64,000 bases of DNA. Origin: Kofleriaceae bacterium. Lineage in GTDB: Bacteria; Myxococcota_A; Polyangia; Haliangiales; Haliangiaceae. Below, in pieces: positions 1 through 64,000 of this stretch. Where the stretch lies: contig JANTGM010000010.1 of assembly GCA_024762925.1 (NCBI GenBank), positions 1 through 64,000 on the forward strand, read 5' to 3'. The number at the start of each line of letters is the position of its first letter. The stretch's first letter is position 1. A program made the position numbers and the translations under genes. The notes under the pieces are model-generated. The model worked only from the letters and a program-made list of their open reading frames with translations. It ran no database searches and was not told where the DNA came from.

Positions 1-400
1 TGCGCCTCGTGAGTAGGTAGGTTGTGCCTTTGAGAACTTGTCGAGGTTTCATACTGCACGTATCGAGAAACGCGCGGCGTGGTTGCGTCGAAATGCTGCT
101 CGGTCGGGCGGTGGGGGCTGTGGCAAAATGCTGCTCGGTCGGGCGGTGGCCGCGGCGTGATCCGGGAGGTCACGTATCGAGAAACGTGCGGCGTGGTTGC
201 GTCGAAATGCTCCTCGGTCGGGCGGTCGCGGTCGGGCGGTCGGCGAAATGCTGCTCGGTCGGGCGGTCGGCGGTCGGGCGGTCGGCGGTTGGGCGGGCGG
301 CGTGGTCGTGTCGGTCGTGTCGGTCGTGTCGGTCGTGTCGGTCGTGTCGGTCGTGTCGGTCGGAAGGTGCTCGGTGCGGAAGGTTCGACTCTGCTACGAT
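1..400. repeat. Complex tandem repeat array: a higher-order ~113-bp unit (57-169, repeated from 170), a 22-bp sub-unit aaatgctgctcggtcgggcggt (about 5 copies) and a 9-bp unit gtcgtgtcg in 7 copies (about 304-367)
   Basis: Direct reading: cacgtatcgagaaacg[c/t]gcggcgtggttgcgtcgaaatgct occurs at 57 and 170; the aaatgctgctcggtcgggcggt motif recurs at 92, 126, 205 and 246; (gtcgtgtcg)x7 follows. The ORF-track proteins over this region (VVSVVSVVS..., RSCRSCRSC...) are repeat artefacts. Confidence 0.8.
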
Positions 401-406
401 TGCAGA

Positions 407-1549
407 GTGTCTCGAGGGAGCTCAAAGCAGACTCAACTCACGGCGTTGGTACTGGCAGGAATCGCGATGCTCCTGTCCGCTTGCAGCTTGCTGTTTTCGG
501 CCGAGCTAGTTGACTACGAGCCCAGCAACGTCAGAAGCTTTTCCTTCACCGACGGGGCTGAGGATTGCCACATATCCCGTGGGCAAACGCTTCTCGTCGA
601 TACAGACGCGCGGCAAGTCTTGCTCGATGGTGTGCCCCTGAGCAACAACGTGGCACCGGTTATCAACTTGGTAAACCTTGTAGGTGGCACCCGCGCGATG
701 ACTCTTGCATGTCGCAACTTGCGGCTCGAAGAAGGCGCAACGCTGCATGGCACTGGATCGTTGGCCATCATCGTTCTGGCCAGTGAGAACATTTCTCTGT
801 TTGGCACAGTCGATGTGGCGGCGGTCATTACGTCCTCTGGCCCAGGCGGGCTCGGTAGCGCTCTAGGAACCCCAAGTACGTCGCCCGATCCCAAGGCCGC
901 TGGAAGTGGTGGCAGCTACGGCTCGCTGGGAGGAAACGGCACGACACCGCTCACAGCCGAGATGCTCTACGGCTCGCCCGAGCTTGTTCCCCTCATTGGT
1001 GGGGCTGCAGGGGGCGCTGCGGGTGATCCATCCTACATCGGGGGCGGTGGAGGAGGAGCGATTCAGTTTTCCGCGCGAGGAACACTTACGGTTGCTGGGC
1101 TTATCAATGCTGGCGGCGGTGGAGGACGAGGTACTGGCATGGCGAAAGACAAGGGGGCATCCGGTGGTGGAAGCGGTGGTGCGGTCTTGCTTGAGGCACC
1201 CGTGGTCACCATGGCTTCCACCGGCTTCGTTGCAGTCAATGGTGGCGGCGGCGGTGGCGGCACAGGAAGCAACCCAAGTCGCAACGGCCGCGATGGACAA
1301 AATGGGTCGGACGTCATAGCCCTTGGCGGTGATGCCTCACCAGATAATTCTCTAGGCGGAGATGGCGCGTTTGGGCTGCTGCCCGCGCAGGATGGTCATC
1401 AGCCTGTGGGCGGCGGTGGCGGCGGCGGCGGCGGTGGCGGCGGGTTTGGACGTATTCGCATCAATACGATGGGCAAGGTTGCGCAAGACTATGTGAGCGG
1501 CTTTAGCCCAACCATGGACTCGCCGGCTACGACACTAGGAAGCTTGTGA
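407..1549 (+). CDS. Glycine-rich secreted lipoprotein of unknown function (paralog of 43361-44575)
   Basis: In-frame GTG at 407 gives MSRGSSKQTQLTALVLAGIAMLLSAC, a signal peptide with a lipobox. Poly-Gly tracts (GGGGGGGGGGGG) are present. Blocks HGTGSLAIIVLASENISLFGTVDVAA and GGAVLLEAPVV...NGGGGGGGTGS align with RATGGRPLILVSWENLMVAGAIDVGS and GGAVYLLARKSL...NGGGGGGGTNQ of the ORF at 43361. The 197 start in the ORF track lies inside the tandem repeats. Confidence 0.6.
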   Translation: MSRGSSKQTQLTALVLAGIAMLLSACSLLFSAELVDYEPSNVRSFSFTDGAEDCHISRGQTLLVDTDARQVLLDGVPLSNNVAPVINLVNLVGGTRAMTLACRNLRLEEGATLHGTGSLAIIVLASENISLFGTVDVAAVITSSGPGGLGSALGTPSTSPDPKAAGSGGSYGSLGGNGTTPLTAEMLYGSPELVPLIGGAAGGAAGDPSYIGGGGGGAIQFSARGTLTVAGLINAGGGGGRGTGMAKDKGASGGGSGGAVLLEAPVVTMASTGFVAVNGGGGGGGTGSNPSRNGRDGQNGSDVIALGGDASPDNSLGGDGAFGLLPAQDGHQPVGGGGGGGGGGGGFGRIRINTMGKVAQDYVSGFSPTMDSPATTLGSL

Positions 1550-1573
1550 CGCGCTTTCGCGCACAGGACGATC

Positions 1574-2041
1574 CTACGCCGTCATCTCAAGAGAGGTTGG
1601 TGAGAGCACCCCTATCAAATCTGCGGCGAGCATGCGCACAAGAAAACCGCGCCGTCCTCCATTGATGTAGATGATGTCGAGGTCTGCGATCGTCTTCTGC
1701 ATGTAGATGGGCATGTCCTTGCGTGTGCCAAACGGCGAGGTGCCGCCTACTTGATAGCCAGAGTGTTTTTGCGCGGAAGCTGGGGAGCAGGGACGAATGC
1801 TCTTGGTTCCAACGTGTCTTGCCAGTGCCTTTGTGGAGACTTGATGGTCTCCGTGCATAAGTGCGATGAGAGGGCGCCTCATTTCGTCTTCGAAGATGAG
1901 AGTTTTGATGACAATATGCTCATGCACGCCCAGCGCTTTTGATGATGCTCGCGTGCCGCCTTTTTCAACGTACTTGTACTCGGCGGGTTCAAAGTCACAC
2001 CCAGCGGCTTCTAAGGCTCGTATTGCGGCGGTCTTTGCCAA
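1574..2041 (-). CDS. ybaK: Cys-tRNA(Pro)/Cys-tRNA(Cys) deacylase YbaK
   Basis: SGYQVGGTSPFGTRKDMPIYMQ and IYINGGRRGFLVRMLAADL align with E. coli YbaK [22 protein letters not shown] and IYVSGGKRGLDIELAAGDL; the length (155 aa) fits. Confidence 0.8.
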   Translation of the reverse strand: MAKTAAIRALEAAGCDFEPAEYKYVEKGGTRASSKALGVHEHIVIKTLIFEDEMRRPLIALMHGDHQVSTKALARHVGTKSIRPCSPASAQKHSGYQVGGTSPFGTRKDMPIYMQKTIADLDIIYINGGRRGFLVRMLAADLIGVLSPTSLEMTA

Positions 2042-2044
2042 GTG

Positions 2045-3757
2045 TTACTCGCAGGTCAAAGGTCGCGACCCGGAAAACTTGATGCGTGGCTTTTTCGCGT
2101 CAAAGAAGTCACTGCCACGTAGCTCTCCACCGCGCTTGGTGAGTTCTGTTGCCATTGCATCGCGAATTAGCGGGCCGCCATCGATCACCGTTTCGAGGGG
2201 CTCAAGCCCCGCAGAGCCAATCAGGCCATCACCCCCAGAGGCAACAAAGTCAGAGGTAGCAACGGTAATGACGTCCGCGTCGCGCACCACTTTGCCGTTC
2301 GGCCGAGTTATTCGAATTTCCAACGCGCCGCGCTTGCACTTCGCATCTACGAAAACTCCCGAGACGCTGAGCAGTCCGTTGTCGCGAACGAGATTGGCGG
2401 CAAAGAGGTTGCGCAGCGTTTTGCCCCTGAGCTTCACCAGAGCAAATCGATTGTCAAACGGCATTGCTTCAAATAGGCCGCCATAGTTGAGCGGCCCGCT
2501 TGGAAGGTCGGATCGGAGACTGCCACCGTTTGTGATTGCCACATCGGCGCCTGGCTGTGCTGCCAGCATCAAGTCGGTGAAGAGGTCTCCTAGCGCCGAG
2601 GCATCAGAGCGTGAACGCTGGATCCCGTTGGGCAAGGTAATGCCGAGCTCTTTGGAGCGCAGCGACTCGGCCACCGCCTGCGCCTCAGTAGCGACGGCGA
2701 GAACGTTCGCATCGATCTCGACTTGCGCTTCTTCGTACAAGCCGGGGGAGCATGTGGGCCCTTTGCCTTCGGAGCAGAGAGGCCGAGGCGGGAAGATCTT
2801 CTCAAACGCTATGCTGCCATCCGTCGCCACGCTGAAGTCCACGCGACCAAAGGCCTTGCCGTAGGAGTAGGACTCGATGATAGCGATCCCATTGACCTCG
2901 TGGGCCATTGCGCGATGGGTATGCCCCGCAACGATGACATCAACACTGCCTTTTGGAAGTGCGGCTGCAACTTCCATGATTTCGTGGGCACTACAGCTTG
3001 AGAGGTCCTTTGGATCTGAGAATTCTTCGCACTCGCCACCTGCATGTGCGGTAACAAGAACGGCTTGAGCACCTGCAGCGCGAAGGGCGCTGGCGTGCTC
3101 GTCGATGCGTGCAGCGAGCGGTGCCATCGAGAGCCCGATGAAGTTGGCTGGTAGTGTGACGTTTGGGGTTTCAAACGTTGAGACGCCAATGATGCCAAGC
3201 TTGATTCCTTGCACGTCGTGCATCATGGCTGGCATGACGTTGGGCCAGTCGATGGCCGCATGGGTTTCATCATCAAATATGTTGGAGCTGAGAAAGGGGA
3301 AGCTCGCATCTGCGGCTCGGGCCTTTAACGCTCCACGTGGATCTTGCCCCGGCTTGGAGACCGTAGCTTCGGGGCCAATGGGGCCGTAGTCAAATTCGTG
3401 ATTGCCGATGGCTGCGGCCGTGTAGCCGAGCATATTGTAGGCGGTGACAATCGGAGCGCCTTCTTCAAGATTCGATGCGAGGGTGCCCTGGAACATGTCG
3501 CCTCCATCGAGGAGAACGACAGCGCGCTCGGGGTGACTTCTAAGAATATTTAGGTAGCCACCAAAGAGGGGCAGCATCTCGACATGACCGTGAAGGTCGT
3601 TGGTGCCGATGATGCTTAGGGTGGTGATTGGTGGAGCCGGTGGAGCCTTGATGCCCGGATCCGCCGTGTCCTTTGCCGTGGGCTCATTGGGCCCACAGCT
3701 TGCCCCTGAGAGCCCTAGAAGGACAAGTATCGTGAATGAAGCTGAGAAGTACCGCAC
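2045..3757 (-). CDS. Bifunctional metallophosphatase/5'-nucleotidase (UshA family) lipoprotein
   Basis: Calcineurin-like motifs LLDGGDMFQG, GNHEFDYG and AGHTHRAM are present with a C-terminal 5'-nucleotidase substrate-binding region. The N-terminus LLGLSGASCG is a lipobox. Confidence 0.8.
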   Translation of the reverse strand: MRYFSASFTILVLLGLSGASCGPNEPTAKDTADPGIKAPPAPPITTLSIIGTNDLHGHVEMLPLFGGYLNILRSHPERAVVLLDGGDMFQGTLASNLEEGAPIVTAYNMLGYTAAAIGNHEFDYGPIGPEATVSKPGQDPRGALKARAADASFPFLSSNIFDDETHAAIDWPNVMPAMMHDVQGIKLGIIGVSTFETPNVTLPANFIGLSMAPLAARIDEHASALRAAGAQAVLVTAHAGGECEEFSDPKDLSSCSAHEIMEVAAALPKGSVDVIVAGHTHRAMAHEVNGIAIIESYSYGKAFGRVDFSVATDGSIAFEKIFPPRPLCSEGKGPTCSPGLYEEAQVEIDANVLAVATEAQAVAESLRSKELGITLPNGIQRSRSDASALGDLFTDLMLAAQPGADVAITNGGSLRSDLPSGPLNYGGLFEAMPFDNRFALVKLRGKTLRNLFAANLVRDNGLLSVSGVFVDAKCKRGALEIRITRPNGKVVRDADVITVATSDFVASGGDGLIGSAGLEPLETVIDGGPLIRDAMATELTKRGGELRGSDFFDAKKPRIKFSGSRPLTCE

Positions 3758-3763
3758 GAGTGC

Positions 3764-4480
3764 TTAGGGCTGCGGGCAGCTACCGATGTTGAAGCTGATC
3801 GTTTCACTCATCATGCTGCAGCCACCTTTTACAAGGGTTGGATCGGTCACCGCTGCGACCTCGGAGAAGACAACGTTTGTCATCGTGCCAGACACGCCTT
3901 CGGCACAGATCGTGTCGAAGACGATCGTACCGGAAGTGGCGCCGTATGGAGTGTGTGCGGAGAAGGTATTGATGTCGACGTCGTTTCCGGCCGCAGCTGC
4001 GGGAGCTGACAAGGTTCCAATGGCTTCAGCCAAGTCGTATTCGACGCCAGTCTCTAAGGTGAGATCAAAGACGACTGCGCCTACATCCAGCGTTGCTCCG
4101 ACAATTGGTGCAAGGGCGACGATGACAGGTCCTTGCGCAAAAATCTGGTCAAAGCCACTGCCGCCAATCTGTGAGGGCACGAAGTCTGCTGGGCATGCAC
4201 ATGGGGTTGAACCGGTACAGATTTGCCCCGGAGAATCACAGGTCTCACCGCAGCCACCACAGTTGAGGGAGTCGGTGCTGGTGTCGGTGCAGACTCCATC
4301 ACACACGGTACCCAAGCAGGGCGCCGCGTCCGGGACAACGGTTGATGCGTCAGGAATGGGAGGCGCTGCATCTGTGAAAGTGACCGTCGGGGCGTTGTCG
4401 TCGCCACTGCAGGCTGGGGTGAGGCCAAGGCCGAGAAGAAAGGGAAGGGCAAGAAGAGAACTTGGCGTTGATAGGCGCAT
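3764..4480 (-). CDS. Cys-rich secreted lipoprotein, unknown function
   Basis: ATG at 4480 gives MRLSTPSSLLALPFLLGLGLTPACSGDD with a lipobox. A cysteine knot CDGVCTDTSTDSLNCGGCGETCDSPGQICTGSTPCAC follows. The gene ends 7 nt upstream of the 5'-nucleotidase gene on the same strand. Confidence 0.55.
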   Translation of the reverse strand: MRLSTPSSLLALPFLLGLGLTPACSGDDNAPTVTFTDAAPPIPDASTVVPDAAPCLGTVCDGVCTDTSTDSLNCGGCGETCDSPGQICTGSTPCACPADFVPSQIGGSGFDQIFAQGPVIVALAPIVGATLDVGAVVFDLTLETGVEYDLAEAIGTLSAPAAAAGNDVDINTFSAHTPYGATSGTIVFDTICAEGVSGTMTNVVFSEVAAVTDPTLVKGGCSMMSETISFNIGSCPQP

Positions 4481-4556
4481 GTGGCAAATGACTCCGAAGA
4501 TTTGAGAATCCGTTCCTACCACGCCCGGCAAGCGCAGGGAAGCGAGCAAAACTCCA

Positions 4557-5909
4557 TCAAACCTCTACGTTTGCCCAGCTGCGTCGGCGCCAAACCACCA
4601 TCAAAACGGCGGATTGCAGCACTCGGTAGACGATGCGGGCCGTCCAAACGCCGATGAGCCCCCATCCGAGGACTGGCCCGATGACATAGGCGGCAGGAAG
4701 AAAGAGCAGCCATTGCATGCCGACATTGATGATAAGAGCAGTTCGAGTCGCGCCAGCGCCCATGATGCTGTTGAGCAGAACCATCAGGATGGCCTCGCCC
4801 CACACTGTGAGGCCGGCGAGTCGCAACGGGAGAATCGCTAGCTCCAACGCTTCTGGTTCATTGCTGAAGAACGCCTCAAGAATGAGACGAGGGGCGATTG
4901 CCATAGGCAAGCCAAGGCACACCATGATGGCGACCCCAACTTTGATGACGTCCCACGCCCAGCGCTCGGCATCGTCGATGTCCTTGCGACCCAAGGCTTG
5001 GCCAACGAGCGTTGCTGCAGCCAAGCCGAGTCCGAGTCCGGGAAGAAAGGCGACCATGGTCACGGTAATGAGTACGTTCATGGCCGCAACTTCAAAGGTG
5101 CCAACGCGACCCACGATTGTGAAGAGGGCAGTTAGGCCAGCGGCAAAAAACATGGATTGAAGCCCGGAGGGGACAGAGAGCTTCAACATCGAGAGCATGG
5201 TCTTGCGATCGGGGAGGCCCCGGAGAAATCCCGCCAAACGCGCGTGCGCCATTCCTAGGTAAAAGTAGTAGGCTGTGCCTATGAAGCCTGAAGCTGCGGT
5301 GCCAATTGCCGCTCCGGTGGCGCCCATCGCCGGAGCTCCCAAGGCGCCAAAGATCAGCACGTAGCTAATCGCAACATTGGAGATGTGCATGACGATCAAG
5401 GTGCGCAGATAGAGCTTGCTCTTGTTAACGCCGTTCCAGTAGCCGCGAAAGGCGAAGTTGGAGCCGATGGCAATCATGGCGATGAGCCGTACCTGAAGAT
5501 AGGGGACACCAATGCCTACAACCTCGGTGTCGGTTGTGAGGGCGCGGAAGAATGCTGGGGCTGTGAAAATGAGCACTGCGGAGAGCGGGATGGAGATGGC
5601 GGCGACGAGAAGAAGCCCGCCGTTTAGTGCAACCGCCGTTTCCGATTCGCGACCTTCGCCCTTTCGCCTAGAGGCGATGACCTGCACGCCCGTTGACATG
5701 CCCGTGACAAAGGCAATACCCAGGAAGTTGGCGAAGCTGCCAAAGCCCACTGCCGCGATCGACTTTGCCCCCAGGCTCGAAACCATGAGGGTATCGACGA
5801 GGTTGAGGATCGTCTGCGAGACCATTCCCAACATGATGGGGACGGCGAGCGCGAGAATCTGCTGGCGCCTCTTCGTTGGAAGACCGAGCACTAGCGCGTT
5901 TCCATCCAT
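4557..5909 (-). CDS. MATE family efflux transporter
   Basis: About 12 predicted TM helices. The N-terminus MDGNALVLGLPTKRRQQILALAVPIMLGMVSQ is typical of NorM/DinF-like MATE proteins, and the two-fold repeated architecture fits. Start taken at the internal ATG at 5909. Confidence 0.7.
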   Translation of the reverse strand: MDGNALVLGLPTKRRQQILALAVPIMLGMVSQTILNLVDTLMVSSLGAKSIAAVGFGSFANFLGIAFVTGMSTGVQVIASRRKGEGRESETAVALNGGLLLVAAISIPLSAVLIFTAPAFFRALTTDTEVVGIGVPYLQVRLIAMIAIGSNFAFRGYWNGVNKSKLYLRTLIVMHISNVAISYVLIFGALGAPAMGATGAAIGTAASGFIGTAYYFYLGMAHARLAGFLRGLPDRKTMLSMLKLSVPSGLQSMFFAAGLTALFTIVGRVGTFEVAAMNVLITVTMVAFLPGLGLGLAAATLVGQALGRKDIDDAERWAWDVIKVGVAIMVCLGLPMAIAPRLILEAFFSNEPEALELAILPLRLAGLTVWGEAILMVLLNSIMGAGATRTALIINVGMQWLLFLPAAYVIGPVLGWGLIGVWTARIVYRVLQSAVLMVVWRRRSWANVEV

Positions 5910-7066
5910 GTCGCGAAAGCACGGATGGCTTGGTGAAGCGTTGCGTCTTGTTTCGAGAAGCACAGGCGAATGAGATGACGTGCCTCGCGTCTATTGTGCC
6001 AACTTAGTGACATGGGGACGGCTGCAACGCCAACGTCTTTGGCGATCCGCAGGCAAAATTCCAGATCGTCGTCTTCAACGAGGTCTGAGATGTCAACATG
6101 ACAGAAGAAGGTGCCTTCGGGGACACGTACATCAAGGCCAAGCTCGCCCAGCCCACCGCAAAGCAAGTCGCGCTTTCGCAAATGCTCGCTTGCGAACTCT
6201 TCTAAGTAGCTCTTGGGTAGCTCTTCGATTGCAAAACGCGCTCCCTCGCTTAGAAACGCCGGCAAACAGAAATTGCTGAGCTCGTTGATCTTGCGAATGC
6301 CCGCGATCAGTGGCGCCGCTCCAAGCGCCCAACCAACCCGCCAGCCTGTCATAAGATAGGACTTCGAGAATGACGAAATCACCACGCTGCGGTTTCGTAA
6401 CTCGGGAATCTCAAGTGCGCTAACGTGAGTGGAGCCTGGAAATACCAAGTGCTCATACACTTCATCGGCAATCAGGTAGGCGTCAAAGCGTTCGCAAGCG
6501 CGCGCCACCATCATGAGTTCTTTGCTACTAAAGACATGCCCACTTGGATTGTTTGGCGTGTTGTAGACAATGAGTTTGGTGCGCTCGGACATTTGCGCAA
6601 GCAGTTCGTCTTCTTGCAAGGCAAACCCGGGCGGGCGCAGGGCCACAAACTTCGGCGTTGCGCCCGCGCGTCGTGCCATGGGGACGACCGGATTGTAAAA
6701 CGGTTCAATAAAGACGATTTCATCGCCGGGTTCAAGTAGGCCCAACATGGCACACGCCAGCGCACCCTGAGCGCCTGCAGTGACCGTGACCTCCAGGTCG
6801 TGGTCCAAATCGACGTTGTATCGGTTCTTCACATCATCGCGAAGTGCGATGCGCAGCGACTCAATGCCTCGTGGATCGGTGTACTGCTGGGGCCCATCCA
6901 GCAGCTGGCGTGCTGCAAGTTCGCGAACCTCTCTGGGGCCTTCGATACTAGGAAATCCCTGAGCTAGGTCTGCCGCGCCATGCGTCCGGGCCAAGCTAGA
7001 CATCGTATTGTAAATGCTGCTTTTGCCCCGCAGAACTTTGGGCATGAGAAATTGCTGGTCGCTCAT
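5891..7066 (-). CDS. PLP-dependent aminotransferase, class I/II (aspartate/methionine aminotransferase-like)
   Basis: PLP-lysine motif SFSKSYLMTGWRVGW, NPSGHVFS and YNTPNNPSG; about 390 aa. The stop overlaps the MATE start (5891-5909). Confidence 0.75.
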   Translation of the reverse strand: MSDQQFLMPKVLRGKSSIYNTMSSLARTHGAADLAQGFPSIEGPREVRELAARQLLDGPQQYTDPRGIESLRIALRDDVKNRYNVDLDHDLEVTVTAGAQGALACAMLGLLEPGDEIVFIEPFYNPVVPMARRAGATPKFVALRPPGFALQEDELLAQMSERTKLIVYNTPNNPSGHVFSSKELMMVARACERFDAYLIADEVYEHLVFPGSTHVSALEIPELRNRSVVISSFSKSYLMTGWRVGWALGAAPLIAGIRKINELSNFCLPAFLSEGARFAIEELPKSYLEEFASEHLRKRDLLCGGLGELGLDVRVPEGTFFCHVDISDLVEDDDLEFCLRIAKDVGVAAVPMSLSWHNRREARHLIRLCFSKQDATLHQAIRAFATWMETR

Positions 7067-7227
7067 CAGCCCCAACTATATTGGCGAGTGAGCCGCCAGG
7101 TGGTTGCCAGCCGGAACATTCGTGAGCCGAATCGAGCAAAGCCGCAGCGTATCGTTGCAAGCCCGAAAACGACCGAAGCCCACAGCGCAACGCTGCGGGC
7201 CCCGATGCAAGTAGCAAGCAAGCGCTG

Positions 7228-7698
7228 TTACTTGGTTGCTTCGCCAGCAGCTTTGGTCGCTTCGCCAGCGGCTTTGGTCGCTTCGCCAGCGGCTTTGACA
7301 GCCTCGTCGACTTTGCCTTCGCCAGCAGCTTTGGCAGCTTCTCCAGCGGCAGCAGCAGCTTCGGCACCAGCAGCAGCAGCTTCGGCACCAGCGGCAGCAG
7401 CGGCTTCACCGGCCTTGGCAGCTTCGCCAGCAGCAGCAGCAGCGGCGGCGGCACCTTCAGCACCAGCAGCAGCAGCAGCTTCACCAGCAGCAGCAGCAGC
7501 TTCGCCAGCAGCAGCAGCGGCTTCGCCAGCCTTAGCGGCAGCGGCAGCAGCCTCTTCAGGGATCGCGGTCTTTGCGGCTTCGACAGCCTCGCTAGCCTTG
7601 GGAGCGGTTTCGCCTCCCTCTTTCTCGTCCTTCTTACAGCCAGTGAAGACCAGGCCAAGAGATCCGAGAGCGACAAGAGCAAGTGTGAAACGTTTCAT
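7228..7698 (-). CDS. Ala/Glu-rich low-complexity lipoprotein
   Basis: MKRFTLALVALGSLGLVFTGCKK is a lipoprotein signal. The body is (GEAAAAA)n with a C-terminal (KAAGEAT)x3. The RBS AAAGGA lies 7 nt upstream of the ATG at 7698. Confidence 0.6.
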   Translation of the reverse strand: MKRFTLALVALGSLGLVFTGCKKDEKEGGETAPKASEAVEAAKTAIPEEAAAAAAKAGEAAAAAGEAAAAAGEAAAAAGAEGAAAAAAAAGEAAKAGEAAAAAGAEAAAAGAEAAAAAGEAAKAAGEGKVDEAVKAAGEATKAAGEATKAAGEATK

Positions 7699-7858
7699 AA
7701 TGAATCCTTTTGATTGTGTTTTTGTTTGGGAAGCGCGAGGCATCAACCTCACACCAACACGGTATTGGACCGATGCTGCGCCGTCCAAAGATCAAGTGTA
7801 ATCAATCGCACTGCGTTGTTAGAGAACCTGCTGCAGTTGTAAATCAGCGCATACAGGT

Positions 7859-9127
7859 TTGCCGAGAGCGGAGTATAATTGGCCTGATATGCTCTGTCTT
7901 ATTGTCCACAATCGAAGCGAAAAAAACTCCTTGCATTCGTTCGATGGCTATTGCAGGCGAAGTCAGGGGTTGGGCATTGGGATGCTGCTTCTTCTCATCG
8001 CCGCTCTCGTCATGGTGGAAAGCGCGGATGCAAGCGCGTGCGGAACAGTCATCCTGAGCTCGTCGCAAGAGGGGCAATCTGTGCCACAAGACCCCGCGAC
8101 AGTTCGAGCGCTCGATAGGCAGCACCCACAGATCATCCGCTCGGGGTTCATGGTCGGTGGCGGGGACGCAAGTGCCAGTCGTGACATCACAGCGAGTCTC
8201 TGGCTCGAGATTCGCAACTCGCCCGCATCGGTCCGTGGAGTTCTGTTGGAGCCGGTTTGGGGGAGCGGTCCCGATTCGCTATCGCAAATGTGGGGACGTG
8301 TTCATCCACTCTTTGATGGACTCGTTCAGGTAGCGCCAAATCAGGTGGGCCGATATCGAGACCAGCCGTTCACGTTGGGGGTGCGTGCGCGCTTCGTGCT
8401 TCAGGATGGCAGCCTAAGCGCACCCTCACTGCCGGTATTCATTCACCATGCAGGTTCGGCCGAACACACTGACGGAGTTGGGGCCGACTCGGTGTTCATG
8501 GTTCTCTGTCTCGTTGCACTCTTTGGTCTTTGGGTTGCCTTCAAGCGCGAGAACAACCCCGTGTTTCGGATCCGCATTGCCGCGGGAGCAGCGCTTGTCT
8601 CGCTGTTCTTTCTCTCCGTAACACCAGCGCTTTCGTGGCAGGTTGTCAACGACTCAAGTGGGTATGCGCCTTCCGTCGATTGCCACCTTGGTGATGAAGC
8701 ACAATGCGCCACATACGTTCCCGACTCTGGGCCAAATCCCATGTCGAGAAGCGATGTCGCTGCCGAGCGACGCTTTGAATTGGCAAGCTGGATGGGTGCC
8801 TCGTCTGCTTTGCGGGTGGGCATGGTCTGGTGTCTTATCCTTCTGTTGCCAGCACTGATCTGGCTCATGGTTGTTCCCACGTTGCGCCCCGCGCAAACCG
8901 CTGTAGCATTTGGCGCCTCGGCTGCCGGCTACACATTCTTGGCGGCACTTTTTTATCGACTGTGCACGCCATCGTGGATGGACCTCGATCTCACCTGTGC
9001 CTTCGACCTCACTTTGCTCACGAGCGGCACGATCTTCATGGCGATCGGGACGATCATTCGCTACTCGCTACTCATCGAATCTCGGAGCCGTTCTCCACTG
9101 CCCCCAGCCATTGCTAGGCGGATGTAG
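7859..9127 (+). CDS. Hypothetical multi-pass membrane protein with an N-terminal extracytoplasmic domain
   Basis: Long ORF with a hydrophobic N-terminal segment (LLLLIAALVMVESADASA) and four or more C-terminal TM helices. No recognisable catalytic motif. Start uncertain; an internal start near 7979 is possible. Confidence 0.4.
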   Translation: MPRAEYNWPDMLCLIVHNRSEKNSLHSFDGYCRRSQGLGIGMLLLLIAALVMVESADASACGTVILSSSQEGQSVPQDPATVRALDRQHPQIIRSGFMVGGGDASASRDITASLWLEIRNSPASVRGVLLEPVWGSGPDSLSQMWGRVHPLFDGLVQVAPNQVGRYRDQPFTLGVRARFVLQDGSLSAPSLPVFIHHAGSAEHTDGVGADSVFMVLCLVALFGLWVAFKRENNPVFRIRIAAGAALVSLFFLSVTPALSWQVVNDSSGYAPSVDCHLGDEAQCATYVPDSGPNPMSRSDVAAERRFELASWMGASSALRVGMVWCLILLLPALIWLMVVPTLRPAQTAVAFGASAAGYTFLAALFYRLCTPSWMDLDLTCAFDLTLLTSGTIFMAIGTIIRYSLLIESRSRSPLPPAIARRM

Positions 9128-9172
9128 AAGCCTTTCGCTCACGACCAGCTACCTGCTACCCTGCTGAGCATC

Positions 9173-10048
9173 GTGACCACTCCTGCGGTTCCCAGGCGCT
9201 GCTGCCTTTGCCTACGCTGTCGAACGGCGCTTTTTGCGGGCGGCGTTTGTGATTGCGGGGGAACTCCCCAGGTCGCGTGTTTCGAGGTGCCCGCGGAACG
9301 GGAAGCAATTGTGGAGGCGTGTTGGGGAAGTGTCGCAGAGCGTGAGCAAGTGAGGCGCATCGCGCAGCGCGGGCAACGGCGCGTGCTCGCCACCTCGATG
9401 GGTAGCTTTTCTCTCGGCGGCACCGTGGCATACGGCCTAGCGGGGCTCGGTCCTGGCGTGTTGGTCTGGGGCATGCTGGGAAGCCTGACAGGCGGCATGC
9501 TGGCACGCCACAAAGGCATTCGCGAGCGAAAGGCACCTCGAGGAGCAGAGGCATTGCCCGTTGTTGGAGACGTCTCTCTACGCGGCACCGTTGTGGGCGA
9601 GCATCATCTTGTGTCTCCGGCCAGCGCGGAACTCTGTCTCGCCTATAGCCTCGAATTGCGCGTGCTGGCTGGCGATGGTGAACGAGTCATGTATCGCGAC
9701 GCTGTGACCTGCGGTTTTGTGGCTGAACTTGGTACGGGCGAGATGGTGCAAGTTCCCGCAGGACGGTTGCGCTTTGCAGATGAGGCGCCCGAGATTCTCG
9801 ATGTCGACAACCTCGAACTCGAAGCCTACATCGACGACATCGATCCTCATCGCATGCCCTCAGAAGAACTCTACCCACTACATTTCAACTTGGTGCGCGA
9901 GGAGGTTCTCTTCTCCGGCGATGAAGTCGAGCTTGGCGGCACGTTTGAACGTGAGACTCGCGCGAAGAACAGCGCAGCACTGTACCGTGATGCCGCTGAG
10001 AGTCACCTTCGCCCGGTGGGCGTGCCTGTCGTCAGGCGATTGCGCTAA
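9173..10048 (+). CDS. Hypothetical protein: N-terminal Cys-cluster (zinc-ribbon-like), Gly-rich TM segment, C-terminal acidic domain
   Basis: CCLCLRCRTALFAGGVCDCGG at the N-terminus, then SLGGTVAYGLAGLGPGVLVWGMLGSLTGGMLA as a hydrophobic helix. It lies 45 nt downstream of 7859-9127 on the same strand. Confidence 0.4.
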   Translation: MTTPAVPRRCCLCLRCRTALFAGGVCDCGGTPQVACFEVPAEREAIVEACWGSVAEREQVRRIAQRGQRRVLATSMGSFSLGGTVAYGLAGLGPGVLVWGMLGSLTGGMLARHKGIRERKAPRGAEALPVVGDVSLRGTVVGEHHLVSPASAELCLAYSLELRVLAGDGERVMYRDAVTCGFVAELGTGEMVQVPAGRLRFADEAPEILDVDNLELEAYIDDIDPHRMPSEELYPLHFNLVREEVLFSGDEVELGGTFERETRAKNSAALYRDAAESHLRPVGVPVVRRLR

Positions 10049-10997
10049 CGAGGTCGCTCTTCCACGAACGCAGGTCTTCGGGCAATTCAGATTCGAAGCA
10101 CATCGCTTCGCCGCTTATTGGGTGGGCAAAGGCGAGCTTGCGAGCGTGCAAGGCCATGCGAGGCGGGGCCAAGTCGCTCACGCGGCCGTGTTGCTTATCG
10201 CCCAAGACGGGCCAGCCTGCACCCGCCGCATGTAGCCGAATTTGGTGCGTACGGCCAGTTTCAAGGGTTACGCGCAAGATGGTGACTCGATCGCCAATGC
10301 GCTCCTCAACGGCAAAGTGAGACACGGCAGCTTTCCCCGCGATGTCCTCTTCTATGCGCGTTAGATCGTCGGGCCAATGGCCATCGACAACCGCGAGATA
10401 CTGGCGTTCGATTGCGTGCTTGCGAAACGTCTCGCTCAGTTCGCGGTTTGCGTCTTCTGTCTTTGCAAAGACAAGAATGCCACTTGTGTCGAGATCGATT
10501 CGATGAACAACAAACATGCGGATGTTGCGCTCACGCCCAAGGGCATCGGCCAAGTTTCCTCGATCGGATTCGGGGGTGGGGGCAGTGAGAAGCCCAGCTG
10601 GCTTGAATGCCACGCAAATGTGGTCGTCCTCGAAAAGTACCGAATGCTGTGGCAGCTTTGCAGCATCTTTGGAACGCGCTGCCCGGCCGGTCTTCTTGGT
10701 TGCGCGATCAAACGCACCGCCAAGAACCACTTCGACAAGCTGTCCGATCTTCACAGTGCGCCCGGCAACCTTAACGCGGGCACGGTCGACGAAGACCCCG
10801 CCGATGTCGAGCAGTACACGAGCCTTGCGGCGGCTCAAGTCTGGCACCGTTGCGGCAAGGAATTGATCGAGGCGAAGTCCAGCGTGTTCGGCCGTTACGC
10901 GCACGCGAAATTTCTCTGCGGAGATCACGACGGAGAGATAGCACGTAGTGGAGGTGGAGAGTGCGTTTTGGCAGCGTTTACTCGTCAGGACTGGCAT
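10032..10997 (-). CDS. RluA-family RNA pseudouridine synthase
   Basis: Catalytic motif HRIDLDTSGILVFAKT (HRLDxxTSG) with an S4-like N-terminus (GLRLDQFLAA). Start uncertain; an in-frame GTG at 10928 would avoid overlap with the upstream gene. Confidence 0.8.
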   Translation of the reverse strand: MPVLTSKRCQNALSTSTTCYLSVVISAEKFRVRVTAEHAGLRLDQFLAATVPDLSRRKARVLLDIGGVFVDRARVKVAGRTVKIGQLVEVVLGGAFDRATKKTGRAARSKDAAKLPQHSVLFEDDHICVAFKPAGLLTAPTPESDRGNLADALGRERNIRMFVVHRIDLDTSGILVFAKTEDANRELSETFRKHAIERQYLAVVDGHWPDDLTRIEEDIAGKAAVSHFAVEERIGDRVTILRVTLETGRTHQIRLHAAGAGWPVLGDKQHGRVSDLAPPRMALHARKLAFAHPISGEAMCFESELPEDLRSWKSDLVSAIA

Positions 10998-12555
10998 AGT
11001 TGTCGAGGGCAAATTGCCATCGCTCTGCAATCCACTGTCTCACATAGGCCAGTTCTTCTTCGGGGGTTGTGAAGTCTCCACGCCCCGACCAGCGTCCAAA
11101 ACTTCGGTATTCGCTCTCCCAACGTTCCCAATCGCGAGTGGCAGCAAGGCGCATCTGGGCCTCGTATCCATCGATGAGGGACTCTAGCGAGGCCAGGGCA
11201 AAGGCGCCTCCTTCCAAGGTGTCCCGGTAGCGCTGGCGAATTGCGGCGCCGTGAACGGGGTGCTCTTGCAAGCGCTCAAAGATGCGATTGCGTGAGAAGA
11301 AGGGCTCGTAGTCTTGAGAATCGGTGCGCCGTGTTTGCCAGTCTTGGCCAAAGCTGTCGTTGAAGTCCCACGGCGCAACTCGCCAGGTGCGGGCAGCATC
11401 ATGGTAGTGATAGCTATTCTTGCCGGCTGAATCATTCGCAAGAATGAATGTCACGTGGAGCCACCAAGCGGCGTAATCATCGACGCTGATGAGTTCGGCG
11501 ATACCGCTGTTAAAGGTTGCGTCATCCGAATTGGCGACAAACCCGACCAGCGCATCCATGTCGTCGAAGGCGCCTGGCTCACCCTCATCGGGGTTCCCCT
11601 CCGTTTTTGAGTAGCCTTGGTGCAGCGTGTCTTTGCTGCTGCCGTTGGCCGCCGTGGTGCGAAAATTGGCATCGTGGTTTTCTGCTTTGTACACGTTGGC
11701 GCTATCGGAGAGCCCATTGCGAGCCATGAGTTCTGCGTTGACGTGATCGGTAACCGTGTAGATACCGCGATACTCTGTGCCGCGATACACAACCGCGCTG
11801 TAGGCTCTTACGTCGATGCTTGGCTCGAGTCTAGACCACAGGTCGAACGCCATGCGCTGCCGAATGTAGCTATTGTCATCGAACGTTGATGTAAGAATAA
11901 CTCGGGTTCGATTGGCAAAGTCGGCAAAACGGCTCTCCCCAAAAGCATCGAATTTGTCAAAGCGGAGTGCGTAGCTCTTCTTTGGATAGGTGAGCGATGA
12001 CTTGCCGCGAAGCTTGGCTTCCGCCTCGTGTACGTGACCTCCGTACGTGATTTGCATCGGCTCGAAGCCCTCATTCCCCGCAGGTTCATGGGCAATGAAG
12101 ATCACGGGCAAGCCCAACTCCATCGTGTACTGGCTCGGATCTACGATCGGGACATTGTCAGGGTTGTTCAACGCATCGGCGACACCAATCTGGAGGGTGT
12201 GCGCTGCGAAGAGTTCGGGCGAGGACAGCGAGATGTCGTAGACTGCGGCTTGATCGAGGGCTGGGGTCCAGGTGAGCGTTCTGGATGCGGCGTCAAAACT
12301 TGCACCTTCAGGTAGTGGCCCAATCTCAAGATCCTCCAACGCTTCACCGCTTGAGCACGAAATCGTCACACTGAGCGGTTCGCCCTCGACAACCCACACC
12401 GGCTCGCCTGGTGAGAAGCCACAAAGATCGGCTGCGCCTCCATCGGGTGCCCCACCGTCGACTCCACTTTGGGGGTCTCCACCACCACAAGCCACGAGCG
12501 TGGATGCAAGAGCGACAAGGGAACGTGAAATACGAGAGCACACAAGCATTGGCAC
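10978..12555 (-). CDS. CotH-family (spore-coat kinase-like) secreted lipoprotein
   Basis: Signal plus lipobox LVALASTLVACGGGD. The blocks KNSYHYHDAARTWRVAPWDFNDSFG and DDNSYIRQRMAFDLWSRL resemble the CotH NxYLY...PWDxDxSFG core. About 525 aa. Confidence 0.55.
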   Translation of the reverse strand: MPMLVCSRISRSLVALASTLVACGGGDPQSGVDGGAPDGGAADLCGFSPGEPVWVVEGEPLSVTISCSSGEALEDLEIGPLPEGASFDAASRTLTWTPALDQAAVYDISLSSPELFAAHTLQIGVADALNNPDNVPIVDPSQYTMELGLPVIFIAHEPAGNEGFEPMQITYGGHVHEAEAKLRGKSSLTYPKKSYALRFDKFDAFGESRFADFANRTRVILTSTFDDNSYIRQRMAFDLWSRLEPSIDVRAYSAVVYRGTEYRGIYTVTDHVNAELMARNGLSDSANVYKAENHDANFRTTAANGSSKDTLHQGYSKTEGNPDEGEPGAFDDMDALVGFVANSDDATFNSGIAELISVDDYAAWWLHVTFILANDSAGKNSYHYHDAARTWRVAPWDFNDSFGQDWQTRRTDSQDYEPFFSRNRIFERLQEHPVHGAAIRQRYRDTLEGGAFALASLESLIDGYEAQMRLAATRDWERWESEYRSFGRWSGRGDFTTPEEELAYVRQWIAERWQFALDNYASPDE

Positions 12556-12593
12556 GACCTAAGTATGAACCATAACGCCTGGCGAAAACAGCA

Positions 12594-13103
12594 GTGCTAG
12601 GTAAGCTACACGGGATGCACTTGGCGGGCTCCCTAGTTTCGATTGCTGTGATGGTTCTCTCACTGGGGCTCGTCGGGTGTGGCGGCTCGTCAAGGGCGGG
12701 TGACAAAAGTGGCCCAAAGGCGGTAGGAAGCGCGAGAGCGAGTGTCGATGCCACATCAAAGGCAGCGGCAACCGGCCCCGTGGAATATGCCACAAGTACG
12801 TCTCAGGCCTGCATGCTTCATCAAGAGGCCGGTGGGCACTATTTGTGCCTATCTGGGGCCGACGGCCAGTGCTTTCACTATGGTGCCGTTTGTGAACCCG
12901 CCGATAGCTGCACGCTTGAGCTTTCTTCGAATACCTACAAGGTGTGTAAGAAGTTTACCGAGGGTGCCTGCCAAGAATTCGGTGCCGCGTGCAAGCCGAA
13001 AGGTTCCTGCCTTTACGACCCAGGTCAGCGTCGCTACCGCAGCTGCGCTTCCCCTAAATTGGGAGGGTGCAGCGAGTTTGGCACGACCTGCGATCCCTCA
13101 TAG
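12594..13103 (+). CDS. Small Cys-rich lipoprotein with three internal repeats
   Basis: Lipobox LSLGLVGCGG. Three copies of a C-x(n)-G-x-C-x(3)-G-x-x-C-x-P-x(3)-C module: CLSGADGQCFHYGAVCEPADSC, CKKFTEGACQEFGAACKPKGSC and CASPKLGGCSEFGTTCDPS. Confidence 0.5.
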   Translation: MLGKLHGMHLAGSLVSIAVMVLSLGLVGCGGSSRAGDKSGPKAVGSARASVDATSKAAATGPVEYATSTSQACMLHQEAGGHYLCLSGADGQCFHYGAVCEPADSCTLELSSNTYKVCKKFTEGACQEFGAACKPKGSCLYDPGQRRYRSCASPKLGGCSEFGTTCDPS

Positions 13104-13104
13104 T

Positions 13105-13345
13105 TGAGGCCCTAGCTCCGCTCACGAGTGCGTTCCAGGAGCATAGAAACCTCTCACTTGCCCTCTGGACTCGCTGGCATGGCCAGTGCTCTTCGTTGCT
13201 CAGCTCCTTCCTTACCCCGGTACGGTCGTTGTTCGCGCTTTCCAGAGAACAAGCCTGCTTCGCGAGAGGAAATCCCGCCTCGCCAGAAAACGAGCTGACT
13301 TCGCGATCACGAGTCAATGTCCATGGATCGCGCACTAGGCTGGTG
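13105..13345. repeat. Interspersed intergenic repeat element (family-2 body plus a half MITE end)
   Basis: gagcatagaaacctctc...ggcatggccag.gctcttcgttgctc...cttaccccggtacgg...gttcgcgc...ccagagaacaagc matches 31195-31335. The right end ctgacttcgcgatcacgagtcaatgtccatggatcgcgcact matches 31147-31185 and 42527-42565. Confidence 0.8.
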
Positions 13346-13526
13346 GGATTCGATTCGCACAAGCGCTTACCGTTCTTCTCTGCAAACGCTCGGCGTCTCT
13401 CAAAACTCTACCGAGAATCGAAATTCTCGCAGTGTTCGTGAGAGGCAAGTTTTGCTTGATTGCAGCATTTTGTGGGCGCTCGTATCGAATGTGTGATGCT
13501 ACAAAGCCAAAGAACGATCGAGTCCC

Positions 13527-16130
13527 ATGCGAAACGCCGATATCCATTCGGGTGCCCAATGCCCTGAGCCCGACGTCCTACTGCAGTTCCTTGCTGGGAA
13601 TACGAGGCACGTAACACAGGAGGCAATCAAGGCCCACGTAGACTCATGTGGAGAGTGCCTGCGAGTTTTTGCGGCGCTGGCCTCAGAACACTATGTCACC
13701 ACAAGCAACGGCAGAGAAGAAGACTCTGAGCAGAATGAAGCGCTCGTTCCCGGCCAAAGCGTTGGACGCTTTGTTGTCTTGCACAGCGTTGGACGAGGTG
13801 GCATGGGGCACGTCTTCGCCGCCTACGATCCCAAACTCGATCGCAAGGTAGCCCTTAAACTCATGCAGCTGGCCGGCGAAGCATCAAATCGCAGCCTTCT
13901 TCGCGAGGCCAGGCTCATTGCCAAACTCAATCACCCAAACATCGTTTCCGTGTATGACGTGGGCAGTCACAATGATGCGGTCTATCTGGCTATGGAGTTT
14001 GTTGATGGTCCGAGCCTATCGGAATATTTCTCAGGGCGAACGTTGCTCGATATCGTCCGATATTTTGAGCAAGTTGCAAACGGACTGGCGTTCGCACATG
14101 CGCACGGAGTCTTGCACCGGGATATTAAGCCAGCCAACTTGTTGGTCGCCCTCGATCATCGTGCTCGCATAGCCGACTTTGGCCTGGCAGGTGCCGAGGC
14201 GAATACCGCAAAGCTGGGTACGCCAGCCTATATGGCCCCAGAGCAGGCTGAGGGGCGCGCGACAGCTCGTTCTGACCAATACAGCTTTTGCGTCGCACTG
14301 CTCGAGGTTTGCACCTCCACGTTACACACAACTGGAGAACCGCTTCCAAAGGAGACGCCCGAGGTACTACGAACATTACTTAGAAAAGGCCTCTCTCCCG
14401 ATCCCAAAGACCGCTTTGAAGATATGGATGCCCTTTTGTATGCCTTGGCGCCGAAGGCTCCCAAGAAGGGCTGGCTCGCTGTGCCGGCAGGTGCCCTTCT
14501 TGCCGGTGCAGCATTCCTTCTCTATCCCGACCAGACCAGCACACCTCCTCCATGCACTGATTCAGAGCGCCATTTTGAGAGCTTGTGGAATGAGGAGTCT
14601 CAAGGCGATCTCGCCGCACGCTTCTCCACGCTTCAAGGATACGGGCAGGCTCTTTGGGAACGAACCCAACCTAGCCTAGAGTCCTATCGAACCAGCTGGG
14701 TTCTGCAACATCGTCGCACTTGTGAAGCTACCGCCGTGCACAAAGACCAAAGTGAGGCAGCAATGGCGTTGGCAATGGACTGCCTGGGACAGCGACGTGC
14801 AGAGTTTGCGGGGTTGGTGAGTGCACTGCGCTCTGTGTCGCTCGACAACATAAGCAAAGTTGCCGATGCGCAGGCTCTGCTGATTTCTCCAGCAGTCTGT
14901 GCGTTGCCTTCTGATGTCCTTCCGCTTCCGGAAAACTCTGAAGTCAGAGCTGAGATTGAACTGCTTCGGCGAAGAGTTGCACAGTGGAATGCGCGTGCCG
15001 CCATGGGGGACTTGGATGCGGCTGCAGAGGCGCTGAGGAACCTGCGCGCAGAAGTCACCGAACTTAGCTACAAGCCACTGCAAGCCGAGGTGAGTGCAGT
15101 GTTAGCAAACGTGCTCAGCAAATCGGGAAAGCACGCTGAGGCCGAAGAGGCGTTTCGGGAAGCGATTAGCGCAGGGACCGAGAGCCGACACGATATGTTG
15201 GTAGCCAAGGCTTGGCTCGATCTCTCGTGGTTACACGCCTACTTTCAAGATCGCTATGATGACGCCGAGAGCGATCTGAAGAATGGTCGCGCGTTTTCTA
15301 AGCGCCTTGGCGAACCCGGCGTCTTGCCGATGCTCTACGCTCGCAACAGCGGGTGGCTTGCGATGAAACAAGGCAAGCCCGACAAAGCCCTAGAGCACTA
15401 CTCGGAAGCACTGGGGCTCGCCTCGGGACAACCAAACAAAGACCGCGACATCGCGATGTTGAACAGTGATCTTGGGACCGCCTACCTCGGAATTGGCGAC
15501 ATTGAGGCGGCGACCAAACACGTTGGTCTTGCGTTTGAGTCGATGTCGAACTTGCTTGGCCCACATCATCCAGACACCTTGAGCGTGCACAGCAACTACG
15601 CCGTGCTCTTGCGCGAGCAGGGCAATTGGGAGCAAGCTATTGTTGAGTCGCTGGCTGCTCTGGAGGGCTTTCAAGCGAGCATGAAGTCAAGCGAGGTGTA
15701 CGAAGGACAAATCCTCAACAACCTTGCTCTGATCTACGCGGACCAAGAGAAGTGGGAGTTGGCGGAGAGCAGCTATCGTCAAGCGATGGCATCGATGAGA
15801 ATCGCGCATGCCGACAAGGACAACGCCGACCTCGCTCGCACGATTCACGGGCTGGCCACGATCGTGCAACTCGATGCCAAGCGAAGCGCCGAAGCGGAAG
15901 AGCTGCACCTTGAGAGCATGGCCATGAAGGAAAAGCTTCTTGGCCCCGGTCATCCAAGCGTTGCAATCAGCCTTAGCGGCATGGCCGACCTCTATGTAGC
16001 CACCGACAGACGCCCACTTGGCATCGCTGCGGCCGAGCGTGCCCTCAAGATCTTGCACGATGCGCTTGGCGAGAACCATCCGCAAACCAAGTACGTACGG
16101 GGGCAGCTTGAGGAGATTCGCTCGCCCTAG
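13527..16130 (+). CDS. Hanks-type Ser/Thr protein kinase with a C-terminal TPR-repeat domain
   Basis: Gly-loop VGRGGMGHVF, VALK, catalytic HRDIKPANLL, DFGLA and APE motifs are present. The N-terminal 60 aa carry a Cys/His cluster (HVDSCGECL) reminiscent of zf-HC2. About 500 aa of TPR-like repeats follow the kinase domain. Confidence 0.85.
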   Translation: MRNADIHSGAQCPEPDVLLQFLAGNTRHVTQEAIKAHVDSCGECLRVFAALASEHYVTTSNGREEDSEQNEALVPGQSVGRFVVLHSVGRGGMGHVFAAYDPKLDRKVALKLMQLAGEASNRSLLREARLIAKLNHPNIVSVYDVGSHNDAVYLAMEFVDGPSLSEYFSGRTLLDIVRYFEQVANGLAFAHAHGVLHRDIKPANLLVALDHRARIADFGLAGAEANTAKLGTPAYMAPEQAEGRATARSDQYSFCVALLEVCTSTLHTTGEPLPKETPEVLRTLLRKGLSPDPKDRFEDMDALLYALAPKAPKKGWLAVPAGALLAGAAFLLYPDQTSTPPPCTDSERHFESLWNEESQGDLAARFSTLQGYGQALWERTQPSLESYRTSWVLQHRRTCEATAVHKDQSEAAMALAMDCLGQRRAEFAGLVSALRSVSLDNISKVADAQALLISPAVCALPSDVLPLPENSEVRAEIELLRRRVAQWNARAAMGDLDAAAEALRNLRAEVTELSYKPLQAEVSAVLANVLSKSGKHAEAEEAFREAISAGTESRHDMLVAKAWLDLSWLHAYFQDRYDDAESDLKNGRAFSKRLGEPGVLPMLYARNSGWLAMKQGKPDKALEHYSEALGLASGQPNKDRDIAMLNSDLGTAYLGIGDIEAATKHVGLAFESMSNLLGPHHPDTLSVHSNYAVLLREQGNWEQAIVESLAALEGFQASMKSSEVYEGQILNNLALIYADQEKWELAESSYRQAMASMRIAHADKDNADLARTIHGLATIVQLDAKRSAEAEELHLESMAMKEKLLGPGHPSVAISLSGMADLYVATDRRPLGIAAAERALKILHDALGENHPQTKYVRGQLEEIRSP

Positions 16131-16238
16131 AGAGTTCTAGCAGCGCCAACAAAAAAACTTCGCGCTTTTTCCGCGACCAATACCGAGTTGTTGCTCTGGA
16201 TGGGGCCTCACCAATCGAGGCCCAGCCAAGGAACAACG

Positions 16239-16793
16239 ATGACTAGCAAACAACGAATACTCTCCCCTCTTCTAGCCCTCCTACTCGTCGCGTGTGGCGG
16301 CGATGATTCCGGAAGCGACGATGAGCGCCCCGGTTTTACTGCTTGTGGCGCCTTCCCCGATGACGTGCCAAAGACCTGCAACCCTGGACAGTATTGTGCG
16401 GATGAGATTTTCTCTGAGTGCAGCTTGGGTTGTCTGGGTGACTACAATTGTGAATCAGGATCGACCTGTCGAAAAGAGGCGGGTGAAGATGTTGGCACCT
16501 GCGATGGCAGTCAACCGCTTCCCGACGGGGGAACTCCAACGGGCAACGCCCTTCAAGCGTGTCTCGATGCCTGCTCAACTCTCACAGCCTGTGGTGCCAT
16601 TGATGTGGGCGAGGGCGCGCAGTGCAACAGCGACTGCGATGGTCTCAGCGATGGGCAACGCCAAGCGGTCGCCGACTGCGTTGGGGATTGGGATTGCTCT
16701 GGCAACATTCCCGCATGCCTCGGTCTTGAGTGTGGGCCTGCGTATGATTGCCCTGTGTCGGGACAGCAGTGCGTTGGCGGCAGTTGCCTCTAG
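16239..16793 (+). CDS. Cys-rich secreted lipoprotein, unknown function
   Basis: RBS AAGGAAC precedes the ATG at 16239. MTSKQRILSPLLALLLVACGGDD is a lipobox signal. There are 24 Cys in 184 aa with acidic Gly/Asp linkers. Confidence 0.6.
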   Translation: MTSKQRILSPLLALLLVACGGDDSGSDDERPGFTACGAFPDDVPKTCNPGQYCADEIFSECSLGCLGDYNCESGSTCRKEAGEDVGTCDGSQPLPDGGTPTGNALQACLDACSTLTACGAIDVGEGAQCNSDCDGLSDGQRQAVADCVGDWDCSGNIPACLGLECGPAYDCPVSGQQCVGGSCL

Positions 16794-17701
16794 GACGTGC
16801 TACTCATCAATGCCCCGATACTGCCCTCGATGTTCGAGGCAATGAGGCGCATGATGCTATCGAGTTCTTCTGAAGTCACCCGGAGTTCGCTGAGAAGGCG
16901 TCTTCGGGTGGAGCCAAGCAGGGCCTCTCGCGCTTTGGCCAATCGACGAGCGGCTGTTGCCCGGTGAATCTTGTGGAGAGCACTCAGCTTGTCAATCGAT
17001 AGAGCGTGCACGTAGTGATGACGAAGCAAGACCCGCGCGTCGTAGTCCAGCTCAATGAGGGCACTGGCAAACGCCTGGCGAAATGCATCACGGTAGACTT
17101 CCTTCATGTAGCCGAGTTCAGGAGTTGGCTCTAGCGACGCCAGAATCTGTTCGTCCCCCAGTGGTTGTTCTCGTTGCAGCTTCGAAAGCTCTCGAAGTGC
17201 ACGCCTCACAGTTACAACGCGTAGCCACGAGAACAGCCCGCCTCGACCTCGATACGTGGCAATTCCGCGGCGCCCTTCGTGGTCGGGAAGGAGCACCTGG
17301 GTCATGACAAGCTGGCAAATCTCATCGGCCATCGTAATGGCATCGGGTACCTTGCTCAACGCGAGCGCAATCTCCGGCTCATAGCGACGCTGAAATGCCG
17401 CGAGCGCTGCTGGATCACCTGCTGAGCATGCAGAGGCAAGATATAAGTCTTCGATCGCGAGAGAGCTCAGTTCTCGCGTGGAAGAAACACGAGCTCCGAG
17501 AAACGCTGCAAACTCCACAGCTGCGATCACAACGTCGGGGTGTGCATCTGCGCCGAGTTTGTATGCCGCCAAGAGCGTCGACTCCAGTTCTTCAGCGCTG
17601 GTATCGAGGCTCGCGCCGTCTGTAAGAAAGGCATCTGTCAGACTCACAACGAAAGAGTACCCGGCAACGTCATGACAATCCACGAGACCTGTCCCGACCA
17701 T
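16790..17701 (-). CDS. Sigma-70 family (ECF-like) RNA polymerase sigma factor with an N-terminal extension
   Basis: The region-2-like block GRGGLFSWLRVVTVRRALREL fits the FSAWLYRIARN pattern. The region-4 HTH LSIDKLSALHKIHRATAARRLAKAREAL is present. The gene converges on the Cys-rich gene with a 4-nt overlap. Confidence 0.5.
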   Translation of the reverse strand: MVGTGLVDCHDVAGYSFVVSLTDAFLTDGASLDTSAEELESTLLAAYKLGADAHPDVVIAAVEFAAFLGARVSSTRELSSLAIEDLYLASACSAGDPAALAAFQRRYEPEIALALSKVPDAITMADEICQLVMTQVLLPDHEGRRGIATYRGRGGLFSWLRVVTVRRALRELSKLQREQPLGDEQILASLEPTPELGYMKEVYRDAFRQAFASALIELDYDARVLLRHHYVHALSIDKLSALHKIHRATAARRLAKAREALLGSTRRRLLSELRVTSEELDSIMRLIASNIEGSIGALMSSTS

Positions 17702-18202
17702 GAGAGTCTAGCGGCGTATTTGTGCGGGAGAAGCAAGAAGCGAGAACATCACCACATCACTTGGCATCTCTTGCGCTGCCAACGCTGCTTGCGCGTCGCG
17801 AGTCTCTCGCGCTCGCTTCCGCGCCGAGCGCTTTGGCCCGATAGCGGATAGCTGTTCGAGATCGCGCTTAGGCACTCTGCGACCGAGGGCTCGGTGCGAA
17901 GAGGAACATCGCGCTGCGGAAACGGAATGGAAATGCCCTCGGCGTTGGCGTTGCTTCACCGCCTCTGATCATCTGGCCTCCCTACGAATTCGTCTTAGAG
18001 AACGCGCTTGAAGGTGCAAACGATATTTCGGAACTTCCTTGCATTTTGCGACCGGTTGTTTGCAAGTTCGAGGCGAGGTGAGACAGACATGCACACCTTC
18101 AGTGAGATGCATGAGCGTGGGTATGGGGAGTTTGAGTCACTCAATGTTTGGCCTCGTGCTTGCTGATTGAAGGAAGCATGAGTCGAGCACTAGGGATTGT
18201 CC

Positions 18203-18934
18203 CTAGTCGCCAACTGTATAAGAAATTGTCAACGTCGCTGGGCTGCCCACCTGCTCGTAGGCGCGCGCCTGGCGCTCACCGGATACCCCTGCGAAAACAA
18301 ACACCATATGATTTCCTGACTGCCATGACGGGTTCTCCACAAGTTCTGTGACGATGCTCTTTAGATCTGGCGTGCGCTGTGCCATTCCAGCTGTGCCATT
18401 CCCCCAGTTCTCGGTAACTGCCCAGAGTACCTGGGTGCTGGTTACAGGAGATAACTGGGACACCCCCCCGTTTACGAGCGCGAATGGGGGAGCATTTCCC
18501 GTCTCGGGCTTTGAGGCGTAGATATTTGCCTCCATCGGACCCACGTTATCCGCCGCTGACTGAAACTGGATATGCGCACGCTTCACGTTAGCGCCCACAG
18601 GTAGGCCCACGGCGAAGCGCAGGCCAACGTACTGGGACTCGCCGATCCCCCCGGTCGAGCCGAGGTGAAGAATTTGTGCGGCAGGTAGAACGGCGCCCGC
18701 AGCATCAGCACGCTGCTCTTCGACGTCATCGGTTCCATCCGCAATCGAAGTGGTAACCATCTGTAGCGGCACTGCTGAGGCATCGATATCGACGGGCGTG
18801 GCGTCTATACCCGGGGCTGCGGCATCCACCGATCCACCATCCCTCTGCCCCGGGGCTCCATCGCCGCTAGAAAAGAGCAGCGAGCACGACGCCAAGGAGC
18901 AAAGAGCAAACATAGCGAGGGCAGTGCGCATCAA
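18203..18934 (-). CDS. Secreted lipoprotein of unknown function (paralog of 54673-55449)
   Basis: MRTALAMFALCSLASCSLL is a lipobox signal. The shared blocks LRF, IQF, PDL, NPxWxxGNxMVFxFxGxGER align with the 54673 ORF. Confidence 0.55.
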   Translation of the reverse strand: MMRTALAMFALCSLASCSLLFSSGDGAPGQRDGGSVDAAAPGIDATPVDIDASAVPLQMVTTSIADGTDDVEEQRADAAGAVLPAAQILHLGSTGGIGESQYVGLRFAVGLPVGANVKRAHIQFQSAADNVGPMEANIYASKPETGNAPPFALVNGGVSQLSPVTSTQVLWAVTENWGNGTAGMAQRTPDLKSIVTELVENPSWQSGNHMVFVFAGVSGERQARAYEQVGSPATLTISYTVGD

Positions 18935-19109
18935 GAGCCACTATAAGCCTCTTTTTGTTGGCTAGCCAGAGCTGGAGGAAATGACGGCTCCATATCACCT
19001 TTCGATGTACTGTGCTATCGCTGTTGCAACGAGTCAATACCACGCACTAGTGGGGCAAGCGACCGACGAGCAACGAAGAAGACTGGCTGAGCCAGTCTCT
19101 CCAGCGGGC

Positions 19110-19270
19110 GAGAAGGCGAGTGAGCGCGTTCTATGTTCATGAATCGCGCACTAGTGTCGGATTCAAAAATCTTGCTCGCGCTCGCTCGGTTCTTCGCCCT
19201 CTGGACGCCTTCGGCTCAGCATTGCTCAGCGCCTCCCTTGCCCCAGCAAGCTCGTTGTTCGCGTCTGGCT
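19110..19270. repeat. Interspersed intergenic repeat element (family-3 body plus a reverse MITE end)
   Basis: gcgcgttctatgttcatgaatcgcgcactagtg is the reverse complement of the MITE left end (agtgcgcgattcatgaatatagaacgcgc). The body ctcggttcttcgccctctggacgccttcggctc...ttgctcagcgcctcccttgccccagcaagctcgttgttcgcg matches 61340-61430 and the reverse complement of 44590-44700. Confidence 0.8.
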
Positions 19271-19315
19271 GTGCCTGCGGCATGTTGGTTGCAGTTCTCT
19301 CCGAACGAACTTTCC

Positions 19316-20401
19316 TTACAACGCATCGCCAGGAGGGCCAATGTTGCAGACGAGTGGCAGATGGTCGAAGAGCACATTTGGGTAGACGGCTGGAACACCG
19401 TCGATGCCGGCGCTGAAACAACTGCCTGTGAATGCATCACTTGCTACATAGTCGATCGTGAGGGAATTGGAGTACGTCGCAGGTGCAGAACTGCCATATG
19501 GCGAGACCCACTGAAATGGCTGGTTGCCGCCAACGAATTGGTTCCAGCGTTCTACGCTCTCATCAAGGATGCTTGGAATGCGCCCTGGGTCCGTATTGAA
19601 GTCACCCAAGACGACGTTCTGAGAGCCGTTTGCTCCCGGGGCTCCATCCATGTCGAGAAAGACCTGCTCAACTTGTTTTGCCCGGCATTCCGCATCGCTT
19701 CCTCCAACTCCAGAGGTGCCGTGCACATTAACGATCGTGACTTCTCCACCCGTGACGCGGTCAATGGTCGCGCGTGCGACGCGTGCACCTCCACCACAGT
19801 TGTTGATGGCAGTGCCATCGAGACCTTGCAAGCAGAAATCGGTGTCATCACACTGGCGGATGGAGCCAAAGCTTTTCTTAACGGCGATGCACTTGTCGTT
19901 CTTGTTTGGGTGACAAGCGATTTGATATCCGTTGCCCAAGAGAAGTTGCGCGACTGTTGGATCTCCCGGCGACCAGTTCTCACAAACAAAGCCTGTGCGG
20001 AACTGGCTCTCAATTGCCTCGCAGTCTCCTGAGTAGAAGATTTCTTGAAAGACCACGACGTCAGCTTGCACCGTTGTAAACCATGTCGTGACCGCATCAA
20101 TTGCTGGTTGCCAGGCTAAGCCGTCACCGTAGTGTTGGTCAGAAGTGTTTGCTTGCGCATCCCCATAGCCATCTCCATCGCTGTCATGCGCCAGCCCCGA
20201 TGTTGTTCCGGTGTTAAACGTGACAACGGTAAACCGCTGACTCTGCGGAGTTGCGTCCGCCGCTGGAGCCGCGTCGATTGCAGCAGCGCTTGCATCCGCG
20301 ACAACAACCGACTGGGCGTCGGGGAGCTCCTCGTTCGCACTAGAACTGCCACAAGCAAGAAGTGCCAGTGAGGGAAGAACCTGAGGCCACGTGCGGTGCA
20401 T
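19316..20401 (-). CDS. Endonuclease/exonuclease/phosphatase (EEP) family lipoprotein
   Basis: Lipobox LALLACGSS. EEP motifs VVTFNTG, VVVFQE, VNVHGTSG, VVLGDFN and a C-terminal DH are present. Confidence 0.6.
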   Translation of the reverse strand: MHRTWPQVLPSLALLACGSSSANEELPDAQSVVVADASAAAIDAAPAADATPQSQRFTVVTFNTGTTSGLAHDSDGDGYGDAQANTSDQHYGDGLAWQPAIDAVTTWFTTVQADVVVFQEIFYSGDCEAIESQFRTGFVCENWSPGDPTVAQLLLGNGYQIACHPNKNDKCIAVKKSFGSIRQCDDTDFCLQGLDGTAINNCGGGARVARATIDRVTGGEVTIVNVHGTSGVGGSDAECRAKQVEQVFLDMDGAPGANGSQNVVLGDFNTDPGRIPSILDESVERWNQFVGGNQPFQWVSPYGSSAPATYSNSLTIDYVASDAFTGSCFSAGIDGVPAVYPNVLFDHLPLVCNIGPPGDAL

Positions 20402-20581
20402 AACGATGCTTCTGGTACCACGTGGACGCCAACTGATGGTGCCGCAGAATCATCGGCATCATCGGTGCGGTCAGACAAACCGCATCTCGCCAATTGTCAT
20501 TCACCTGGATACCGAACGATAAGAGGTGTTTCGCTGCCAGCACCACGACAGTCGAATCCGCGCCAAGCTGCGACCTGTTTC

Positions 20582-21151
20582 CTATTTTTTTGGGCCGATG
20601 CCCAGCTCATCTGCATGGGGCCTAAGGGCGTCGATAATCATCTGGATGTGGGGCTTGAGTTCGACGTTGAGGAGCTCGACACCAGCATGAACCTCTTCGC
20701 GCTCAACACTGGCAGCAAAGCGCTTGTCTTTGAGCTTCTTGACGACCGACTTTGGAGTGAGGGTCTCGACGCCTTCGGGGCGCACCAGGCAGCAAGCCAT
20801 AACAAAGCCCGTGAGTTCATCGCATGCGAGCAGAGCGCGGTCGAGACTCGAATCATATGGCACGCCCCACTTGGTGTAGTGCGCGGAAATCGCGTGCGCG
20901 ATGGATTCCTCGCCGCGATCGCGTAGCCATTCCACGATGCGCTGTGGGTGCTGATCGGGCCAGGCCTCGTAGTCGGCGTCGTGCAGCATTCCGGCAATGC
21001 CCCAATCCTCAAGCGCTTCCTGCTCGCCATGTTGTTCACAGGCCGCACGCATCACAATCTCCACTGCACGTGCATGCTTGCGCAGCGACTCTCCTTGTGT
21101 CCATTCGCAGAGGTGAAGCCAAGCGGTATTGCGGTCGAGTGTCTTTGCCAT
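20582..21151 (-). CDS. HD-domain phosphohydrolase
   Basis: H...HD signature (LRKHARAV...GMLHDADY) plus a downstream acidic D (ACDELTGF); 189 aa. Confidence 0.6.
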   Translation of the reverse strand: MAKTLDRNTAWLHLCEWTQGESLRKHARAVEIVMRAACEQHGEQEALEDWGIAGMLHDADYEAWPDQHPQRIVEWLRDRGEESIAHAISAHYTKWGVPYDSSLDRALLACDELTGFVMACCLVRPEGVETLTPKSVVKKLKDKRFAASVEREEVHAGVELLNVELKPHIQMIIDALRPHADELGIGPKK

Positions 21152-21315
21152 CGCGCTCGACTATACGACGCACGGCAAACCTATGCGAAAGGCTCTGCGA
21201 AGTTGATGCTCGGCTCGGAATCCTCAGAGGACAACATAGGCACATTCGGCCCTGCGGGGGACACACTCGCACCAACGCTGCAGTCGCAAGAGAATCTTCC
21301 AAGGGGCCAAGGGCA

Positions 21316-23058
21316 ATGATATCCTCCTCGTCGCGAGGTGTGGATGCGAGGCAGTGCGTGACCAAGCGAAGTCGAACAAAACTTGTCGACGCCCTTGAAG
21401 AGTTGGTGGCTCTGCAGACTCTTGCAGAAGGGGGCCGTGCGAGCTTTCGGGCGCGCGCCTTTGCCCAGGCCGCCAAGGTTGTTGCAGACGACGCCGGGAC
21501 ATCCAACATGTCACTGGCCCGACTCAAGGCACTGCCTGGCCTTGGCAAGTCAACGGCCGAAGTGATTCAAGAGTACTTTCGAACTGGCAAGATTGCGCGG
21601 CTGGAGGAGTTGCGTACACAGTATCCTCGGGAACTCGTAGAGCTCACACGCATTCCAGGGTTGGGGGCAAAGACCGTTCTGCGGTTGCGCGATGAAGCTG
21701 GCATTTGCAATCTAGCGGGCTTGCAGAAGGCGATTCGCGAGGAACGCGTGGGCAAGCTACCTGGTCTTGGAGGCTGGACAGAAGAGCGCATGCGGACGGC
21801 GATTTCGCATATCGGTGCAAAGCATGATCGGCGGCCGATTCACATCGTCTTGCCCATTGCCGAGTCGATCCGAAACGAGCTTGCCCACCTACCAGAAGTT
21901 TCTGGAGCATATCTCGGTGGCAGTCTGCGCCGATTGGAATCGACGATTGCTGATGTTGATGTGCTCGTTGTCTCCGAAGAACCCGCAAGTGTTCTCTCGT
22001 TTTTTCTCGAGATGCCGCGCGTTACCGATGTGATTGTCGAAGGGAAACACATGGCGTCGGTCTACGTGGAAAGCGGACTGCAGGTGGATCTTCGCGTGTG
22101 CACACCAAACGAGATTGGTCCGGCGATGTTGCATTTTTCGAGTGGGCGCAATCACAACATTCAGCTTCGCATGCATGCGCACGATCGAGACCTCTCGCTC
22201 AATGAGCATTCGCTGCACCATCGCGGAACCGACGATGTCGTCTCACAAGGATCGGAAGAGGAACTCTACGAGCTTCTTGGGTTGCCCTGGATTTCTCCAG
22301 GGTTGCGGCAGGGACGCGGCGAAATCGCCGCCGCACTTGAGAACAGCCTTCCACATCTCGTTGATGTGGACTGCCTGCAAGGCGATCTGCGCACCAACTA
22401 CGACGAGTCAGAAGGCGTGGAGCTCGTGTTGGAGGCGGCTCGGGCGCTGGGCTACAGCTATCTGGCGATCGCAAGTTCTGCTGAGGAGTCCGCAGCAAAA
22501 AAGCGTGTGCAGTCAGAGGTTGGCCAGTGGCGCGACCGAACCTCGGACCTCTTGATTCTGCATGCTGGCGTGGTGGCAATCGACGATCAGGGATATTCTG
22601 AGTACTCAGAAGAAGACCGAGCCAACTATGACTTCTGCATCGCCTTGCTCGACGGGCACCACCAGCTCTCGGAGTCAGAGCAGACCGAGAGGTTGATCAC
22701 GGCGATGGAGGATCCCGCAGTGCGGATTCTGGCACAGAGTAGTGGTCGTCAAATCGGTGAGTTTCGCGGGATTGAGTTTGATGAGCGAGCGGTACTTGAA
22801 GCCGCAAGGGAAAATGATGTGGCGATTGAGATTGGCTCGGAATTGACCCGACTCGATCCACCGTCCGCGTTTATTCGACGAGGTAGCGAAGCGGGTAATC
22901 TCTTCGTGATTAGTTCCTGCGCAAAAAACGCTGAGGAACTGCAGCAAATTCAGTACGGCATTCGACACAGCCATCGCGGATGGCTCGATCGAGCCATGTG
23001 CATCAATACATGGAAGCGGGCCCGGTTTGAGGAATGGCTGCAGGCGCCGTATTCGTAG
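21316..23058 (+). CDS. polX: DNA polymerase X family protein with a C-terminal PHP (3'-5' exo/phosphoesterase) domain
   Basis: Helix-hairpin-helix motifs (LPGLGKSTAEVI, IPGLGAKTVLRL). Pol-beta palm motifs (GSLRRLESTIADVDVLV, DLRV). The PHP region carries His/Asp clusters (LHFSSGRNHNIQL, DGHHQ). ATG at 21316; the longer ORF-track start would overlap the convergent HD gene. Confidence 0.8.
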   Translation: MISSSSRGVDARQCVTKRSRTKLVDALEELVALQTLAEGGRASFRARAFAQAAKVVADDAGTSNMSLARLKALPGLGKSTAEVIQEYFRTGKIARLEELRTQYPRELVELTRIPGLGAKTVLRLRDEAGICNLAGLQKAIREERVGKLPGLGGWTEERMRTAISHIGAKHDRRPIHIVLPIAESIRNELAHLPEVSGAYLGGSLRRLESTIADVDVLVVSEEPASVLSFFLEMPRVTDVIVEGKHMASVYVESGLQVDLRVCTPNEIGPAMLHFSSGRNHNIQLRMHAHDRDLSLNEHSLHHRGTDDVVSQGSEEELYELLGLPWISPGLRQGRGEIAAALENSLPHLVDVDCLQGDLRTNYDESEGVELVLEAARALGYSYLAIASSAEESAAKKRVQSEVGQWRDRTSDLLILHAGVVAIDDQGYSEYSEEDRANYDFCIALLDGHHQLSESEQTERLITAMEDPAVRILAQSSGRQIGEFRGIEFDERAVLEAARENDVAIEIGSELTRLDPPSAFIRRGSEAGNLFVISSCAKNAEELQQIQYGIRHSHRGWLDRAMCINTWKRARFEEWLQAPYS

Positions 23059-23230
23059 GCCTTGCTAATCGGGATTCCCAAAAACGAGAACGTGGAGAAG
23101 CTCTTGTGGGGCAGAGGGTCGCAAGATCCCGTGGAGGAGCTGTGCAAAGCCCTTTCGTGGGCATCGTGATTGTTTTGGCCGCCTAAAGAATTTGCTCAAA
23201 GGTTGAGCTTGGCAGAGTCGGCCTTAGCCC

Positions 23231-24424
23231 CTAAGGAGCTATGGCGAGTTTCCGCTTGGTATTCATGCGCACCGCCAGTCGCTTGGCGCCCCACGTGCCC
23301 GGCGTTTCTTCAAAAAGACCGGCACAGGCTTCACCACAGCGGTTGCAGCATCCCTTAGCGTCGAGATTCCATTCGCTCAGCTGATACCAGTTGCGGCCTA
23401 CAAGGCGCTGCTGACACCCGTGACAGTAGGTGCTGTGTCCTTCTTCGTCATGCACGTTGCCCGTGTAGACGTAGCGAATCCCGTATTCCTGGGCGATGGA
23501 TCGCGAGCGGCGCAGGCTCTCTTTGGACGTTGGATCGCGATCACGCATGCGGTAGTCGGGGTGAAAGGCGGAAAAGTGCCATGGCACATCGACTCCAATG
23601 TTTTCCACAATCCACTGACAAGCGTCGTGAACTTCGTGCTCAGAGTCGTTCTCCCCTGGGATTAGCAGTGTTGTGATTTCAAACCACGTATCTGTTTCGT
23701 GCTTGAGATACGTGAGCGTGTCGAGGACCGGCGTGAGCTTGCCTGTGCAAAGTTTCTTGTAGAAGTCTTCTGTGAACCCCTTCAAATCGACATTGGCCGC
23801 ATCGATGTGTTCAAAGAACTCTTTGCGAGGTTCGTCGTGAATGTAGCCTGCTGTGACCGCAACAGTTTTGATGCCGAGATCGTGACACGCCAGCGCTGTG
23901 TCGACCGCATACTCTAAGAAAATTACTGGATCGTTGTAGGTGAAAGCGACAGACTTGCAGTTGTTGTCTTTCGCTGCCTTGGCGATTGCCAGTGGCGTGG
24001 CTGCGTCGGCGAGAGTGTCAACCTCGCGGGACTTGCTGATGTCCCAGTTCTGGCAAAATGTGCACGTCAGGTTGCAGCCAGCGGTGCCAAAGGAGAGCAC
24101 GGGGGTGCCAGGGAGAAAGTGGTTCAGGGGCTTCTTCTCAATCGGATCCACACAGAACCCGCTGGAGCGTCCATAGGTGGTTAACACCATTTCGTCGCCT
24201 TCACGGGCACGCACAAAGCAGAGTCCCCGCTGCCCTTCCTTGAGCTTACAATCCCTGGGACATAGGGTGCACTGCACCTGCCCATCAGCTGTCCTACGCC
24301 AATAGCGCGCTGGAAAGTGACTTGCATCTGTCTCGTTCGTATCCACTCTGTACAAGGTGCGACCTAGATTGAGGAAGTCAACTATCATGTCCCAAATGCT
24401 CAGACCGCCCGCCGTTGCAGGCAC
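23231..24424 (-). CDS. AmmeMemoRadiSam system radical SAM enzyme
   Basis: CxxxCxxC cluster CNLTCTFCQNW. N-terminal ARYW...DGQVQCTLCPRDCKL and a C-terminal CxxC (CHGCQQRL) fit the AmmeMemoSam_rS family. It is divergent from Memo/AMMECR1. Start uncertain (24424 GTG or 24388). Confidence 0.8.
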   Translation of the reverse strand: MPATAGGLSIWDMIVDFLNLGRTLYRVDTNETDASHFPARYWRRTADGQVQCTLCPRDCKLKEGQRGLCFVRAREGDEMVLTTYGRSSGFCVDPIEKKPLNHFLPGTPVLSFGTAGCNLTCTFCQNWDISKSREVDTLADAATPLAIAKAAKDNNCKSVAFTYNDPVIFLEYAVDTALACHDLGIKTVAVTAGYIHDEPRKEFFEHIDAANVDLKGFTEDFYKKLCTGKLTPVLDTLTYLKHETDTWFEITTLLIPGENDSEHEVHDACQWIVENIGVDVPWHFSAFHPDYRMRDRDPTSKESLRRSRSIAQEYGIRYVYTGNVHDEEGHSTYCHGCQQRLVGRNWYQLSEWNLDAKGCCNRCGEACAGLFEETPGTWGAKRLAVRMNTKRKLAIAP

Positions 24425-25175
24425 GTTTTACTCTTCCAATCGCAATGACTTAGCCGCTGCGGTGCACGGATACTTGGATGAGGCTCCGGCTCTCACGCTC
24501 ACACCAAAAGCGCTCATTGTGCCTCATGCAGGCCATGTGTATTCCGGCCCAATCGCCGCCACAGCCTTTCGCTTGCTTGTGCCGCTTGCGCAAACGATTT
24601 CGCGGGTTGTGCTCATGGGGCCCTGCCATCGGGTCGCTGTTGATGGGCTTGCGCTCTCCAGCGCCGATCGGTTCTCAACGCCTTTGGGCGAGGTGGATCT
24701 CGATACGGCCGGAGCTGCAACCCTCGCCGAGCTGTCATGCGTGGGCTACTCCGATGCCGCTCACGCCCAGGAACACAGTCTCGAAGTGCAGTTGCCATTT
24801 CTTCAACAAACGCTCGGCCCGTTTCGCCTTCTTCCGATTGTGTGTGGTCGCGCAACTACTGCACAAGTTGCGACGGTGCTTGACGCTGTCTGGGGTGGGC
24901 CTGAAACGCTTATCTTGATCTCATCGGATTTGAGTCACTTTCACGATTATGAGACTGCTCGGCGCATGGATCTTCAGGCGACTCGGGCGATTGAAGAGCT
25001 CGCTCCAGAAAAACTCGCAGACGTGAATGCGTGTGGGGCCACGCCTGTTCGCGGCTTGTTGCAGGTGGCGCGCAACCGGGGGCTCGTCGAGACGACACTG
25101 GACGTGCGCAACTCCGGAGATACGGCTGGGGCGAAAGACCGAGTTGTCGGCTATGGAGCCTACAGTTTTGCCTAA
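24387..25175 (+). CDS. MEMO1-family protein (AmmeMemoRadiSam system protein B)
   Basis: RBS GAGGAAG precedes the ATG at 24387. The motifs AGTFYSS and PHAGHVYSGP are typical of Memo. Confidence 0.8.
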   Translation: MSQMLRPPAVAGTFYSSNRNDLAAAVHGYLDEAPALTLTPKALIVPHAGHVYSGPIAATAFRLLVPLAQTISRVVLMGPCHRVAVDGLALSSADRFSTPLGEVDLDTAGAATLAELSCVGYSDAAHAQEHSLEVQLPFLQQTLGPFRLLPIVCGRATTAQVATVLDAVWGGPETLILISSDLSHFHDYETARRMDLQATRAIEELAPEKLADVNACGATPVRGLLQVARNRGLVETTLDVRNSGDTAGAKDRVVGYGAYSFA

Positions 25176-25770
25176 CAGCGGCACAGGTCAGCACATTGCC
25201 GACAATGATCGGGCAAGCCTTCTGGCGGTCGCACACCGAGCTGTGGCTCATGGAACGGAGTCGCGGCATCCTCTAGATATTCGCTCGGAAAAATTCTCAG
25301 AGGCTCTCGAGGCGGTAGAAGCCGCATTCGTATCCGTGTATGTCGACGGGCAGCTGCGCGGCTGCACCGGAGAACTCGAAGCTTATCGAAGCCTTGTCTC
25401 GTCGGTTGTGCACAATGCACACCGGGCCGCTTTCCTCGACGACAGATTTCCCGCAATCCAGGCAGCGGAGTTGCCTCGTTTGCGCATTCGCATTTCGGTG
25501 CTCACGCCCCAGGTGCCCTTGGAGTTTCGCGATGAGAACGACTTGCTTCGCAAGCTTGAGCCGGGCGTCGATGGTCTAACGATCCGAGCCAATGGGCGCC
25601 AGGCAACCTTCTTGCCGTCCGTTTGGGACACCGTTTCTGTGCCCGCTGAGTTTCTCGCTCATCTCAAGCATAAGGCGGGGCTGCCACTCATACCGATACC
25701 TGGACTAAAAGCCATGCGTTATCAGACCGAGAACTTTGGCGATGACGAACGAGCAAGCCAGCCTTCATGA
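25153..25770 (+). CDS. AMMECR1-domain protein (AmmeMemoRadiSam system protein A)
   Basis: The FVSVYVDGQLRGCTGEL block matches the AMMECR1 RGCIG core. The gene overlaps the Memo 3' end by 23 nt (translational coupling). Confidence 0.75.
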   Translation: MEPTVLPNSGTGQHIADNDRASLLAVAHRAVAHGTESRHPLDIRSEKFSEALEAVEAAFVSVYVDGQLRGCTGELEAYRSLVSSVVHNAHRAAFLDDRFPAIQAAELPRLRIRISVLTPQVPLEFRDENDLLRKLEPGVDGLTIRANGRQATFLPSVWDTVSVPAEFLAHLKHKAGLPLIPIPGLKAMRYQTENFGDDERASQPS

Positions 25771-25883
25771 GCTCACAACGAACGAGCTTGTCAATGTGAT
25801 GAATCGCTCGCAGCCGCATCGCTTGAGGTAGTGGCTGGCATGCGTTCCGCCTTTTTGCGTGCGCAATTCGCAATATTGAAGTG

Positions 25884-26315
25884 CTAGAAGACTGACTTCG
25901 TTCTGCACAAGTTGTCGCGACACTCGGTACGAATCTGGGATGGAGTGGCTGCGTTGCCATCTTCAGTTTGTGGCGGTCTGGCCGGGCAGCCACAACCAGG
26001 GAAGAGTGCACTGCACTCCGCCTCCGATGTTGTGAACGCATCAACAGCAGAGGCATTGATGCCAACTGCTTCGGAATTGCCACAGCAGTCGGTTTGGTGG
26101 AACACCATGGCGCAATCGTTGACATCGACACAGGACTTGTCAGCGGGTGCAAAGGAGACTGGTCCAGCGCTGCACGTGAAGGTCTGAAGTCCATCAGAGG
26201 AGCCATCCACACTTGGTGTACCCGCATCCACCCCAGAGGCTGGTCCCGAACCACCCTGACAAGCTCCAGCGAGAGCGACAACAACAACCAGGGGCGAGAT
26301 GTGAGTAGCGAGCAT
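25884..26315 (-). CDS. Cys-rich secreted lipoprotein, unknown function
   Basis: Lipobox VVVALAGACQGGSG. There are 12 Cys, including CAMVFHQTDCCGNSE and FPGCGCPARP. Confidence 0.5.
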   Translation of the reverse strand: MLATHISPLVVVVALAGACQGGSGPASGVDAGTPSVDGSSDGLQTFTCSAGPVSFAPADKSCVDVNDCAMVFHQTDCCGNSEAVGINASAVDAFTTSEAECSALFPGCGCPARPPQTEDGNAATPSQIRTECRDNLCRTKSVF

Positions 26316-26527
26316 TCGCTAGGACCGTATCAGTTCAACGCGGTTTTGTTGAGCACAAGCAACCACAGTCGTCGGCAGAAAGGTTTCGACAGAACTGATG
26401 TTAGGTGTTGAAGAATCTCACTCGCTCGTGCCAGCGGCGCAGAATTGCTCGCGCTTGTTTGGTCCATGCCATGGCCAAAGAGAGAGCTGGGCATGGCTGT
26501 CAGAATTGAATTCGCCACGCGCAAAGG

Positions 26528-28660
26528 TTGTGGCTTGTCAGCTATAATTCTCTCTTGGCTGAGGAGCGCATCGATTCGTACGCAAGCAATGCGCTCCCCA
26601 TTGGTACTGCGTTGCTCACCTTGCTCTATTTGGTGCACACACTTCTGTACCTCTCGGGCACAACGAACCCTGACGGCTCAGAAGCACCTGCAGGCCTGGC
26701 ACTTGTGACAGGCGTTTCGACTTTCATCTTTGCCGGCGCATCACTCTATGCCTTTCGAGACCATCGCAACCGAGCAATGGATTCGCATCTGATTGGTGTT
26801 TGTGCGTTGCTGGTTCTCGCGAATGTCACCATTCACTTTGGTGCGAGCAAAGATATCTGGCACGGCTACAACTTCATCTTCTACCAGATCGCTGTTGGTG
26901 CTCTCATCACCTCGACACCGTGGCTGCTGGTGTTGTTGGCTCTCACAGCTGTGTCGGGCGCGGGTGCAGCGTACGTTGGCTTGGGAAGCGTGCCCTGGGG
27001 CTTGTTTGTCGCAATGGCAACCATTGGTTCCCTGTTGAGCATCTTGCTGCACGCTACGCGTCGTTATGCAGTCGGTCGATTGCAGAAGATGACCATACAA
27101 GCCGAACGCAGCCAGCGAGAAGCCGAAGCGGCCCTGAGGGCCTCTGAGGAAACAGCTCGCAGTCTCGAACGTGCGCAACACGACATGCAAGGCATTCTAG
27201 ACAAGAGTCCCGAGGCTATCTTGATTCAAAGGGATGGGAAAATTGCTTACATGAATCCGGCGTTCCTTGACTGTCTCCGGATCGATGAAGACGACGCAAT
27301 CGGGCAACCCGTCCAGACGCTCTCGCTTGATGGCAAGAGCCTACCGATGACTCGAACGCAAGCCATGCTCAAGCGCACTGATGGACAGGCGGTCTTGATG
27401 CAGCTGTCAGAACCTGCCTTGGTTCAATACCAAGGCCACAGCTCATCGCTTGTCATGGGACGTGACATCACCGAGAAAGACAGCGAACTACAGGCCAAGC
27501 TCGTACTCGCGGATCGAATGGCTGCAGTGGGAGTGCTTGCTTCGGGCGTCGCCCATGAGATCAACAACCCCATGGCATACGTCCTCGGAAACCTCGAGGT
27601 ATTGGACGCCGACCTCAACGCGCTCACTCCGGGGATGAAGGATGAACACCGGACTGAGCTTCGTGAACTCATTGCGGACTGTCTTCACGGTGGCCGACGA
27701 GTTGGTGAAATCGTCAAAGAGCTGCGGATCATTGCGCATCCGGAGGACTCAGAGTTGGCTGGCGATTTGTGCCAAGCGATCAAGTCTGCTGAGAGGATGG
27801 CCAGCAATCACATCCGTCACAAGTCGAGCAGCATGGTGGTGTCGATTCCCGATGATGTGCCCACGGTTGCAGCGAGTACCGCAAGGCTCTCGCAAGTCTT
27901 TCTCAATCTCCTCATCAACGCCGCACAATCTCTTGATGCGAGAGACTCTCGTAATCAAATCACCGTAACGGCTCGCGTCGCTAAATCGGCGACTGCCATT
28001 GAGGTCGAAGTGCGCGACACCGGATCGGGTATGACGCCCGAATCTCAGAGAAGGCTATTCGAGCCCTTCTTCACCACCAAAGACGTAGGAGAGGGTAGCG
28101 GCCTTGGACTCTATTTCTGTCGCAATGAGATGGCTCGGATTGGTGGCACGATTGGCTTTGAGAGCGAGGTTGGTGTTGGGTCGAGTTTTCGAGTCACGAT
28201 TCCCATCGCGGAAGGCACCGATAGGGAGAAGGTATCAGTGTCGTCGCACGTCACCCCCTCAAAACTCGGCGTGCTAATCATCGATGATGAGCCATTGGTC
28301 GCTCGGTCGTTGGGGCGATTGCTTGTTGGTCACGACGTGTCGATCGCCAGAACAGCAGCCGAAGCGTTCGAACTACTGGACAAGAAGGACTTTGACATTA
28401 TCTTTTGTGACTTGATGATGCCGGAGGTCTCGGGCGCTGAGCTCTACGAGCAAGTCACGACGAAGCGAAGCGAGCTCTCAGAACGATTCGTATTTATCAC
28501 GGGAGGCTCTTTCTCTCCTGGCAACGACGCGATGCTAGAGAAACGCACCAACCAAGTGCTCTACAAACCGTTCACAAAGGTGGCTCTTGAGGCGGTGCTC
28601 GCAAATGCTACTAGGCGCCGTGAGGAAACTCCGTCGACGGCTATGACTTCTGGTCCTTGA
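26528..28660 (+). CDS. Membrane-bound hybrid sensor histidine kinase (TM-PAS-HisKA-HATPase-REC)
   Basis: N-terminal TM helices. The PAS segment has the coiled linker EAEAALRASEE. The H-box is GVAHEINNPMAYVLGNLE. The ATPase N/G boxes are LLINAAQSL, DTGSGM and GSGLGL. The C-terminal receiver is VLIIDDEPLV...CDLMMPEVSG. Confidence 0.85.
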   Translation: MWLVSYNSLLAEERIDSYASNALPIGTALLTLLYLVHTLLYLSGTTNPDGSEAPAGLALVTGVSTFIFAGASLYAFRDHRNRAMDSHLIGVCALLVLANVTIHFGASKDIWHGYNFIFYQIAVGALITSTPWLLVLLALTAVSGAGAAYVGLGSVPWGLFVAMATIGSLLSILLHATRRYAVGRLQKMTIQAERSQREAEAALRASEETARSLERAQHDMQGILDKSPEAILIQRDGKIAYMNPAFLDCLRIDEDDAIGQPVQTLSLDGKSLPMTRTQAMLKRTDGQAVLMQLSEPALVQYQGHSSSLVMGRDITEKDSELQAKLVLADRMAAVGVLASGVAHEINNPMAYVLGNLEVLDADLNALTPGMKDEHRTELRELIADCLHGGRRVGEIVKELRIIAHPEDSELAGDLCQAIKSAERMASNHIRHKSSSMVVSIPDDVPTVAASTARLSQVFLNLLINAAQSLDARDSRNQITVTARVAKSATAIEVEVRDTGSGMTPESQRRLFEPFFTTKDVGEGSGLGLYFCRNEMARIGGTIGFESEVGVGSSFRVTIPIAEGTDREKVSVSSHVTPSKLGVLIIDDEPLVARSLGRLLVGHDVSIARTAAEAFELLDKKDFDIIFCDLMMPEVSGAELYEQVTTKRSELSERFVFITGGSFSPGNDAMLEKRTNQVLYKPFTKVALEAVLANATRRREETPSTAMTSGP

Positions 28661-28891
28661 CTACAATGCGGCAGTTTCCAAGCCAGCTTGCGATATTGCC
28701 CTTGCCCCAATAGTTGGGTTTTTGTTCTTGGCGAGGGAGCGACGTTGCAGCTCTATGGACGCTCGCAACTCCATAGTCGTTGGCGTGGACAGGCTGCGCC
28801 ACCAGCAAAAGCAACAAGAGGCCCACGAGCAGAATCCGCATGAGGCCTAATACGAGCGGGGGCTTCATCCGTTGCCTCGTATCTCGGCTTT

Positions 28892-28934
28892 CGTGCTCCA
28901 GAGCGAAGCATGTGGAGTGCTCCAGAGCGAAGCA
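28892..28934. repeat. 18-bp direct repeat (gtgctccagagcgaagca x2, spacer tgtgga) about 95-135 bp upstream of the MVP start
   Basis: Read directly: cgtgctccagagcgaagca tgtgga gtgctccagagcgaagca. Confidence 0.6.
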
Positions 28935-29025
28935 GCCAGTCATGCGCGTCTCGAACTTCCGCGCACCTAGCCCCGGCATACGACTTGCTCTCATGCACCG
29001 CGAACCCCAGAAAGGACGATTGCTT

Positions 29026-31041
29026 ATGGCCGAACGCGACATTCGAGAACGAGATATTTTGGTAGCCCCAAACGAATATGCTTACGTGCAAGACTTAACC
29101 AAAGGCGACATCGTGCTCTACGTCGGTCCCACCAAGGTTAGTCTCAGCAATACCGAGCGCATGATTGAGCATCGCGATGGCCGTTTTGTGCCTGTGCGAG
29201 GCGATGAGGCCGGTATGAGCGTGCACCGTTTTGTCGGCGCGACTTCATCGCAATACATTATTCTTCAGAACCCTCCCAAAGATCCGGAAACGCAGGCTAC
29301 CAAGGGCGCCAACTCAGCAGTGCTACTAGAAGTTGGTCGCACGCTTGTTGTGCCCGGTCCGGCGGAGTTTCCTTTGTGGCCAGGGCAGACCGCTCGTGTC
29401 GTGGACGGTCATCGCCTGCGCGAGAATGAGTATCTCGTATTGCGGGTCTATGATGATGACGGCCAGGGGTCGCCCATTGGCACCGAAAGCATTCTGCGAG
29501 GAAGCGATCAGAGTTTTTATCTGCCAACAACGGGGCTCGAAGTGGTGCCCAATCGGGATGGTAACTATGTGCGCACGGCTTGGCGCTTGGACCACAGTCG
29601 AGGACTGCACTTGCGGGTGACAGCCAGCTTCGAGACGGGGGAGGAGGACCTCTTGCCACCAGGGCGCTACCAGGCTGGCCAGGATGTCTTCTTGCGGGGA
29701 GGTGCTGGTTTCTTCTTTCCAAACAGCAGTATCCACGTCGTCGCAGAGGTCGAAGCGATTCCTTTGGCGGAGAAAGAGGGGATTTATGTGCGAGACCTTG
29801 AGAGCGGCGGGGTACGCACCGTGGTTGGTCCGCAGAGCTATCTAGTCGATCCGACAAAAGAAGAACTCGTAGGAAGACCTCTAAGTGACGAGGTTCGAGC
29901 GTCCTGGAGGATTTCCAAGTACAGCGCAAAGCGCGCTCCTGCGATCTACGTGCCTCCCAGCGAGGCTGTCTTGATTATCGCGCCCAGTCGGCGAGAACTC
30001 GTGATGGGGCCGCAAGTTCGGGTGCTCGATTTTGATGAGGAGCTTGAGGTTTTGCAGCTGAGCACCGGACGGCCAAAGAGCAACGCCAACCTACTCGATA
30101 CCTGCTTCCTGCAAGTGCAAGGCAACAAGGTCTCGGATCGCGTGCAGTTGCAGACCGCCGATCACGTTGATCTCATGGCGACGCTCTCGTATCGCGTCTC
30201 GTTTGTCGGAGACAACGAGAAGTGGTTTGCTGTGCGCAACTACGTGGAGCTCTTGTGCGATCATCTTGGCTCGATCATTCGATCGGCAGCGCGCGCAACC
30301 ACGATTCACGACTTTCATGGATCATCGGCTCAGGTGCTGCGCGACGCTATCTTAGGATGCCACGAAGATTCCGGTGCCCGGACTGGTCGTCACTTCGAAG
30401 AGAATGGGATGTGGGTCTACGATCTTGAGGTTCTCGATGTGAGCATTCAGGACACCGACGTTCTGGAGATGTTGCAAAGTTCGCAGCGGGCCGCGATAGC
30501 CAGTGCGATTCATCGCAGTAGTGAAGATCGACGACTTGGAGACGAGCAGCTCAAGGAGTCTGTCAATTTGCGAATCATGAAGAGCCAAATTGCGACCCTT
30601 CAACAAGCCGCTGAACACGAGGCGACAAGTCGCGGTGTCGAGCTAGCGCGCACTGGCACACGGCTCGAAATCGATCGCATGGACAGAGTTGGACGGGCAA
30701 AGAACGCGGCTGACGCAGCATCCATCACCAACACAGCCCAACTTGCGTTGCAAAGCGCCAAGGCCGAACTTGAGGCCCAAGCCCTCGCAGCAAACGCAGA
30801 CGCCTTTTGCCAACAGATGCAGAGCCTCCAACCGGAACTCATCGCAACCTTGAAGAGCTTGGGCAACAAGCAACTCGCCGGCGAGCTCACAAAGAACTTG
30901 GCACCACTCGCTATCCTAGGTGGCGACTCAGTTGCCGATGTTGCCTCGCGGCTCCTTGAGAGTCTGCCAATGACCGGCAGCGCCGGCGGAATTCGCGATC
31001 TCCTTGTGGCTCCGGCGTGCGCTGCCACCGAAGAGGACTAG
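29026..31041 (+). CDS. Major vault protein (MVP) homolog
   Basis: RBS AAAGGA lies 9 nt before the ATG at 29026. [34 protein letters not shown] matches human MVP [49 protein letters not shown]...[19 protein letters not shown] matches VLSLSAGRPKRPHARR...IETADHARLQLQLAYNWHF. The N-terminus has MVP-repeat-like beta modules. An SPFH-like shoulder and a C-terminal coiled cap-helix region follow. Confidence 0.85.
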   Translation: [671 protein letters not shown]

Positions 31042-31059
31042 CGCGTATCTCACAACCTC

Positions 31060-31335
31060 TTCGGTCGTCTGAGTCCCGATCTTCAGCGCCCTGCTCGTGC
31101 GCGATTCATGAAGATAGAACGCGCTCACTGGTCTTCTCGCCCGCTGACTTCGCGATCACGAATCAATGTTCATGGATCGCGCACTCGTGTCGGGGCCAGG
31201 AGCATAGAACCCTCTCGCTCGCTTTCTTGCCCTCTGAACGCGCTGGCATGGCCAGCGCTCTTCGTTGCTCCACGCCTTTCTTACCCCGGTAAGGTCGTCG
31301 TTCGCGCCTTGCCAGAGAACAAGCTTCGCGCGAGG
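31060..31335. repeat. Composite intergenic repeat: 90-bp MITE (31096-31185, TIR cgtgcgcgattcatgaa / ttcatggatcgcgcactcg) followed by a family-2 hairpin element (31195-31335)
   Basis: The terminal inverted repeats were read directly. The body matches 13130-13270. It contains the hairpin ccttacc-ccg-ggtaagg. Confidence 0.8.
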
Positions 31336-31515
31336 AGATCTATGCTCCTGAAGTGCACACGCAGGCCGCAAGAGGTTGTGCTCTTGGCATCATGCCCTCA
31401 GGAATGTTGCGTTTTTCGGGCTTGGACGGACTGCGAACTTCTCCAGAGCCTCCAAATTCGCTCAAGAAATCGGGCAACAGTGCCGAATTCCCATACGGAC
31501 GAGATTGTTGCGAGC

Positions 31516-33924
31516 ATGGGGAATCGAGGAAGATTGTCAAACCGCTTATCAAGTGTATTGCTGGCCTTAGTGCTTTGGTCTTGTGGAGACCGCGTACCTG
31601 GCCCGCCGATCGTTGAGTCGGTGATGCCCTCAAGCAAACCGGCAGGAGCCGCTCTCAACATTGCGATCAGGGGAAGCGCCTTCTACCAATTCACGAGCGC
31701 GAACCTCGACGATAAGAAGCCAGCCCGAGCAGATGATCGTTTCACGGCAACGCTTGTACGGAGCGGGTTGCTGCCCATCGAGCTTGAGGGTGTTGCGTGG
31801 ACCAATCTTACGAGCCTAAGCGCGGTGGTGCCGGGAGGACTTGAAGTTGGCAGCTACGACTTGGTGGTTACTGGACCTTTGGGGGCATCGAACACCCTGG
31901 TTGGAGCGTTTACTGTCTGTGCTGACGAGGATGGCGATGGCACATGTGGATGCATCGATCGCGACCGTGACGGTTTTGGCGCGGAAGGGGACCAGAGCAC
32001 ATGTGCCAACGTGGGCAACGACTGCAACGATGCCGTAGACTCGATCTTTCCAGGTGCCCCCGAGGTGGCCGACGACACTGTCGATCAAGACTGCAATGGA
32101 AATGACACCGTTAGCTGTTTTCTCGATGGCGATATGGATGGGTTCGGAACCGACTTGGGAACGATCAAGCTCGCTCCCGACGGTTCTTGCGAGACATCTC
32201 AACAGGAGTCAACTGTCGCAACGGATTGCGATGATTCGCAAGCAAGCACGTTTCCGGGGGCAGCTCCCAATGATGGCACTGAGTGCATGAAGGATGTTGA
32301 TGGCGACGACTTTGGCGACCAGAATCCACCTGCTCCGGTCACTCCTGGAAGCGATTGCGATGACATGTCCACAGGTTGTGTGAGTGACTGCATTGATGCG
32401 GATTTCGATGGCACGCCGGTTTGTGCAGGCGATTGTGATGACAGCATTGCCACTGGAGTTTCTTGCACCACAGGGTGCACGGTATTCCTTGCCGACGCCG
32501 ATGGCGATGGCTTTGGCGATGCGTCCAGTCCTGCTTCCGCAGCGAGCTGTGTGGCGCCGACTGGCTTTGTCGCCAATAGCACCGACTGCGATGACAATCC
32601 TCTCGCTTGCGGCAGTAGCTGCTTTCCTGGCAACCCGGCAGCCGATATTTGTGACGGCGACAACCAAGACTGCGATGCTTTGCTCGATGAGAATCCGGAC
32701 GTTGTTTGGTTCGCGGATGCCGATGGTGACAACTTCGGAAACCCCGCAAGCTCAACCAATGCTTGTACGCAGCCAGCGGGGTTTGTCGCAAACAATCTAG
32801 ACTGTGCAGACAATCCTGCTGGGGATGCAGTATGTGGGGGCCTCAATGGCAACTTCTGCAACCCTTTGGCTGGTGAGGGGCCTAGTGGCGACGCAACGTG
32901 TGGAGACAACGCTGACAACGACTGCGACACCGATACGGATGACGCTGACGCGGATTGCACGGCTACCACGACGACCATCACGTTGCGCTTTGACAACTCG
33001 GGCATCGGAGAGAATCTCATAGACTTCCCTGTACTCGTGACCTTGACGCCTGGCAACTTCGACTATGGCAGCGCCGAAGTCGACGGATCCGATTTGCTCT
33101 TCGAAGATGATGACGCTTCCACCGTGCTGCCTCACGAAATCGATGTATGGAATCCGGGTGGCACTTCGCAGATCTGGGTCTTAGTTCCGCAGATCGACGC
33201 CGGCTCATCAACCGATCACATCTTTCTTACGTATGGCGACGTTGGCATTGCACCAGGGGAAGACGCCGACACCTTGTGGAGCGCGTATCACGGTGTTTGG
33301 CATATGCAAGAGAATGGAGATGGCACGGCTGATGAGTTCAGAGACAGCTCGCCACAGAACAATCATGGTCAGGGTGGCGGTGGCGATGCATCTCGGGTTC
33401 CCAATCTCGTCGCGGGGCAAATCGGCAATGGGCAGACCTTCGATGGCGACAATGATCGCATCCTCATTAGCCCAAGCGACAGCTTCAACTTTTCCGAAGA
33501 CGCGGTATCCATGGAGTACTGGGCCTCTCCAAACCTCACGGGCGGCCCGATGGTGGCGATTGGCAAGGGAGGCTTTCCCACCGGCTACCGCAGCGGCATT
33601 GAGTTCGATGGGCGCGTTGGATGGCTGGTGGCTGGCACGTTGCTCGATACGGTCGTGGTGGCATCTGCCGAATTCCACCACATCGTCGTTACCTGGAATG
33701 GCAGCACGATGCGAACCTACGTCGATGGTGTCGAGCGAGCAAGCCAGAGTAAAGGCGGCAGTCTGGGAACGAATTCTAGTGACTTCTTTATTGGTCGCGG
33801 ACCGATCGGTTTTGAATTCCGAGGCATCATCGACGAGGCTCGCGTGATCAACGAGGGGCTTTCTGGGCCTTGGATTGAGGCGCAGTTTCGCACTACGAGT
33901 AACACCTACATCACCTTCGAGTAG
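31516..33924 (+). CDS. Large secreted lipoprotein: about 10 Cys-rich Asp-rich modules (putative metal-binding/MopE-like), then a DUF2341-like domain, then a LamG/concanavalin-A-like lectin domain
   Basis: ATG at 31516 gives a signal peptide LSSVLLALVLWSCGD. Repeated DCDDxxxxxxPGAxExxDGxDxDCDG modules are present (for example ATDCDDSQASTFPGAAPNDGTECMKDVDGDDFGD). The C-terminus has ITLRFDNSGIGENLIDFPVLV...DHIFLTYG and VAGQIGNGQTFDGDNDRILIS...HHIVVTWNGSTMRTYVDG, as in LamG (Laminin_G_3) domains. The ORF-track start at 31108 lies inside the repeat element. Confidence 0.65.
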   Translation: MGNRGRLSNRLSSVLLALVLWSCGDRVPGPPIVESVMPSSKPAGAALNIAIRGSAFYQFTSANLDDKKPARADDRFTATLVRSGLLPIELEGVAWTNLTSLSAVVPGGLEVGSYDLVVTGPLGASNTLVGAFTVCADEDGDGTCGCIDRDRDGFGAEGDQSTCANVGNDCNDAVDSIFPGAPEVADDTVDQDCNGNDTVSCFLDGDMDGFGTDLGTIKLAPDGSCETSQQESTVATDCDDSQASTFPGAAPNDGTECMKDVDGDDFGDQNPPAPVTPGSDCDDMSTGCVSDCIDADFDGTPVCAGDCDDSIATGVSCTTGCTVFLADADGDGFGDASSPASAASCVAPTGFVANSTDCDDNPLACGSSCFPGNPAADICDGDNQDCDALLDENPDVVWFADADGDNFGNPASSTNACTQPAGFVANNLDCADNPAGDAVCGGLNGNFCNPLAGEGPSGDATCGDNADNDCDTDTDDADADCTATTTTITLRFDNSGIGENLIDFPVLVTLTPGNFDYGSAEVDGSDLLFEDDDASTVLPHEIDVWNPGGTSQIWVLVPQIDAGSSTDHIFLTYGDVGIAPGEDADTLWSAYHGVWHMQENGDGTADEFRDSSPQNNHGQGGGGDASRVPNLVAGQIGNGQTFDGDNDRILISPSDSFNFSEDAVSMEYWASPNLTGGPMVAIGKGGFPTGYRSGIEFDGRVGWLVAGTLLDTVVVASAEFHHIVVTWNGSTMRTYVDGVERASQSKGGSLGTNSSDFFIGRGPIGFEFRGIIDEARVINEGLSGPWIEAQFRTTSNTYITFE

Positions 33925-34219
33925 GTGTCGCTATCGAAGCACGCCAACGGAGGGGACTTGCCCACCGATGATGCGAACAGTCTTGCGATTGCTCTTATCG
34001 AGTTTTTCAGGGTCGATGCCGAGCGCCAAACGCATTGCTTCGAGTGCCTGTGAATCGCTCATGGTGGGACCATACTGCGGCCATGTCGCCAGAGGCTATT
34101 CTCCGCTTAGGATTGCTTTCGCAGCTGCCTCTGCGATTCGCAATTCGTGGATGGACTGGCTGTCTTGCACCGATGCCAGCAGACCCAAGTGAAGAGTCCG
34201 CGGGGAGTGGGAAAGTTGC

Positions 34220-35509
34220 TCAGACATCATCTGAGGCCTCAATGCCGTAGGGCACGCCGCTTGGGCAGCCGTGCATAGCAAGGAGCTTTCCGTTTTCGTC
34301 AATGGACAAGAACCGGTGTGCTTCCGTGATCTCTGGCCATTGAGTGCCTCTTGCCTGCTTGAGGCGAACTGCTGCGCTTACGGGGTGGGATCGAGCCCTA
34401 TTTCTCTTTGCGATTTCTTCTGAGGGACAGTGAAATGCAGCGATCGTCACCAGAGCACCATAGTCAACCGCCATGGCGATGACAGCGCTGCGGAAGTCAG
34501 TTCTAAGTGACGTGGCGTCCCAGACGACTTTTCGCTTTGCGCGCAGATGCTCCCGTAGTTCCTCCTTCGCCATGCGCAGGACCTTAGAGTTATTCTGTTG
34601 GTCTTCACGTCGAGACAAGGATGCCCGGATATCGTCAAGAGACACGACCTTGTGGTCGCCAAGGTTCTTGCCAATCCAGGTCGTTTTTCCGCTGCCGCTG
34701 AGCCCAGTGGTCACAACAACTTCAGGAAATTCGTCACGGTAGCCATACGACTTCGCAATCGCTTCTTCTGGAGTCGCGATGACGCCATCTTCGCGGTCCG
34801 ACGTTGCTTTGGCGACCACGAGATCGATTGTTGCTCCCGAGTGTCCCGCCAGGGCCTCTCTGATCTCATCGTTCCACAAGTCGCGCTCTTGGGTGTGCCA
34901 TACGTCGTACTCCTCTGCGAACATCCGAAACATCTCGAGATGCTCTAGCTGAGTTTCCTTGTCGCGACATTCACGTCCTCGGATGTCGGCAACTTCCAAC
35001 CAATAGATGAGTTCGAGGTCCACCACACGACTCAGCCTTCTGTAGGCGCCTGGCGACTGATTGCGCAAGACGAGTTTCTTTAGAGCGTTGTGATAGCCCG
35101 TGAGTGCCATGACTGAGTTGAGCAATGGAAAGCGCATGGTACCTGCGAGTTGAAGAGCCAAGTACGAGCGACCTTGCAGTTCATGACGAGGGCAGACAAG
35201 CCGGATGCGACCATCGATTTCACGCTCTTTTGTGGTGGTTGGTTTGGCGATGTCATGGAACGCCGAGCCCATGACAAGGGCCGCTCGCCTTGCAGGTGAG
35301 ATACCGTTGAGATCCGCGTCCAGTAGTTTGTAGGTCTCATCCAAGACCATCTGCGTGTGGATAAGGACGTTGCCCTCTGCATGCCATTCTGGGTCTTGCG
35401 GCGTGCCTTCTAGCTCATGGAGCAAGGGCAGCCGGTCGCCTAGATCATCGATAATGTCACTCATCGATGGCGAGCCACCGCTCGCGATGTGATCAATGAT
35501 ATCGCTCAT
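34220..35509 (-). CDS. Bifunctional RNA/DNA end-healing enzyme: N-terminal HD 2',3'-phosphoesterase domain fused to a C-terminal P-loop 5'-OH polynucleotide kinase domain (HD-Pnk architecture)
   Basis: The HD domain EWHAEGNVLIHT...GSAFHDIAKP resembles the HD domain of CCA-adding enzymes. The Walker A is VVVTTGLSGSGKTTWIGKNL, with Walker B VVWDATS and lid residues typical of T4 Pnk/zeta-toxin-like kinases. Start/stop overlap (ATGA) with the upstream RNA ligase gene. Confidence 0.65.
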   Translation of the reverse strand: MSDIIDHIASGGSPSMSDIIDDLGDRLPLLHELEGTPQDPEWHAEGNVLIHTQMVLDETYKLLDADLNGISPARRAALVMGSAFHDIAKPTTTKEREIDGRIRLVCPRHELQGRSYLALQLAGTMRFPLLNSVMALTGYHNALKKLVLRNQSPGAYRRLSRVVDLELIYWLEVADIRGRECRDKETQLEHLEMFRMFAEEYDVWHTQERDLWNDEIREALAGHSGATIDLVVAKATSDREDGVIATPEEAIAKSYGYRDEFPEVVVTTGLSGSGKTTWIGKNLGDHKVVSLDDIRASLSRREDQQNNSKVLRMAKEELREHLRAKRKVVWDATSLRTDFRSAVIAMAVDYGALVTIAAFHCPSEEIAKRNRARSHPVSAAVRLKQARGTQWPEITEAHRFLSIDENGKLLAMHGCPSGVPYGIEASDDV

Positions 35510-36147
35510 TGCTCTTCTCCTTCTTGGGAAGCCAGGCGGTTTGGAACAACGGGCTTGTGCATCCAGTGCTCTTCACTTTGAATATGGTTTGTGCGGACCC
35601 ACTTGGCAACTGAATCACCAAAGTCTGCATACGCAAAACGACTCGCCAGGCGCACTACGTAGCCTTCGGTGACAGAGGTGTCGGGCGCCAACTCTCGCAA
35701 AGCGTGTTCGTCGTAGATGCCGTCGAAGAGCACTGGCACGTGAGCGAGCCCCAAGAGCGCCGCCCACTCAACTGTCTCATCCCAGCTCAAGCAATGGTTT
35801 TGCTCGTTCCAAACCGAAAACATGAGAAAGAAACTTGGAAGCGCTGCATAGGCAATGGAATGGAGGGCGTAGAGGTTCTCCCCACAGACACGCCAGCCCT
35901 CGGGGATTTGGTGCGCCATGCGTCCGTGCATCGCCTTCACCCAGTCTCGTGAAGGGTGATGGCGACCATCGATTGAGCGAGCGTGAAGACCGTCTCGGTA
36001 GAGGCTAGTGTTTTCGCCGTCCATCTTCTCGGTCACGATGACGCGTTGGCCCCGGAAGGGCAGTAGAGAATCGGCAAAGAGGTCGTCTGAGGTAGATCCG
36101 GGGGACCACGGCAAGTGCCGTGTCCGCGGGTATTTTACGCGGTGCAT
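35506..36147 (-). CDS. ATP-dependent RNA ligase (PF09414-like nucleotidyltransferase)
   Basis: N-terminal KYPRTRHLPWSPG followed by motif I VTEKMDGEN (KxDGxN adenylylation lysine). Later motifs ENLYALH (III-like), EGYVVR (IV) and KWVR (V-like) are present. 213 aa. Confidence 0.65.
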   Translation of the reverse strand: MHRVKYPRTRHLPWSPGSTSDDLFADSLLPFRGQRVIVTEKMDGENTSLYRDGLHARSIDGRHHPSRDWVKAMHGRMAHQIPEGWRVCGENLYALHSIAYAALPSFFLMFSVWNEQNHCLSWDETVEWAALLGLAHVPVLFDGIYDEHALRELAPDTSVTEGYVVRLASRFAYADFGDSVAKWVRTNHIQSEEHWMHKPVVPNRLASQEGEEQ

Positions 36148-36377
36148 AGTTCAGCTCCAATGCGCAACGATGCAAGGCATTCGCCGCAGCTGCAAATGAT
36201 AACGAGGGCTCGCTAGAGTCTTGGGAGGACTCGCGAAACAGGAGGTTCTGGACCAGGTCGTTACATTGTTGGAGAGAGGTGGTTGGGACAAAAGTGTCCG
36301 CAACAGTTCCTACAAACTACAGAAGGTGCAGCGGTCTGTCTAGCGAAGAATTCTGGTCTTGCTCAAGACGGCTGATT

Positions 36378-36731
36378 CTAAGCGATGGCGGCTAGCACTC
36401 GGTCCACTGTCTCTTGCGGTTCAGCAACTTCAACGACGAGCCGGTGGTAGCGATGATTCTCGAGGTCAATGACCACCGTATTCTGCGTCTTGACCACATC
36501 CCAGAACTCCCAGACGCCATTTTTTCGATAACTGCCAGCGACGATGACACCTGGCACATGCGTTCCTGGAAGACGAGCCCCGTGCCACCAACCGAGTTTG
36601 GTGGTGGCACGAGTCTCAATGGACCGAATGGCTGACAAGGGCACTTCAATCTGCTTCTTGAGGGCCCAGAGTTTGTGTATGCCAAGCACCTCGACGATGA
36701 GGCTGCTATTGCGTATGGATATCTCAACCAT
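36378..36731 (-). CDS. Hypothetical small protein (possible bacterial PH-like fold)
   Basis: Coherent 117-aa ORF with protein-like composition and no motif recognised. The alternative-frame ORF 36392-36865 looks like a GC artefact. Confidence 0.35.
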   Translation of the reverse strand: MVEISIRNSSLIVEVLGIHKLWALKKQIEVPLSAIRSIETRATTKLGWWHGARLPGTHVPGVIVAGSYRKNGVWEFWDVVKTQNTVVIDLENHRYHRLVVEVAEPQETVDRVLAAIA

Positions 36732-37556
36732 GCCGCCATTCTAACTACGGATAGAAGTCGCTGCCTGTTGTCGTGGACACGGCGCGGATTGCAAGGGAGA
36801 GTTTGTGAGCTTGGTGCAAGTATGCGCTTGGCCAATCCAAGGCGCACGAATAGCGGCCGGCGCAATCCAATTTCTCGCGCTTAGGGGGCCCATGTAGCCC
36901 AAAGCAACATACTGCCTACAGGAGATGGTCGCCCGCTGAGCGAACCGGTCCGAAACTCGGGGCTTGGACTCGTCTGAGAAGTGAGCTGCCGAGAAGAGCA
37001 AGAGGAGTGTACCTTCTTGGAGAACTGCGAAAAGTTCTCAGTGTGCACCTCGGATCTTGAGCCTAAACGCACCGAGACTACAAGTCAGGCTGCCGACATG
37101 CCACACGCGTGAGCAGCTACGACCTGCACATCGAACATGGCATCGCACTCACTGCAGCCCATCCCACAACTGCCCAGCATCGTCGTTACATGGTGCCAGC
37201 GATGTCTTCTCGCATTCAGGGCACCGCACGATGAGTGCCGTCGCGGTGTCTATGCCCTTGCCAGTGAGCCGAATCATCTGGCTACGCGACTCCTCGGCCC
37301 ACCTTCGCTCCATGTCGGTAATCTCATCATCAACCGCACAGGTTCTGCGAATCCTGACTCGAGCAGCCAGGTCATCGTGAGCGTGGGTGCTCCTTGGAAT
37401 GCAACCGCTCCACGAGCCCATGGATTGATGGGAGGCGCATACCACTTGCCGAGTTTTCCTCGAACCAAGACGCCACCAGCTAGACATGAGAACATTGCTT
37501 TCTTTCGTGCGGGCGTCATCGTCAGAGCGTACTCGCATCGCACGAGGTCTGTCGAC

Positions 37557-39401
37557 TCAGGTCTCGGTCGGCGAACTCTTCCAACGTCTCATCAAAGTGG
37601 CGTACTCTGGCAACCACGAAGCGTCCCAATTGCCAGAAGTAAACTTCGCATCATCGACTCTTGAGTTACAGGTCCAGGCGTATTCAATTCGGCTCATGAC
37701 ATCATGGGAATGAATCGACTCGTCATAGGCTTTCGCACCCAGATTCAGAAATCGCAGGTTTGGGAGTCTATTGACCAGATCCCAGATCCCCTCACGGTCA
37801 GCCTTCAGCACGTTCTTGAGGCCCAAGCCGACGAGCTGTGAAGCAACGGGCGATTGCAGCAGCACCTTCATCTCCTTGCCTTGGACACTTCCCAGGAACC
37901 GGAGACTGGGGAGTGAGTAGTCCGAAATTCTCTCAATCGACTTCGTGACATCGATGATCTCCAACGCGGACCAGCCCGGGTCACGTCGAGACTTGCCATC
38001 AAACGAGGCGATAGCACAAGCGTGCAGTATTCCTCTGTCGAAGTGCGCAGCCGGGCCATCAATGATGTGTGCACCTGTCCACCGAATGTGTTCACTGAGA
38101 ACTCCAGCGAACCTCTTGCGTTCTCTTGTCGTGAGCTTTGTGGGTTCTCCGGAGAGCTGAGCGCGTATGAACTCGCCGTGCGGGTCTCCTTGCTCCATGA
38201 GCGAGTCGGAGAGGACCCAGCGCGGATCGTCATCGTCTGGAGTTTCAAAGACGAGGGCAAAGAGAGCCTCCGTGCTTGCGTTCTTTTCTACCTCAATCCC
38301 TCTCACCGAAAGCAGCTGCGCGAGAACAGGACTGCTTTGAGCCACTTGGCTAAGCTTCTTCAAGTCATCGGATTCCCCGTGAATCAAGAGTGCGGCCAAA
38401 ACATGGAGTCCCTCTTCACCGTCCAGCCGAAACCTTGGGGCTTTGGCAAACTCCACAAGCTCCTTGCTTGGGTTCCAATTGGCGCTACCGATTCGCTGCG
38501 CAATGTGCGTGGCGATTGCGGCTTTCGTCTTGGGTAAGGCGGCATCGTCGAACGACGCCTTTCGATTCTTGGACAGGCGGTACCCAATCCACTGGAAGAC
38601 GCGCTCTCGGTTTTCAGAAACCCAGATGTCCATTTGGCTGGACAGCGGACCTATGTTGAGCCGGCTATCCGGACCCACTGGCCGTCGCAGTAGCTGCAGA
38701 TGTTGCTCGTTGGCACGCAACAGGACGTTGAAGAGCAGATGGAAATAGAACTCCTTTGCGCCGAAAGAGCGCCAAAGCCTATCCTCGATGAGCCAGCTAA
38801 CGAGGGTGTCAATTTCTGTGCCTACGGACTCGGACGTTATGCGAATCATGCCCTGAGTGGCTCGGCCCAAATCGCCTTCGATGATGGAGTCGAGCGGCGT
38901 AGGTGCAAGCGTTGGTTTCTTGGTCTCGGCGTTTTGGGCGGGCCTTGGGGGTGCGGATCTTGGCACGTCGCTTTCTGCGCTTTCGACCTCAGGAGGCGCT
39001 TGCGGGCATTCCTCGCCTCTCGTGGCTTTATCGAGGAGAAGCACATCTTCAGCGCAGAGAATCCGTGGCGTCTGCAACGACATGCCCAACCGTCCAGGCT
39101 TGGCGCTAATCCCCTTGCCCGTTGACAGTTTCAGGCTGCCAATCGCGCTTGTGATGTCGCAGAGGGCGGTAGAGTTCTTAGCCTCCCAACCGTCTTTCGT
39201 CTGAGTCGGGTTTTCCATTCGGGCGACGAGCCACAAGACATCATCCGGCCGGACTGTGACCAAGTAGAGGGTTCCGCCCTCAGCGAGCCCTTCTAGCCGT
39301 TTGTTGCTAGAGCGGTAAACCGAGGTTGCATACACGTCCCCTAGCACCAGTGATCCAGCCTTCGCGAAGACTGCTTTGCTAACGATGGCCAGCATGTCCA
39401 T
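37557..39401 (-). CDS. TIGR02996 repeat-companion domain / leucine-rich-repeat protein
   Basis: DDDDPRWVLSDSLMEQGDPHGEFIRAQLSGE matches the TIGR02996 core (DDPRLVYADWLEEQGDPRGEFIRLQ). LRR-like segments at the C-terminus include LRFLNLG and LPSLRFLG. The function of the N-terminal 300 aa is unknown. Confidence 0.55.
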   Translation of the reverse strand: MDMLAIVSKAVFAKAGSLVLGDVYATSVYRSSNKRLEGLAEGGTLYLVTVRPDDVLWLVARMENPTQTKDGWEAKNSTALCDITSAIGSLKLSTGKGISAKPGRLGMSLQTPRILCAEDVLLLDKATRGEECPQAPPEVESAESDVPRSAPPRPAQNAETKKPTLAPTPLDSIIEGDLGRATQGMIRITSESVGTEIDTLVSWLIEDRLWRSFGAKEFYFHLLFNVLLRANEQHLQLLRRPVGPDSRLNIGPLSSQMDIWVSENRERVFQWIGYRLSKNRKASFDDAALPKTKAAIATHIAQRIGSANWNPSKELVEFAKAPRFRLDGEEGLHVLAALLIHGESDDLKKLSQVAQSSPVLAQLLSVRGIEVEKNASTEALFALVFETPDDDDPRWVLSDSLMEQGDPHGEFIRAQLSGEPTKLTTRERKRFAGVLSEHIRWTGAHIIDGPAAHFDRGILHACAIASFDGKSRRDPGWSALEIIDVTKSIERISDYSLPSLRFLGSVQGKEMKVLLQSPVASQLVGLGLKNVLKADREGIWDLVNRLPNLRFLNLGAKAYDESIHSHDVMSRIEYAWTCNSRVDDAKFTSGNWDASWLPEYATLMRRWKSSPTET

Positions 39402-39697
39402 GCGGTGATGCTAACACGCACACTTGCCATCTCCCGAGGAGCTGTACGTTCCTGCAGTCCAGTTTGCTCCGCAGCATCGGGGGAAGTGCAGAATTGTGGC
39501 CAGTCCAGAACTATGGGATTTTGCGAATATATCCTAGGAACACCACCTATGAACTTCCTAGCCGCCTTTGCGCATCTAGCGCGTGGGAGCTTTGCATCCA
39601 ATACCGGCGGAGGTGTGTCATCTTGGACACACGGCGATATCTCCGCAAACATGCGCCGCATTTCGAACTCCCCACAAATAGGTAGTATGATGTTGGA

Positions 39698-40177
39698 ATG
39701 ACCGAACTCGAAGAGTTAACCGCCACACGTATTGATGCTGCTCTATCGGGAAACACAGCCTACAAGCGCCTTGGCCCGAGCCAGTTCCTGGTGAAGCAGG
39801 GGTCGACGTTTGTCATGCTCACTGCACAGCTTATGAACGATGGCAAGCCGCAGGTGAGATGCCTCGCACAGCTGGTTAAGGGCGTTAACATGACGCCCGA
39901 ATTGGCCTACGAACTTCTCCGACTCAACACACAAATCAACTTTGGGGCATTTGGCTACTCGGCTCCGGCACAATTGGTGCTGCTAACGAATTCCCTTCTT
40001 GGCGGGGCAACGCTTGATGCCGAGGAAATCACCTCGACCTTGGAGAGCCTTGTTCGCGTCGCCGACGAATATGACGACATCATTATTGAGAAGTACGGTG
40101 GGCAACGCATGACCGACATTCTCGAGGCGTCTGAGCTGGGAAAGCTCTTTTCCGATCCGAATGCCAGTGCTTTCTGA
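39698..40177 (+). CDS. YbjN-domain protein (putative sensory transduction regulator / T3SS-chaperone-like fold)
   Basis: About 160 aa with the family pattern: an N-terminal acidic helix, then FLVKQGSTFVMLTAQL and FGAFGYSAPAQLVLLTN blocks. The call is weak and pattern-based. Confidence 0.4.
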   Translation: MTELEELTATRIDAALSGNTAYKRLGPSQFLVKQGSTFVMLTAQLMNDGKPQVRCLAQLVKGVNMTPELAYELLRLNTQINFGAFGYSAPAQLVLLTNSLLGGATLDAEEITSTLESLVRVADEYDDIIIEKYGGQRMTDILEASELGKLFSDPNASAF

Positions 40178-40520
40178 GGTCTGCGCTTCGGCGAATCGAC
40201 AATCGGCTATTCCGCAGCCGAGACAAAGCTAATGGCCGTCGTTGCCCTCCCACCGATGTTTCGCGTCTGCACTGTCTGGCCCCTTCGACCTGCATATCAC
40301 CTGCGGTGTTGGTCACCAATGGCACAAACGACACCTGGGAAGCGGGGCGATACCCCGAGAGTTTTGCATGCTTCTCATTGGCCAGCATCAGCCTGAAGTC
40401 GCTGTAGTGGCGCTTCACCAGAGCTGTAGCCTTCTTGCGCTTCGTCCGGGACAGCCAGTGGTTGCTCGAAGCGGCCACGGCGCAGCGAGCGCGCCCCCTC
40501 GGTCTCAAACGTGTTGACAG

Positions 40521-41462
40521 CTAGGAAGAGGGAGGCTGGGCGTGTTGGGAACCGCGGTTTTTAAGTTGGTCGGTGACGAGATTTCTGAACCATTTGTGGG
40601 CGGGATCGTGGTGCATGCGTTGATGCCAGACGAGGCGGAGGGTGTAGCCTGGAGGAGCGGCTGGCATGTTCAGGAGTTCAAAGTCCACCAGAGTCGCCGC
40701 AACATCGGCGACACTCTTGGGGAGGGTGAGAACGTAGTCTGAATTTGCGACCAGAAAAGGTGCGGGCATGAAACTTGAGAGAGTGCGTGCGACGCGTCTG
40801 CTTAGGCCCTTTTCTGCGAGCATCGTGTCCACAACACCGCCAGAGCTTCCTTGGGGGGAGATGAGGAGGTGCTCCAAATCGGCAAATCGCTTGAGGGTCA
40901 TGCGCTTTTGCAGACACGGATGATCCTTTCGCACCATGCTCACGAATCGATCATGCATCACAGGCTTTGTATGCATATCTGGGGGCAGATCAGTCGTGAC
41001 GAGGAACGCCAGATCGAGACCGTCGCTGCGCAATTCTTCGATCGTGTTCTTGTAAGAGCTATTCGTAAGTACATCGACCAAGGGCGCCTGTGCCCGCAAC
41101 GCGCGATCGAGAGAGGGAAGGAGCACCCAGTCGAGGTAGTCGGCATAGGCGAGGTAAAAGGTACGTTCGAGCTTCTCTGGGCAAACGTCGTCCGGGGGCT
41201 GGATCACTCGCTCAAGGGCTGCCACTGCTTCGGCCACCAGAGGTGCTAAATAGGCACCCCGTGGGGTCTGGACCATCGTGCGTCCCGCCCGGACCAGCAA
41301 TTCGTCGCCTAGCAGAATGCGAAGGCGGGCGAGGGCATGGCTGGTCGCCGAAGCACTCATTCCAAGTAATTTAGCGGACTTGGCTACACTCTGGGTTTGC
41401 AAGAGAGGGTGGAGCATCACTAGCAAGTTACTGTCGATTCCCTGAAGCTGCATGGCCTGCAT
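40521..41462 (-). CDS. LysR-family transcriptional regulator
   Basis: The N-terminal HTH MSASATSHALARLRILLGDELLVRAG is followed by a C-terminal substrate-binding domain (about 300 aa). It is divergent from an NmrA-like gene, the classic LysR-target arrangement. Confidence 0.8.
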   Translation of the reverse strand: MQAMQLQGIDSNLLVMLHPLLQTQSVAKSAKLLGMSASATSHALARLRILLGDELLVRAGRTMVQTPRGAYLAPLVAEAVAALERVIQPPDDVCPEKLERTFYLAYADYLDWVLLPSLDRALRAQAPLVDVLTNSSYKNTIEELRSDGLDLAFLVTTDLPPDMHTKPVMHDRFVSMVRKDHPCLQKRMTLKRFADLEHLLISPQGSSGGVVDTMLAEKGLSRRVARTLSSFMPAPFLVANSDYVLTLPKSVADVAATLVDFELLNMPAAPPGYTLRLVWHQRMHHDPAHKWFRNLVTDQLKNRGSQHAQPPSS

Positions 41463-41544
41463 CTATATCAAGAGAATGCTGCACTTCCCACACTATTCGT
41501 GTGGGCCCATAGTGAGCTCACACCACAACCACGGAAAAGCAACT

Positions 41545-42402
41545 ATGAGTAACACACGCAACAAGATTCTCGTCGTCGGAGCCACCGGAACTGTCGGAGC
41601 CGAACTAGTAAAACTTCTCGACGGCTCAGGGGAAACCGTCAAGGCAGCTACGCGGGATCCAAGCCGCGATCTTGGGCCCAACGTCGAAGCGACTCGCTAC
41701 GATTTTGACGATCCCAGTACGTTTGATGGTGCCCTCAAAGACGTGAATCGCATCTTTTATCTCTCGCGCTCAGCCGATCCGATCGCAGCGGATGTGGCCC
41801 GCCCCCTCTTTGAAAAAGCCGCGGCTTTGGGCGTGAAACACATCGTCAATATGAGCGCTCTGGGGGTAGAGATGGATGCAAGCATCTCTCTGCGACAGGT
41901 GGAACTTCTCTTAGAAGAATCGGGCATTGACTATACAATCTTGCGGCCCAATTGGTTTATGCAAAACTTTGCGACTGGCTTTATGAACGACATGATTCGA
42001 GAGAAGAACGGTCTTTTTATCCCTGCGGGGGACGCCTCGGTGAGCTTTATTGATACTCGAGACATTGCAGCAGTGGCTGCCAAGGTTCTTTGCCAAGAGG
42101 GGCATGCAAACAAGGTCTACGCACTCACTGGCGGCGAGTCCTTTACCTATGAGGCAGCAATTGGCAAGGTTGCTGAGGCTGCCCAGCGTGGCGTCATCTA
42201 CGCTCCTATCGGCGAGGAGGATATGAAAGCGGCCCTACAAGACCAGGGACTGCCCGAGGCGCCGATTGCCTTTATGCTGGGGCTCTTTAGCCGCTTGCGA
42301 AGTGGGATAAACGCACCAGTAGAGGGCGATGTGGAGCAAATTTTGGGGCGCAAGCCTCTTTCGCTTGAAGACTTTGTGCAGGAGTTTGCTAGTTCATTCT
42401 AG
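41545..42402 (+). CDS. NmrA-like NAD(P)-binding reductase (SDR superfamily, atypical)
   Basis: Rossmann motif ILVVGATGTVGAELV. The length and C-terminal pattern fit NmrA/HSCARG-like proteins. ATG at 41545. Confidence 0.7.
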   Translation: MSNTRNKILVVGATGTVGAELVKLLDGSGETVKAATRDPSRDLGPNVEATRYDFDDPSTFDGALKDVNRIFYLSRSADPIAADVARPLFEKAAALGVKHIVNMSALGVEMDASISLRQVELLLEESGIDYTILRPNWFMQNFATGFMNDMIREKNGLFIPAGDASVSFIDTRDIAAVAAKVLCQEGHANKVYALTGGESFTYEAAIGKVAEAAQRGVIYAPIGEEDMKAALQDQGLPEAPIAFMLGLFSRLRSGINAPVEGDVEQILGRKPLSLEDFVQEFASSF

Positions 42403-42565
42403 TGCGCGATTCATGAATATAGAACGCGCTCACTCGTCTTCTCGCCCGCAGGTCAGCCCGTCTGCTTCGTTGTTCCTCGGTCGCTTGCCAGCAAACTCCC
42501 TCTTCCCGCCTCGCCAGCAAACGAGCTGACTTCGCGATCACGAATCAATGTCCATGGACCGCGCA
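42401..42565. repeat. Complete 165-bp MITE with 17-bp terminal inverted repeats (AGTGCGCGATTCATGAA ... TTCATGGACCGCGCACT)
   Basis: The TIRs were read directly. The internal sequence matches the half-elements at 13287-13345 and 31096-31185. It is inserted exactly between the nmrA-like stop and the next gene. Confidence 0.85.
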
Positions 42566-42582
42566 CTCGTGAGGAACCAATC

Positions 42583-42951
42583 ATGACAACAACTGAATCA
42601 ATGCTTGTGGCACAAGGTCACCATTCCTTAAGCGCCGATGAATTGAGGAGCCGCATTGTGGGCAAGACAGTGCACGGGGACTACCTAGGCGGGTTTCGTT
42701 TTGTCACCTATTTGGATGCCAACGGAACCATGGAGGGGCGCAATCATGTTGGCTCGCACAATGGTGGCGAGTGGTCTATCGACCCTGATGAGGGCACCCT
42801 AACTGTGACTTGGGACAATGGGTGGGATGAGACGACGACTCGTGGGTATGAGGTCGGAGGTGTGATTCATTTCTTTGATAAGGGGACAGGGCAGTGGCGC
42901 AATCGGTTGCACACTTTTGCTGAGGGTAAGAATATATCTCAGGCGCTCTGA
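42583..42951 (+). CDS. Hypothetical 122-aa protein
   Basis: ORF with protein-like composition (GDYLGGFRFVTYLDANGTMEGRNHVGSHNGGEWSIDPDEGTLTVTW); no motif recognised. Confidence 0.35.
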   Translation: MTTTESMLVAQGHHSLSADELRSRIVGKTVHGDYLGGFRFVTYLDANGTMEGRNHVGSHNGGEWSIDPDEGTLTVTWDNGWDETTTRGYEVGGVIHFFDKGTGQWRNRLHTFAEGKNISQAL

Positions 42952-43360
42952 GGTTGACGCTGCGCTGGGCTCGTTTCTTTTTTGCGCGCTGGGCTTGTGC
43001 GCTTTGTTGCGGCACGGACATCAAGCGCGGAACCCTCGCCTGGGCTGGCTGCTCAAGCGAGCAACCACTACTCAGCTTCGAAGCCAGCTGCCTTGTGCGC
43101 ACCATCGCAAAACGGCTTATTCTTCGATTCTCCACAGCGGCACAGGGCTGCCTTCTTGCCTGTCCATGCGACTCTCCCACTTGCCGCGACAATGCGGAGA
43201 TTTCCACTAACAAGGAGGGGGCCGTTTGGCGCACGCTTGATCTTGGTCCTAAAAAATCCTGAGATAGCGTAGGAGCTTACCAGGATCTGTGGGGAGGCCT
43301 GTCCAAACCATAGGAGGGAAAGGCGCTAATTCGTCGCCTGTGCGTGGTAAGGTCAATGGC

Positions 43361-44575
43361 ATGATCCGTCATGGGGTTCTTGCCTGCTTGCTCCTCACAG
43401 CATGCCAGTTCGACACTAGCACAACTGGAGCTGTGGATGATGACGCGGGCCAGCAACCTTTGGTCGATGCTTCCAATGCCGAGCTTGACGCTACGCCAAT
43501 CGATGGGGGAACTCCTGACGCAGTTGCACAAATCAACTGCATGGACTGGGCTCAGCAACCAACTATCGTAGACCCGTGCGTTGACTTTGAAATCGTGCAC
43601 GAACCTCTGATCCTTGATGAGAACGGTACATACAGCTACGACACAGACACGGGCATCCTAACAAGCCCGGCCCAAACCCCTGTGCCTCATACAAGCGTGA
43701 CACTTGGTGGGAATGCTGACGACCCGCGAGTTGTCGTGGCTGGGTTCATCAATGTGAAGGCCTTGACCACGTTGCGTGCTACAGGTGGTAGGCCGCTCAT
43801 CTTGGTTTCCTGGGAGAACCTCATGGTCGCTGGTGCCATTGACGTTGGCAGTGATGATACCGATGTCGGGGCTGGCGCAAACTCTGACAACTGCGACACG
43901 TCGGAAGCTGGAGACAGCGCTGAGAATGGTGGCGGCGGTGGCGGCGGCGGCGGCTTTGGTGGCGCTGGCGGGGCTGGCGCCGATGCGGAAGATGGCGACG
44001 GCTCTGACGGTGGCGCTGGCAGTGATGCGATCTCCGACCCTGGATTTCACGGCGGATGCCCTGGAGCCGATGGTGGGGATGGCCAATCCGAGATTGGTGG
44101 AGATGGCGGAAATAGCGGCGGCGCTGTCTACTTGCTGGCTCGGAAGTCTCTCTTGATTGGCGGAATCATCGCCTCGGGAGGCCAAGGTGGGTCTGGATCG
44201 CAGGGAGACCGCAGCGGTGGTGGCGGTGGCGGCAGCGGTGGCATGATCGGCCTTGAGGCTGGAACAATTCAACTGGGAAGCGGCGCTGTGATTGCTGCCA
44301 ATGGCGGCGGCGGCGGTGGTGGTACCAATCAAATGACTGCGGCTGCTGGCCAACACGGCCAGCTAGGTGCTGTCGCAGCTCTCGGTGGTGATGGCGAAGG
44401 CAACGCGCCCTCAGCAAACGGTGGCGACGGAGGATATGTCACTGTGATAGATGGCCAGGATGGTGTGACGAGCAACCGTGGTGGCGGTGGTGGCGGTGGT
44501 GGTGCGGGCCATATTACCTCCAGGGGGGCCTTATCGAACAATGGTGCAACGATTAGCCCTTCATTCACTGACTAG
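43361..44575 (+). CDS. Glycine-rich secreted lipoprotein (paralog of 407-1549)
   Basis: ATG at 43361 gives MIRHGVLACLLLTACQFD with a lipobox. Poly-Gly tracts are present (GGGGGGGGGFGGAGGAG, GGGGGGSGG, NGGGGGGGTNQ). See 407-1549 for the alignment blocks. Confidence 0.6.
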   Translation: MIRHGVLACLLLTACQFDTSTTGAVDDDAGQQPLVDASNAELDATPIDGGTPDAVAQINCMDWAQQPTIVDPCVDFEIVHEPLILDENGTYSYDTDTGILTSPAQTPVPHTSVTLGGNADDPRVVVAGFINVKALTTLRATGGRPLILVSWENLMVAGAIDVGSDDTDVGAGANSDNCDTSEAGDSAENGGGGGGGGGFGGAGGAGADAEDGDGSDGGAGSDAISDPGFHGGCPGADGGDGQSEIGGDGGNSGGAVYLLARKSLLIGGIIASGGQGGSGSQGDRSGGGGGGSGGMIGLEAGTIQLGSGAVIAANGGGGGGGTNQMTAAAGQHGQLGAVAALGGDGEGNAPSANGGDGGYVTVIDGQDGVTSNRGGGGGGGGAGHITSRGALSNNGATISPSFTD

Positions 44576-44584
44576 AGACGTGAG

Positions 44585-44705
44585 TTCGTTCACAGGCAAG
44601 GCGCGAACAACGAGCTTGCTGGGGCAAGAACGCAGAGCCGAAGGCGTCCAGAGGGCGAAAAGCCGAGCGAGCGCGAGCAAGAGTTTTGAATCCGACACTA
44701 GGCGC
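44585..44705. repeat. Interspersed intergenic repeat element (family 3, reverse orientation)
   Basis: ggcaaggcgcgaacaacgagcttgctggggcaag...gagccgaaggcgtccagagggcgaa...gagcgagcgcgagcaagagttttgaatccgacactag is the reverse complement of 19125-19260. Confidence 0.75.
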
Positions 44706-44765
44706 TTCCCAGCGGGTGAGTGCAACATGCTTTCTTCTCAAGGAACCCCTTAAGCTGAGAGGGCC

Positions 44766-46598
44766 TTAAGAGTTCTTCTGCTCCGCGTAGTACTCGTCCT
44801 CTTGCTCGCACACTTCTACTGCCTTGAGGTTCTTGAACCAGAAGAAGTACAAGCCCAGGCCACAAAGCACTGACATCACGGTGAAGTAGCCAAACTTTTT
44901 CCAGTCGTGAAAGACAAAGGCCATGGCTCCGACTAGCAAGCAAATCTGGAAGGGGATGGTGAGAAACAGCGAAATACCATCGTTGAGTCGCTCCATGTTT
45001 CGATCGCGCATCTGCTGCTCATCGACCATGCCCGATTCCTTCGCTGCCTTGGCATGACGGCGCCAGAGGCCCCACGGGTTAATCTGAGTCCAGAAACGCA
45101 CAAGAATGGCGTCGTCAGTGGCAGGAGTTAGCAAAGAGATTAGAACGGCGGAGGCGAACGCGCTGCCGACGATTGCCGGGAACGAGCTGTAGAGCGGGAG
45201 TTTCAGGATTGCTTTGAAGACTAGCGCTGCCACGACGCCACCTGCAGTGCCCGCAGCAAAACCATAGCCATTGAGTCGAGGCCAGTACCAACGCAGGACC
45301 AGTGGAACAAAGAGTCCAGCCCCAAGCCCCATCGTGATCAGTCCCCAGATATGATTGATGTTAGGCACGATCATAGCCAGAGAAACGCCAGCGACGCAGA
45401 GAGCCATTGTCGCCCAACGCGAGACTCGAATGAGGTCGTCGCCGGTAGCCTCTGGGTTTTGATACGACTGGTAAATGTCTTTGACGTAGTAGGAAGCTCC
45501 AGCGTTGAGTGTGGAGTCGAAGGTGCTCATTGCTGCGGCTATGAGCCCTGCAATTACGAGCCCTCGAATTCCGTCGGGCAAACTCTGGCCAAGCACAACG
45601 GGAAGGACATGCTCGGCATCCTTACTAATGTCTATGGCACCTGGCAGGCCCTCTTGCACGATGTTCAGTCCCATGACGACGAGGCCCGCGACCATGGTCC
45701 AACGGAAGACCGAGAGGATGATGCTCTCCATCGTAAGCAGGCTTGCTTCGCGCTCGTTGCGAGCAGCAAAGAATCGCTGGTCGGTATAGCCGCCGACACC
45801 ACCCATGCCTTCAAGGGTAGTGCGAAAGACCCACATGAACACGCAGACCCCAAACATCCCGAGTATTGGCTCCCATGAGGCTGGGTCTTTGGCGATGAGT
45901 GCGGCCCCTCCTACTGGCGTTGCCAGATCGAAATCCATGAAGCCATCGGGCAGGCTGACGGTTGGTGCCAAGGAAAATGCCTCGACGGTAATAAAGACCG
46001 CCGTGAAGATCAGCAGTATCATCTGGATGACATCGGTGAAGACAACGCCATAGAGACCCGACATGAGCGTGTAGAGCAGGCCAATGCAGACCATCGTGGC
46101 CATGCACGTGAATTCGCTGTACGGGAGAAAATATGTCAGGAATTTACCGGCGCCCTTGGAGAAGTAGACAATCATTCCGAGCGAGAGCAGAATGTTTGCA
46201 ACCGCACTGAGAACGTGAGCGACTCGCCCCTGTCTGTCGGTGCCAAAACGTAGCTTCATCCATTCGGCCGAGGTCATGACTCGACTTCGTCGCAACCACT
46301 TGGCTAAGAAAACTACCAAGAATGCCAAGGAGAGGCCGACACCACCGCGAATCTCAACTAAGAAGCCTTTGTAGCCGAGGCTAAAGACAACGCCCACGAT
46401 GATCATGGTGCCGGCCATGTCGAAGTTCGACGTGGAGGTGGATATGCCGAGTACCCACCACGGAATCTTGTTTCCGCCAAGGAAGTACTCATCGACGTTT
46501 TCCGATGCCATCTTGGACAGCGCGAAACCAACAACGGTGACGATTACGAGAAAGCCACCAATGATGGCCAGATCAATACCAGCTAGCGTTGTTCCCAC
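44766..46598 (-). CDS. Sodium:solute symporter (SSS family) transporter
   Basis: About 13 TM helices. The N-terminus (LAIIGGFLVIVTVVGF...YFLGGNKIPWWVLGIS) fits the SSF pattern. 610 aa. Confidence 0.7.
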   Translation of the reverse strand: MGTTLAGIDLAIIGGFLVIVTVVGFALSKMASENVDEYFLGGNKIPWWVLGISTSTSNFDMAGTMIIVGVVFSLGYKGFLVEIRGGVGLSLAFLVVFLAKWLRRSRVMTSAEWMKLRFGTDRQGRVAHVLSAVANILLSLGMIVYFSKGAGKFLTYFLPYSEFTCMATMVCIGLLYTLMSGLYGVVFTDVIQMILLIFTAVFITVEAFSLAPTVSLPDGFMDFDLATPVGGAALIAKDPASWEPILGMFGVCVFMWVFRTTLEGMGGVGGYTDQRFFAARNEREASLLTMESIILSVFRWTMVAGLVVMGLNIVQEGLPGAIDISKDAEHVLPVVLGQSLPDGIRGLVIAGLIAAAMSTFDSTLNAGASYYVKDIYQSYQNPEATGDDLIRVSRWATMALCVAGVSLAMIVPNINHIWGLITMGLGAGLFVPLVLRWYWPRLNGYGFAAGTAGGVVAALVFKAILKLPLYSSFPAIVGSAFASAVLISLLTPATDDAILVRFWTQINPWGLWRRHAKAAKESGMVDEQQMRDRNMERLNDGISLFLTIPFQICLLVGAMAFVFHDWKKFGYFTVMSVLCGLGLYFFWFKNLKAVEVCEQEDEYYAEQKNS

Positions 46599-47243
46599 TT
46601 ACTCCCCTGTCTTCCCCACGATGGAGCCAAAATCGCGGGCGATGACAAAGTCGGCCCGGCTCTTGTGCTCGCGAATAATGGCATGCTCCCGACGCAAAAC
46701 GTCATCGATGAAGTCATCTTCTGCATCGCGTCCACGAGCCTTGCGATGTTCCCGCGTATCATCGTAGTTGCGCTCGATGAAGATACGCACGTCGGCAAAT
46801 TGCAGCGTCGTTGTGTAGGTTCCCTCTGCGATCAGCACTTCCACGCCGTGGAGGCTTCGTTCGGTCATTGAGATCGTATCGGCATCGTAGTTTACATGCG
46901 GCTGATAGATCGGGTCATGGCCCTGTTTGAACGCTCGCAGGTTCGCATCCATCAGACCGAGCTTGACCTCGTAGAGCCCAACCTGATCGATGTTCTTGCG
47001 ACGCATTTCGTGATTCGTCTTTGGTGGGAAGACAAAGTAATCGTCTTGTTGCAGCACTTCGGCACGAATGCCGCTCTCGCTAAGAATTCTTGCGATCTCG
47101 CTCCCCGTCTCGCTCTTGCCCGCTCCACTCTCGCCAGCCACGGTTACGACGAGCGGGCGAAGGGGATTGGCCGCGATGTGTTCACACAGCTCAGCGGCTC
47201 GCGCTGTGTGATGCGTCTCGATCAGTAGCTTATCGCCTTCCAT
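46599..47243 (-). CDS. Uridine kinase / phosphoribulokinase-family P-loop kinase
   Basis: Walker A VAGESGAGKSETGS. DDYF and an EGTYT-like block match the Udk/PRK family. Its stop abuts the SSS gene start (46598/46599). Confidence 0.5.
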   Translation of the reverse strand: MEGDKLLIETHHTARAAELCEHIAANPLRPLVVTVAGESGAGKSETGSEIARILSESGIRAEVLQQDDYFVFPPKTNHEMRRKNIDQVGLYEVKLGLMDANLRAFKQGHDPIYQPHVNYDADTISMTERSLHGVEVLIAEGTYTTTLQFADVRIFIERNYDDTREHRKARGRDAEDDFIDDVLRREHAIIREHKSRADFVIARDFGSIVGKTGE

Positions 47244-48431
47244 CTATTTCACCTCTTCTCGCGGGGCTGTTGTCAGTTGATGCCCCTGCAGTGCTGCAGC
47301 TAGTAGGATCTCCCCTGCTGCACTCCAGGTGCAACTTGGTGTCCCTCGGGGGGTATCTGAAGAGACCACATGGTATTCGAAGAACGCCGACTCATCGCCA
47401 GGACGCCTTCGCAAGTTGGCTTCTTGCATGCTGCGAAGAAGGCTTGCAGCCTCTTCGTGTTTTCCTTCTGCAACCAGAGCGAGTCCCCAGAACCCGTTGA
47501 CCATAGGCCACAAACCACCGTTGTGATACTCGCCCGGGTTGTTGCGAAAGCCATGCGCGCAAAGTGCCTGTAGATCGCTCCATAGAGGATCGCCCGCAAC
47601 AATTGGCGGCCAGAAAGCGGGGACCATGGTGTCTCCAAGACTTGCTGAAAGCCGAGTTCCATGCGTCAGACAGACATTCCGACTTTGGGTGTTTCCGAAT
47701 TTCAGCATCACGACGAGGGCGTTGGCCAGTGCATCAAAGACGCGCTGATATCCGCCGGGTGACAGCGCTGCCATCCAGTATCCAGGGGTTGGGTCTTGTT
47801 GCTGGAGGCGTTGATATGCCATGGGATGGTAGCTGTCGGCACCATCGTAGGTCGCATCAATCCAAAACGTGTGCTCTACGGTTGCTTGAATAGAGTCGCC
47901 TTGAACTTCCAACGTTGGATCGCTGAGAGTTGTGCTCGCTAAGCGTAGGGCCCATACACGAAGCGCTTGCTCGGTGAGCGTGTAGCCATGCAGTGGGTAT
48001 TCGTCGGCCCAGCACCCGCCCATCGGAACATTTACAAGACCTCGGGCATTGAGTTCCCACGCGTCGTACAGCTTGAGGCAACCGCGCATGGTTCGTTCGA
48101 AAAGGGCGCGGCGGTTGTCGTTGGGGCGAACCGTAAGGTAGTGGCAGGCGCCAACCACAAACCATGCGCCAGCGTCTACTCGCCCCGCTAGGCCGCCATA
48201 GCTTGGGGGGCCTTTGCCATCAGCTGCAACGTTGGAGGGCAATAGGCCATCACGCCCACAGTTCTCGGCCAGCGTTTGTAGGCTGGCCCCCATAGCGTCA
48301 ATCAGGTCAGGCTCCTGACTTGCGATGGCTGCCAAACCACAGACCATCGAATCACGTGCCCACACCCGTCGATAGTTGGTTCGCCAAGCAGCACTCGCGA
48401 GAAAGCCCGCAGGGCTCACTGCAGCTCTCAT
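47244..48431 (-). CDS. (alpha/alpha)6-barrel glycoside hydrolase-like protein (amylo-alpha-1,6-glucosidase / GH63-related)
   Basis: VWARDS motif with Trp/Gly-rich barrel helices (GAWFVVGACHYL, GGLWPMVNGFW). Start uncertain. Confidence 0.45.
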   Translation of the reverse strand: MRAAVSPAGFLASAAWRTNYRRVWARDSMVCGLAAIASQEPDLIDAMGASLQTLAENCGRDGLLPSNVAADGKGPPSYGGLAGRVDAGAWFVVGACHYLTVRPNDNRRALFERTMRGCLKLYDAWELNARGLVNVPMGGCWADEYPLHGYTLTEQALRVWALRLASTTLSDPTLEVQGDSIQATVEHTFWIDATYDGADSYHPMAYQRLQQQDPTPGYWMAALSPGGYQRVFDALANALVVMLKFGNTQSRNVCLTHGTRLSASLGDTMVPAFWPPIVAGDPLWSDLQALCAHGFRNNPGEYHNGGLWPMVNGFWGLALVAEGKHEEAASLLRSMQEANLRRRPGDESAFFEYHVVSSDTPRGTPSCTWSAAGEILLAAALQGHQLTTAPREEVK

Positions 48432-48475
48432 GCAAGCAATTGCCTGTTCGCAGGTTTCTGAGAGTACTTCTGACA

Positions 48476-50350
48476 CTAGGCGGAGGTGCTCGTGAGAGCC
48501 AAGGCACAGTTGATAATACCAACATGGGAATAGGTTTGCGGAAAGTTGCCCCAAAGGGCCCCGCTCTCGGGATCAATGTCTTCGCTGAGCAAGCCAACAT
48601 GATTGGCGTGCTCGAGGATGGCCGTCACGACCTCACGGCTCGTTTGATGGTCGCCAAGGCATGCCAACGCTTCCGCGTACCAGAAACCACAAACGGTAAA
48701 CGTGGCATGAGTTGCTCCCAGGCCATCGTCATGGCGGTATCGAAAGAGAAGGTGCCCTCGAACGGATAGGGCGCACGCGAGATGCTCCACGTGCGAGCGT
48801 GCCCGAGAATCGTCGGGTGCGAGGAAGCCCGTGGTCACCATCATGAAGAGCGATGCATCTGCATAGTGACCCAATGTCGAATCTGCGAAGAATCCCTCCT
48901 CTGCACGCCAGCACTCCTCTTCGAGGATCGACCGAGCGGCTTCACGCAGGCGCAGCGCTCGCTCGGCGAGTTGCTCATCAGAAAAACACCCAGCGATCTT
49001 CATCGCGGCATTACACCCGTGCCAGTGCATGAGTAGAGAAAACGTGTGTAGCGCGGGCTCCTGGCGTTTTTCCCAGAGCCCCGCGTCAGGTGCTCGAAGG
49101 TTTGATTCGATCGCATCGAGAAGGGCATAGCTCAGGTCCCGCACAACGAGACTTGGACCGCTCTCGCCCGAAGTGCCAACGACCAACTCCGCTGCCGCCA
49201 GTAGCTCCCCGTAGATGTCATGCTGGTCTTGCACGTAGGCCTGGTTGCCGACCCGAACTGGTTGCTCGCCTTGATACCCACTGAGCTTGGGCAAGCAGCG
49301 TTCCTCAAGTTCGACTTCTCCGCCAATTCCGTAGAGGGGCTGCAGGCGCTCGAGGCCGCCGACAAACTCAACAAAGTCTCGCGCCGCATCCCGATGCCCA
49401 AGACGAGCAAGTGCTTCGACCGTGAAATAGCTGTCTCGCGGCCAGCAGAAGCGATAGTCCCAGTTGCGACCGGAACCTGGGTGCTCGGGAACACTTGTTG
49501 TCGTCGCTGCGGTGACTGCGCCGGTGTCTTCAAACTGATGAAGCTTGAGGGTTATCATGGAGCGCACGACTGCATCGCGAAACTCGGTCGGCAGTGACGC
49601 TTCGCGAATCCACTCTTGCCAGTGAGAGATTGTCTTAGCGATGCTTCGCTCGGCTGCGTCCACAGATGCTACGGAGGCAGGGGCGCTGCCCCAGGTCAAG
49701 ACCACATACAGCGGTTCGGCAAGCGTGAAGAACTGCTCCCCTTGAATGGCTACAATCTGCCCGCTTGCAGCGAGTTCGATGCCCTGCTCGTGACCTTGCC
49801 AAGACAATCCCCCAGCGACTGCTGTGGCTTGTAGCTGTTGCTCTCCATCATGAGATACGGGGCTACAGCAAATGCGAATCGATGTGTGGCCCTTCGTTGG
49901 CACGATTCGGCGAACGATTTGACGTGGCCTGTAGGTGTTTTCTTGTTCGAGGTATCTCGGTGCAAGGTCAGTGATCTCGAAAGCCGTGTCACGGTCCCCC
50001 TTGGAGCGACAAAGGAACTCGGTCCGCAAGACCGCGCTGTTCTCGACGTATTCTTGGTGCGTCTCAACCTCGGCATTTGCAACGTCAATGTGAAACGAAC
50101 CGCCATGCTCTTCATCGAGGAGGTGGCCAAATACAAAGTCGGAATCGAAGCGCGGCCAGCACAGCCATCGAACCCGAGCCTTGGCATCGATTAGGGCTTG
50201 AAACGAGCCGTTCCCAATCAGTGCGAGATCCACGAGCCAAGTATGGCACTGAGGGCAACTGTCAGGCGACTCCACCTCTGCTTGCGTGGGGGCAAACACG
50301 AATCGTAGGTTCGCTTTGGCTCCGCTCCTCGCCTTGTGGCTTCGCAACAA
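48476..50350 (-). CDS. Glycoside hydrolase family 15 protein (glucoamylase / trehalase-like)
   Basis: GH15 signature RNWDYRFCWPRDSYF. An N-terminal beta-sandwich and a C-terminal (alpha/alpha)6 domain with conserved Glu/Trp residues follow. 624 aa. Confidence 0.75.
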   Translation of the reverse strand: MLRSHKARSGAKANLRFVFAPTQAEVESPDSCPQCHTWLVDLALIGNGSFQALIDAKARVRWLCWPRFDSDFVFGHLLDEEHGGSFHIDVANAEVETHQEYVENSAVLRTEFLCRSKGDRDTAFEITDLAPRYLEQENTYRPRQIVRRIVPTKGHTSIRICCSPVSHDGEQQLQATAVAGGLSWQGHEQGIELAASGQIVAIQGEQFFTLAEPLYVVLTWGSAPASVASVDAAERSIAKTISHWQEWIREASLPTEFRDAVVRSMITLKLHQFEDTGAVTAATTTSVPEHPGSGRNWDYRFCWPRDSYFTVEALARLGHRDAARDFVEFVGGLERLQPLYGIGGEVELEERCLPKLSGYQGEQPVRVGNQAYVQDQHDIYGELLAAAELVVGTSGESGPSLVVRDLSYALLDAIESNLRAPDAGLWEKRQEPALHTFSLLMHWHGCNAAMKIAGCFSDEQLAERALRLREAARSILEEECWRAEEGFFADSTLGHYADASLFMMVTTGFLAPDDSRARSHVEHLACALSVRGHLLFRYRHDDGLGATHATFTVCGFWYAEALACLGDHQTSREVVTAILEHANHVGLLSEDIDPESGALWGNFPQTYSHVGIINCALALTSTSA

Positions 50351-50530
50351 CTCGCCTTGTGGCTTCGCAACAATATGCTAGGAAGGATGGGTTTCTCAGA
50401 TGTATCTAGCCCTCGTTCCTCGTCCCGGGTGTTGCAAGTGACGCAACATTGTTTCGTCGCGTTGCAACGTTTTCTGCTGGTGGGACATCCACCGACCTCA
50501 GACAAATACTTAGATCCACAGCCCAATTTT

Positions 50531-51670
50531 ATGAAGGGCAATTGGCTCATTTATTGCGACTGTGGTGGCCCAATGCGCTCATCAAGGACTCCAAATCTCA
50601 TCGTTGGTCTCGTCGCAGCAATCCTCGCAGTGAACGTTGTGATCTTTTGGTTGCTCATTAAGAAGGACAAAAAGAAGGATTCGAACAGGGATTCCTTTGC
50701 CCTCGCAACCCCCAAAGCAACTCAGGCTGGATCCGCCTTCCCACCACTGCAAGTGGAGGGAGATATCGGAGATGCGGAGACTCAGGTGGATGACGCGGAA
50801 GAGCTAGCCGCAGACCCGGGCGACGTTGACCCGGAGGAGAACAGCGCTGAGGAGAACAGCGCTGAGGAGAATGGCGCTGAGGAGAATGGCGCTGAGGAGA
50901 ATGGCGCTGAGGAGAATACCGCCGAGGTCGAGCCAGAGGACGACGATGCCCAGAGCGAGGTTACAGAGACCGCACCTGTGACACGGCGGAGAAGCTCTCA
51001 CACCGTGCCAAAACGCAAGCGGCGCAGTTCCTCCTCACGTGCCAGCGAAAAGAATAGCGAAAGGCAAGTGGTCCCACCAGTGCCGGTGCCAATGCCCAAG
51101 CCAGCCCCTGCAACAACATCTCTCGACGTCACCACCGTTCCTAGCGGAGCCACGATTTCCCTCGATGGAATCTTCATTGGGAAAACCCCAATCCGTGGTG
51201 CAAAGGTCGCCTTTGGTCGTCACACTGTTGCGGCAAGTCACGCGGGTTTTGAGCCTCAAGTGACGAAGTTCAATGCAACGCAAGGTGAGCGAGAGCGTGT
51301 GCAACTGCGTCTGGAAAAAGTCGAGTTGGTCGACCAACAGGTTGCCGTGAAACGCACGCCGACAATGCCAAAGGTGCAACGACGCCCAGCCACTCCTCGA
51401 GTTCTGGCCTCCGTCGAAGGCAGCGCCAGCCGCGGCCGATCAGCCATTCGCTCGACCTGCAACTCCTGCCATGCCGAGCGAGGTGCCTCAAGCGTGAGCA
51501 CCAAGCGATACACCCGCTCGCAATGGGATCGCTTTTTTGCAAAGGGGAAACACGATCGCTATGAGCGACTAGGTGGGCGCGTGAATGCCCGGCAGCTGTC
51601 TGATGTGAAGGCCTACGTCAAATCGAAATCCGCCGATGCCGCCCGTAACCAAGGCGCAGGGATTCGCTAG
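50531..51670 (+). CDS. Membrane-anchored PEGA-domain protein with an acidic (AEENx)6 tandem repeat and a C-terminal CxxCH heme-binding-like motif
   Basis: TM anchor LIVGLVAAILAVNVVIFWLLI. The repeat is EENSAEENSAEENGAEENGAEENGAEENTAE. The PEGA-like block is VTTVPSGATISLDGIFIGKTPI. CNSCHAERG is present near the C-terminus. The start (50531 or 50573) is uncertain. Confidence 0.5.
   Translation: MKGNWLIYCDCGGPMRSSRTPNLIVGLVAAILAVNVVIFWLLIKKDKKKDSNRDSFALATPKATQAGSAFPPLQVEGDIGDAETQVDDAEELAADPGDVDPEENSAEENSAEENGAEENGAEENGAEENTAEVEPEDDDAQSEVTETAPVTRRRSSHTVPKRKRRSSSSRASEKNSERQVVPPVPVPMPKPAPATTSLDVTTVPSGATISLDGIFIGKTPIRGAKVAFGRHTVAASHAGFEPQVTKFNATQGERERVQLRLEKVELVDQQVAVKRTPTMPKVQRRPATPRVLASVEGSASRGRSAIRSTCNSCHAERGASSVSTKRYTRSQWDRFFAKGKHDRYERLGGRVNARQLSDVKAYVKSKSADAARNQGAGIR
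50833..50925. repeat. 15-bp in-frame tandem repeat (gctgaggagaa[c/t][a/g]gc)x6
   Basis: Read directly inside CDS 50531-51670. Confidence 0.85.
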
Positions 51671-52125
51671 CGCTTGATTGCTAGCTCCTGCCAAACGGGC
51701 TTTGGGGGGCATTCAATACCAGCCGCGGCCAGTCTATCCCGCGCCCAAGTCTCTGCAAGGCTACCAGCAGAAAAACTCTTGCGCGGCCAGTGCGCCGGCG
51801 AAATCCAGTCGTAGACCGTGAGGGCCCCACGCATGATGGGGTTGAGAGTTACTCGCACAGAGCAAACGACGACTTCGCGAAACCAGGCATCGTGTTCCTT
51901 CATTAGAAGTGCAGCCTCTTGCCGTCCTTTTGATGACAACGAAGAGGCGCCAACTGAACGCATGTCCATAATCACGCCGTAGTGGATCTTGCTTGGATTT
52001 CGTGCCATTGAATCAAGCACCGCCTCTCGGTAGTCACGAATATCCGCTTGTTGCGGATACCGCATGATCCACAAGTGCGAATTTGTCGAGTCGATTTCAA
52101 TTGCTCCCAACGTCTTTTCCTCCAA
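51667..52125 (-). CDS. Hypothetical 152-aa protein
   Basis: Coherent ORF overlapping the convergent neighbour's stop by 4 nt; no motif recognised. Confidence 0.35.
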   Translation of the reverse strand: MEEKTLGAIEIDSTNSHLWIMRYPQQADIRDYREAVLDSMARNPSKIHYGVIMDMRSVGASSLSSKGRQEAALLMKEHDAWFREVVVCSVRVTLNPIMRGALTVYDWISPAHWPRKSFSAGSLAETWARDRLAAAGIECPPKPVWQELAIKR

Positions 52126-52421
52126 GCCTTGCCATTTGCAAGTCTCATGCGCGCTTCTCTTACCCGCCCCTCGCCGCTAACACTGGCAATGGCCGTGCAA
52201 AAGGCAGCCTCTTGCTCGTCGTCTAACGCTCCCTCCATGCGAGCCACACAGTTCTCAATACTCTCAATACTGTCCAAGATTTGCGTCTCATCCAAACCCT
52301 CGTACATTAGGGCGCTACACCGAAAACGGGCACAGTCCCTCGGGCTACGATGCCATCATCGACGGGCTACGATGCCATCGACGATAGTTGCTCCGATGAT
52401 CGAGATGTGCGGCGTTGCGTA

Positions 52422-53285
52422 CTAGCTCGCGCTCAGTAGGCTCGGGCACTGGTCGGTGAGTGCGGCGACCACGGCCTTATGTAGATCCGTGTAGAACGGC
52501 TGCCGATGGTAGTAGAGCAAGACCGGCACCTTCATACTCTTGTGCTCCGGGACCATCTCAACGCCCGGGTGCTTCTCCACCAGGTGCCTGGAAACCACCG
52601 CTTTGCCCAGTCCCATCGCCGCTGCATCGATGATGGCGTAGATCTCATCCATGAAGGCGCGCTTGTAGCTTGGTACAGGTCTGGCTTGATGGGAGAGGAA
52701 CTGCTGGGTGATTCGGTCTTCAGGATCGTGGTCGAGATACACCTCGCGCTCGGGTGGGTTCTCTTTGCTCTGCACAAGCACATACTCCTCGCTACCCAGC
52801 TGTACGCATTCAAGGTCGTGTCGGTGAAATTCTGAGTCGGAGACAACGAAGTCCACCATGCCTGTGAGTAGCATGTCGCGAAGGTTGCGAATCTCTGCGT
52901 TCTGAAAGTGCGGCTGGATGTTTGGGTGATCCATCAAGAGCGGGCGAATCGCCGGCATCAAGATCGATCGCACAATTGATGAGTAGCCAGCGATGCGCAG
53001 ATGACCACCAAGGCCATCCTGTTTGTTCCCTGTCATCTCTTCAATGAGCTCTTCCTCGAGCGAATTGCGCGCTTGGCAGTATCGCAGCAGACGTTCGCCG
53101 GCTTCTGTTAGTTGCACCCCTCGAGGCATACGCACAAAGAGGGTCAAGTTGATGTCTTCTTCGAGCGCCTTGATGCGCTGGCTGAGTGCGGATTGTGTGA
53201 TGTGCAGTTCTCGAGCAGCTTGCGAGAAGTTGAGCGATTGCGCGGCCGCGAAAAACGCATCGAGGTGGAGCGATGAGAGGCTCAT
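52422..53285 (-). CDS. LysR-family transcriptional regulator
   Basis: The HTH MSLSSLHLDAFFAAAQSLNFSQAARELHITQSALSQRIKALE lies at the ATG at 53283-53285. The ORF-track upstream extension to 53765 is not supported. Confidence 0.8.
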   Translation of the reverse strand: MSLSSLHLDAFFAAAQSLNFSQAARELHITQSALSQRIKALEEDINLTLFVRMPRGVQLTEAGERLLRYCQARNSLEEELIEEMTGNKQDGLGGHLRIAGYSSIVRSILMPAIRPLLMDHPNIQPHFQNAEIRNLRDMLLTGMVDFVVSDSEFHRHDLECVQLGSEEYVLVQSKENPPEREVYLDHDPEDRITQQFLSHQARPVPSYKRAFMDEIYAIIDAAAMGLGKAVVSRHLVEKHPGVEMVPEHKSMKVPVLLYYHRQPFYTDLHKAVVAALTDQCPSLLSAS

Positions 53286-53351
53286 GGAGCGAAGTATGCC
53301 GGCTTTCTCTACCTTGTGTGAAAGGTTGGGCTCGATTCCCAGCTTCCATGC

Positions 53352-54659
53352 ATGTGCCTGACCCATCTTCTTGCCTTCGATCCGCAAATTCAGCAACATG
53401 GACGGGCCTTGACCACGATGGATCTGCATGGCTTGCTCGGTTTCCGGCTTTCCCTCCACTTCGCGTTGGTGGGATGGAGTTCGCTCGACGTTCTCCCACT
53501 TGCCGATGAGGTGTTGAGCCTTCGCTGTGAGGGAGAGCGCATCCGGCGAGTTCGAGAGGGCGATGTCGTTTGGCAGAATGTTGGCCCCAGACATAATCTC
53601 TCGATTGCATCTGCACACGGGTTTGATTCCGTGTTGCATGCCCACGACTTTTTCGAAGCCCAAGTTAAGGCTCTTGCCGAGCAAGCGGCCCGAGTGGAGG
53701 GAAAACTCATGCCAGGCGGCATGCATCCGTGGTTTTGCGCTGACCGCGTTGAACGCTGGCCACACGAAGATGCTGCGCAGGACTCAGCGATGCACAAGCT
53801 TTTTGGAGTGGGGCGCCACGGATGGGCGAATCAACAAGGGCTCGATTTGGCGCTGCCGTTTTCAAGCGAGGCGGAGTTCAAGTTGCTCTACGCTGCTTTG
53901 CGATTCTTGCAGCCCTTGCTGCCGGCTCTAAGTTCCGCCTCTCCGATAGCGGAGGGGGCAATCGGTCCTGCGCGACAATGCCGAGTTGCGGCCCGCCACG
54001 ATCTCGTTTGCAGTCATCCCGACTTCGCGCGAACCAGCGTTCAGCGCCACGTTCCGCCCGCCCTTGATTCTCTTGCAGCGTTCGATAGCTTGGTGGCCCA
54101 GCCATTACATGTGGCTCTTCGGAGACACGGTTTGAGTGACGCGCTAACGCCAAGGCAGGTGAGCGCTGGTGGCTTGTGGGCAGAACGCACCCAAGAGCAT
54201 CTTGCGATTCGAATGCTGGACGGTCAGGAGTGCGTCTCTGCGAACCTAGCCGTGGTGGCTGCCGTGCAAGCGCTCGTGCATCAGCTCTCGTTTGATAGCC
54301 CAGTGGCGACCGCAGAACTCGACGTCTGGCCCGCAGCGCGCCTAGATGAACTTGTCCAAAACTCCATCACCCATGGTGAATCGGCCATTGTGCGTGATGC
54401 CGATTACCTTCGCGCTTGGGGATTTCCTGAGGGAAATCGGTGCCGCGCTCAGGAACTCTTGCAGTTTCTGTGGGAAGACAAACTGGCGGCGCGTTTTGAT
54501 AGAGCCCTGGCACCGTTTCTAGAAACCATTGTTATGCAAGGGTCGCTTGCAAGTCGGATTCTCAAAGCGCTGCCTCCTCAATGGAATGCTGAGGCGTTGT
54601 TCATCGTGTATCGCAATGTAGTCAAGAGCCTGGCCGAGAACGTCTCGTTCCGCGGCTAA
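53352..54659 (+). CDS. Putative carboxylate-amine ligase (glutamate-cysteine ligase family 2, YbdK-like), divergent from the LysR gene
   Basis: ALSSASPIAEG aligns with the YbdK/GCS2 signature ALSAASPYMQG, and FGVGRHGWANQQGLDLALPF aligns with FGQHVHVGCASGDDAIYLL, both at matching distance. The N-terminal 140 aa lack the expected acidic motif, so a frameshift or divergence cannot be excluded. Confidence 0.35.
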   Translation: MCLTHLLAFDPQIQQHGRALTTMDLHGLLGFRLSLHFALVGWSSLDVLPLADEVLSLRCEGERIRRVREGDVVWQNVGPRHNLSIASAHGFDSVLHAHDFFEAQVKALAEQAARVEGKLMPGGMHPWFCADRVERWPHEDAAQDSAMHKLFGVGRHGWANQQGLDLALPFSSEAEFKLLYAALRFLQPLLPALSSASPIAEGAIGPARQCRVAARHDLVCSHPDFARTSVQRHVPPALDSLAAFDSLVAQPLHVALRRHGLSDALTPRQVSAGGLWAERTQEHLAIRMLDGQECVSANLAVVAAVQALVHQLSFDSPVATAELDVWPAARLDELVQNSITHGESAIVRDADYLRAWGFPEGNRCRAQELLQFLWEDKLAARFDRALAPFLETIVMQGSLASRILKALPPQWNAEALFIVYRNVVKSLAENVSFRG

Positions 54660-54672
54660 CGGGCTCTGGTGT

Positions 54673-55449
54673 ATGATGCAGCCTGTGACCGCACTTGCCT
54701 CTTGTCGTGTTCTGGCGCTCATTTGTCTCGCTAGCGCATCCGTTGCATGTGTGGTCGACGTCAACCATGCAGAGCGGCAATACTCGTGCGAAGAAGATGG
54801 GATCTGCCCAACAGGGTTCTCGTGCGTTAGTGGCCTTTGTGAGTCAGAAGTAGACGATGGAGGCGTTGTCGCTGATGCGACGAGAAACGATGGCGCCACA
54901 TCACCAGATGCCAGTGCGGCACTCTCTCTTCAGATTTCTTCTAGTGACGGGGATGCCGAAGAAGACGTTGCGACTGGAGTCGTTGTCCTTGGTAGTAGTG
55001 ACCTTGAAATGGTGCAAGCTGCCGTGGGTGAGCAAATCGTCGCCCTGCGATTTCCAACTCTCGACATTGGCAATGGCGAGCCAGTTGCCTCCGCCTACAT
55101 CCAATTTTCCGTCGATGAAGTGAATGGCACTATGACCACCTTGAATGTGCGCACCGAAGCGACGGCATCACCGGCTGCACTAGAGGGAGAAATCGCAAAT
55201 CTCTCCGGCCGAACGCCTTCCAATCGAGAAGTGAATTGGAGTGTTGCTCCATGGGATACGGTAGGTGCTGCGGGCGCCGATCAGGCAACTCCCGATTTGG
55301 CGCCGCTCATTCGCGAACGCGTGAATGATCCTGAATGGCGGCGCGGCAACTCCATGGTGTTTCTCTTTACTGGCAGTGGCGAACGAGTCGCAGTCGCTTT
55401 CGATGGTGACCCGATGGCGGCGGCTCAGCTCATCGTTGAGCTTGAGTAG
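54673..55449 (+). CDS. Secreted protein of unknown function (paralog of 18203-18934)
   Basis: Signal peptide ALASCRVLALICLASASVAC. The shared blocks ALRFP, YIQFSVD, TPDLAPLIRERVNDPEWRRGNSMVFLFTGSGER align with the 18203 ORF. Confidence 0.55.
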   Translation: MMQPVTALASCRVLALICLASASVACVVDVNHAERQYSCEEDGICPTGFSCVSGLCESEVDDGGVVADATRNDGATSPDASAALSLQISSSDGDAEEDVATGVVVLGSSDLEMVQAAVGEQIVALRFPTLDIGNGEPVASAYIQFSVDEVNGTMTTLNVRTEATASPAALEGEIANLSGRTPSNREVNWSVAPWDTVGAAGADQATPDLAPLIRERVNDPEWRRGNSMVFLFTGSGERVAVAFDGDPMAAAQLIVELE

Positions 55450-55455
55450 CGGGTC

Positions 55456-56331
55456 TTGGGCTTCACACTCACCAACCCTGTATTCTTGGCGGGAAAGTCA
55501 GCGGCTGCCTGCGCAATTGCCTTGCTCCTCGTCGAAGCGCTCGGTATTCCCGATCTTGTGACAGCGAGCTTTGTTGCTGTGTTGTGTTGCTCTCCTGGCG
55601 CCCTAATGGGGCTCCGAACCAGTGCTGACCAACTGGCAGGCAGTGTGCTCGGTGGAATTTTTGGCACGCTTGGGGCTATGCTCGAACTACCGCCGGCGCT
55701 CGGCGTCGGGCTTGCCGTTGGCCTCGCCATCTTGTGCACGCACCGAATTGGGTTTCACCGGGGAACGGTGGCCGCTGCTTTCACTGCACTCTTTCTGCAA
55801 TTGGTTTCCTTTGGGGAGCCTCTGCAGACCTTTGGGTATCGGCTTGAGGCCGTGGGCATTGCAGGGCTCTCCGCCTTTGTCGTCAACGTTGCAGCCTCCT
55901 CGCTCTTTTACGTCCCTCTCTTCAGTAAGCGCCTCCGTCGGCTCACAGAGCACATCGACGACTTGCTTCGCAAGGCAGCCGGAGAAGGCCCTTCGGGCTT
56001 GGTCGTGGCCTTTCCGCACATCACCGAGCTGAGTGCTCAGGTTTCGCAAGCCGCCAAAGAGGTGCATTGGCGCGGTAACAAGACGGCGAAAGCGGAGCTC
56101 GAAAAAATCGCAAACCGCGTCGCTTGGCTCCAAGACATTGTGCATCTCTCGGTGAATCTGGAATACAGTCTGCCAGGCGACAGCCCGGAACTAAGAGAAT
56201 TTCTGGCATGGCTGCCCGAGCAAGAGGGCCAAGCACCAGAGCTGCCCGAGCCCGCCCAGCAAACCCGCACAAGAATCCTGGAACTGCTTGAGGCGGGGCG
56301 AGATGGTGACGTCCGCGACCTTATGGCCTAG
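55456..56331 (+). CDS. Membrane protein, aromatic-acid-exporter/FUSC-like
   Basis: Four to five TM helices at the N-terminus, with a C-terminal cytoplasmic coiled region. It lies 7 nt after the secreted paralog, so an operon is likely. Confidence 0.4.
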   Translation: MGFTLTNPVFLAGKSAAACAIALLLVEALGIPDLVTASFVAVLCCSPGALMGLRTSADQLAGSVLGGIFGTLGAMLELPPALGVGLAVGLAILCTHRIGFHRGTVAAAFTALFLQLVSFGEPLQTFGYRLEAVGIAGLSAFVVNVAASSLFYVPLFSKRLRRLTEHIDDLLRKAAGEGPSGLVVAFPHITELSAQVSQAAKEVHWRGNKTAKAELEKIANRVAWLQDIVHLSVNLEYSLPGDSPELREFLAWLPEQEGQAPELPEPAQQTRTRILELLEAGRDGDVRDLMA

Positions 56332-56399
56332 CTCGTAGTGCCAGACTATCGATCAGGTTCGCGAGGCTGAGCAACCCCGCTCGGCTGATTCTTCGGCCG

Positions 56400-56786
56400 T
56401 TAGCCTCGGCGAACGGCAACGCGGCCGCTTCTTAGTGCGAACGCGAGGGCCATTAACAGTAACCCAAATCCCAAACCGCTACCTCCACCCGTACTGCAAC
56501 CTTTAGAAGACTTCTTCTTGCCGCTATCATCGGCGGCGGCGTTGGGGGCTTCAGGGTTTTTCTTATAGTAGCAGCTCCTGCAACTCGTGCGCGATTCATG
56601 AATATAGAACGCGTGCAGGCGTGTGAGGACCATGCCGCCCGTGCCGCTCAAGACGTCTCCGCCGAGAGTAGCTAGGTCCTGGTAGTCCAACGTCGGTCCG
56701 GGGCTGAGAGTGTGCCCAAGGATAGCTTCCGTTACCCAGCCAGGATAGAAATCGGCGCCCCAACTCGCGAAATTGTCATAGGGCAT
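56400..56786 (-). pseudogene. Remnant of a MYXO-CTERM-anchored protein gene disrupted by a repeat-element fragment (56570-56625)
   Basis: The C-terminus GCSTGGGSGLGFGLLLMALAFALRSGRVAVRRG fits the MYXO-CTERM sorting signal (Cys, Gly-rich stretch, hydrophobic helix, basic tail). There is no signal peptide. The middle (HAFYIHESRTS) is encoded by the MITE left-end sequence cgtgcgcgattcatgaatatagaacgcg. Confidence 0.5.
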
Positions 56787-56839
56787 GCCTCGCTCCGGCC
56801 CTGCAAAACCGAAGCGAGGCTCACTAAAGAGCGTTGGTG

Positions 56840-58339
56840 CTAGCAGACCGACAGGGTGCGGTCTTTGTGCACGAGCGGCGCTGTGACTGTGAATTTGGAA
56901 CCGCCGTCCTCCGTTGCCTCGTAGCGAATCGTTCCACCGTGTTCGTGGGCAATCTCAGAAGAAATCGCAAGGCCCAGCCCCGATGCGGTGTGGTCGTTCT
57001 TTGTCGACATGAAAGGCTCGAAGATTTCGTTGACCAGGTCTTCGGCAACACCAGTGCCATGGTCGAGGACGGAGAAGGTAACGCGGTCACGATCCACTGT
57101 AGCTCGAACCGATACCACAGCACCAAGTGGCGAGGCCTCGGCGGCGTTCTTGAGAAGATTTACGAGAACCTGCAGAAAGAGGGCCTCGTTGACATCGACC
57201 TCCGCATCGGGCATTTCCCCAATGTCGAGCGAGATAACCGAACGAAGATTGCCTCGGCACAGTGCTACCGCGCGATCGACCAAGTGTCCCACACCGCATG
57301 GACGATGAACTGCATCGCCAGATCTCACAAACGTGCGCATTGCGCGAAACAGCGCGACCATGCGCGATGAGACTTCTACGGCATTCTCGAGGGTGTCAAC
57401 CACCTCCGGATCTTCTTCTTTGCTCGCAGTATCTCTTACGAAGTCTTCTAGTTCGAAGAGTGCGCCTTGAAGACCTTGTACCATGGAAGCGAGCTCGTGC
57501 ACGAGGGCAACGGTCATGGTTCCAAGTGTGGCGCGCCTGGTGACAGCGCTGAGTTTCTCGCGTGCCTGCGGACTATCGCTTGCCGACTTGGCCAACCGGG
57601 TTGCTGCATCTTCGGAGCTCCAATGTAGTGCCCGGGTAGCAAGATAGTCGACGATATCGCGGGCGACACTTCCCATGCCTCGGGCAAGAAGCCGAATTGT
57701 TCCATCATAGCTAATCGGCAGGTCGACGTTCCAGCGACCAGGCTCGGTGGAGGCTGAGGGTAGAGTGCCCGCAAGAACACGGTCCTCTTGCTCCTCTTGC
57801 ATTTGCACAGCGCACCGCTCAACACCCTCAAGCGAGAGCGCGCGACGCACGAGCACTTTTGCTAGCGCCGTGGGGCTTTCGATTGCTGCAAACTCGCTGT
57901 CCACACCAGCGAGTGCCAGAGCGTCTGTCACCGAGCCGCTAAGCGAGCGTTCCCGGTTCCTGTGCTCAAAGGCGCGCTTGAGCGTAACCTCCACTTCGTC
58001 GTGCCAGGGCTTTCCCACCTTGTAGGGCGCGTTCTCTTGCATGGTGGCTTTGTGCGCATCGTCATCGACGAAGCCAGTAAGAAGAATTCGTACGAGCTCT
58101 GAGTCGCGCCTCGATGCTTCCTCCAGCACTTGCACACCGCTCATGCCAGGCATTCGCTGATCGGAGATGATGGCGTCATAGCGCTCGGAATCCAAATGCC
58201 CTAGCGCTTCGACGCCCGTTGCCACCGCTGTGACATCGTAGTCGAGTTCAAGTTCATCGAGAAGTGCATCGCGAACGTCGTCGTCGTCGTCGACAATAAG
58301 GATGCGGTAGCGAGAGTCGGTTACTACTTGTTCACTCAT
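56840..58339 (-). CDS. Hybrid response-regulator/histidine kinase (REC-HisKA-HATPase)
   Basis: The RBS AGGAACCAAAAG precedes the ATG at 58339. The receiver is ILIVDDDDDVRDAL...ISDQRMPGMSG. The H-box is VALVHELASMVQGL. The ATPase motifs are LLKNAAEAS, DHGTGV and GLGLAI. Confidence 0.8.
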   Translation of the reverse strand: MSEQVVTDSRYRILIVDDDDDVRDALLDELELDYDVTAVATGVEALGHLDSERYDAIISDQRMPGMSGVQVLEEASRRDSELVRILLTGFVDDDAHKATMQENAPYKVGKPWHDEVEVTLKRAFEHRNRERSLSGSVTDALALAGVDSEFAAIESPTALAKVLVRRALSLEGVERCAVQMQEEQEDRVLAGTLPSASTEPGRWNVDLPISYDGTIRLLARGMGSVARDIVDYLATRALHWSSEDAATRLAKSASDSPQAREKLSAVTRRATLGTMTVALVHELASMVQGLQGALFELEDFVRDTASKEEDPEVVDTLENAVEVSSRMVALFRAMRTFVRSGDAVHRPCGVGHLVDRAVALCRGNLRSVISLDIGEMPDAEVDVNEALFLQVLVNLLKNAAEASPLGAVVSVRATVDRDRVTFSVLDHGTGVAEDLVNEIFEPFMSTKNDHTASGLGLAISSEIAHEHGGTIRYEATEDGGSKFTVTAPLVHKDRTLSVC

Positions 58340-59792
58340 CTTTTGGTTCCTCGGTGGTTGTGCCCAGTTGTGCCGGCAGTTGGGCCTGCTCATCGTGAGC
58401 TGGCATGAGAATTCGAAATCGTGTGCCTGGATTCAGGTCGCTGTGCACAATGTCGCCTCGCCATTGCCTGGCTAGGCGAAAGGACATGCTGAGCCCGAGT
58501 CCCGTGCCGTCTTCTCGACCCGATACAAAGGGTTCGAAGAGGTTTTCGCGAACGCGCTGTGGCAGTCCCGGCCCATCGTCCTCAACATCGAGCACCACCC
58601 ATTTGTCATCGCGATGCAGTCGCAACCTCAATGTGCCGTTTCCGTCGAGCGCGCGAAGGGCATTGTCGATGAGGTTTGAAATCACGTGATGCAGTGCATC
58701 GGGCGGAATCCACGCCAGCGGACTCTCTTGCAGATCGCAGACGAGCGTGGTCTCGTCCATCCGCTGCTCGAACAGCGTTAGAGCTGTGCGAAGTTCGTCG
58801 GCGATGTTCACGGCCTGTGCTGAGCTTGGGAGACTGCCGCTCTTATGAGCGCGTCGCACCGCATCGACAATCGTCTCCATGCGCCCAAGAGCTCCGGTGG
58901 ATCGCTCTAGAAATCGCGCTAGCTCCTCTTGCAGTGCCTCATCCGCGTTGCGTTCAACGCGTCGTGAGATTTGCCGGAGGGCGCTAGAGAGCGCTGCCAT
59001 GGGGTTGTTCATGCTGTGTGCGATGCCCGCACTAAACTCACCGATGGCAGCCCGCTGTGCGGCTTGCGCAAACTGTGAGCCCAACGCCGCAAGTTCGCGG
59101 TTGCGATCCTCAAGGGAACTCTGGGCTTCTGTAAGCTGCTCCACTGTACGCCCGAGCTCGGCATGGGCTGCGTAGAGGGCGGTGTGCTTGGCAATGAGGT
59201 CACGCTCCAGGTTGCGGCGCTCGGTCGTGTCTCGGGCGATGCAGGCCACGAGAGGTTCCTTGCCATTGTAGATGTGGGCAACTGTGAGAGAGACGAATAC
59301 GGGAAAGCCATCAAGTCGTCGCAGACGCACATCTTCATGAAGCCCAGCACGCGCTGTGATCCGGTCGTCCCATTGCCCAGATCGTTCATCCTCATCAAAG
59401 AGCAGCCCTGCAGGACTTCCAACGATGCTATGAATTGAGCGCCCCACCAGCTCTTCTAGGTGGCGATTGGCCGAGAGAATGACCCGGGTTTCTTGGTGCA
59501 TCGTGAACACAGCTTCAGCGCCATACTCAAAGAAGATGCCGAAGACCTGGTCTTCTACGGTCATGGACTCCATCACTAGCTGGGTCGTCCATCTTCCTTG
59601 AACCTGAAGGCCCACTCGATCCCTTGTGGGTGTCTGAAGACCCTGGGTGCATGGGTCAGTGACCCGGGTCTCGCTAGACCCATGCTTGCCATCAAATTCC
59701 CTCCCATCCCAAAACTCGATCCTCGGGGATCGAAATGAATCGATCTCAGATACGTTTTTGATCTCAAGCTCTTCCGCGATTGGCCGAAGCAT
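58332..59792 (-). CDS. PAS-domain sensor histidine kinase
   Basis: PAS-like N-terminus. H-box GIAHSMNNPMAALSSAL. The ATPase motifs are ISNLIDNALRA, DDGPGL and GTGLGLSMS. The stop overlaps the downstream hybrid kinase by 8 nt. The start may be internal (about 59573). Confidence 0.8.
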   Translation of the reverse strand: MLRPIAEELEIKNVSEIDSFRSPRIEFWDGREFDGKHGSSETRVTDPCTQGLQTPTRDRVGLQVQGRWTTQLVMESMTVEDQVFGIFFEYGAEAVFTMHQETRVILSANRHLEELVGRSIHSIVGSPAGLLFDEDERSGQWDDRITARAGLHEDVRLRRLDGFPVFVSLTVAHIYNGKEPLVACIARDTTERRNLERDLIAKHTALYAAHAELGRTVEQLTEAQSSLEDRNRELAALGSQFAQAAQRAAIGEFSAGIAHSMNNPMAALSSALRQISRRVERNADEALQEELARFLERSTGALGRMETIVDAVRRAHKSGSLPSSAQAVNIADELRTALTLFEQRMDETTLVCDLQESPLAWIPPDALHHVISNLIDNALRALDGNGTLRLRLHRDDKWVVLDVEDDGPGLPQRVRENLFEPFVSGREDGTGLGLSMSFRLARQWRGDIVHSDLNPGTRFRILMPAHDEQAQLPAQLGTTTEEPKDE

Positions 59793-59873
59793 TTACCTCA
59801 AGGAACATCAGAGCTGGGTGGTGCATCCGATCTCTGGCAATAGCTGGATCACTTTTCGCACAGGGCTACACTC

Positions 59874-61250
59874 GTGCTCGAAAATTCCACTCAGGCTCCA
59901 CTTTCTGTTCTTCTCGTCGATGACGAGGCTCCGCTTCGAAGGGCGCTTGAGAGATTCCTCAAACGGGAGGGGCACAAGGTCCGCTCAGCTGGGTCGGTGA
60001 AAGAAGGGCGGAACGTGCTTGAGAAGCACTCTGTTGATATCGCCTTTGTCGACTTTCGGCTCCCAGATGGAACGGGCGCCGAGCTCATTAAGTGGGCTGT
60101 CGACAAGCATCGTGTGGGGGCTGCCTACTGCATGACCGGATTTGCAAATTGTGGAACCGTTGTCGAAGTCATGCAAGCTGGGTCGATTGACGTGCTTGAA
60201 AAGCCGTTCGAGGTACAACACCTCGCGGATCTCTTGGCCAAGCTACGGGTCAATCAAGGTGTGGACGCCGAGGAACTCACCCGTTGGCGCCAGCGCTGTG
60301 CCTCAGACATTCTCGGAGAAGACCCTGCGTTGCTTGATGCGCTCAAGGTACTTCGAAGTGTTTCCGATACCGATTGCACCGTGCTCATCACTGGTGAGAG
60401 CGGTACTGGCAAAGAGCTTGCGGCTCGTGCAGTGCACCAAGGATCGCAACGCGCTCCCAAGCCATTCATCGCCCTCAACTGCGCCGCTATTCCCGAGTCG
60501 ATGATCGAGGCAGAACTTTTCGGTCACGCAAAGGGGGCATTCACCGGAGCCTCTACAACACGGAGTGGTCGAATCGCCGCCGCTGACGGTGGAACGCTGT
60601 TTCTCGACGAGATTGGCGATATGCCGCTCGCTGCTCAGGCGAAACTTCTTCGTGTTCTACAAGACCGCACGATCACACCAGTTGGTGCGGATCTGCCGAT
60701 TGCAGTGGACGTTCGCATTGTCGCTGCTACCAATCGCGATTTAGAGGCAATGGTGGCCGAGGGAACGTTTCGCGCGGACCTGTACTTTCGTCTCACGGTA
60801 ATACCTGTGCATCTGCCTCCTCTGCGCGAGCGTGGTGATGACATCGTGGCGCTAGCGAAGACCTTCATTGACGGTGCCAATACCCGCAATCGCAGACAGG
60901 TGACTGGAATCGATGGCTCGGCGGAGAAAGTTCTTCGATCGCATTCGTGGCAGGGAAACGTGCGCGAGCTCTACCACCTCATCGAGCGGTCGGTGCTTCT
61001 CAAAGGGCAGGGTAGCTTGCGAGCACAAGACCTCGGTTTACGCCCTACAGCTCGGGGACGTCGCTCGACAGCTGGGCAGTCGCTCAATCTAGAGACAAGC
61101 CTTGACTTGCGAAAAGCGATCGACTCGGTGGAGCGACAGCTCATCGACGAAGCGCTTGAGCGAACCGGTGGCAACCGCACCGAAGCGGCCGCTCTACTTG
61201 GACTCAACCGCACAACGCTGGTTGAAAAGATCCGCAAGCACGGAAACTAG
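59874..61250 (+). CDS. Sigma-54-dependent response regulator (NtrC/FleR/FlrC family: REC-AAA+-Fis HTH)
   Basis: The receiver is [14 protein letters not shown]...[11 protein letters not shown]. The Walker A is GESGTGKE, with GAFTGA (GAFTGAS) and ESELFGH-like EAELFGH. The C-terminal HTH is [20 protein letters not shown]. Confidence 0.85.
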
Positions 61251-61254
61251 TGTG

Positions 61255-61450
61255 GGATCCAGAGGCATAGAACGCCCTGGCTCGGTTCTTCGCCCTTTGA
61301 ACGCCTTCGGCTCTTGTGTCGGATTCAAGAATCTTGCTCGCGTTCGCCCGGTTCTTCGCGCTCTGGACGCCTTCGGCTCTGCGTTGCTCAGCGCCTCCCT
61401 TGCCCCAGCAAGCTCGTTGTTCGCGCCTTGCCAGTGAACGAACTCCCGTC
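61255..61450. repeat. Interspersed intergenic repeat element (two tandem family-3 units)
   Basis: ggctcggttcttcgccctttgaacgccttcggctc appears twice (61283, 61343), followed by ttgctcagcgcctcccttgccccagcaagctcgttgttcgcgcc. The hairpin is cttgc-ccca-gcaag. Confidence 0.8.
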
Positions 61451-61729
61451 GCGATCGTCGATCCACCATTCTGGACCCGACACTAGAGCCACTCAATCTT
61501 CGCCATGCGCGTGAAGGTGCTTCCAATGCACGGGCGCGCATTTTTCTGTTTCGGATTGGTGGGAGTTCGCAGGCGCCAATCGATTGTGTGGATCGTCAAA
61601 TTCCGCCGTCAATCCCACCGACAGTTGCCCTGTCATAGGTCCTAAGAAAATGTCTAACTGTCCAATTCTACAGGTGGATCTCGGTCGCCACGCAGTGTGG
61701 ATCGACTATTGCTTTGGAGTAGCTGCGCG

Positions 61730-62122
61730 ATGAGAGTGTACGAAGCCGTAGATCAGATGCAGCGAGCATTGACCTTCCATCGCAATCGCCATTCGACGAT
61801 TGCGGGAAACGTCGCGAACCTCGATACACCGGGCTACAAGCCCCTCGATCTAGAGCGTCTACCAGCCAATGCTGCGCTCAATGCGGGCCGCATGGCAAAG
61901 ACCGATGACCGGCACATCTCGGGGGGAGATGGCGCTGGTGGTGCCCATGCAAGGACCATCGTGGATGCAAACGCGATGCAGAGTGCTGATGGCAATGCGG
62001 TCAATATCGAGCGCGAGATGGCCAAGATCGATGCAAACCGCGTGCGGTATTCCACTACGTCGGATTTGGTTTCAAGGCGTCTGGCGATGCTTCGGTACGC
62101 CGCCTCTGATGGAGCGGCATAG
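61730..62122 (+). CDS. flgB: Flagellar basal-body rod protein FlgB
   Basis: MRVYEAV...LTFHRNRHSTIAGNVANLDTPGYKPLD and the C-terminal NAVNIEREMAKIDANRVRYS match the FlgB signature. Confidence 0.8.
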   Translation: MRVYEAVDQMQRALTFHRNRHSTIAGNVANLDTPGYKPLDLERLPANAALNAGRMAKTDDRHISGGDGAGGAHARTIVDANAMQSADGNAVNIEREMAKIDANRVRYSTTSDLVSRRLAMLRYAASDGAA

Positions 62123-62164
62123 GGGCCCTGGGGGGGCTTGGGTTTCTAGCAACAGGAGAATCAG

Positions 62165-62599
62165 ATGGACTTTTTTACCGCGATGGAGGTTTCTGCCTCG
62201 GGACTTGCAACTCAGCGCACACGCATGAACGTTGCCTCGTCAAACTTGGCCAACGTCAACACGACGTCGCCAGATGGCGAGGGCTACAGGCGTCTCGATG
62301 TTGTTGTTCGCTCACAGCGCCTCAGTGGAAGTATTGCTGGGCACAAGGCCGGCAGTTTCAACAACACAGTGCGTAGCGCTGGTGTTGCGGAAATTGTTGA
62401 GGACCAAGAGCCGCTGCAGATGGACTACGACCCAGGGCACCCAGACGCCAACGAAGAAGGTTACGTGGCGTATCCGAACGTCAATGCTATCGAGGAGATG
62501 GTGGACATGATTACCGCTTCGAGGGCCTATGAAGCCGGCATCACAGCTCTTGGTACCGCTGTCAATATGGCAGAGCGCGCCTTGGGAATTGGTAGGTAA
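62165..62599 (+). CDS. flgC: Flagellar basal-body rod protein FlgC
   Basis: MDFFTAMEVSASGLATQRTRMNVASSNLANVNTT and the C-terminal VAYPNVNAIEEMVDMITASRAYEAGITAL match FlgC. Confidence 0.85.
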   Translation: MDFFTAMEVSASGLATQRTRMNVASSNLANVNTTSPDGEGYRRLDVVVRSQRLSGSIAGHKAGSFNNTVRSAGVAEIVEDQEPLQMDYDPGHPDANEEGYVAYPNVNAIEEMVDMITASRAYEAGITALGTAVNMAERALGIGR

Positions 62600-62602
62600 G
62601 CC

Positions 62603-62947
62603 GTGGCGAATTCAATCGCAAATCTGGCGAGTATGCAGCGCAGTGAGTTTCCCATTGCTCGCAACGAAGCCGCACGGCGCACAGCAAAGAGTGGCCGCAC
62701 TGATGGCGCTGAGAGTTCTTCTGGACTGGACTTTGCGGACGCAATCACTGGCGCCATGCAGCGAGCTGCCAACGATGAAAAGCAGGCAACCGAGATGTCA
62801 CTTCAATTTGCCGAAGGCGATCCGAACGTCGGAATTCACGAAGTCGTTATCGCCTCCGAACGGGCCAACGTTTCTCTGCGCTACGCCGTAACTCTCAAGA
62901 ACAAGATTGTTGAGGCGTACAGAGACATCATGAGTACCCAGGTCTAA
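62603..62947 (+). CDS. fliE: Flagellar hook-basal body complex protein FliE
   Basis: About 114 aa. The C-terminus HEVVIASERANVSLRYAVTLKNKIVEAYRDIM matches the FliE conserved helix. Confidence 0.75.
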   Translation: MANSIANLASMQRSEFPIARNEAARRTAKSGRTDGAESSSGLDFADAITGAMQRAANDEKQATEMSLQFAEGDPNVGIHEVVIASERANVSLRYAVTLKNKIVEAYRDIMSTQV

Positions 62948-62963
62948 GACAGCCTGAAACTTC

Positions 62964-64000
62964 ATGGCCGAAACAGAAACACCTACGCCGAGCGACGCAC
63001 CAGCGTCAGTCTTCGGCCAGCTACGAGGGCTTTGGGATACGTTATCTCCACGCCGTCGAGCTGTTGTAGTCGCGGCCGTTGTTGGTACCGCGGTTCTCGT
63101 CGGGGCAATGTCCCTCGGCGGATCTGTAGAGTCCTATGCACCGCTCTACAATGGTGTGGCCGCCGAAGACGCGGGTGAGATTGTCTCAACGCTCAAGGAG
63201 CGCGGCATCTCCTATCGCCTATCCAACGGTGGGACCACGATCTCGGTCCCCAAAGCGAAGCTTCACGAAGTCCGCATCGAGTTGGCGTCTAGTGGGCTAA
63301 ATCAGGGCGGTGGCGTCGGCTACGAAATCTTCGACAAACAAACGTTTGGAACCACGAGTTTCGTCGAGCAAATGAATCATAAGCGTGCTCTGCAGGGAGA
63401 ACTCACGCGCAGCATCTTGGCGATTTCCTCGGTCAAGAGTGCTCGTGTGCTTCTTGCCATGGGCAAACGCTCTGTCTTTCGCGATGCCACCCAGCCAACA
63501 ACAGCTTCTGTTGTTCTTCACCTCAAGCCTGGTCGCAAACTCCGCGCTTCCGAAGTGCGAGGCATCGTTAACCTCGTTGCCAACAGTGTGAACGGCTTGG
63601 AGCCAGAGAAGGTTGCCATTATTGATGAGCGCGGTCGGGTTCTCTCGTCACCGGGCGGAGAGGATTCCAATAGCTCTGCCGCCGATACGCAGAGCAAGCT
63701 CGAAGCTGGGCTTGAAGAGCGTGTACGCCGAATGGTTGAGACTGTTGTTGGGATAGGAAACGCTGCGGTTGTCGTGACGGCTGAGATGGACTTTAGCCGG
63801 GTCGACCAAACAGAGGAGATGTTCGACAAAGACAAGATCGCGGTTCGCTCGGAAACAACGAACGTCTCTCGCGATTCCGGTGCTGGTGGTACTGTTGGTG
63901 GAATCGCTGGAGCTCGTGCAAACCTCGATGGAAACGGAGCGACTGGCGGTGAAGTGGGGGGCGAAGCCGGCCAAACGACGTCGTCTGAGATACGAAACTA
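62964..64000 (+). CDS. fliF: Flagellar M-ring protein FliF (N-terminal about 345 aa; runs off the window end)
   Basis: Translated by hand from the ATG at 62964: MAETETPTPSDAPASVFGQLRGLWDTLSPRRRAVVVAAVVGTAVLVGAMSL (TM1), then APLYNGVAAEDAGEIVSTLKERGISYRL and VVTAEMDFSRVDQTEEMFDKD (YscJ/FliF ring-building motifs). The ORF is absent from the track because no stop lies within the window. Confidence 0.8.
   Translation, partial: MAETETPTPSDAPASVFGQLRGLWDTLSPRRRAVVVAAVVGTAVLVGAMSLGGSVESYAPLYNGVAAEDAGEIVSTLKERGISYRLSNGGTTISVPKAKLHEVRIELASSGLNQGGGVGYEIFDKQTFGTTSFVEQMNHKRALQGELTRSILAISSVKSARVLLAMGKRSVFRDATQPTTASVVLHLKPGRKLRASEVRGIVNLVANSVNGLEPEKVAIIDERGRVLSSPGGEDSNSSAADTQSKLEAGLEERVRRMVETVVGIGNAAVVVTAEMDFSRVDQTEEMFDKDKIAVRSETTNVSRDSGAGGTVGGIAGARANLDGNGATGGEVGGEAGQTTSSEIRN

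Follow-up and report, generated by a model that had tools for sequence, protein, structure and literature searches.

A family of non-coding elements with inverted ends adjoining CTAG in a Kofleriaceae genome

MITEs derived from IS630/Tc1-mariner elements are represented in bacteria by RUP of Streptococcus pneumoniae and Correia/NEMIS of Neisseria. IS630 itself inserts at the TA of 5'-CTAG-3' and duplicates this TA, according to Tenzen & Ohtsubo 1991 as cited in PMC2170065. In the IS481 family, a stop codon lies within the target sequence, and IS481 and ISLxc2 end in TGT and duplicate NCTAGN (PMC3053399, PMC2516522). MITEPsy1 of Pseudomonas syringae, which is derived from IS5, is 100 nt long, with 18-nt inverted repeats and a 4-nt duplication of CTAG or YTAA (PMC3189936). 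In pneumococcus, different small repeat families (SPRITE, BOX and RUP) are bunched and inserted into each other, some of them with terminator-like hairpins; clustering and mutual insertion are likewise found among MITEs of other bacteria (PMC10969869).

Here, we examined a stretch of 64 kb of Kofleriaceae DNA (henceforth the window), for which the initial annotation had proposed, from similarity judged by eye, a family of intergenic repeats dispersed over seven loci. All of these loci proved to be real. A profile search delimited a non-coding repeat with inverted ends in 12 segments at seven loci, which together occupy 1,336 nt, i.e. 2.1% of the window. The 16-mer GTGCGCGATTCATGAA, with up to three mismatches allowed, occurred seven times while 0.92 occurrences were expected, and none of 100 shuffled sequences reached seven. 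The similarity also stood under pairwise BLAST between loci (E 1e-7 to 1e-38), and an nhmmer family profile matched within the window at the seven loci only (E 3e-49 to 8e-7). The elements fall into three related subfamilies (T1, T2 and T3), alignable over their entire length and having a body common to all, with 79-93% overall identity within subfamilies. The full-length unit is about 163-177 bp long (complete cores of 163, 166 and 172 bp, a deleted form of 86 bp), which lies within the size of MITEs (less than about 500 bp).

Complete copies of each subfamily were found. D (42399-42569, plus strand) is a complete T1, consisting of CTAG (42399-42402), the core TGCGCG...CGCGCA (42403-42565) and CTCG. 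G2 (61313-61486, plus strand) is a complete T2, in which CTTG is followed by the core TGTCGG...CCGACA (61317-61482) and CTAG (61483-61486), and C2 (31184-31359, plus strand) is a complete T3 with its core at 31188-31359. The other segments represent decay products typical of MITEs, namely internal deletion (C1), truncations (B1, B2, E, F and G1) and a chimera (A), together with clusters at B, C and G. C1 (31094-31187, plus strand), the neighbour of C2 in locus C (31094-31359), is an internally deleted T1 whose 86-nt core (31098-31183) keeps both ends and has CTCG on either side as a direct repeat. Locus B (19030-19269) is composed of three pieces. B0 (19030-19050, plus strand), recognized partly by reading of the sequence, is what remains of a T1-type right end, with terminal CTAG (19047-19050); B1 (19051-19154, minus strand) is a T1 cut short after CTTGCCCCA, with the left end and hairpin 1 preserved; B2 (19151-19269, plus strand) is a T2 without the right inverted repeat. 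The CTAG at 19151-19154 is common to B1 and B2. E (44572-44701, minus strand) is another T2 without the right inverted repeat, with CTAG on both sides. G1 (61247-61312, plus strand), which precedes G2 in locus G (61247-61486), is the left half of a T2/T3-like variant. F (56584-56622, plus strand) is a left-end fragment of T1, with CTCG followed by 26-35 nt. In the chimera A (13125-13338, plus strand), the left end and body of T3 (13129 to about 13270) are joined to the right end of T1 (13273-13334), and the flanks are CGAG and CTAG.

Imperfect terminal inverted repeats, 17-29 nt long and tipped by TG...CA, are specific to each subfamily and were found in every full-length copy. The three end types are TGTCGGATTCAA..., TGCGCGATTCATGAA... 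and TGTCGGGGCCAGGAGCATAGA..., with the tips TGTCGG...ACA in T2 and T3 and TGCGCG...GCA in T1. As for the 17-bp repeats initially reported for D, the left one (AGTGCGCGATTCATGAA, 42401-42417) is as written, while the right one (42551-42567) reads TCCATGGACCGCGCACT instead of TTCATGG..., one base having been mis-transcribed. The two are complementary at 14 of 17 positions, and the repeat reaches about 25-40 nt when small gaps are allowed. In C2, the inverted repeat spans about 29 nt, including a perfect 12-nt stretch (CAGGAGCATAGA / TCTATGCTCCTG). Terminal inverted repeats of this kind are characteristic of MITEs. Furthermore, the ends co-vary between subfamilies: 81.6% of cells were paired, compared to 26-39% with the partners slid, and 9 pairs had changed on both sides where shuffles gave 4.8, with 3 in 500 of the shuffles attaining as many. 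Pairing in the terminal helix amounted to 75% across copies, and both partners had changed in five of its pairs.

Nine ends adjoin CTAG and five adjoin CTCG. A check for target-site duplications, which the initial annotation had called for, gave a mixed outcome: the flanks are equal at E (CTAG/CTAG), at C1 (CTCG/CTCG) and at G when taken as a composite (CTAG/CTAG), but unequal at D (CTAG/CTCG), A (CGAG/CTAG) and C2 (CTCG/CGCA). CTAG is moreover palindromic, so that its duplication is not formally separable from an extension of the inverted repeat; native CTAG at empty sites of relatives (see below) favours CTAG as the target over CTAG as part of the repeat. The nine junctions are compatible with C-TA-[G...C]-TA-G, i.e. 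with TA duplication, and the five other ends have TC in place of TA. The duplication would be either TA (2 bp) or the whole CTAG (4 bp). At three loci of the window and at a further copy, H, the upstream gene has its TAG stop codon within the adjoining CTAG. In the window, these are the CTAG preceding D (gene 41452-42402), the CTAG at 44572-44575 beside E (gene 43289-44575) and the CTAG at 61247-61250 beside G1 (sigma-54 activator gene, 59874-61250). It is because of the preference for CTAG that the copies adjoin TAG stop codons.

In relatives of about 80% nucleotide identity, bare CTAG without an element was present at two orthologous sites, after the activator gene and after fliG, and such filled and empty sites are what mobility of a MITE would leave. 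The activator gene of five relatives ends with ...GGAAACTAG and then C or T; in the window, ...GGAAACTAG is followed by TGTGGG...GACACTAG and then AGCC. Similarly, fliG ends in relatives with ...GGTCTAG followed by TGCCAC, and in the window's organism with ...GGTCTAG followed by TGTCGGATTC, the beginning of copy H. These are not clean before/after pairs, as the right flank at G has itself diverged, or is missing about 55 nt, in comparison with the relative L107, and the sequence at H covers no more than the initial 30 nt of the element. An empty site for E was sought in L108, the closest retrievable relative, where synteny ends beyond the symporter gene. No copy was detected in about 91 kb of non-redundant DNA from the five relatives, in which about 10 would be expected at the density of the window. 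The filled and empty sites show gain in this lineage and not ongoing movement, the comparison being one between species at about 80% nucleotide identity.

Copies are not confined to this region, in line with the dispersal of MITEs already indicated by 12 segments at seven loci in 64 kb. H, the eighth copy, lies just beyond the right edge of the window and is identical to B2 across the 30 comparable nt. P0001, a spurious NCBI protein found via an ORF of the G locus, is the translation of an element copy from another locus. In the short-read assembly of SRR19843167, seven of the eight contig ends examined fall 27-43 nt inside an element, and independent short-read contigs of the same organism terminate within elements B, D, E, G and H. 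A scan of a genome collection with a degenerate 16-mer of the T1 end, too short a pattern, gave at least 93 loci, all of them chance matches in unrelated phyla, none of which extends past the 16-mer. Two JGI metagenome scans (T1 27-mer; T2/T3 28-mer) gave no matches, nor did two distant BLAST searches of a plasmid collection with T1 and T2. An exhaustive HMMER search with P0001 returned the protein itself and one weak match, P0242 (E=2.3e-5), which was matched in six short stretches, read as low-complexity, and was rejected as a relative.

As in MITEs in general, the elements are devoid of coding capacity. The ORFs in them are short and vary from copy to copy, and none is conserved, since the subfamilies differ by a 10-nt indel that disrupts the reading frames. 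Two 56-aa ORFs spanning T2 and T3, which start at a GTG within the left end and close with the terminal TAG, were considered as a possible coding sequence and rejected, as their frames differ across this indel and only the nucleotide-conserved part is shared. The peptides containing HESRT, to which attention had been drawn earlier, do correspond to translated T1 sequence. When 50 large ORFs of the window were scanned with Pfam, no transposase domain was found, in agreement with the initial annotation.

We consider it likely that these elements constitute a lineage-specific MITE superfamily of non-coding 163-172 bp units, mobilised in trans by an unseen, CTAG-targeting DDE transposase; no transposase with matching ends was found, so that mobilisation in trans is an inference. 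The family is new, of an ordinary kind (MITE), and calls for no new mechanism. A DDE-type transposase from another part of the genome would bind and cut the subfamily-specific TG...CA ends, and integration would take place at CTAG or its variant CTCG, present on both sides afterwards. Because most insertions into coding regions would be lethal, surviving copies would be found at intergenic CTAG, very often in the form of a C-TAG stop codon, and the duplication would regenerate the stop codon of the upstream gene. Copies would accumulate beside and within each other and would then degenerate as they suffer internal deletions, are truncated or recombine with copies of other subfamilies, occasionally in association with the deletion of neighbouring genes.

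Candidate parents of such a superfamily are IS630, IS481 and IS5, all of which use CTAG according to the literature. As for IS630, its MITE derivatives are alike in size (about 100-200 bp), in terminal inverted repeats and lack of an ORF, and in their intergenic, clustered and nested occurrence. TA duplication in CTAG would produce precisely such C-TA-[G...C]-TA-G junctions as the elements show, whereas CTCG...CTCG around C1 is not a TA duplication. Sequence similarity to RUP, Correia/NEMIS or IS630 was not found, and neither an IS630-family transposase nor a matching full-length IS was seen; a link to IS630 or to a named IS630-derived MITE family is not established. As for the IS481 family (IS481, IS1002 and ISLxc2), a CTAG-centred target with a stop codon in it is shared, as are the tips 5'-TGT...ACA-3' in T2 and T3, while T1 reads TGC...GCA. 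However, the 6-bp NCTAGN duplication is absent here, since CTAG directly adjoins TG and the outer bases are not duplicated. The flanking 6-mers differ (ACTAGT and ACTAGA at G, TCTAGT and ACTCGT at D), and the outer T/A, if counted as N, are invariant and inverted, and so part of the element. We know of no described MITE derivative of the IS481 family with these ends. As for IS5, MITEPsy1 has the same CTAG target and the same possible duplication length of 4 nt, but its ends (GGAAGG..., typical of IS5) differ from TGT or TGC, and there is no sequence similarity. Of the features of IS5-derived elements, i.e. GGAAGG or GAGG ends and 4-bp duplication of CTAG or YTAR (reference ends from PMC3189936), only the duplication is compatible. 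The SPRITE/BOX/RUP clusters differ in sequence and host phylum, and the clustered units of the window are subfamilies of one superfamily.

Besides the missing transposase, the palindromic nature of CTAG, the unequal flanks and the imperfect empty sites, two observations count against the MITE reading: the folding of whole elements is unremarkable (see below), and the interior is 68-80% identical between subfamilies compared to 52-65% for the ends, which is not the usual MITE pattern. A modular variant of the superfamily, which we regard as unlikely, would have the body (hairpin 1 and T-rich tail, with CTTCGTTGCTC and GTCGTTGTTCGCGC motifs) selected as a portable gene-end module, e.g. a terminator or insulator, and the ends switching transposase specificities. 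Such modules would land on C-TAG stop codons, regenerating the stop and any overlapping start, and might derive from an undescribed IS lineage with TG...CA tips and 4-bp CTAG duplication. If this were true, they could settle even between translationally coupled operon genes such as fliG and fliH. Copy H is located between these two genes, which overlap in relatives.

The conserved body also bears on the possibility that the elements are structured ncRNA genes or cis-regulatory RNA modules (terminators, stabilisers or sRNAs), kept for function and spread by duplication rather than selfishly. Across subfamilies, the pairing of the ends and two internal hairpins have been maintained through compensatory changes, and at A, C, D, G and H the element has the same direction as the upstream gene. 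In C2 (GCGCTGGC-ATG-GCCAGCGC, 31240-31258) and in B1, hairpin 1 is stable, with -16.7 and -17.4 kcal/mol (z -2.6 and -3.2), and is followed by a T-rich tail flagged by a terminator scan. However, it is absent from D and has only 3 bp left in T2, hairpin 2 (-2 to -5 kcal/mol) is no better than shuffles, and the T tails are poor (e.g. UCUUCGUUGCU). The motifs cttgc-ccca-gcaag and ccttacc-ccg-ggtaagg, singled out initially as hairpin bodies, are both present (CTTGCCCCAGCAAG at 19237 and 61399 and reverse-complemented at 44615; CTTACCCCGGTAAG at 31281), but their hairpins are weak (-2 to -5 kcal/mol), stability of about -17 kcal/mol being confined to hairpin 1 of C2 and B1. The DNA folds of whole elements are unremarkable (z-scores +0.16, -2.1 and -2.6), which rules out a long perfect hairpin. 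Over the window, Rfam gave no match at gathering score and, at a permissive threshold (E<=1), one chance-level match (E=0.87) on three loci; no tRNA was found and no sigma-70 promoters were predicted in the elements. In addition, B2 and B0 run antisense to the genes beside them, every second copy is truncated or chimeric, and the lack of copies in relatives at about 80% identity means that no conserved host function is tied to these sites. We therefore hold a functional RNA to be improbable; a host-level role, e.g. that of weak terminator hairpins, would be secondary.

Improbable to the same degree is that the copies are immobile relics, i.e. solo ends or internal scraps of a degenerated full-length IS, or segmental duplications, with no current or recent miniature transposition. 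Fragments are indeed numerous (B0, B1, B2, E, F and G1), and an identity of only 79-93% within subfamilies means that no very recent burst is evident in the window. However, three complete units of nearly equal length (163, 166 and 172 bp), with both ends and a homologous body, are not expected from scraps of a 1-kb IS. The absence of the element from orthologous CTAG sites of relatives, the identity of H with B2 over the 30 comparable nt and the collapse of assembly graphs at the elements likewise speak against relics.

The label REP-like, used in the initial annotation, was not supported. REP, BIME and REPIN sequences are short palindromes located outside genes, which form inverted pairs and owe their spread to a RAYT (Y1, IS200-like) transposase. 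They resemble the present elements in being abundant intergenic hairpin repeats, often located after genes and causing spurious ORF calls and assembly breaks. The elements of the window are also clustered, small palindromes occur inside their left arms (TTCATGAA in T1, GATTCAAGAATC in T2), and 8 of 11 segments lie on the plus strand, which is the strand with positive GC skew. Nevertheless, the unit differs from the 20-40-nt imperfect palindromes with a GT[AG]G head, single or in inverted doublets, of which REPs consist: cores of 163-172 bp bear terminal inverted repeats and a conserved, non-palindromic body of 100 nt, and no conserved GTAG or GTGG head is present. The ends adjoin CTAG that pre-exists at empty sites, as is typical of DDE cut-and-paste, and neither a Y1 transposase domain nor a RAYT was found in the window, which together make a REP origin quite improbable. 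In IS200/IS605 elements, the ends are not inverted repeats and the target motif flanks one end only. Single-strand miniature elements of this type (PATEs), inserting 3' of a tetranucleotide without duplication, would fit the fixed tetranucleotide, the subterminal hairpins and the bias of 8 of 11 segments to the positive-GC-skew strand, but the elements have genuine terminal inverted repeats (17-29 nt, tipped by TG...CA) and CTAG at both ends, which renders this type extremely improbable. Integron attC sites, considered as the elements follow stop codons, were rejected, since there is no R''/R' core motif, the orientation of the genes is mixed and an integrase was not found.

The elements have practical consequences for annotation and assembly. 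They yield spurious ORFs, one of which (P0001) has already been deposited as a protein, and because of them the short-read assemblies of this organism fall into pieces of 2-12 kb; a family consensus would permit masking and copy counting in these genomes. They also mark sites of genome change in a little-studied group, the flagellated marine Myxococcota. Two such sites had been pointed out in the initial annotation. Upstream of flgB, as claimed there, elements are present; they fill the space between the sigma-54 activator gene and flgB. The other site is the disrupted MYXO-CTERM gene, where the statement that the elements are always intergenic, valid for the other loci, fails for F. The ORF at 56400-56786 (minus strand, 128 aa) is, on sequence grounds, the remnant of a 512-aa DUF2330/MYXO-CTERM gene; in it, residues 311-343 and 459-512 of the orthologue flank the T1 fragment F, which is placed exactly at the junction of the internal 115-codon deletion.

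The complete element of the initial annotation, here D, was recovered at 42399-42569 with one base of its right repeat mis-read. The left repeat (42401-42417) is AGTGCGCGATTCATGAA and the right repeat (42551-42567) reads TCCATGGACCGCGCACT; they are complementary at 14 of 17 positions, and the inverted repeat extends to ~25-40 nt once small gaps are permitted. A repeat finder grouped D with the loci at 13.1, 19.1, 31.1, 44.6, 56.6 and 61.3 kb. With up to three mismatches, the left-end 16-mer occurred seven times in the window against 0.92 expected (0/100 shuffles reached seven), sensitive BLAST gave E values of 1e-7 to 1e-38 between loci, and an nhmmer profile of aligned family copies had no match in the window other than the seven loci (E 3e-49 to 8e-7). 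The claim of a repeat family at seven loci (A to G), made from similarity judged by eye, thus withstood proper alignment. Together, family segments cover 1,336 nt (2.1%) of the window.

Alignment of ten segments (alignment A2) yielded one superfamily with three subfamilies. T1 is represented by the complete D (core, i.e. the TG...CA unit without flanking tetranucleotide, 42403-42565), by C1 (31098-31183), an 86-nt internal deletion derivative, by B1 on the minus strand and by F, a left-end fragment of 26-35 nt. T2 comprises the complete G2 (61317-61482) together with B2 and E, both without a right end, and T3 the complete C2 (31188-31359). In the chimeric A, a T1 right end is joined to the left end and body of T3; G1 represents the left half of an intermediate type, and B0 is a right-end scrap. 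The tips of all are TG(T/C)...(A/G)CA. Overall identity is 79-93% inside subfamilies; across them, the ends share only 52-65% and the interior 68-80%, while left and right ends match each other in each subfamily. When the terminal helix and two internal hairpins were counted on the alignment, 81.6% of cells were paired, against 26-39% with partners slid by 1-3 columns, and both members of a pair had changed in nine cases, compared with 4.8 in shuffles (3/500 got that far). Judged against these controls, the pairing excess and two-sided changes show a maintained symmetry, under a constraint that may act on the DNA or RNA level. Whole-element DNA folding was unremarkable (z-scores +0.16, -2.1, -2.6).

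Directly outside the core, the tetranucleotide was CTAG at nine ends, CTCG at five, and CGAG, CTTG and CGCA at one end each. CTCG reads in the same direction whether it stands at a left or a right end, and it borders C1 on each side. CTAG itself is no rare word in the window (121 occurrences, only mildly depleted); its association is with element ends. At D (42400-42402), E (44573-44575) and G (61248-61250), the TAG stop of the upstream gene lies inside CTAG.

The host is a marine member of the Myxococcota, with the best named homologues in Haliangium (~62% amino-acid identity) and the closest contigs in Tara and other marine runs. Syntenic loci were fetched from relatives for comparison of filled and empty sites. 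The sigma-54 activator gene of five relatives closes with ...CACGG(A/C)AACTAG, and unrelated sequence follows; at the same site, the window reads ...GGAAACTAG and then directly TGTGGG... (G1, G2), ending in ...GACACTAG followed by AGCC. A second site is that of H, an eighth copy ~1.8 kb past the right window edge, on a short-read contig of the same organism (L096) that reaches 1.8 kb beyond this edge. There (L096:4332-4361), a T2 left end directly follows the fliG stop (GGTCTAG, then TGTCGGATTC); it is identical to B2 over its first 30 nt, after which the contig stops. Relatives carry GGTCTAG followed by TGCCACAC, and since their fliH GTG start overlaps the fliG stop, H sits between two translationally coupled flagellar genes. 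As relatives show CTAG without the element at both sites, this comparison makes CTAG ancestral and the element an addition, with neither pair perfectly clean: the right flank of G is also altered relative to L107 (a relative's contig), and one end only is visible at H. Sensitive BLAST and the profile detected no copy in ~91 kb of non-redundant DNA from relatives, where ~10 would be expected at window density, and metagenome scans and plasmid searches found none.

Within the host genome, the copies are not confined to this region. In run SRR19843167, whose short-read assembly carries the same organism's genes, contigs with the window's genes begin or end 27-43 nt inside B2, D, E (twice), G2 and H. 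De Bruijn assemblers break contigs in this way at multi-copy repeats, and this is the behaviour expected of one. By coordinate arithmetic, contig SRR19843167_10358 ends near 31066, ~28 nt before the start of C1; at 31060-31093, the repeated segment may stretch leftwards beyond what is recognisable as a T1 end, or a different repeat may adjoin it. Furthermore, a 110-aa NCBI protein (P0001) is a translated T1-plus-G1-type composite present at none of the window's loci, direct proof of the spurious gene calls that had been predicted. An exhaustive search with it found no further relatives, which agrees with a narrow host range.

At F, a disrupted MYXO-CTERM gene had been proposed (56400-56786). 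A T1 fragment (translated FYIHESRT...) does lie within this ORF, which is, however, not an intact gene but the remnant of a DUF2330 protein: what is left corresponds to residues 311-343 and 459-512 in the relatives' 512-aa protein, with the fragment in place of the 115 intervening residues and the first ~300 residues missing. Compared with a relative (window 56331-56840 vs L098:2143-6955), ~4 kb are missing between an ArAE_1 gene and a response-regulator/histidine-kinase gene, namely three small genes, a Peptidase_M64 gene and most of the DUF2330 gene; four neighbouring genes of relatives are absent here. The G elements stand between the activator and flgB, where L098- and L105-type relatives carry a 265-274-aa gene of unassigned function. 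This gene is absent from the window and L107, and only its last ~90 nt still align (61251-61574 vs L098:11378-12125). As L107 lacks both gene and elements, the loss is not attributable to the elements. A sigma-54-type -24/-12 motif, TGGATCGACTATTGC (61698-61712), is intact and is conserved in L107. It follows the sigma-54 activator gene (59874-61250) and lies 212 nt beyond G2 and ~20 nt upstream of flgB (61730-62122). Window 59874-64000 and L098:10001-21377 together display a full flagellar cluster (flgB, flgC, fliE, fliF, fliG, fliH, fliI, fliJ, flgD, flgE), unusual in Myxococcota, which are known for gliding rather than swimming.

The best reading of the family is a MITE superfamily that a DDE transposase moves in trans, because its units are small, with inverted-repeat ends and TG...CA tips and without coding capacity; because a fixed palindromic tetranucleotide stands on both sides and is already present at empty sites; and because of lineage restriction, clustering, internal deletion derivatives and chimeras. 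No conserved ORF was found in the elements (a 10-nt indel puts T2 and T3 in different frames), and no tRNAs. The 50 large ORFs of the window held no transposase domain, so non-autonomy holds within it; the partner transposase would reside elsewhere. Three IS families are documented as CTAG users. For IS630, duplication of TA within CTAG is cited in PMC2170065, and the parent may have used this mode. Members of the IS481 family carry TGT ends and duplicate 6 bp, NCTAGN (PMC3053399, PMC2516522); the 6-bp duplication does not fit here, as CTAG directly abuts TG. IS5-derived MITEPsy1 duplicates 4 bp, CTAG or YTAA (PMC3189936), whereas our elements lack IS5-type GGAAGG ends. A 4-bp CTAG/CTCG duplication is also possible, and mildly favoured because CTCG...CTCG borders C1. 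Target duplication would restore the stop codon, and the bias of surviving copies towards stop codons is accounted for by a CTAG target together with purifying selection on insertions into CTAGs of coding sequence.

In favour of a functional RNA or terminator module are some covariation, a single good hairpin and a tendency of elements to share the direction of the upstream gene. However, the hairpins vary among copies: hairpin 1 is strong in two copies only, C2 (-16.7 kcal/mol) and B1 (-17.4 kcal/mol), with a weaker form in A, a minimal one in T2 and none left in D. The CTTGC-CCCA-GCAAG and CTTAC-CCCG-GTAAG hairpins showed no gain over shuffles. Rfam support is lacking, with no match at gathering score and a single chance-level match (E=0.87) for three loci at E<=1, and the module is missing in relatives. 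Immobile relics of a full-length IS would not be expected to include three complete units of equal length, and IS200/IS605-type miniature elements are disfavoured by true inverted repeats and by a motif found at both ends. REP/REPIN elements do not fit, their unit structure being mismatched. The initial observation and, essentially, its interpretation are borne out: the family is new and lineage-restricted, and the kind of element is well known. Unusual features, which merit a note without calling for a new mechanism, are an interior better conserved than the ends, ends that co-vary in three subfamilies, and placement at stop codons, the fliG/fliH copy among them.

Several other features were observed. 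Within a PEGA-domain ORF (50336-51670), a 15-nt tandem repeat of ~8 units (50812-50931) encodes AEEN(S/G), and short-read contig L112 also breaks there. Near the left edge are ~60-nt repeats (57-272, spacing roughly 35-115 nt) and seven copies of the 9-nt tandem GGTCGTGTC (295-366); GGC/GGT-rich repeats are common to two glycine-rich ORFs (197-1549 and 43289-44575), the flagged repeat regions being 57-366, 1106-1449 and 43910-44500. A long imperfect 9/12/21-nt tandem array (7218-7589; GCAGCAGC..., CTTCGCCAGC...) falls where ORFs 6980-7801 (+) and 6996-7682 (-) overlap, and its product is probably a low-complexity, Ala-rich protein. A PolX-type polymerase gene lies at 20824-23058, and adjoining radical SAM, Memo-like and AMMECR1 genes (23231-25770) form what we take to be the conserved AmmeMemoRadiSam triad. 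At 34220-36147, an RNA ligase gene (PF09414) adjoins an AAA_33 kinase-like gene, and the two could be an RNA-repair pair. Finally, a 753-aa ORF (28780-31041) carries the MVP_shoulder (E=4.9e-26), Vault_3 and Vault_4 domains of the eukaryotic major vault protein and is, by its domains, a predicted bacterial vault-protein homologue.

Follow-up and report, generated by a model that had tools for sequence, protein, structure and literature searches.

A sigma-54-associated flgB-flgC-fliE-fliF cluster on a Kofleriaceae contig and its probable place in a complete flagellar locus

Flagellar basal-body genes at the end of a stretch of Kofleriaceae DNA raise the question of whether they belong to a working flagellum, to the remains of one, or to a machine that has been turned to another use. 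The window considered here is the whole stretch of DNA that was analyzed, 64,000 nt from a Kofleriaceae bacterium (contig JANTGM010000010.1 of assembly GCA_024762925.1, forward strand, 1-64,000). A preliminary description of it had left these readings side by side as an unusual flagellated lineage of Myxococcota, a relic, or a repurposed, secretion-like system. It is very likely that positions 61730-64000 are the promoter-proximal end of a functional cluster of ~40 kb for a complete flagellum, carried by a Polyangia lineage with Kofleriaceae-labelled MAGs.

The assignment of the cluster at the window end to flgBC-fliEF was confirmed, with all four genes, on the plus strand, above their NCBIfam equivalog cut-offs. 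The proximal rod proteins are encoded by flgB (61730-62122; TIGR01396, 71.4 bits vs. a cut-off of 59) and flgC (62165-62599; TIGR01395, 150.3 bits vs. 102), the MS-ring/rod adaptor by fliE (62603-62947; TIGR00205, 71.1 bits vs. 30), and the MS-ring protein by fliF (62964-64000; TIGR00206, 243.3 bits vs. 130), which is cut by the window end after the 5' 345 of its 592 codons. No reading frame is broken, and the HMM matches cover flgB, flgC and fliE completely and span the whole part of fliF that is present. A TGA in frame at -15 of the related locus L004 fixes the flgB start at ATG 61730; over codons 1-10, the window and L004 differ at three nucleotides, all of them synonymous. An upstream start (GTG 61697 or TTG 61709), which would make the promoter motif described below coding, was ruled out by the same TGA and is also contradicted by locus L008, which has no upstream start codon. 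A downstream start, at Met10 or at the conserved "AMTFHR", was rejected on the strength of the synonymous-only changes in codons 1-10 and of the TIGR01396 alignment, which begins at residue 5.

The rest of fliF, followed by fliG, was read on Logan contig L001, whose sequence matches window positions 61457-64000 at 100% identity; the full-length FliF has 592 aa, and the FliG carries FliG_N, FliG_M and FliG_C domains. Genes beyond fliG were read in relatives that are ~82% identical at the DNA level and 95-96% identical in FliG, on contigs of 0.96-1.16 Mb. In these relatives, the cluster continues for ~40 genes. C-ring, export-apparatus and hook genes are included, and the genes recognized are fliH, fliI, fliJ, fliK, flgD, flgE, fliM, fliN, fliO, fliP, fliQ, fliR, flhB, flhA, flhF, flhG, fliA, flgF, flgG, flgA, flgH, flgI, flgJ, flgM, flgK, flgL, two flagellin genes, fliD, fliS and fliL. 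The gene order is identical across the lineages compared. An operon end after fliN, considered for L003 and L004, was discarded when L086 and L089 showed fliO, fliP, fliQ and fliR next. A scan of JGI metagenomes returned no close relatives above 70% FlgC identity. Thus, of the remaining flagellar genes that the preliminary description had proposed to seek downstream, fliG was located on L001, and fliH/I/J, flhA/B and the flagellins were located in close relatives. The window organism itself would be expected to carry the genes beyond fliG, and the encoded flagellum is probably polar, with L and P rings.

Not every type III apparatus in this phylum is a flagellum. Cultured relatives glide and are without flagella, a reduced type III system persists in one group of cultured myxobacteria, the Cystobacterineae (PMC3459982), and no motA or motB was found in the relatives' cluster as far as it was read, up to fliL on a TARA scaffold. 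On these grounds, one could imagine a basal-body or secretion machine put to a new, non-motile use, akin to the myxobacterial "needleless" type III system, and the two kinds of system have homologues of the export gate, the ATPase and the inner ring (FliF/SctJ family) in common (PMC3459982, PMC12075869). The non-flagellar "Myxo" system of the Myxococcales is, however, without FlgB, FlgC, FlgD, FlgE, FlgK, FliE and FliG, and also without FlgH and MotAB (PMC3459982). The joint absence of the first seven, by which that system is recognized, is not seen in the window cluster: FlgB, FlgC, FliE and FliG are all present here, and FlgD, FlgE, FlgK and FlgH are found in the relatives. The window FliF scores 65.9 bits with the injectisome SctJ model, below the cut-off of 162. 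All five stator-contact charges of the FliG torque helix are conserved (R281, R298, E305, D306 and R314, matching Salmonella K264, R281, D288, D289 and R297). Moreover, the relatives have hook, L/P-ring and hook-filament junction proteins, flagellin and cap (FlgD, FlgE, FlgH, FlgI, FlgK, FlgL, two flagellins and FliD), as well as FliS, FliL and FlhF/FlhG. Because of the hook, L/P rings, flagellins and cap in the relatives and the conserved FliG charges, the repurposed secretion system was rejected; its probability is very small. Cells of the lineage would be predicted, from gene content, to swim.

The reading as a relic, in which an ancestral flagellum is decaying, would agree with the fact that the nearest named family, the Kofleriaceae, is known from gliding isolates. 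It would also agree with two genes of the relatives, in which FliM is very divergent (TIGR01397, 51 bits vs. a cut-off of 220) and FliK is barely recognisable; FliN (80 bits vs. 84) and the FliG of L003 (TIGR00207, 201 bits vs. 227) fall just below their equivalog cut-offs. The basal-body genes themselves, however, are not degenerate. In addition to the intact frames, the HMM coverage and the identical gene order noted above, comparison with two relatives gave dN/dS values of 0.014-0.07, with dS of at least 0.65 and synonymous sites near saturation, for the kinases, the activator, flgB, flgC, fliE, fliF and fliG; the ranges were 0.026-0.035 for flgB, 0.016-0.036 for flgC and 0.045-0.062 for fliE. 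The relic was rejected because of these values, and we regard it as extremely improbable.

No rRNA or ribosomal-protein genes occur in the 64-kb window, and an Rfam scan of it gave no matches; the phylum was assigned from lineage markers and nearest genomes. On the same 64-kb contig as flgB, NCBIfam models identified a Myxococcales-specific ECF sigma factor (TIGR03001, "Myxococcales family 1"; 16790-17701; 193 bits vs. a cut-off of 155) and a TIGR02996 domain (37557-39401); a Ser/Thr kinase with TPR repeats lies at 13527-16130. These three hallmarks of Myxococcota, all noticed beforehand, were thus borne out. A further one, a "MYXO-CTERM remnant" with its candidate at 56400-56786, was not confirmed, as no NCBIfam model matched it; its tail is Cys/Gly-rich, hydrophobic and Arg-rich, and resembles MYXO-CTERM by eye. 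By FliF, the closest genomes are labelled Kofleriaceae (89% identity) and Myxococcales (80%), in a genome-collection scan that gave three loci only. Among the top 120 homologues of FliG, FliP and FlgH, every organism-labelled one is a member of the Myxococcota or is labelled "Deltaproteobacteria". By its lineage markers, nearest genomes and labelled homologues, the window genome is one of Myxococcota, and the organism is an uncultured and probably marine member of the Polyangia, from a lineage with Kofleriaceae-labelled MAGs.

Flagella are patchy in the phylum, and the third genome match for FliF is an alphaproteobacterial MAG (36% identity). Both facts could be accommodated if the flagellar genes were foreign, whether through recent horizontal transfer or through an assembly or binning chimera. 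Against this, GC content is uniform at 55-61% across the window, with no break in GC or skew at the flagellar cluster; L004 preserves the border with non-flagellar genes (an ArAE-family exporter, followed by the kinases), and L003 and L086 also preserve the border at the kinases; the relatives' cluster resides on contigs of 0.56-1.16 Mb; and the labels of the close homologues are those given above. A foreign origin thus merits little credence.

Taken as a resident flagellar locus, the cluster has precedents. In Anaeromyxobacter dehalogenans, motAB and fliC are part of one contiguous 55.7-kb flagellar cluster; strain K was seen to swim, and the study argued for inheritance of the cluster over acquisition (PMC2330069). 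The window lineage resembles it in being Myxococcota with one large contiguous cluster. Anaeromyxobacter, however, belongs to the Myxococcia and comes from soil or sediment, whereas the present lineage is Polyangia-labelled and comes from marine samples; by the published description, the A. dehalogenans cluster is also without fliJ, fliK, flgA and flgJ (PMC2330069), whereas FliJ, FlgA, FlgJ and a FliK-like protein are all encoded in the window's relatives. Persicimonas caeni YN101 (Bradymonadia) is a cultured member of the phylum in which electron microscopy showed flagella and whose set of flagellar genes is complete (PMC7188933); to judge by its description, gliding and swimming can coexist in Myxococcota, although its class differs from that of the window lineage. 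Flagellated Myxococcota were also reported among the Zodletone MAGs (bioRxiv 10.1101/2021.07.06.451402). A literature search for flagella in the Kofleriaceae or Polyangia specifically returned nothing relevant; homologues are annotated in many public MAGs of Kofleriaceae, Haliangiales and Nannocystaceae, and such annotations are already on record for Polyangia. Hence, the earlier suggestion of an unusual flagellated lineage holds as to the flagellum and the phylum, but "unusual" was an overstatement. The marine, Kofleriaceae-labelled lineage joins a short list of Myxococcota with a complete flagellar system under selection, and it supports the view that Myxococcota were ancestrally flagellated and that the classic gliding, fruiting clades have lost the flagellum; what is known of flagella themselves is unchanged.

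The question of how the cluster is controlled turns on the genes before flgB. At 59874-61250 (plus strand) lies an NtrC-family sigma-54 activator of REC-AAA+-HTH_8 architecture (matches to REC, Sigma54_activat at 1.5e-70, and HTH_8), in which the GAFTGA loop, Walker A and the receiver Asp are readable. Its identification as an NtrC-family activator was therefore sound; the further likening to FleR/FlrC stands as to architecture but not as to model scores, in that no curated equivalog cut-off was reached (AtoC, 412 vs. 714; FlbD, 314.7 vs. 750; FlgR, 313 vs. 750). By score, it is a generic member of the family, with AtoC as the best match. Because no flagellar-specific cut-off was reached, its target was assigned from gene context. 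It is 94% identical to its L003 orthologue (dN/dS 0.023), and its gene directly precedes flgB in L003, L004 and L088, with one extra gene between in L086.

Divergent from the activator, on the minus strand, is the pair of kinases that had been described at 56840-59792, and domain matches confirmed both. The first is a cytoplasmic PAS-HisKA-HATPase sensor kinase (58332-59792; PAS_9, HisKA and HATPase_c; dN/dS 0.070), whose true start may be ~130-220 nt inside the ORF because its orthologues are 410-442 aa long. The second is a hybrid REC-histidine kinase (56840-58339, with the ORF open to 58393; Response_reg, 4.4e-18; HATPase_c, 1.8e-22; dN/dS 0.032) with a readable H-box, "LVHELAS". Its start is probably ATG 58339 (MSEQVV...), which overlaps the stop of the upstream kinase by 8 nt; orthologues of 499-500 aa in L003, L004, L086, L088 and L007 were used for this comparison. 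In the same five loci, the PAS kinase is kept beside the REC-kinase and flgB.

A sigma-54 promoter upstream of flgB, also proposed for checking, is present as the -24/-12 element TGGATCGACTATTGCT (61698-61713, plus strand), with its TGG 32 nt ahead of the flgB ATG. L003, L004 and L086 carry this element unchanged or almost unchanged; L006 and L088 have TGG-N8-TTGC equivalents 28 nt before the start, and L008 has CGG. Its position is kept upstream of flgB in at least five lineages and upstream of fliM in four loci. The motif occurs in the window at chance frequency (8 matches vs. 5.4 expected), and a match in a single sequence is therefore uninformative; positional conservation was taken as the support for the promoter. 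Since the element stands 28-32 nt before the start in the relatives, a near-leaderless mRNA is implied, and flgB transcripts would be nearly leaderless. Elsewhere, the spacer between the activator and flgB is poorly alignable (mean column identity, 59% across the whole alignment); apart from the promoter, its sole conserved stretches are the blocks GATCGTCAAATTCCGCCGTCAATCC..CGACAGTTG ... TGTCTAACTGTCCAATTCT (61586-61670, plus strand), which are a candidate binding region for the activator or IHF.

These elements can be combined in a model. The PAS kinase, under modulation by the REC-kinase hybrid transcribed with it, would phosphorylate the receiver domain of the adjacent activator, which would bind the conserved spacer blocks and, at the expense of ATP, open sigma-54 RNA polymerase at the -24/-12 element before flgB, and likewise at the second element just before fliM. 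Genes for the rod, MS-ring, C-ring, export apparatus and hook would be transcribed in this way, and the cluster-encoded FliA/FlgM pair would then release the late genes (flagellins and cap). The activator is thus a candidate regulator of the flgB and fliM promoters, and the kinases would serve the same promoters. Another sigma-54 activator, a master regulator of the FleQ/FlrA/FgrM type, could instead drive these promoters while the activator and kinases beside flgB have other targets and keep their place for other reasons. The activator's best scores, with the AtoC and NtrC models, would suit such an arrangement, as would the many such activators in Myxococcota genomes (PMC12316311) and L007, where no activator gene intervenes between the kinases and flgB. 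On the other hand, the order kinase-kinase-activator-flgB is held from 96% down to 62% FliG identity, the kinase pair still adjoins flgB at 62-63% FliG or FlgC identity, and purifying selection on all three regulators is strong. Control from elsewhere is consequently considered unlikely, although it deserves some weight.

The proposed control of the flagellar genes by the neighboring kinases and activator has counterparts in FlrB/FlrC of Vibrio, FleS/FleR of Pseudomonas and FlgS/FlgR of Campylobacter, with which it has in common a cytoplasmic PAS-type kinase, a REC-AAA+-HTH activator and a -24/-12 promoter before rod/hook genes. In Geobacter, formerly a deltaproteobacterium, the RpoN-dependent activator FgrM is required for flagellum synthesis, as cited in PMC8844916. 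The present module differs from FlrBC, FleSR and FlgSR in that its kinases are divergent from the activator and two in number, one being a REC-kinase hybrid, and its activator scores below the FlgR and FlbD cut-offs. Further, a single promoter precedes both the early genes (fliF to fliJ) and the rod/hook genes (flgB, flgC, flgD and flgE) in this clade, in place of separate class II/III operons; a second precedes fliM, and both lie 28-32 nt from a start codon. Promoters that abut start codons are an unusual arrangement, and two kinases, one sigma-54 activator and two promoters make a compact regulatory module for experiment.

A wider reading is offered tentatively, as one that may well prove too broad: a large and mostly uncultured radiation of Polyangia (MAGs of Kofleriaceae, Haliangiales and Nannocystaceae, including open-ocean ones) could consist of polar-flagellated swimmers with a vertically inherited flagellum, whose early operons are transcribed from sigma-54 promoters 28-32 nt before the start into leaderless or nearly leaderless messages. 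Were this true, the statement that myxobacteria lack flagella would hold for the cultured soil clades only. We know of no description of leaderless or near-leaderless sigma-54 transcripts for early flagellar operons.

Two smaller observations concern the noncoding DNA. Before the relatives' flagellin genes, a canonical sigma-28 promoter (TAAA-N15-GCCGATAA) was not found, and a shared GGGCGAACC box was all that was seen. In the window, the 10-mer GTGTGGATCG is present both at 61586, among the conserved blocks of the spacer, and at 61695, in the promoter.

Genes were called from an ORF listing combined with profile searches. At its end, the window carries on the plus strand flgB (61730-62122), flgC (62165-62599) and fliE (62603-62947), all complete, followed by fliF, which begins at 62964 and is read for 345 codons before the window ends; all four exceeded the curated NCBIfam equivalog cut-offs, and the gene calls of the preliminary description were thereby confirmed. 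The FliF fragment scored 243 bits against the flagellar MS-ring model and 66 bits against the model of the injectisome inner-ring protein SctJ (cut-off 162); the operon was therefore assigned as flagellar rather than injectisome. Profile searches located no further flagellar gene elsewhere in the 64-kb window.

The continuation of the cluster was traced in other assemblies. A public read-assembly contig, 100% identical to window positions 61457-64000, contains the remainder of fliF (592 aa in full) and then fliG. Two relatives with FliG 95-96% identical (JGI Ga0316204_10000006, 1.16 Mb, and TARA_SAMEA4397295 scaffold_3, 0.96 Mb) were read by homologue searches and exact-protein look-ups as far as fliL. 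Their uninterrupted order is flgB, flgC, fliE, fliF, fliG, fliH, fliI, fliJ, fliK-like, flgD, flgE, fliM, fliN, fliO-like, fliP, fliQ, fliR, flhB, flhA, flhF, flhG, fliA, flgF, flgG, flgA, flgH, flgI, flgJ, flgM, a 141-aa ORF, flgK, flgL, two flagellin genes, fliD, fliS, a 112-aa ORF and, on the opposite strand, fliL. The predicted products cover the whole basal body, L and P rings included, together with hook, filament, cap, chaperones, polar-placement proteins and a sigma-28/anti-sigma pair; no motAB was among the genes read up to fliL. Among the downstream genes that the preliminary description had named, fliG was thus located on the window-identical contig, and fliH, fliI, fliJ, flhA, flhB and flagellin in these relatives. 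We infer that the window organism would carry the genes beyond fliG as they do.

Some members of the cluster stand out in the loci of relatives. The ORF at the fliO position has 429-433 aa (L089, 8703-10004; L086, 18179-19468), with a faint FliO Pfam match in L086 and none in L089; E. coli FliO, at 121 aa, is far shorter. FliM of L003 (18685-19716) is very divergent: it reached 51 bits against TIGR01397 (cut-off 220), and its Pfam match is limited to the FliN-like C-terminus; its N-terminus keeps a LDPNELEAIQDAV peptide, like the CheY-P binding motif. Upstream of both flagellin genes in L090 (15663-15776 and 16616-16811), no canonical sigma-28 consensus was found; the two genes share an upstream GGGCGAACC box, possibly a FliA -10 element particular to this lineage.

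The host was placed by labels and family models, as the window holds no rRNA or ribosomal-protein genes. GC content is even along the window (55-61%). Its ECF sigma factor passes TIGR03001 ("Myxococcales family 1"), and among species-representative genomes FliF is closest to that of a MAG labelled "Kofleriaceae bacterium" (89%, contig of 557 kb), followed by one labelled "Myxococcales bacterium" (80%). The organism-labelled matches among the best 120 each of FliG, FliP and FlgH were all Kofleriaceae, Haliangiales, Nannocystaceae, Polyangia, Myxococcota, Myxococcales or "Deltaproteobacteria". Kofleriaceae belong to Myxococcota, Polyangia, Haliangiales, and the sigma factor, nearest MAGs and homologue labels bear out the proposed Myxococcota origin. 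As for the hallmarks cited for it, the ECF sigma factor, the Ser/Thr kinase with TPR repeats and the TIGR02996-domain protein were recovered; the MYXO-CTERM remnant had no model match. That 128-aa ORF (56400-56786, minus strand), which matches no NCBIfam model, ends in ...GCSTGGGSGLGFGLLLMALAFALRSGRVAVRRG, resembling a MYXO-CTERM-type sorting tail. At the same position, L003 and L086 encode a full DUF2330 protein (512-533 aa), the L003 copy ending in a similar Arg-rich tail, which suggests that the window ORF may be a truncated remnant.

The preliminary description had left open a flagellated lineage, a relic or a repurposed system. For both kinases described below, the activator, flgB, flgC, fliE, fliF and fliG, dN/dS (Nei-Gojobori, window organism against two MAG relatives) was 0.014-0.07, with dS from 0.65 up to saturation. 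Such values indicate strong purifying selection, and a relic of an ancestral flagellum was therefore rejected. A repurposed, secretion-only machine is unlikely, given two observations. All five charged residues of the FliG C-terminal torque helix are kept (R281, R298, E305, D306 and R314, matching the stator-contact residues K264, R281, D288, D289 and R297 of Salmonella and E. coli). Furthermore, the myxobacterial non-flagellar T3SS lacks FlgB, FlgC, FlgD, FlgE, FlgK, FliE, FliG, FlgH and MotAB (PMC3459982), whereas all of these except MotAB were seen in the window or its relatives. The flagellated-lineage reading is thus supported by cluster genes, selection and taxonomy.

Upstream of flgB, a plus-strand gene (59874-61250) encodes a sigma-54 activator of REC-AAA+-HTH_8 architecture, in which the receiver is canonical and both GAFTGA and Walker A are present. 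A pair of co-transcribed kinase genes runs divergently from it: the first encodes a PAS-HisKA-HATPase kinase, the second a REC...HATPase hybrid that probably starts at 58339, with an 8-nt overlap with the upstream stop. The order kinase-kinase-activator-flgB is kept down to 62% FliG identity (L088), and the kinase pair is still beside flgB at 63% FlgC identity (L007). The activator fell below every flagellar equivalog cut-off (FlbD 315 and FlgR 313, cut-offs 750); by gene context it resembles FlrC, FleR, FlgR or FgrM in role and is assignable to none of them. The activator-flgB spacer contains direct repeats of ca. 66-nt period (61273-61426; two 42-nt copies at 83% identity and an 11-nt core present three times) that are not kept in L003 or L004. 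In L086, an additional gene on the minus strand, encoding a Cys-rich repeat lipoprotein, occupies this spacer in their place.

Since the strict -24/-12 pattern is unenriched in the window (8 matches, 5.4 expected), a single match is weak evidence, and weight was placed on conservation. The search upstream of flgB yielded TGGATCGACTATTGCT (61698-61713), kept in L003, L004 and L086 with 1-2 changes within the element's spacer, while the surrounding DNA between activator and flgB has otherwise diverged. In the more distant L006 and L088, a separate TGG-N8-TTGC element precedes the start of flgB by 28 nt; in L007/L008, CGG replaces TGG at that distance. Four loci (L003, L004, L086 and L089) have a second element, TGGCTTGnnGGTTGCAATC, at a distance of 30 nt from fliM on its upstream side. 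Canonical elements of the TGGTATGGAAATTGCT type also occur in more remote metagenomic FlgC relatives, at 46-132 nt upstream, and sigma-54 control of flgB therefore appears common among such sequences.

Two features fix the flgB start: L004 has an in-frame stop (TGA) at -15, and the differences in codons 1-10 are all synonymous. For fliM, the start is set by an in-frame stop (TGA) that L004 has at -6. The elements are fixed 28-32 nt before these starts (flgB: window, L003, L004, L086, L088, L006 and L008; fliM: L003, L004, L086 and L089), with only 14-19 nt between the -12 GC dinucleotide and the start codon. Transcription from sigma-54 promoters starts ca. 12 nt downstream of the -12 GC, which would therefore leave a leader of roughly 1-7 nt. 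The sigma-54 transcripts of flgB and fliM are accordingly predicted from these distances to be leaderless or nearly so, and the GGAG at 61716-61719, which is not kept in L004, would fall upstream of the flgB transcript, outside the mRNA.

Although divergent in sequence, this is a flagellar cluster of ordinary type under sigma-54 control, and flagellated Myxococcota are already known. In Anaeromyxobacter dehalogenans the flagellar cluster spans 55.7 kb, and strain K was seen swimming (PMC2330069, 2008). Electron microscopy showed flagella in Persicimonas caeni (Bradymonadia), which also carries the full set of flagellar genes (PMC7188933, 2020), and flagellar assembly is encoded in Myxococcota MAGs from Zodletone as well (bioRxiv 10.1101/2021.07.06.451402). 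FliG, FliP and FlgH have already been named by NCBI in Kofleriaceae, Haliangiales and Nannocystaceae MAGs; a literature search found no paper on flagella in Polyangia specifically. Two points are of note: how widely flagellar genes occur among uncultured Polyangia, and how close the sigma-54 promoters lie to the start codons.

Elsewhere in the window, a 753-aa protein (28780-31041, plus strand) matches domains of the eukaryotic Major Vault Protein (MVP_shoulder, 4.9e-26; Vault_3; Vault_4) and is a predicted bacterial homologue of it; the gene that follows (31108-33924) encodes 938 aa, with Laminin_G_3 and a MopE-type motif. On the minus strand at 34220-36147, the genes of an RNA ligase (PF09414, 1.9e-33) and an AAA_33 kinase-domain protein adjoin, and the two may form an RNA repair pair. 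The window also encodes a CotH-family kinase (10978-12555, minus strand; 1e-50) and a PolX-like protein (20824-23058, plus strand) with DNA polymerase beta thumb and HhH domains.
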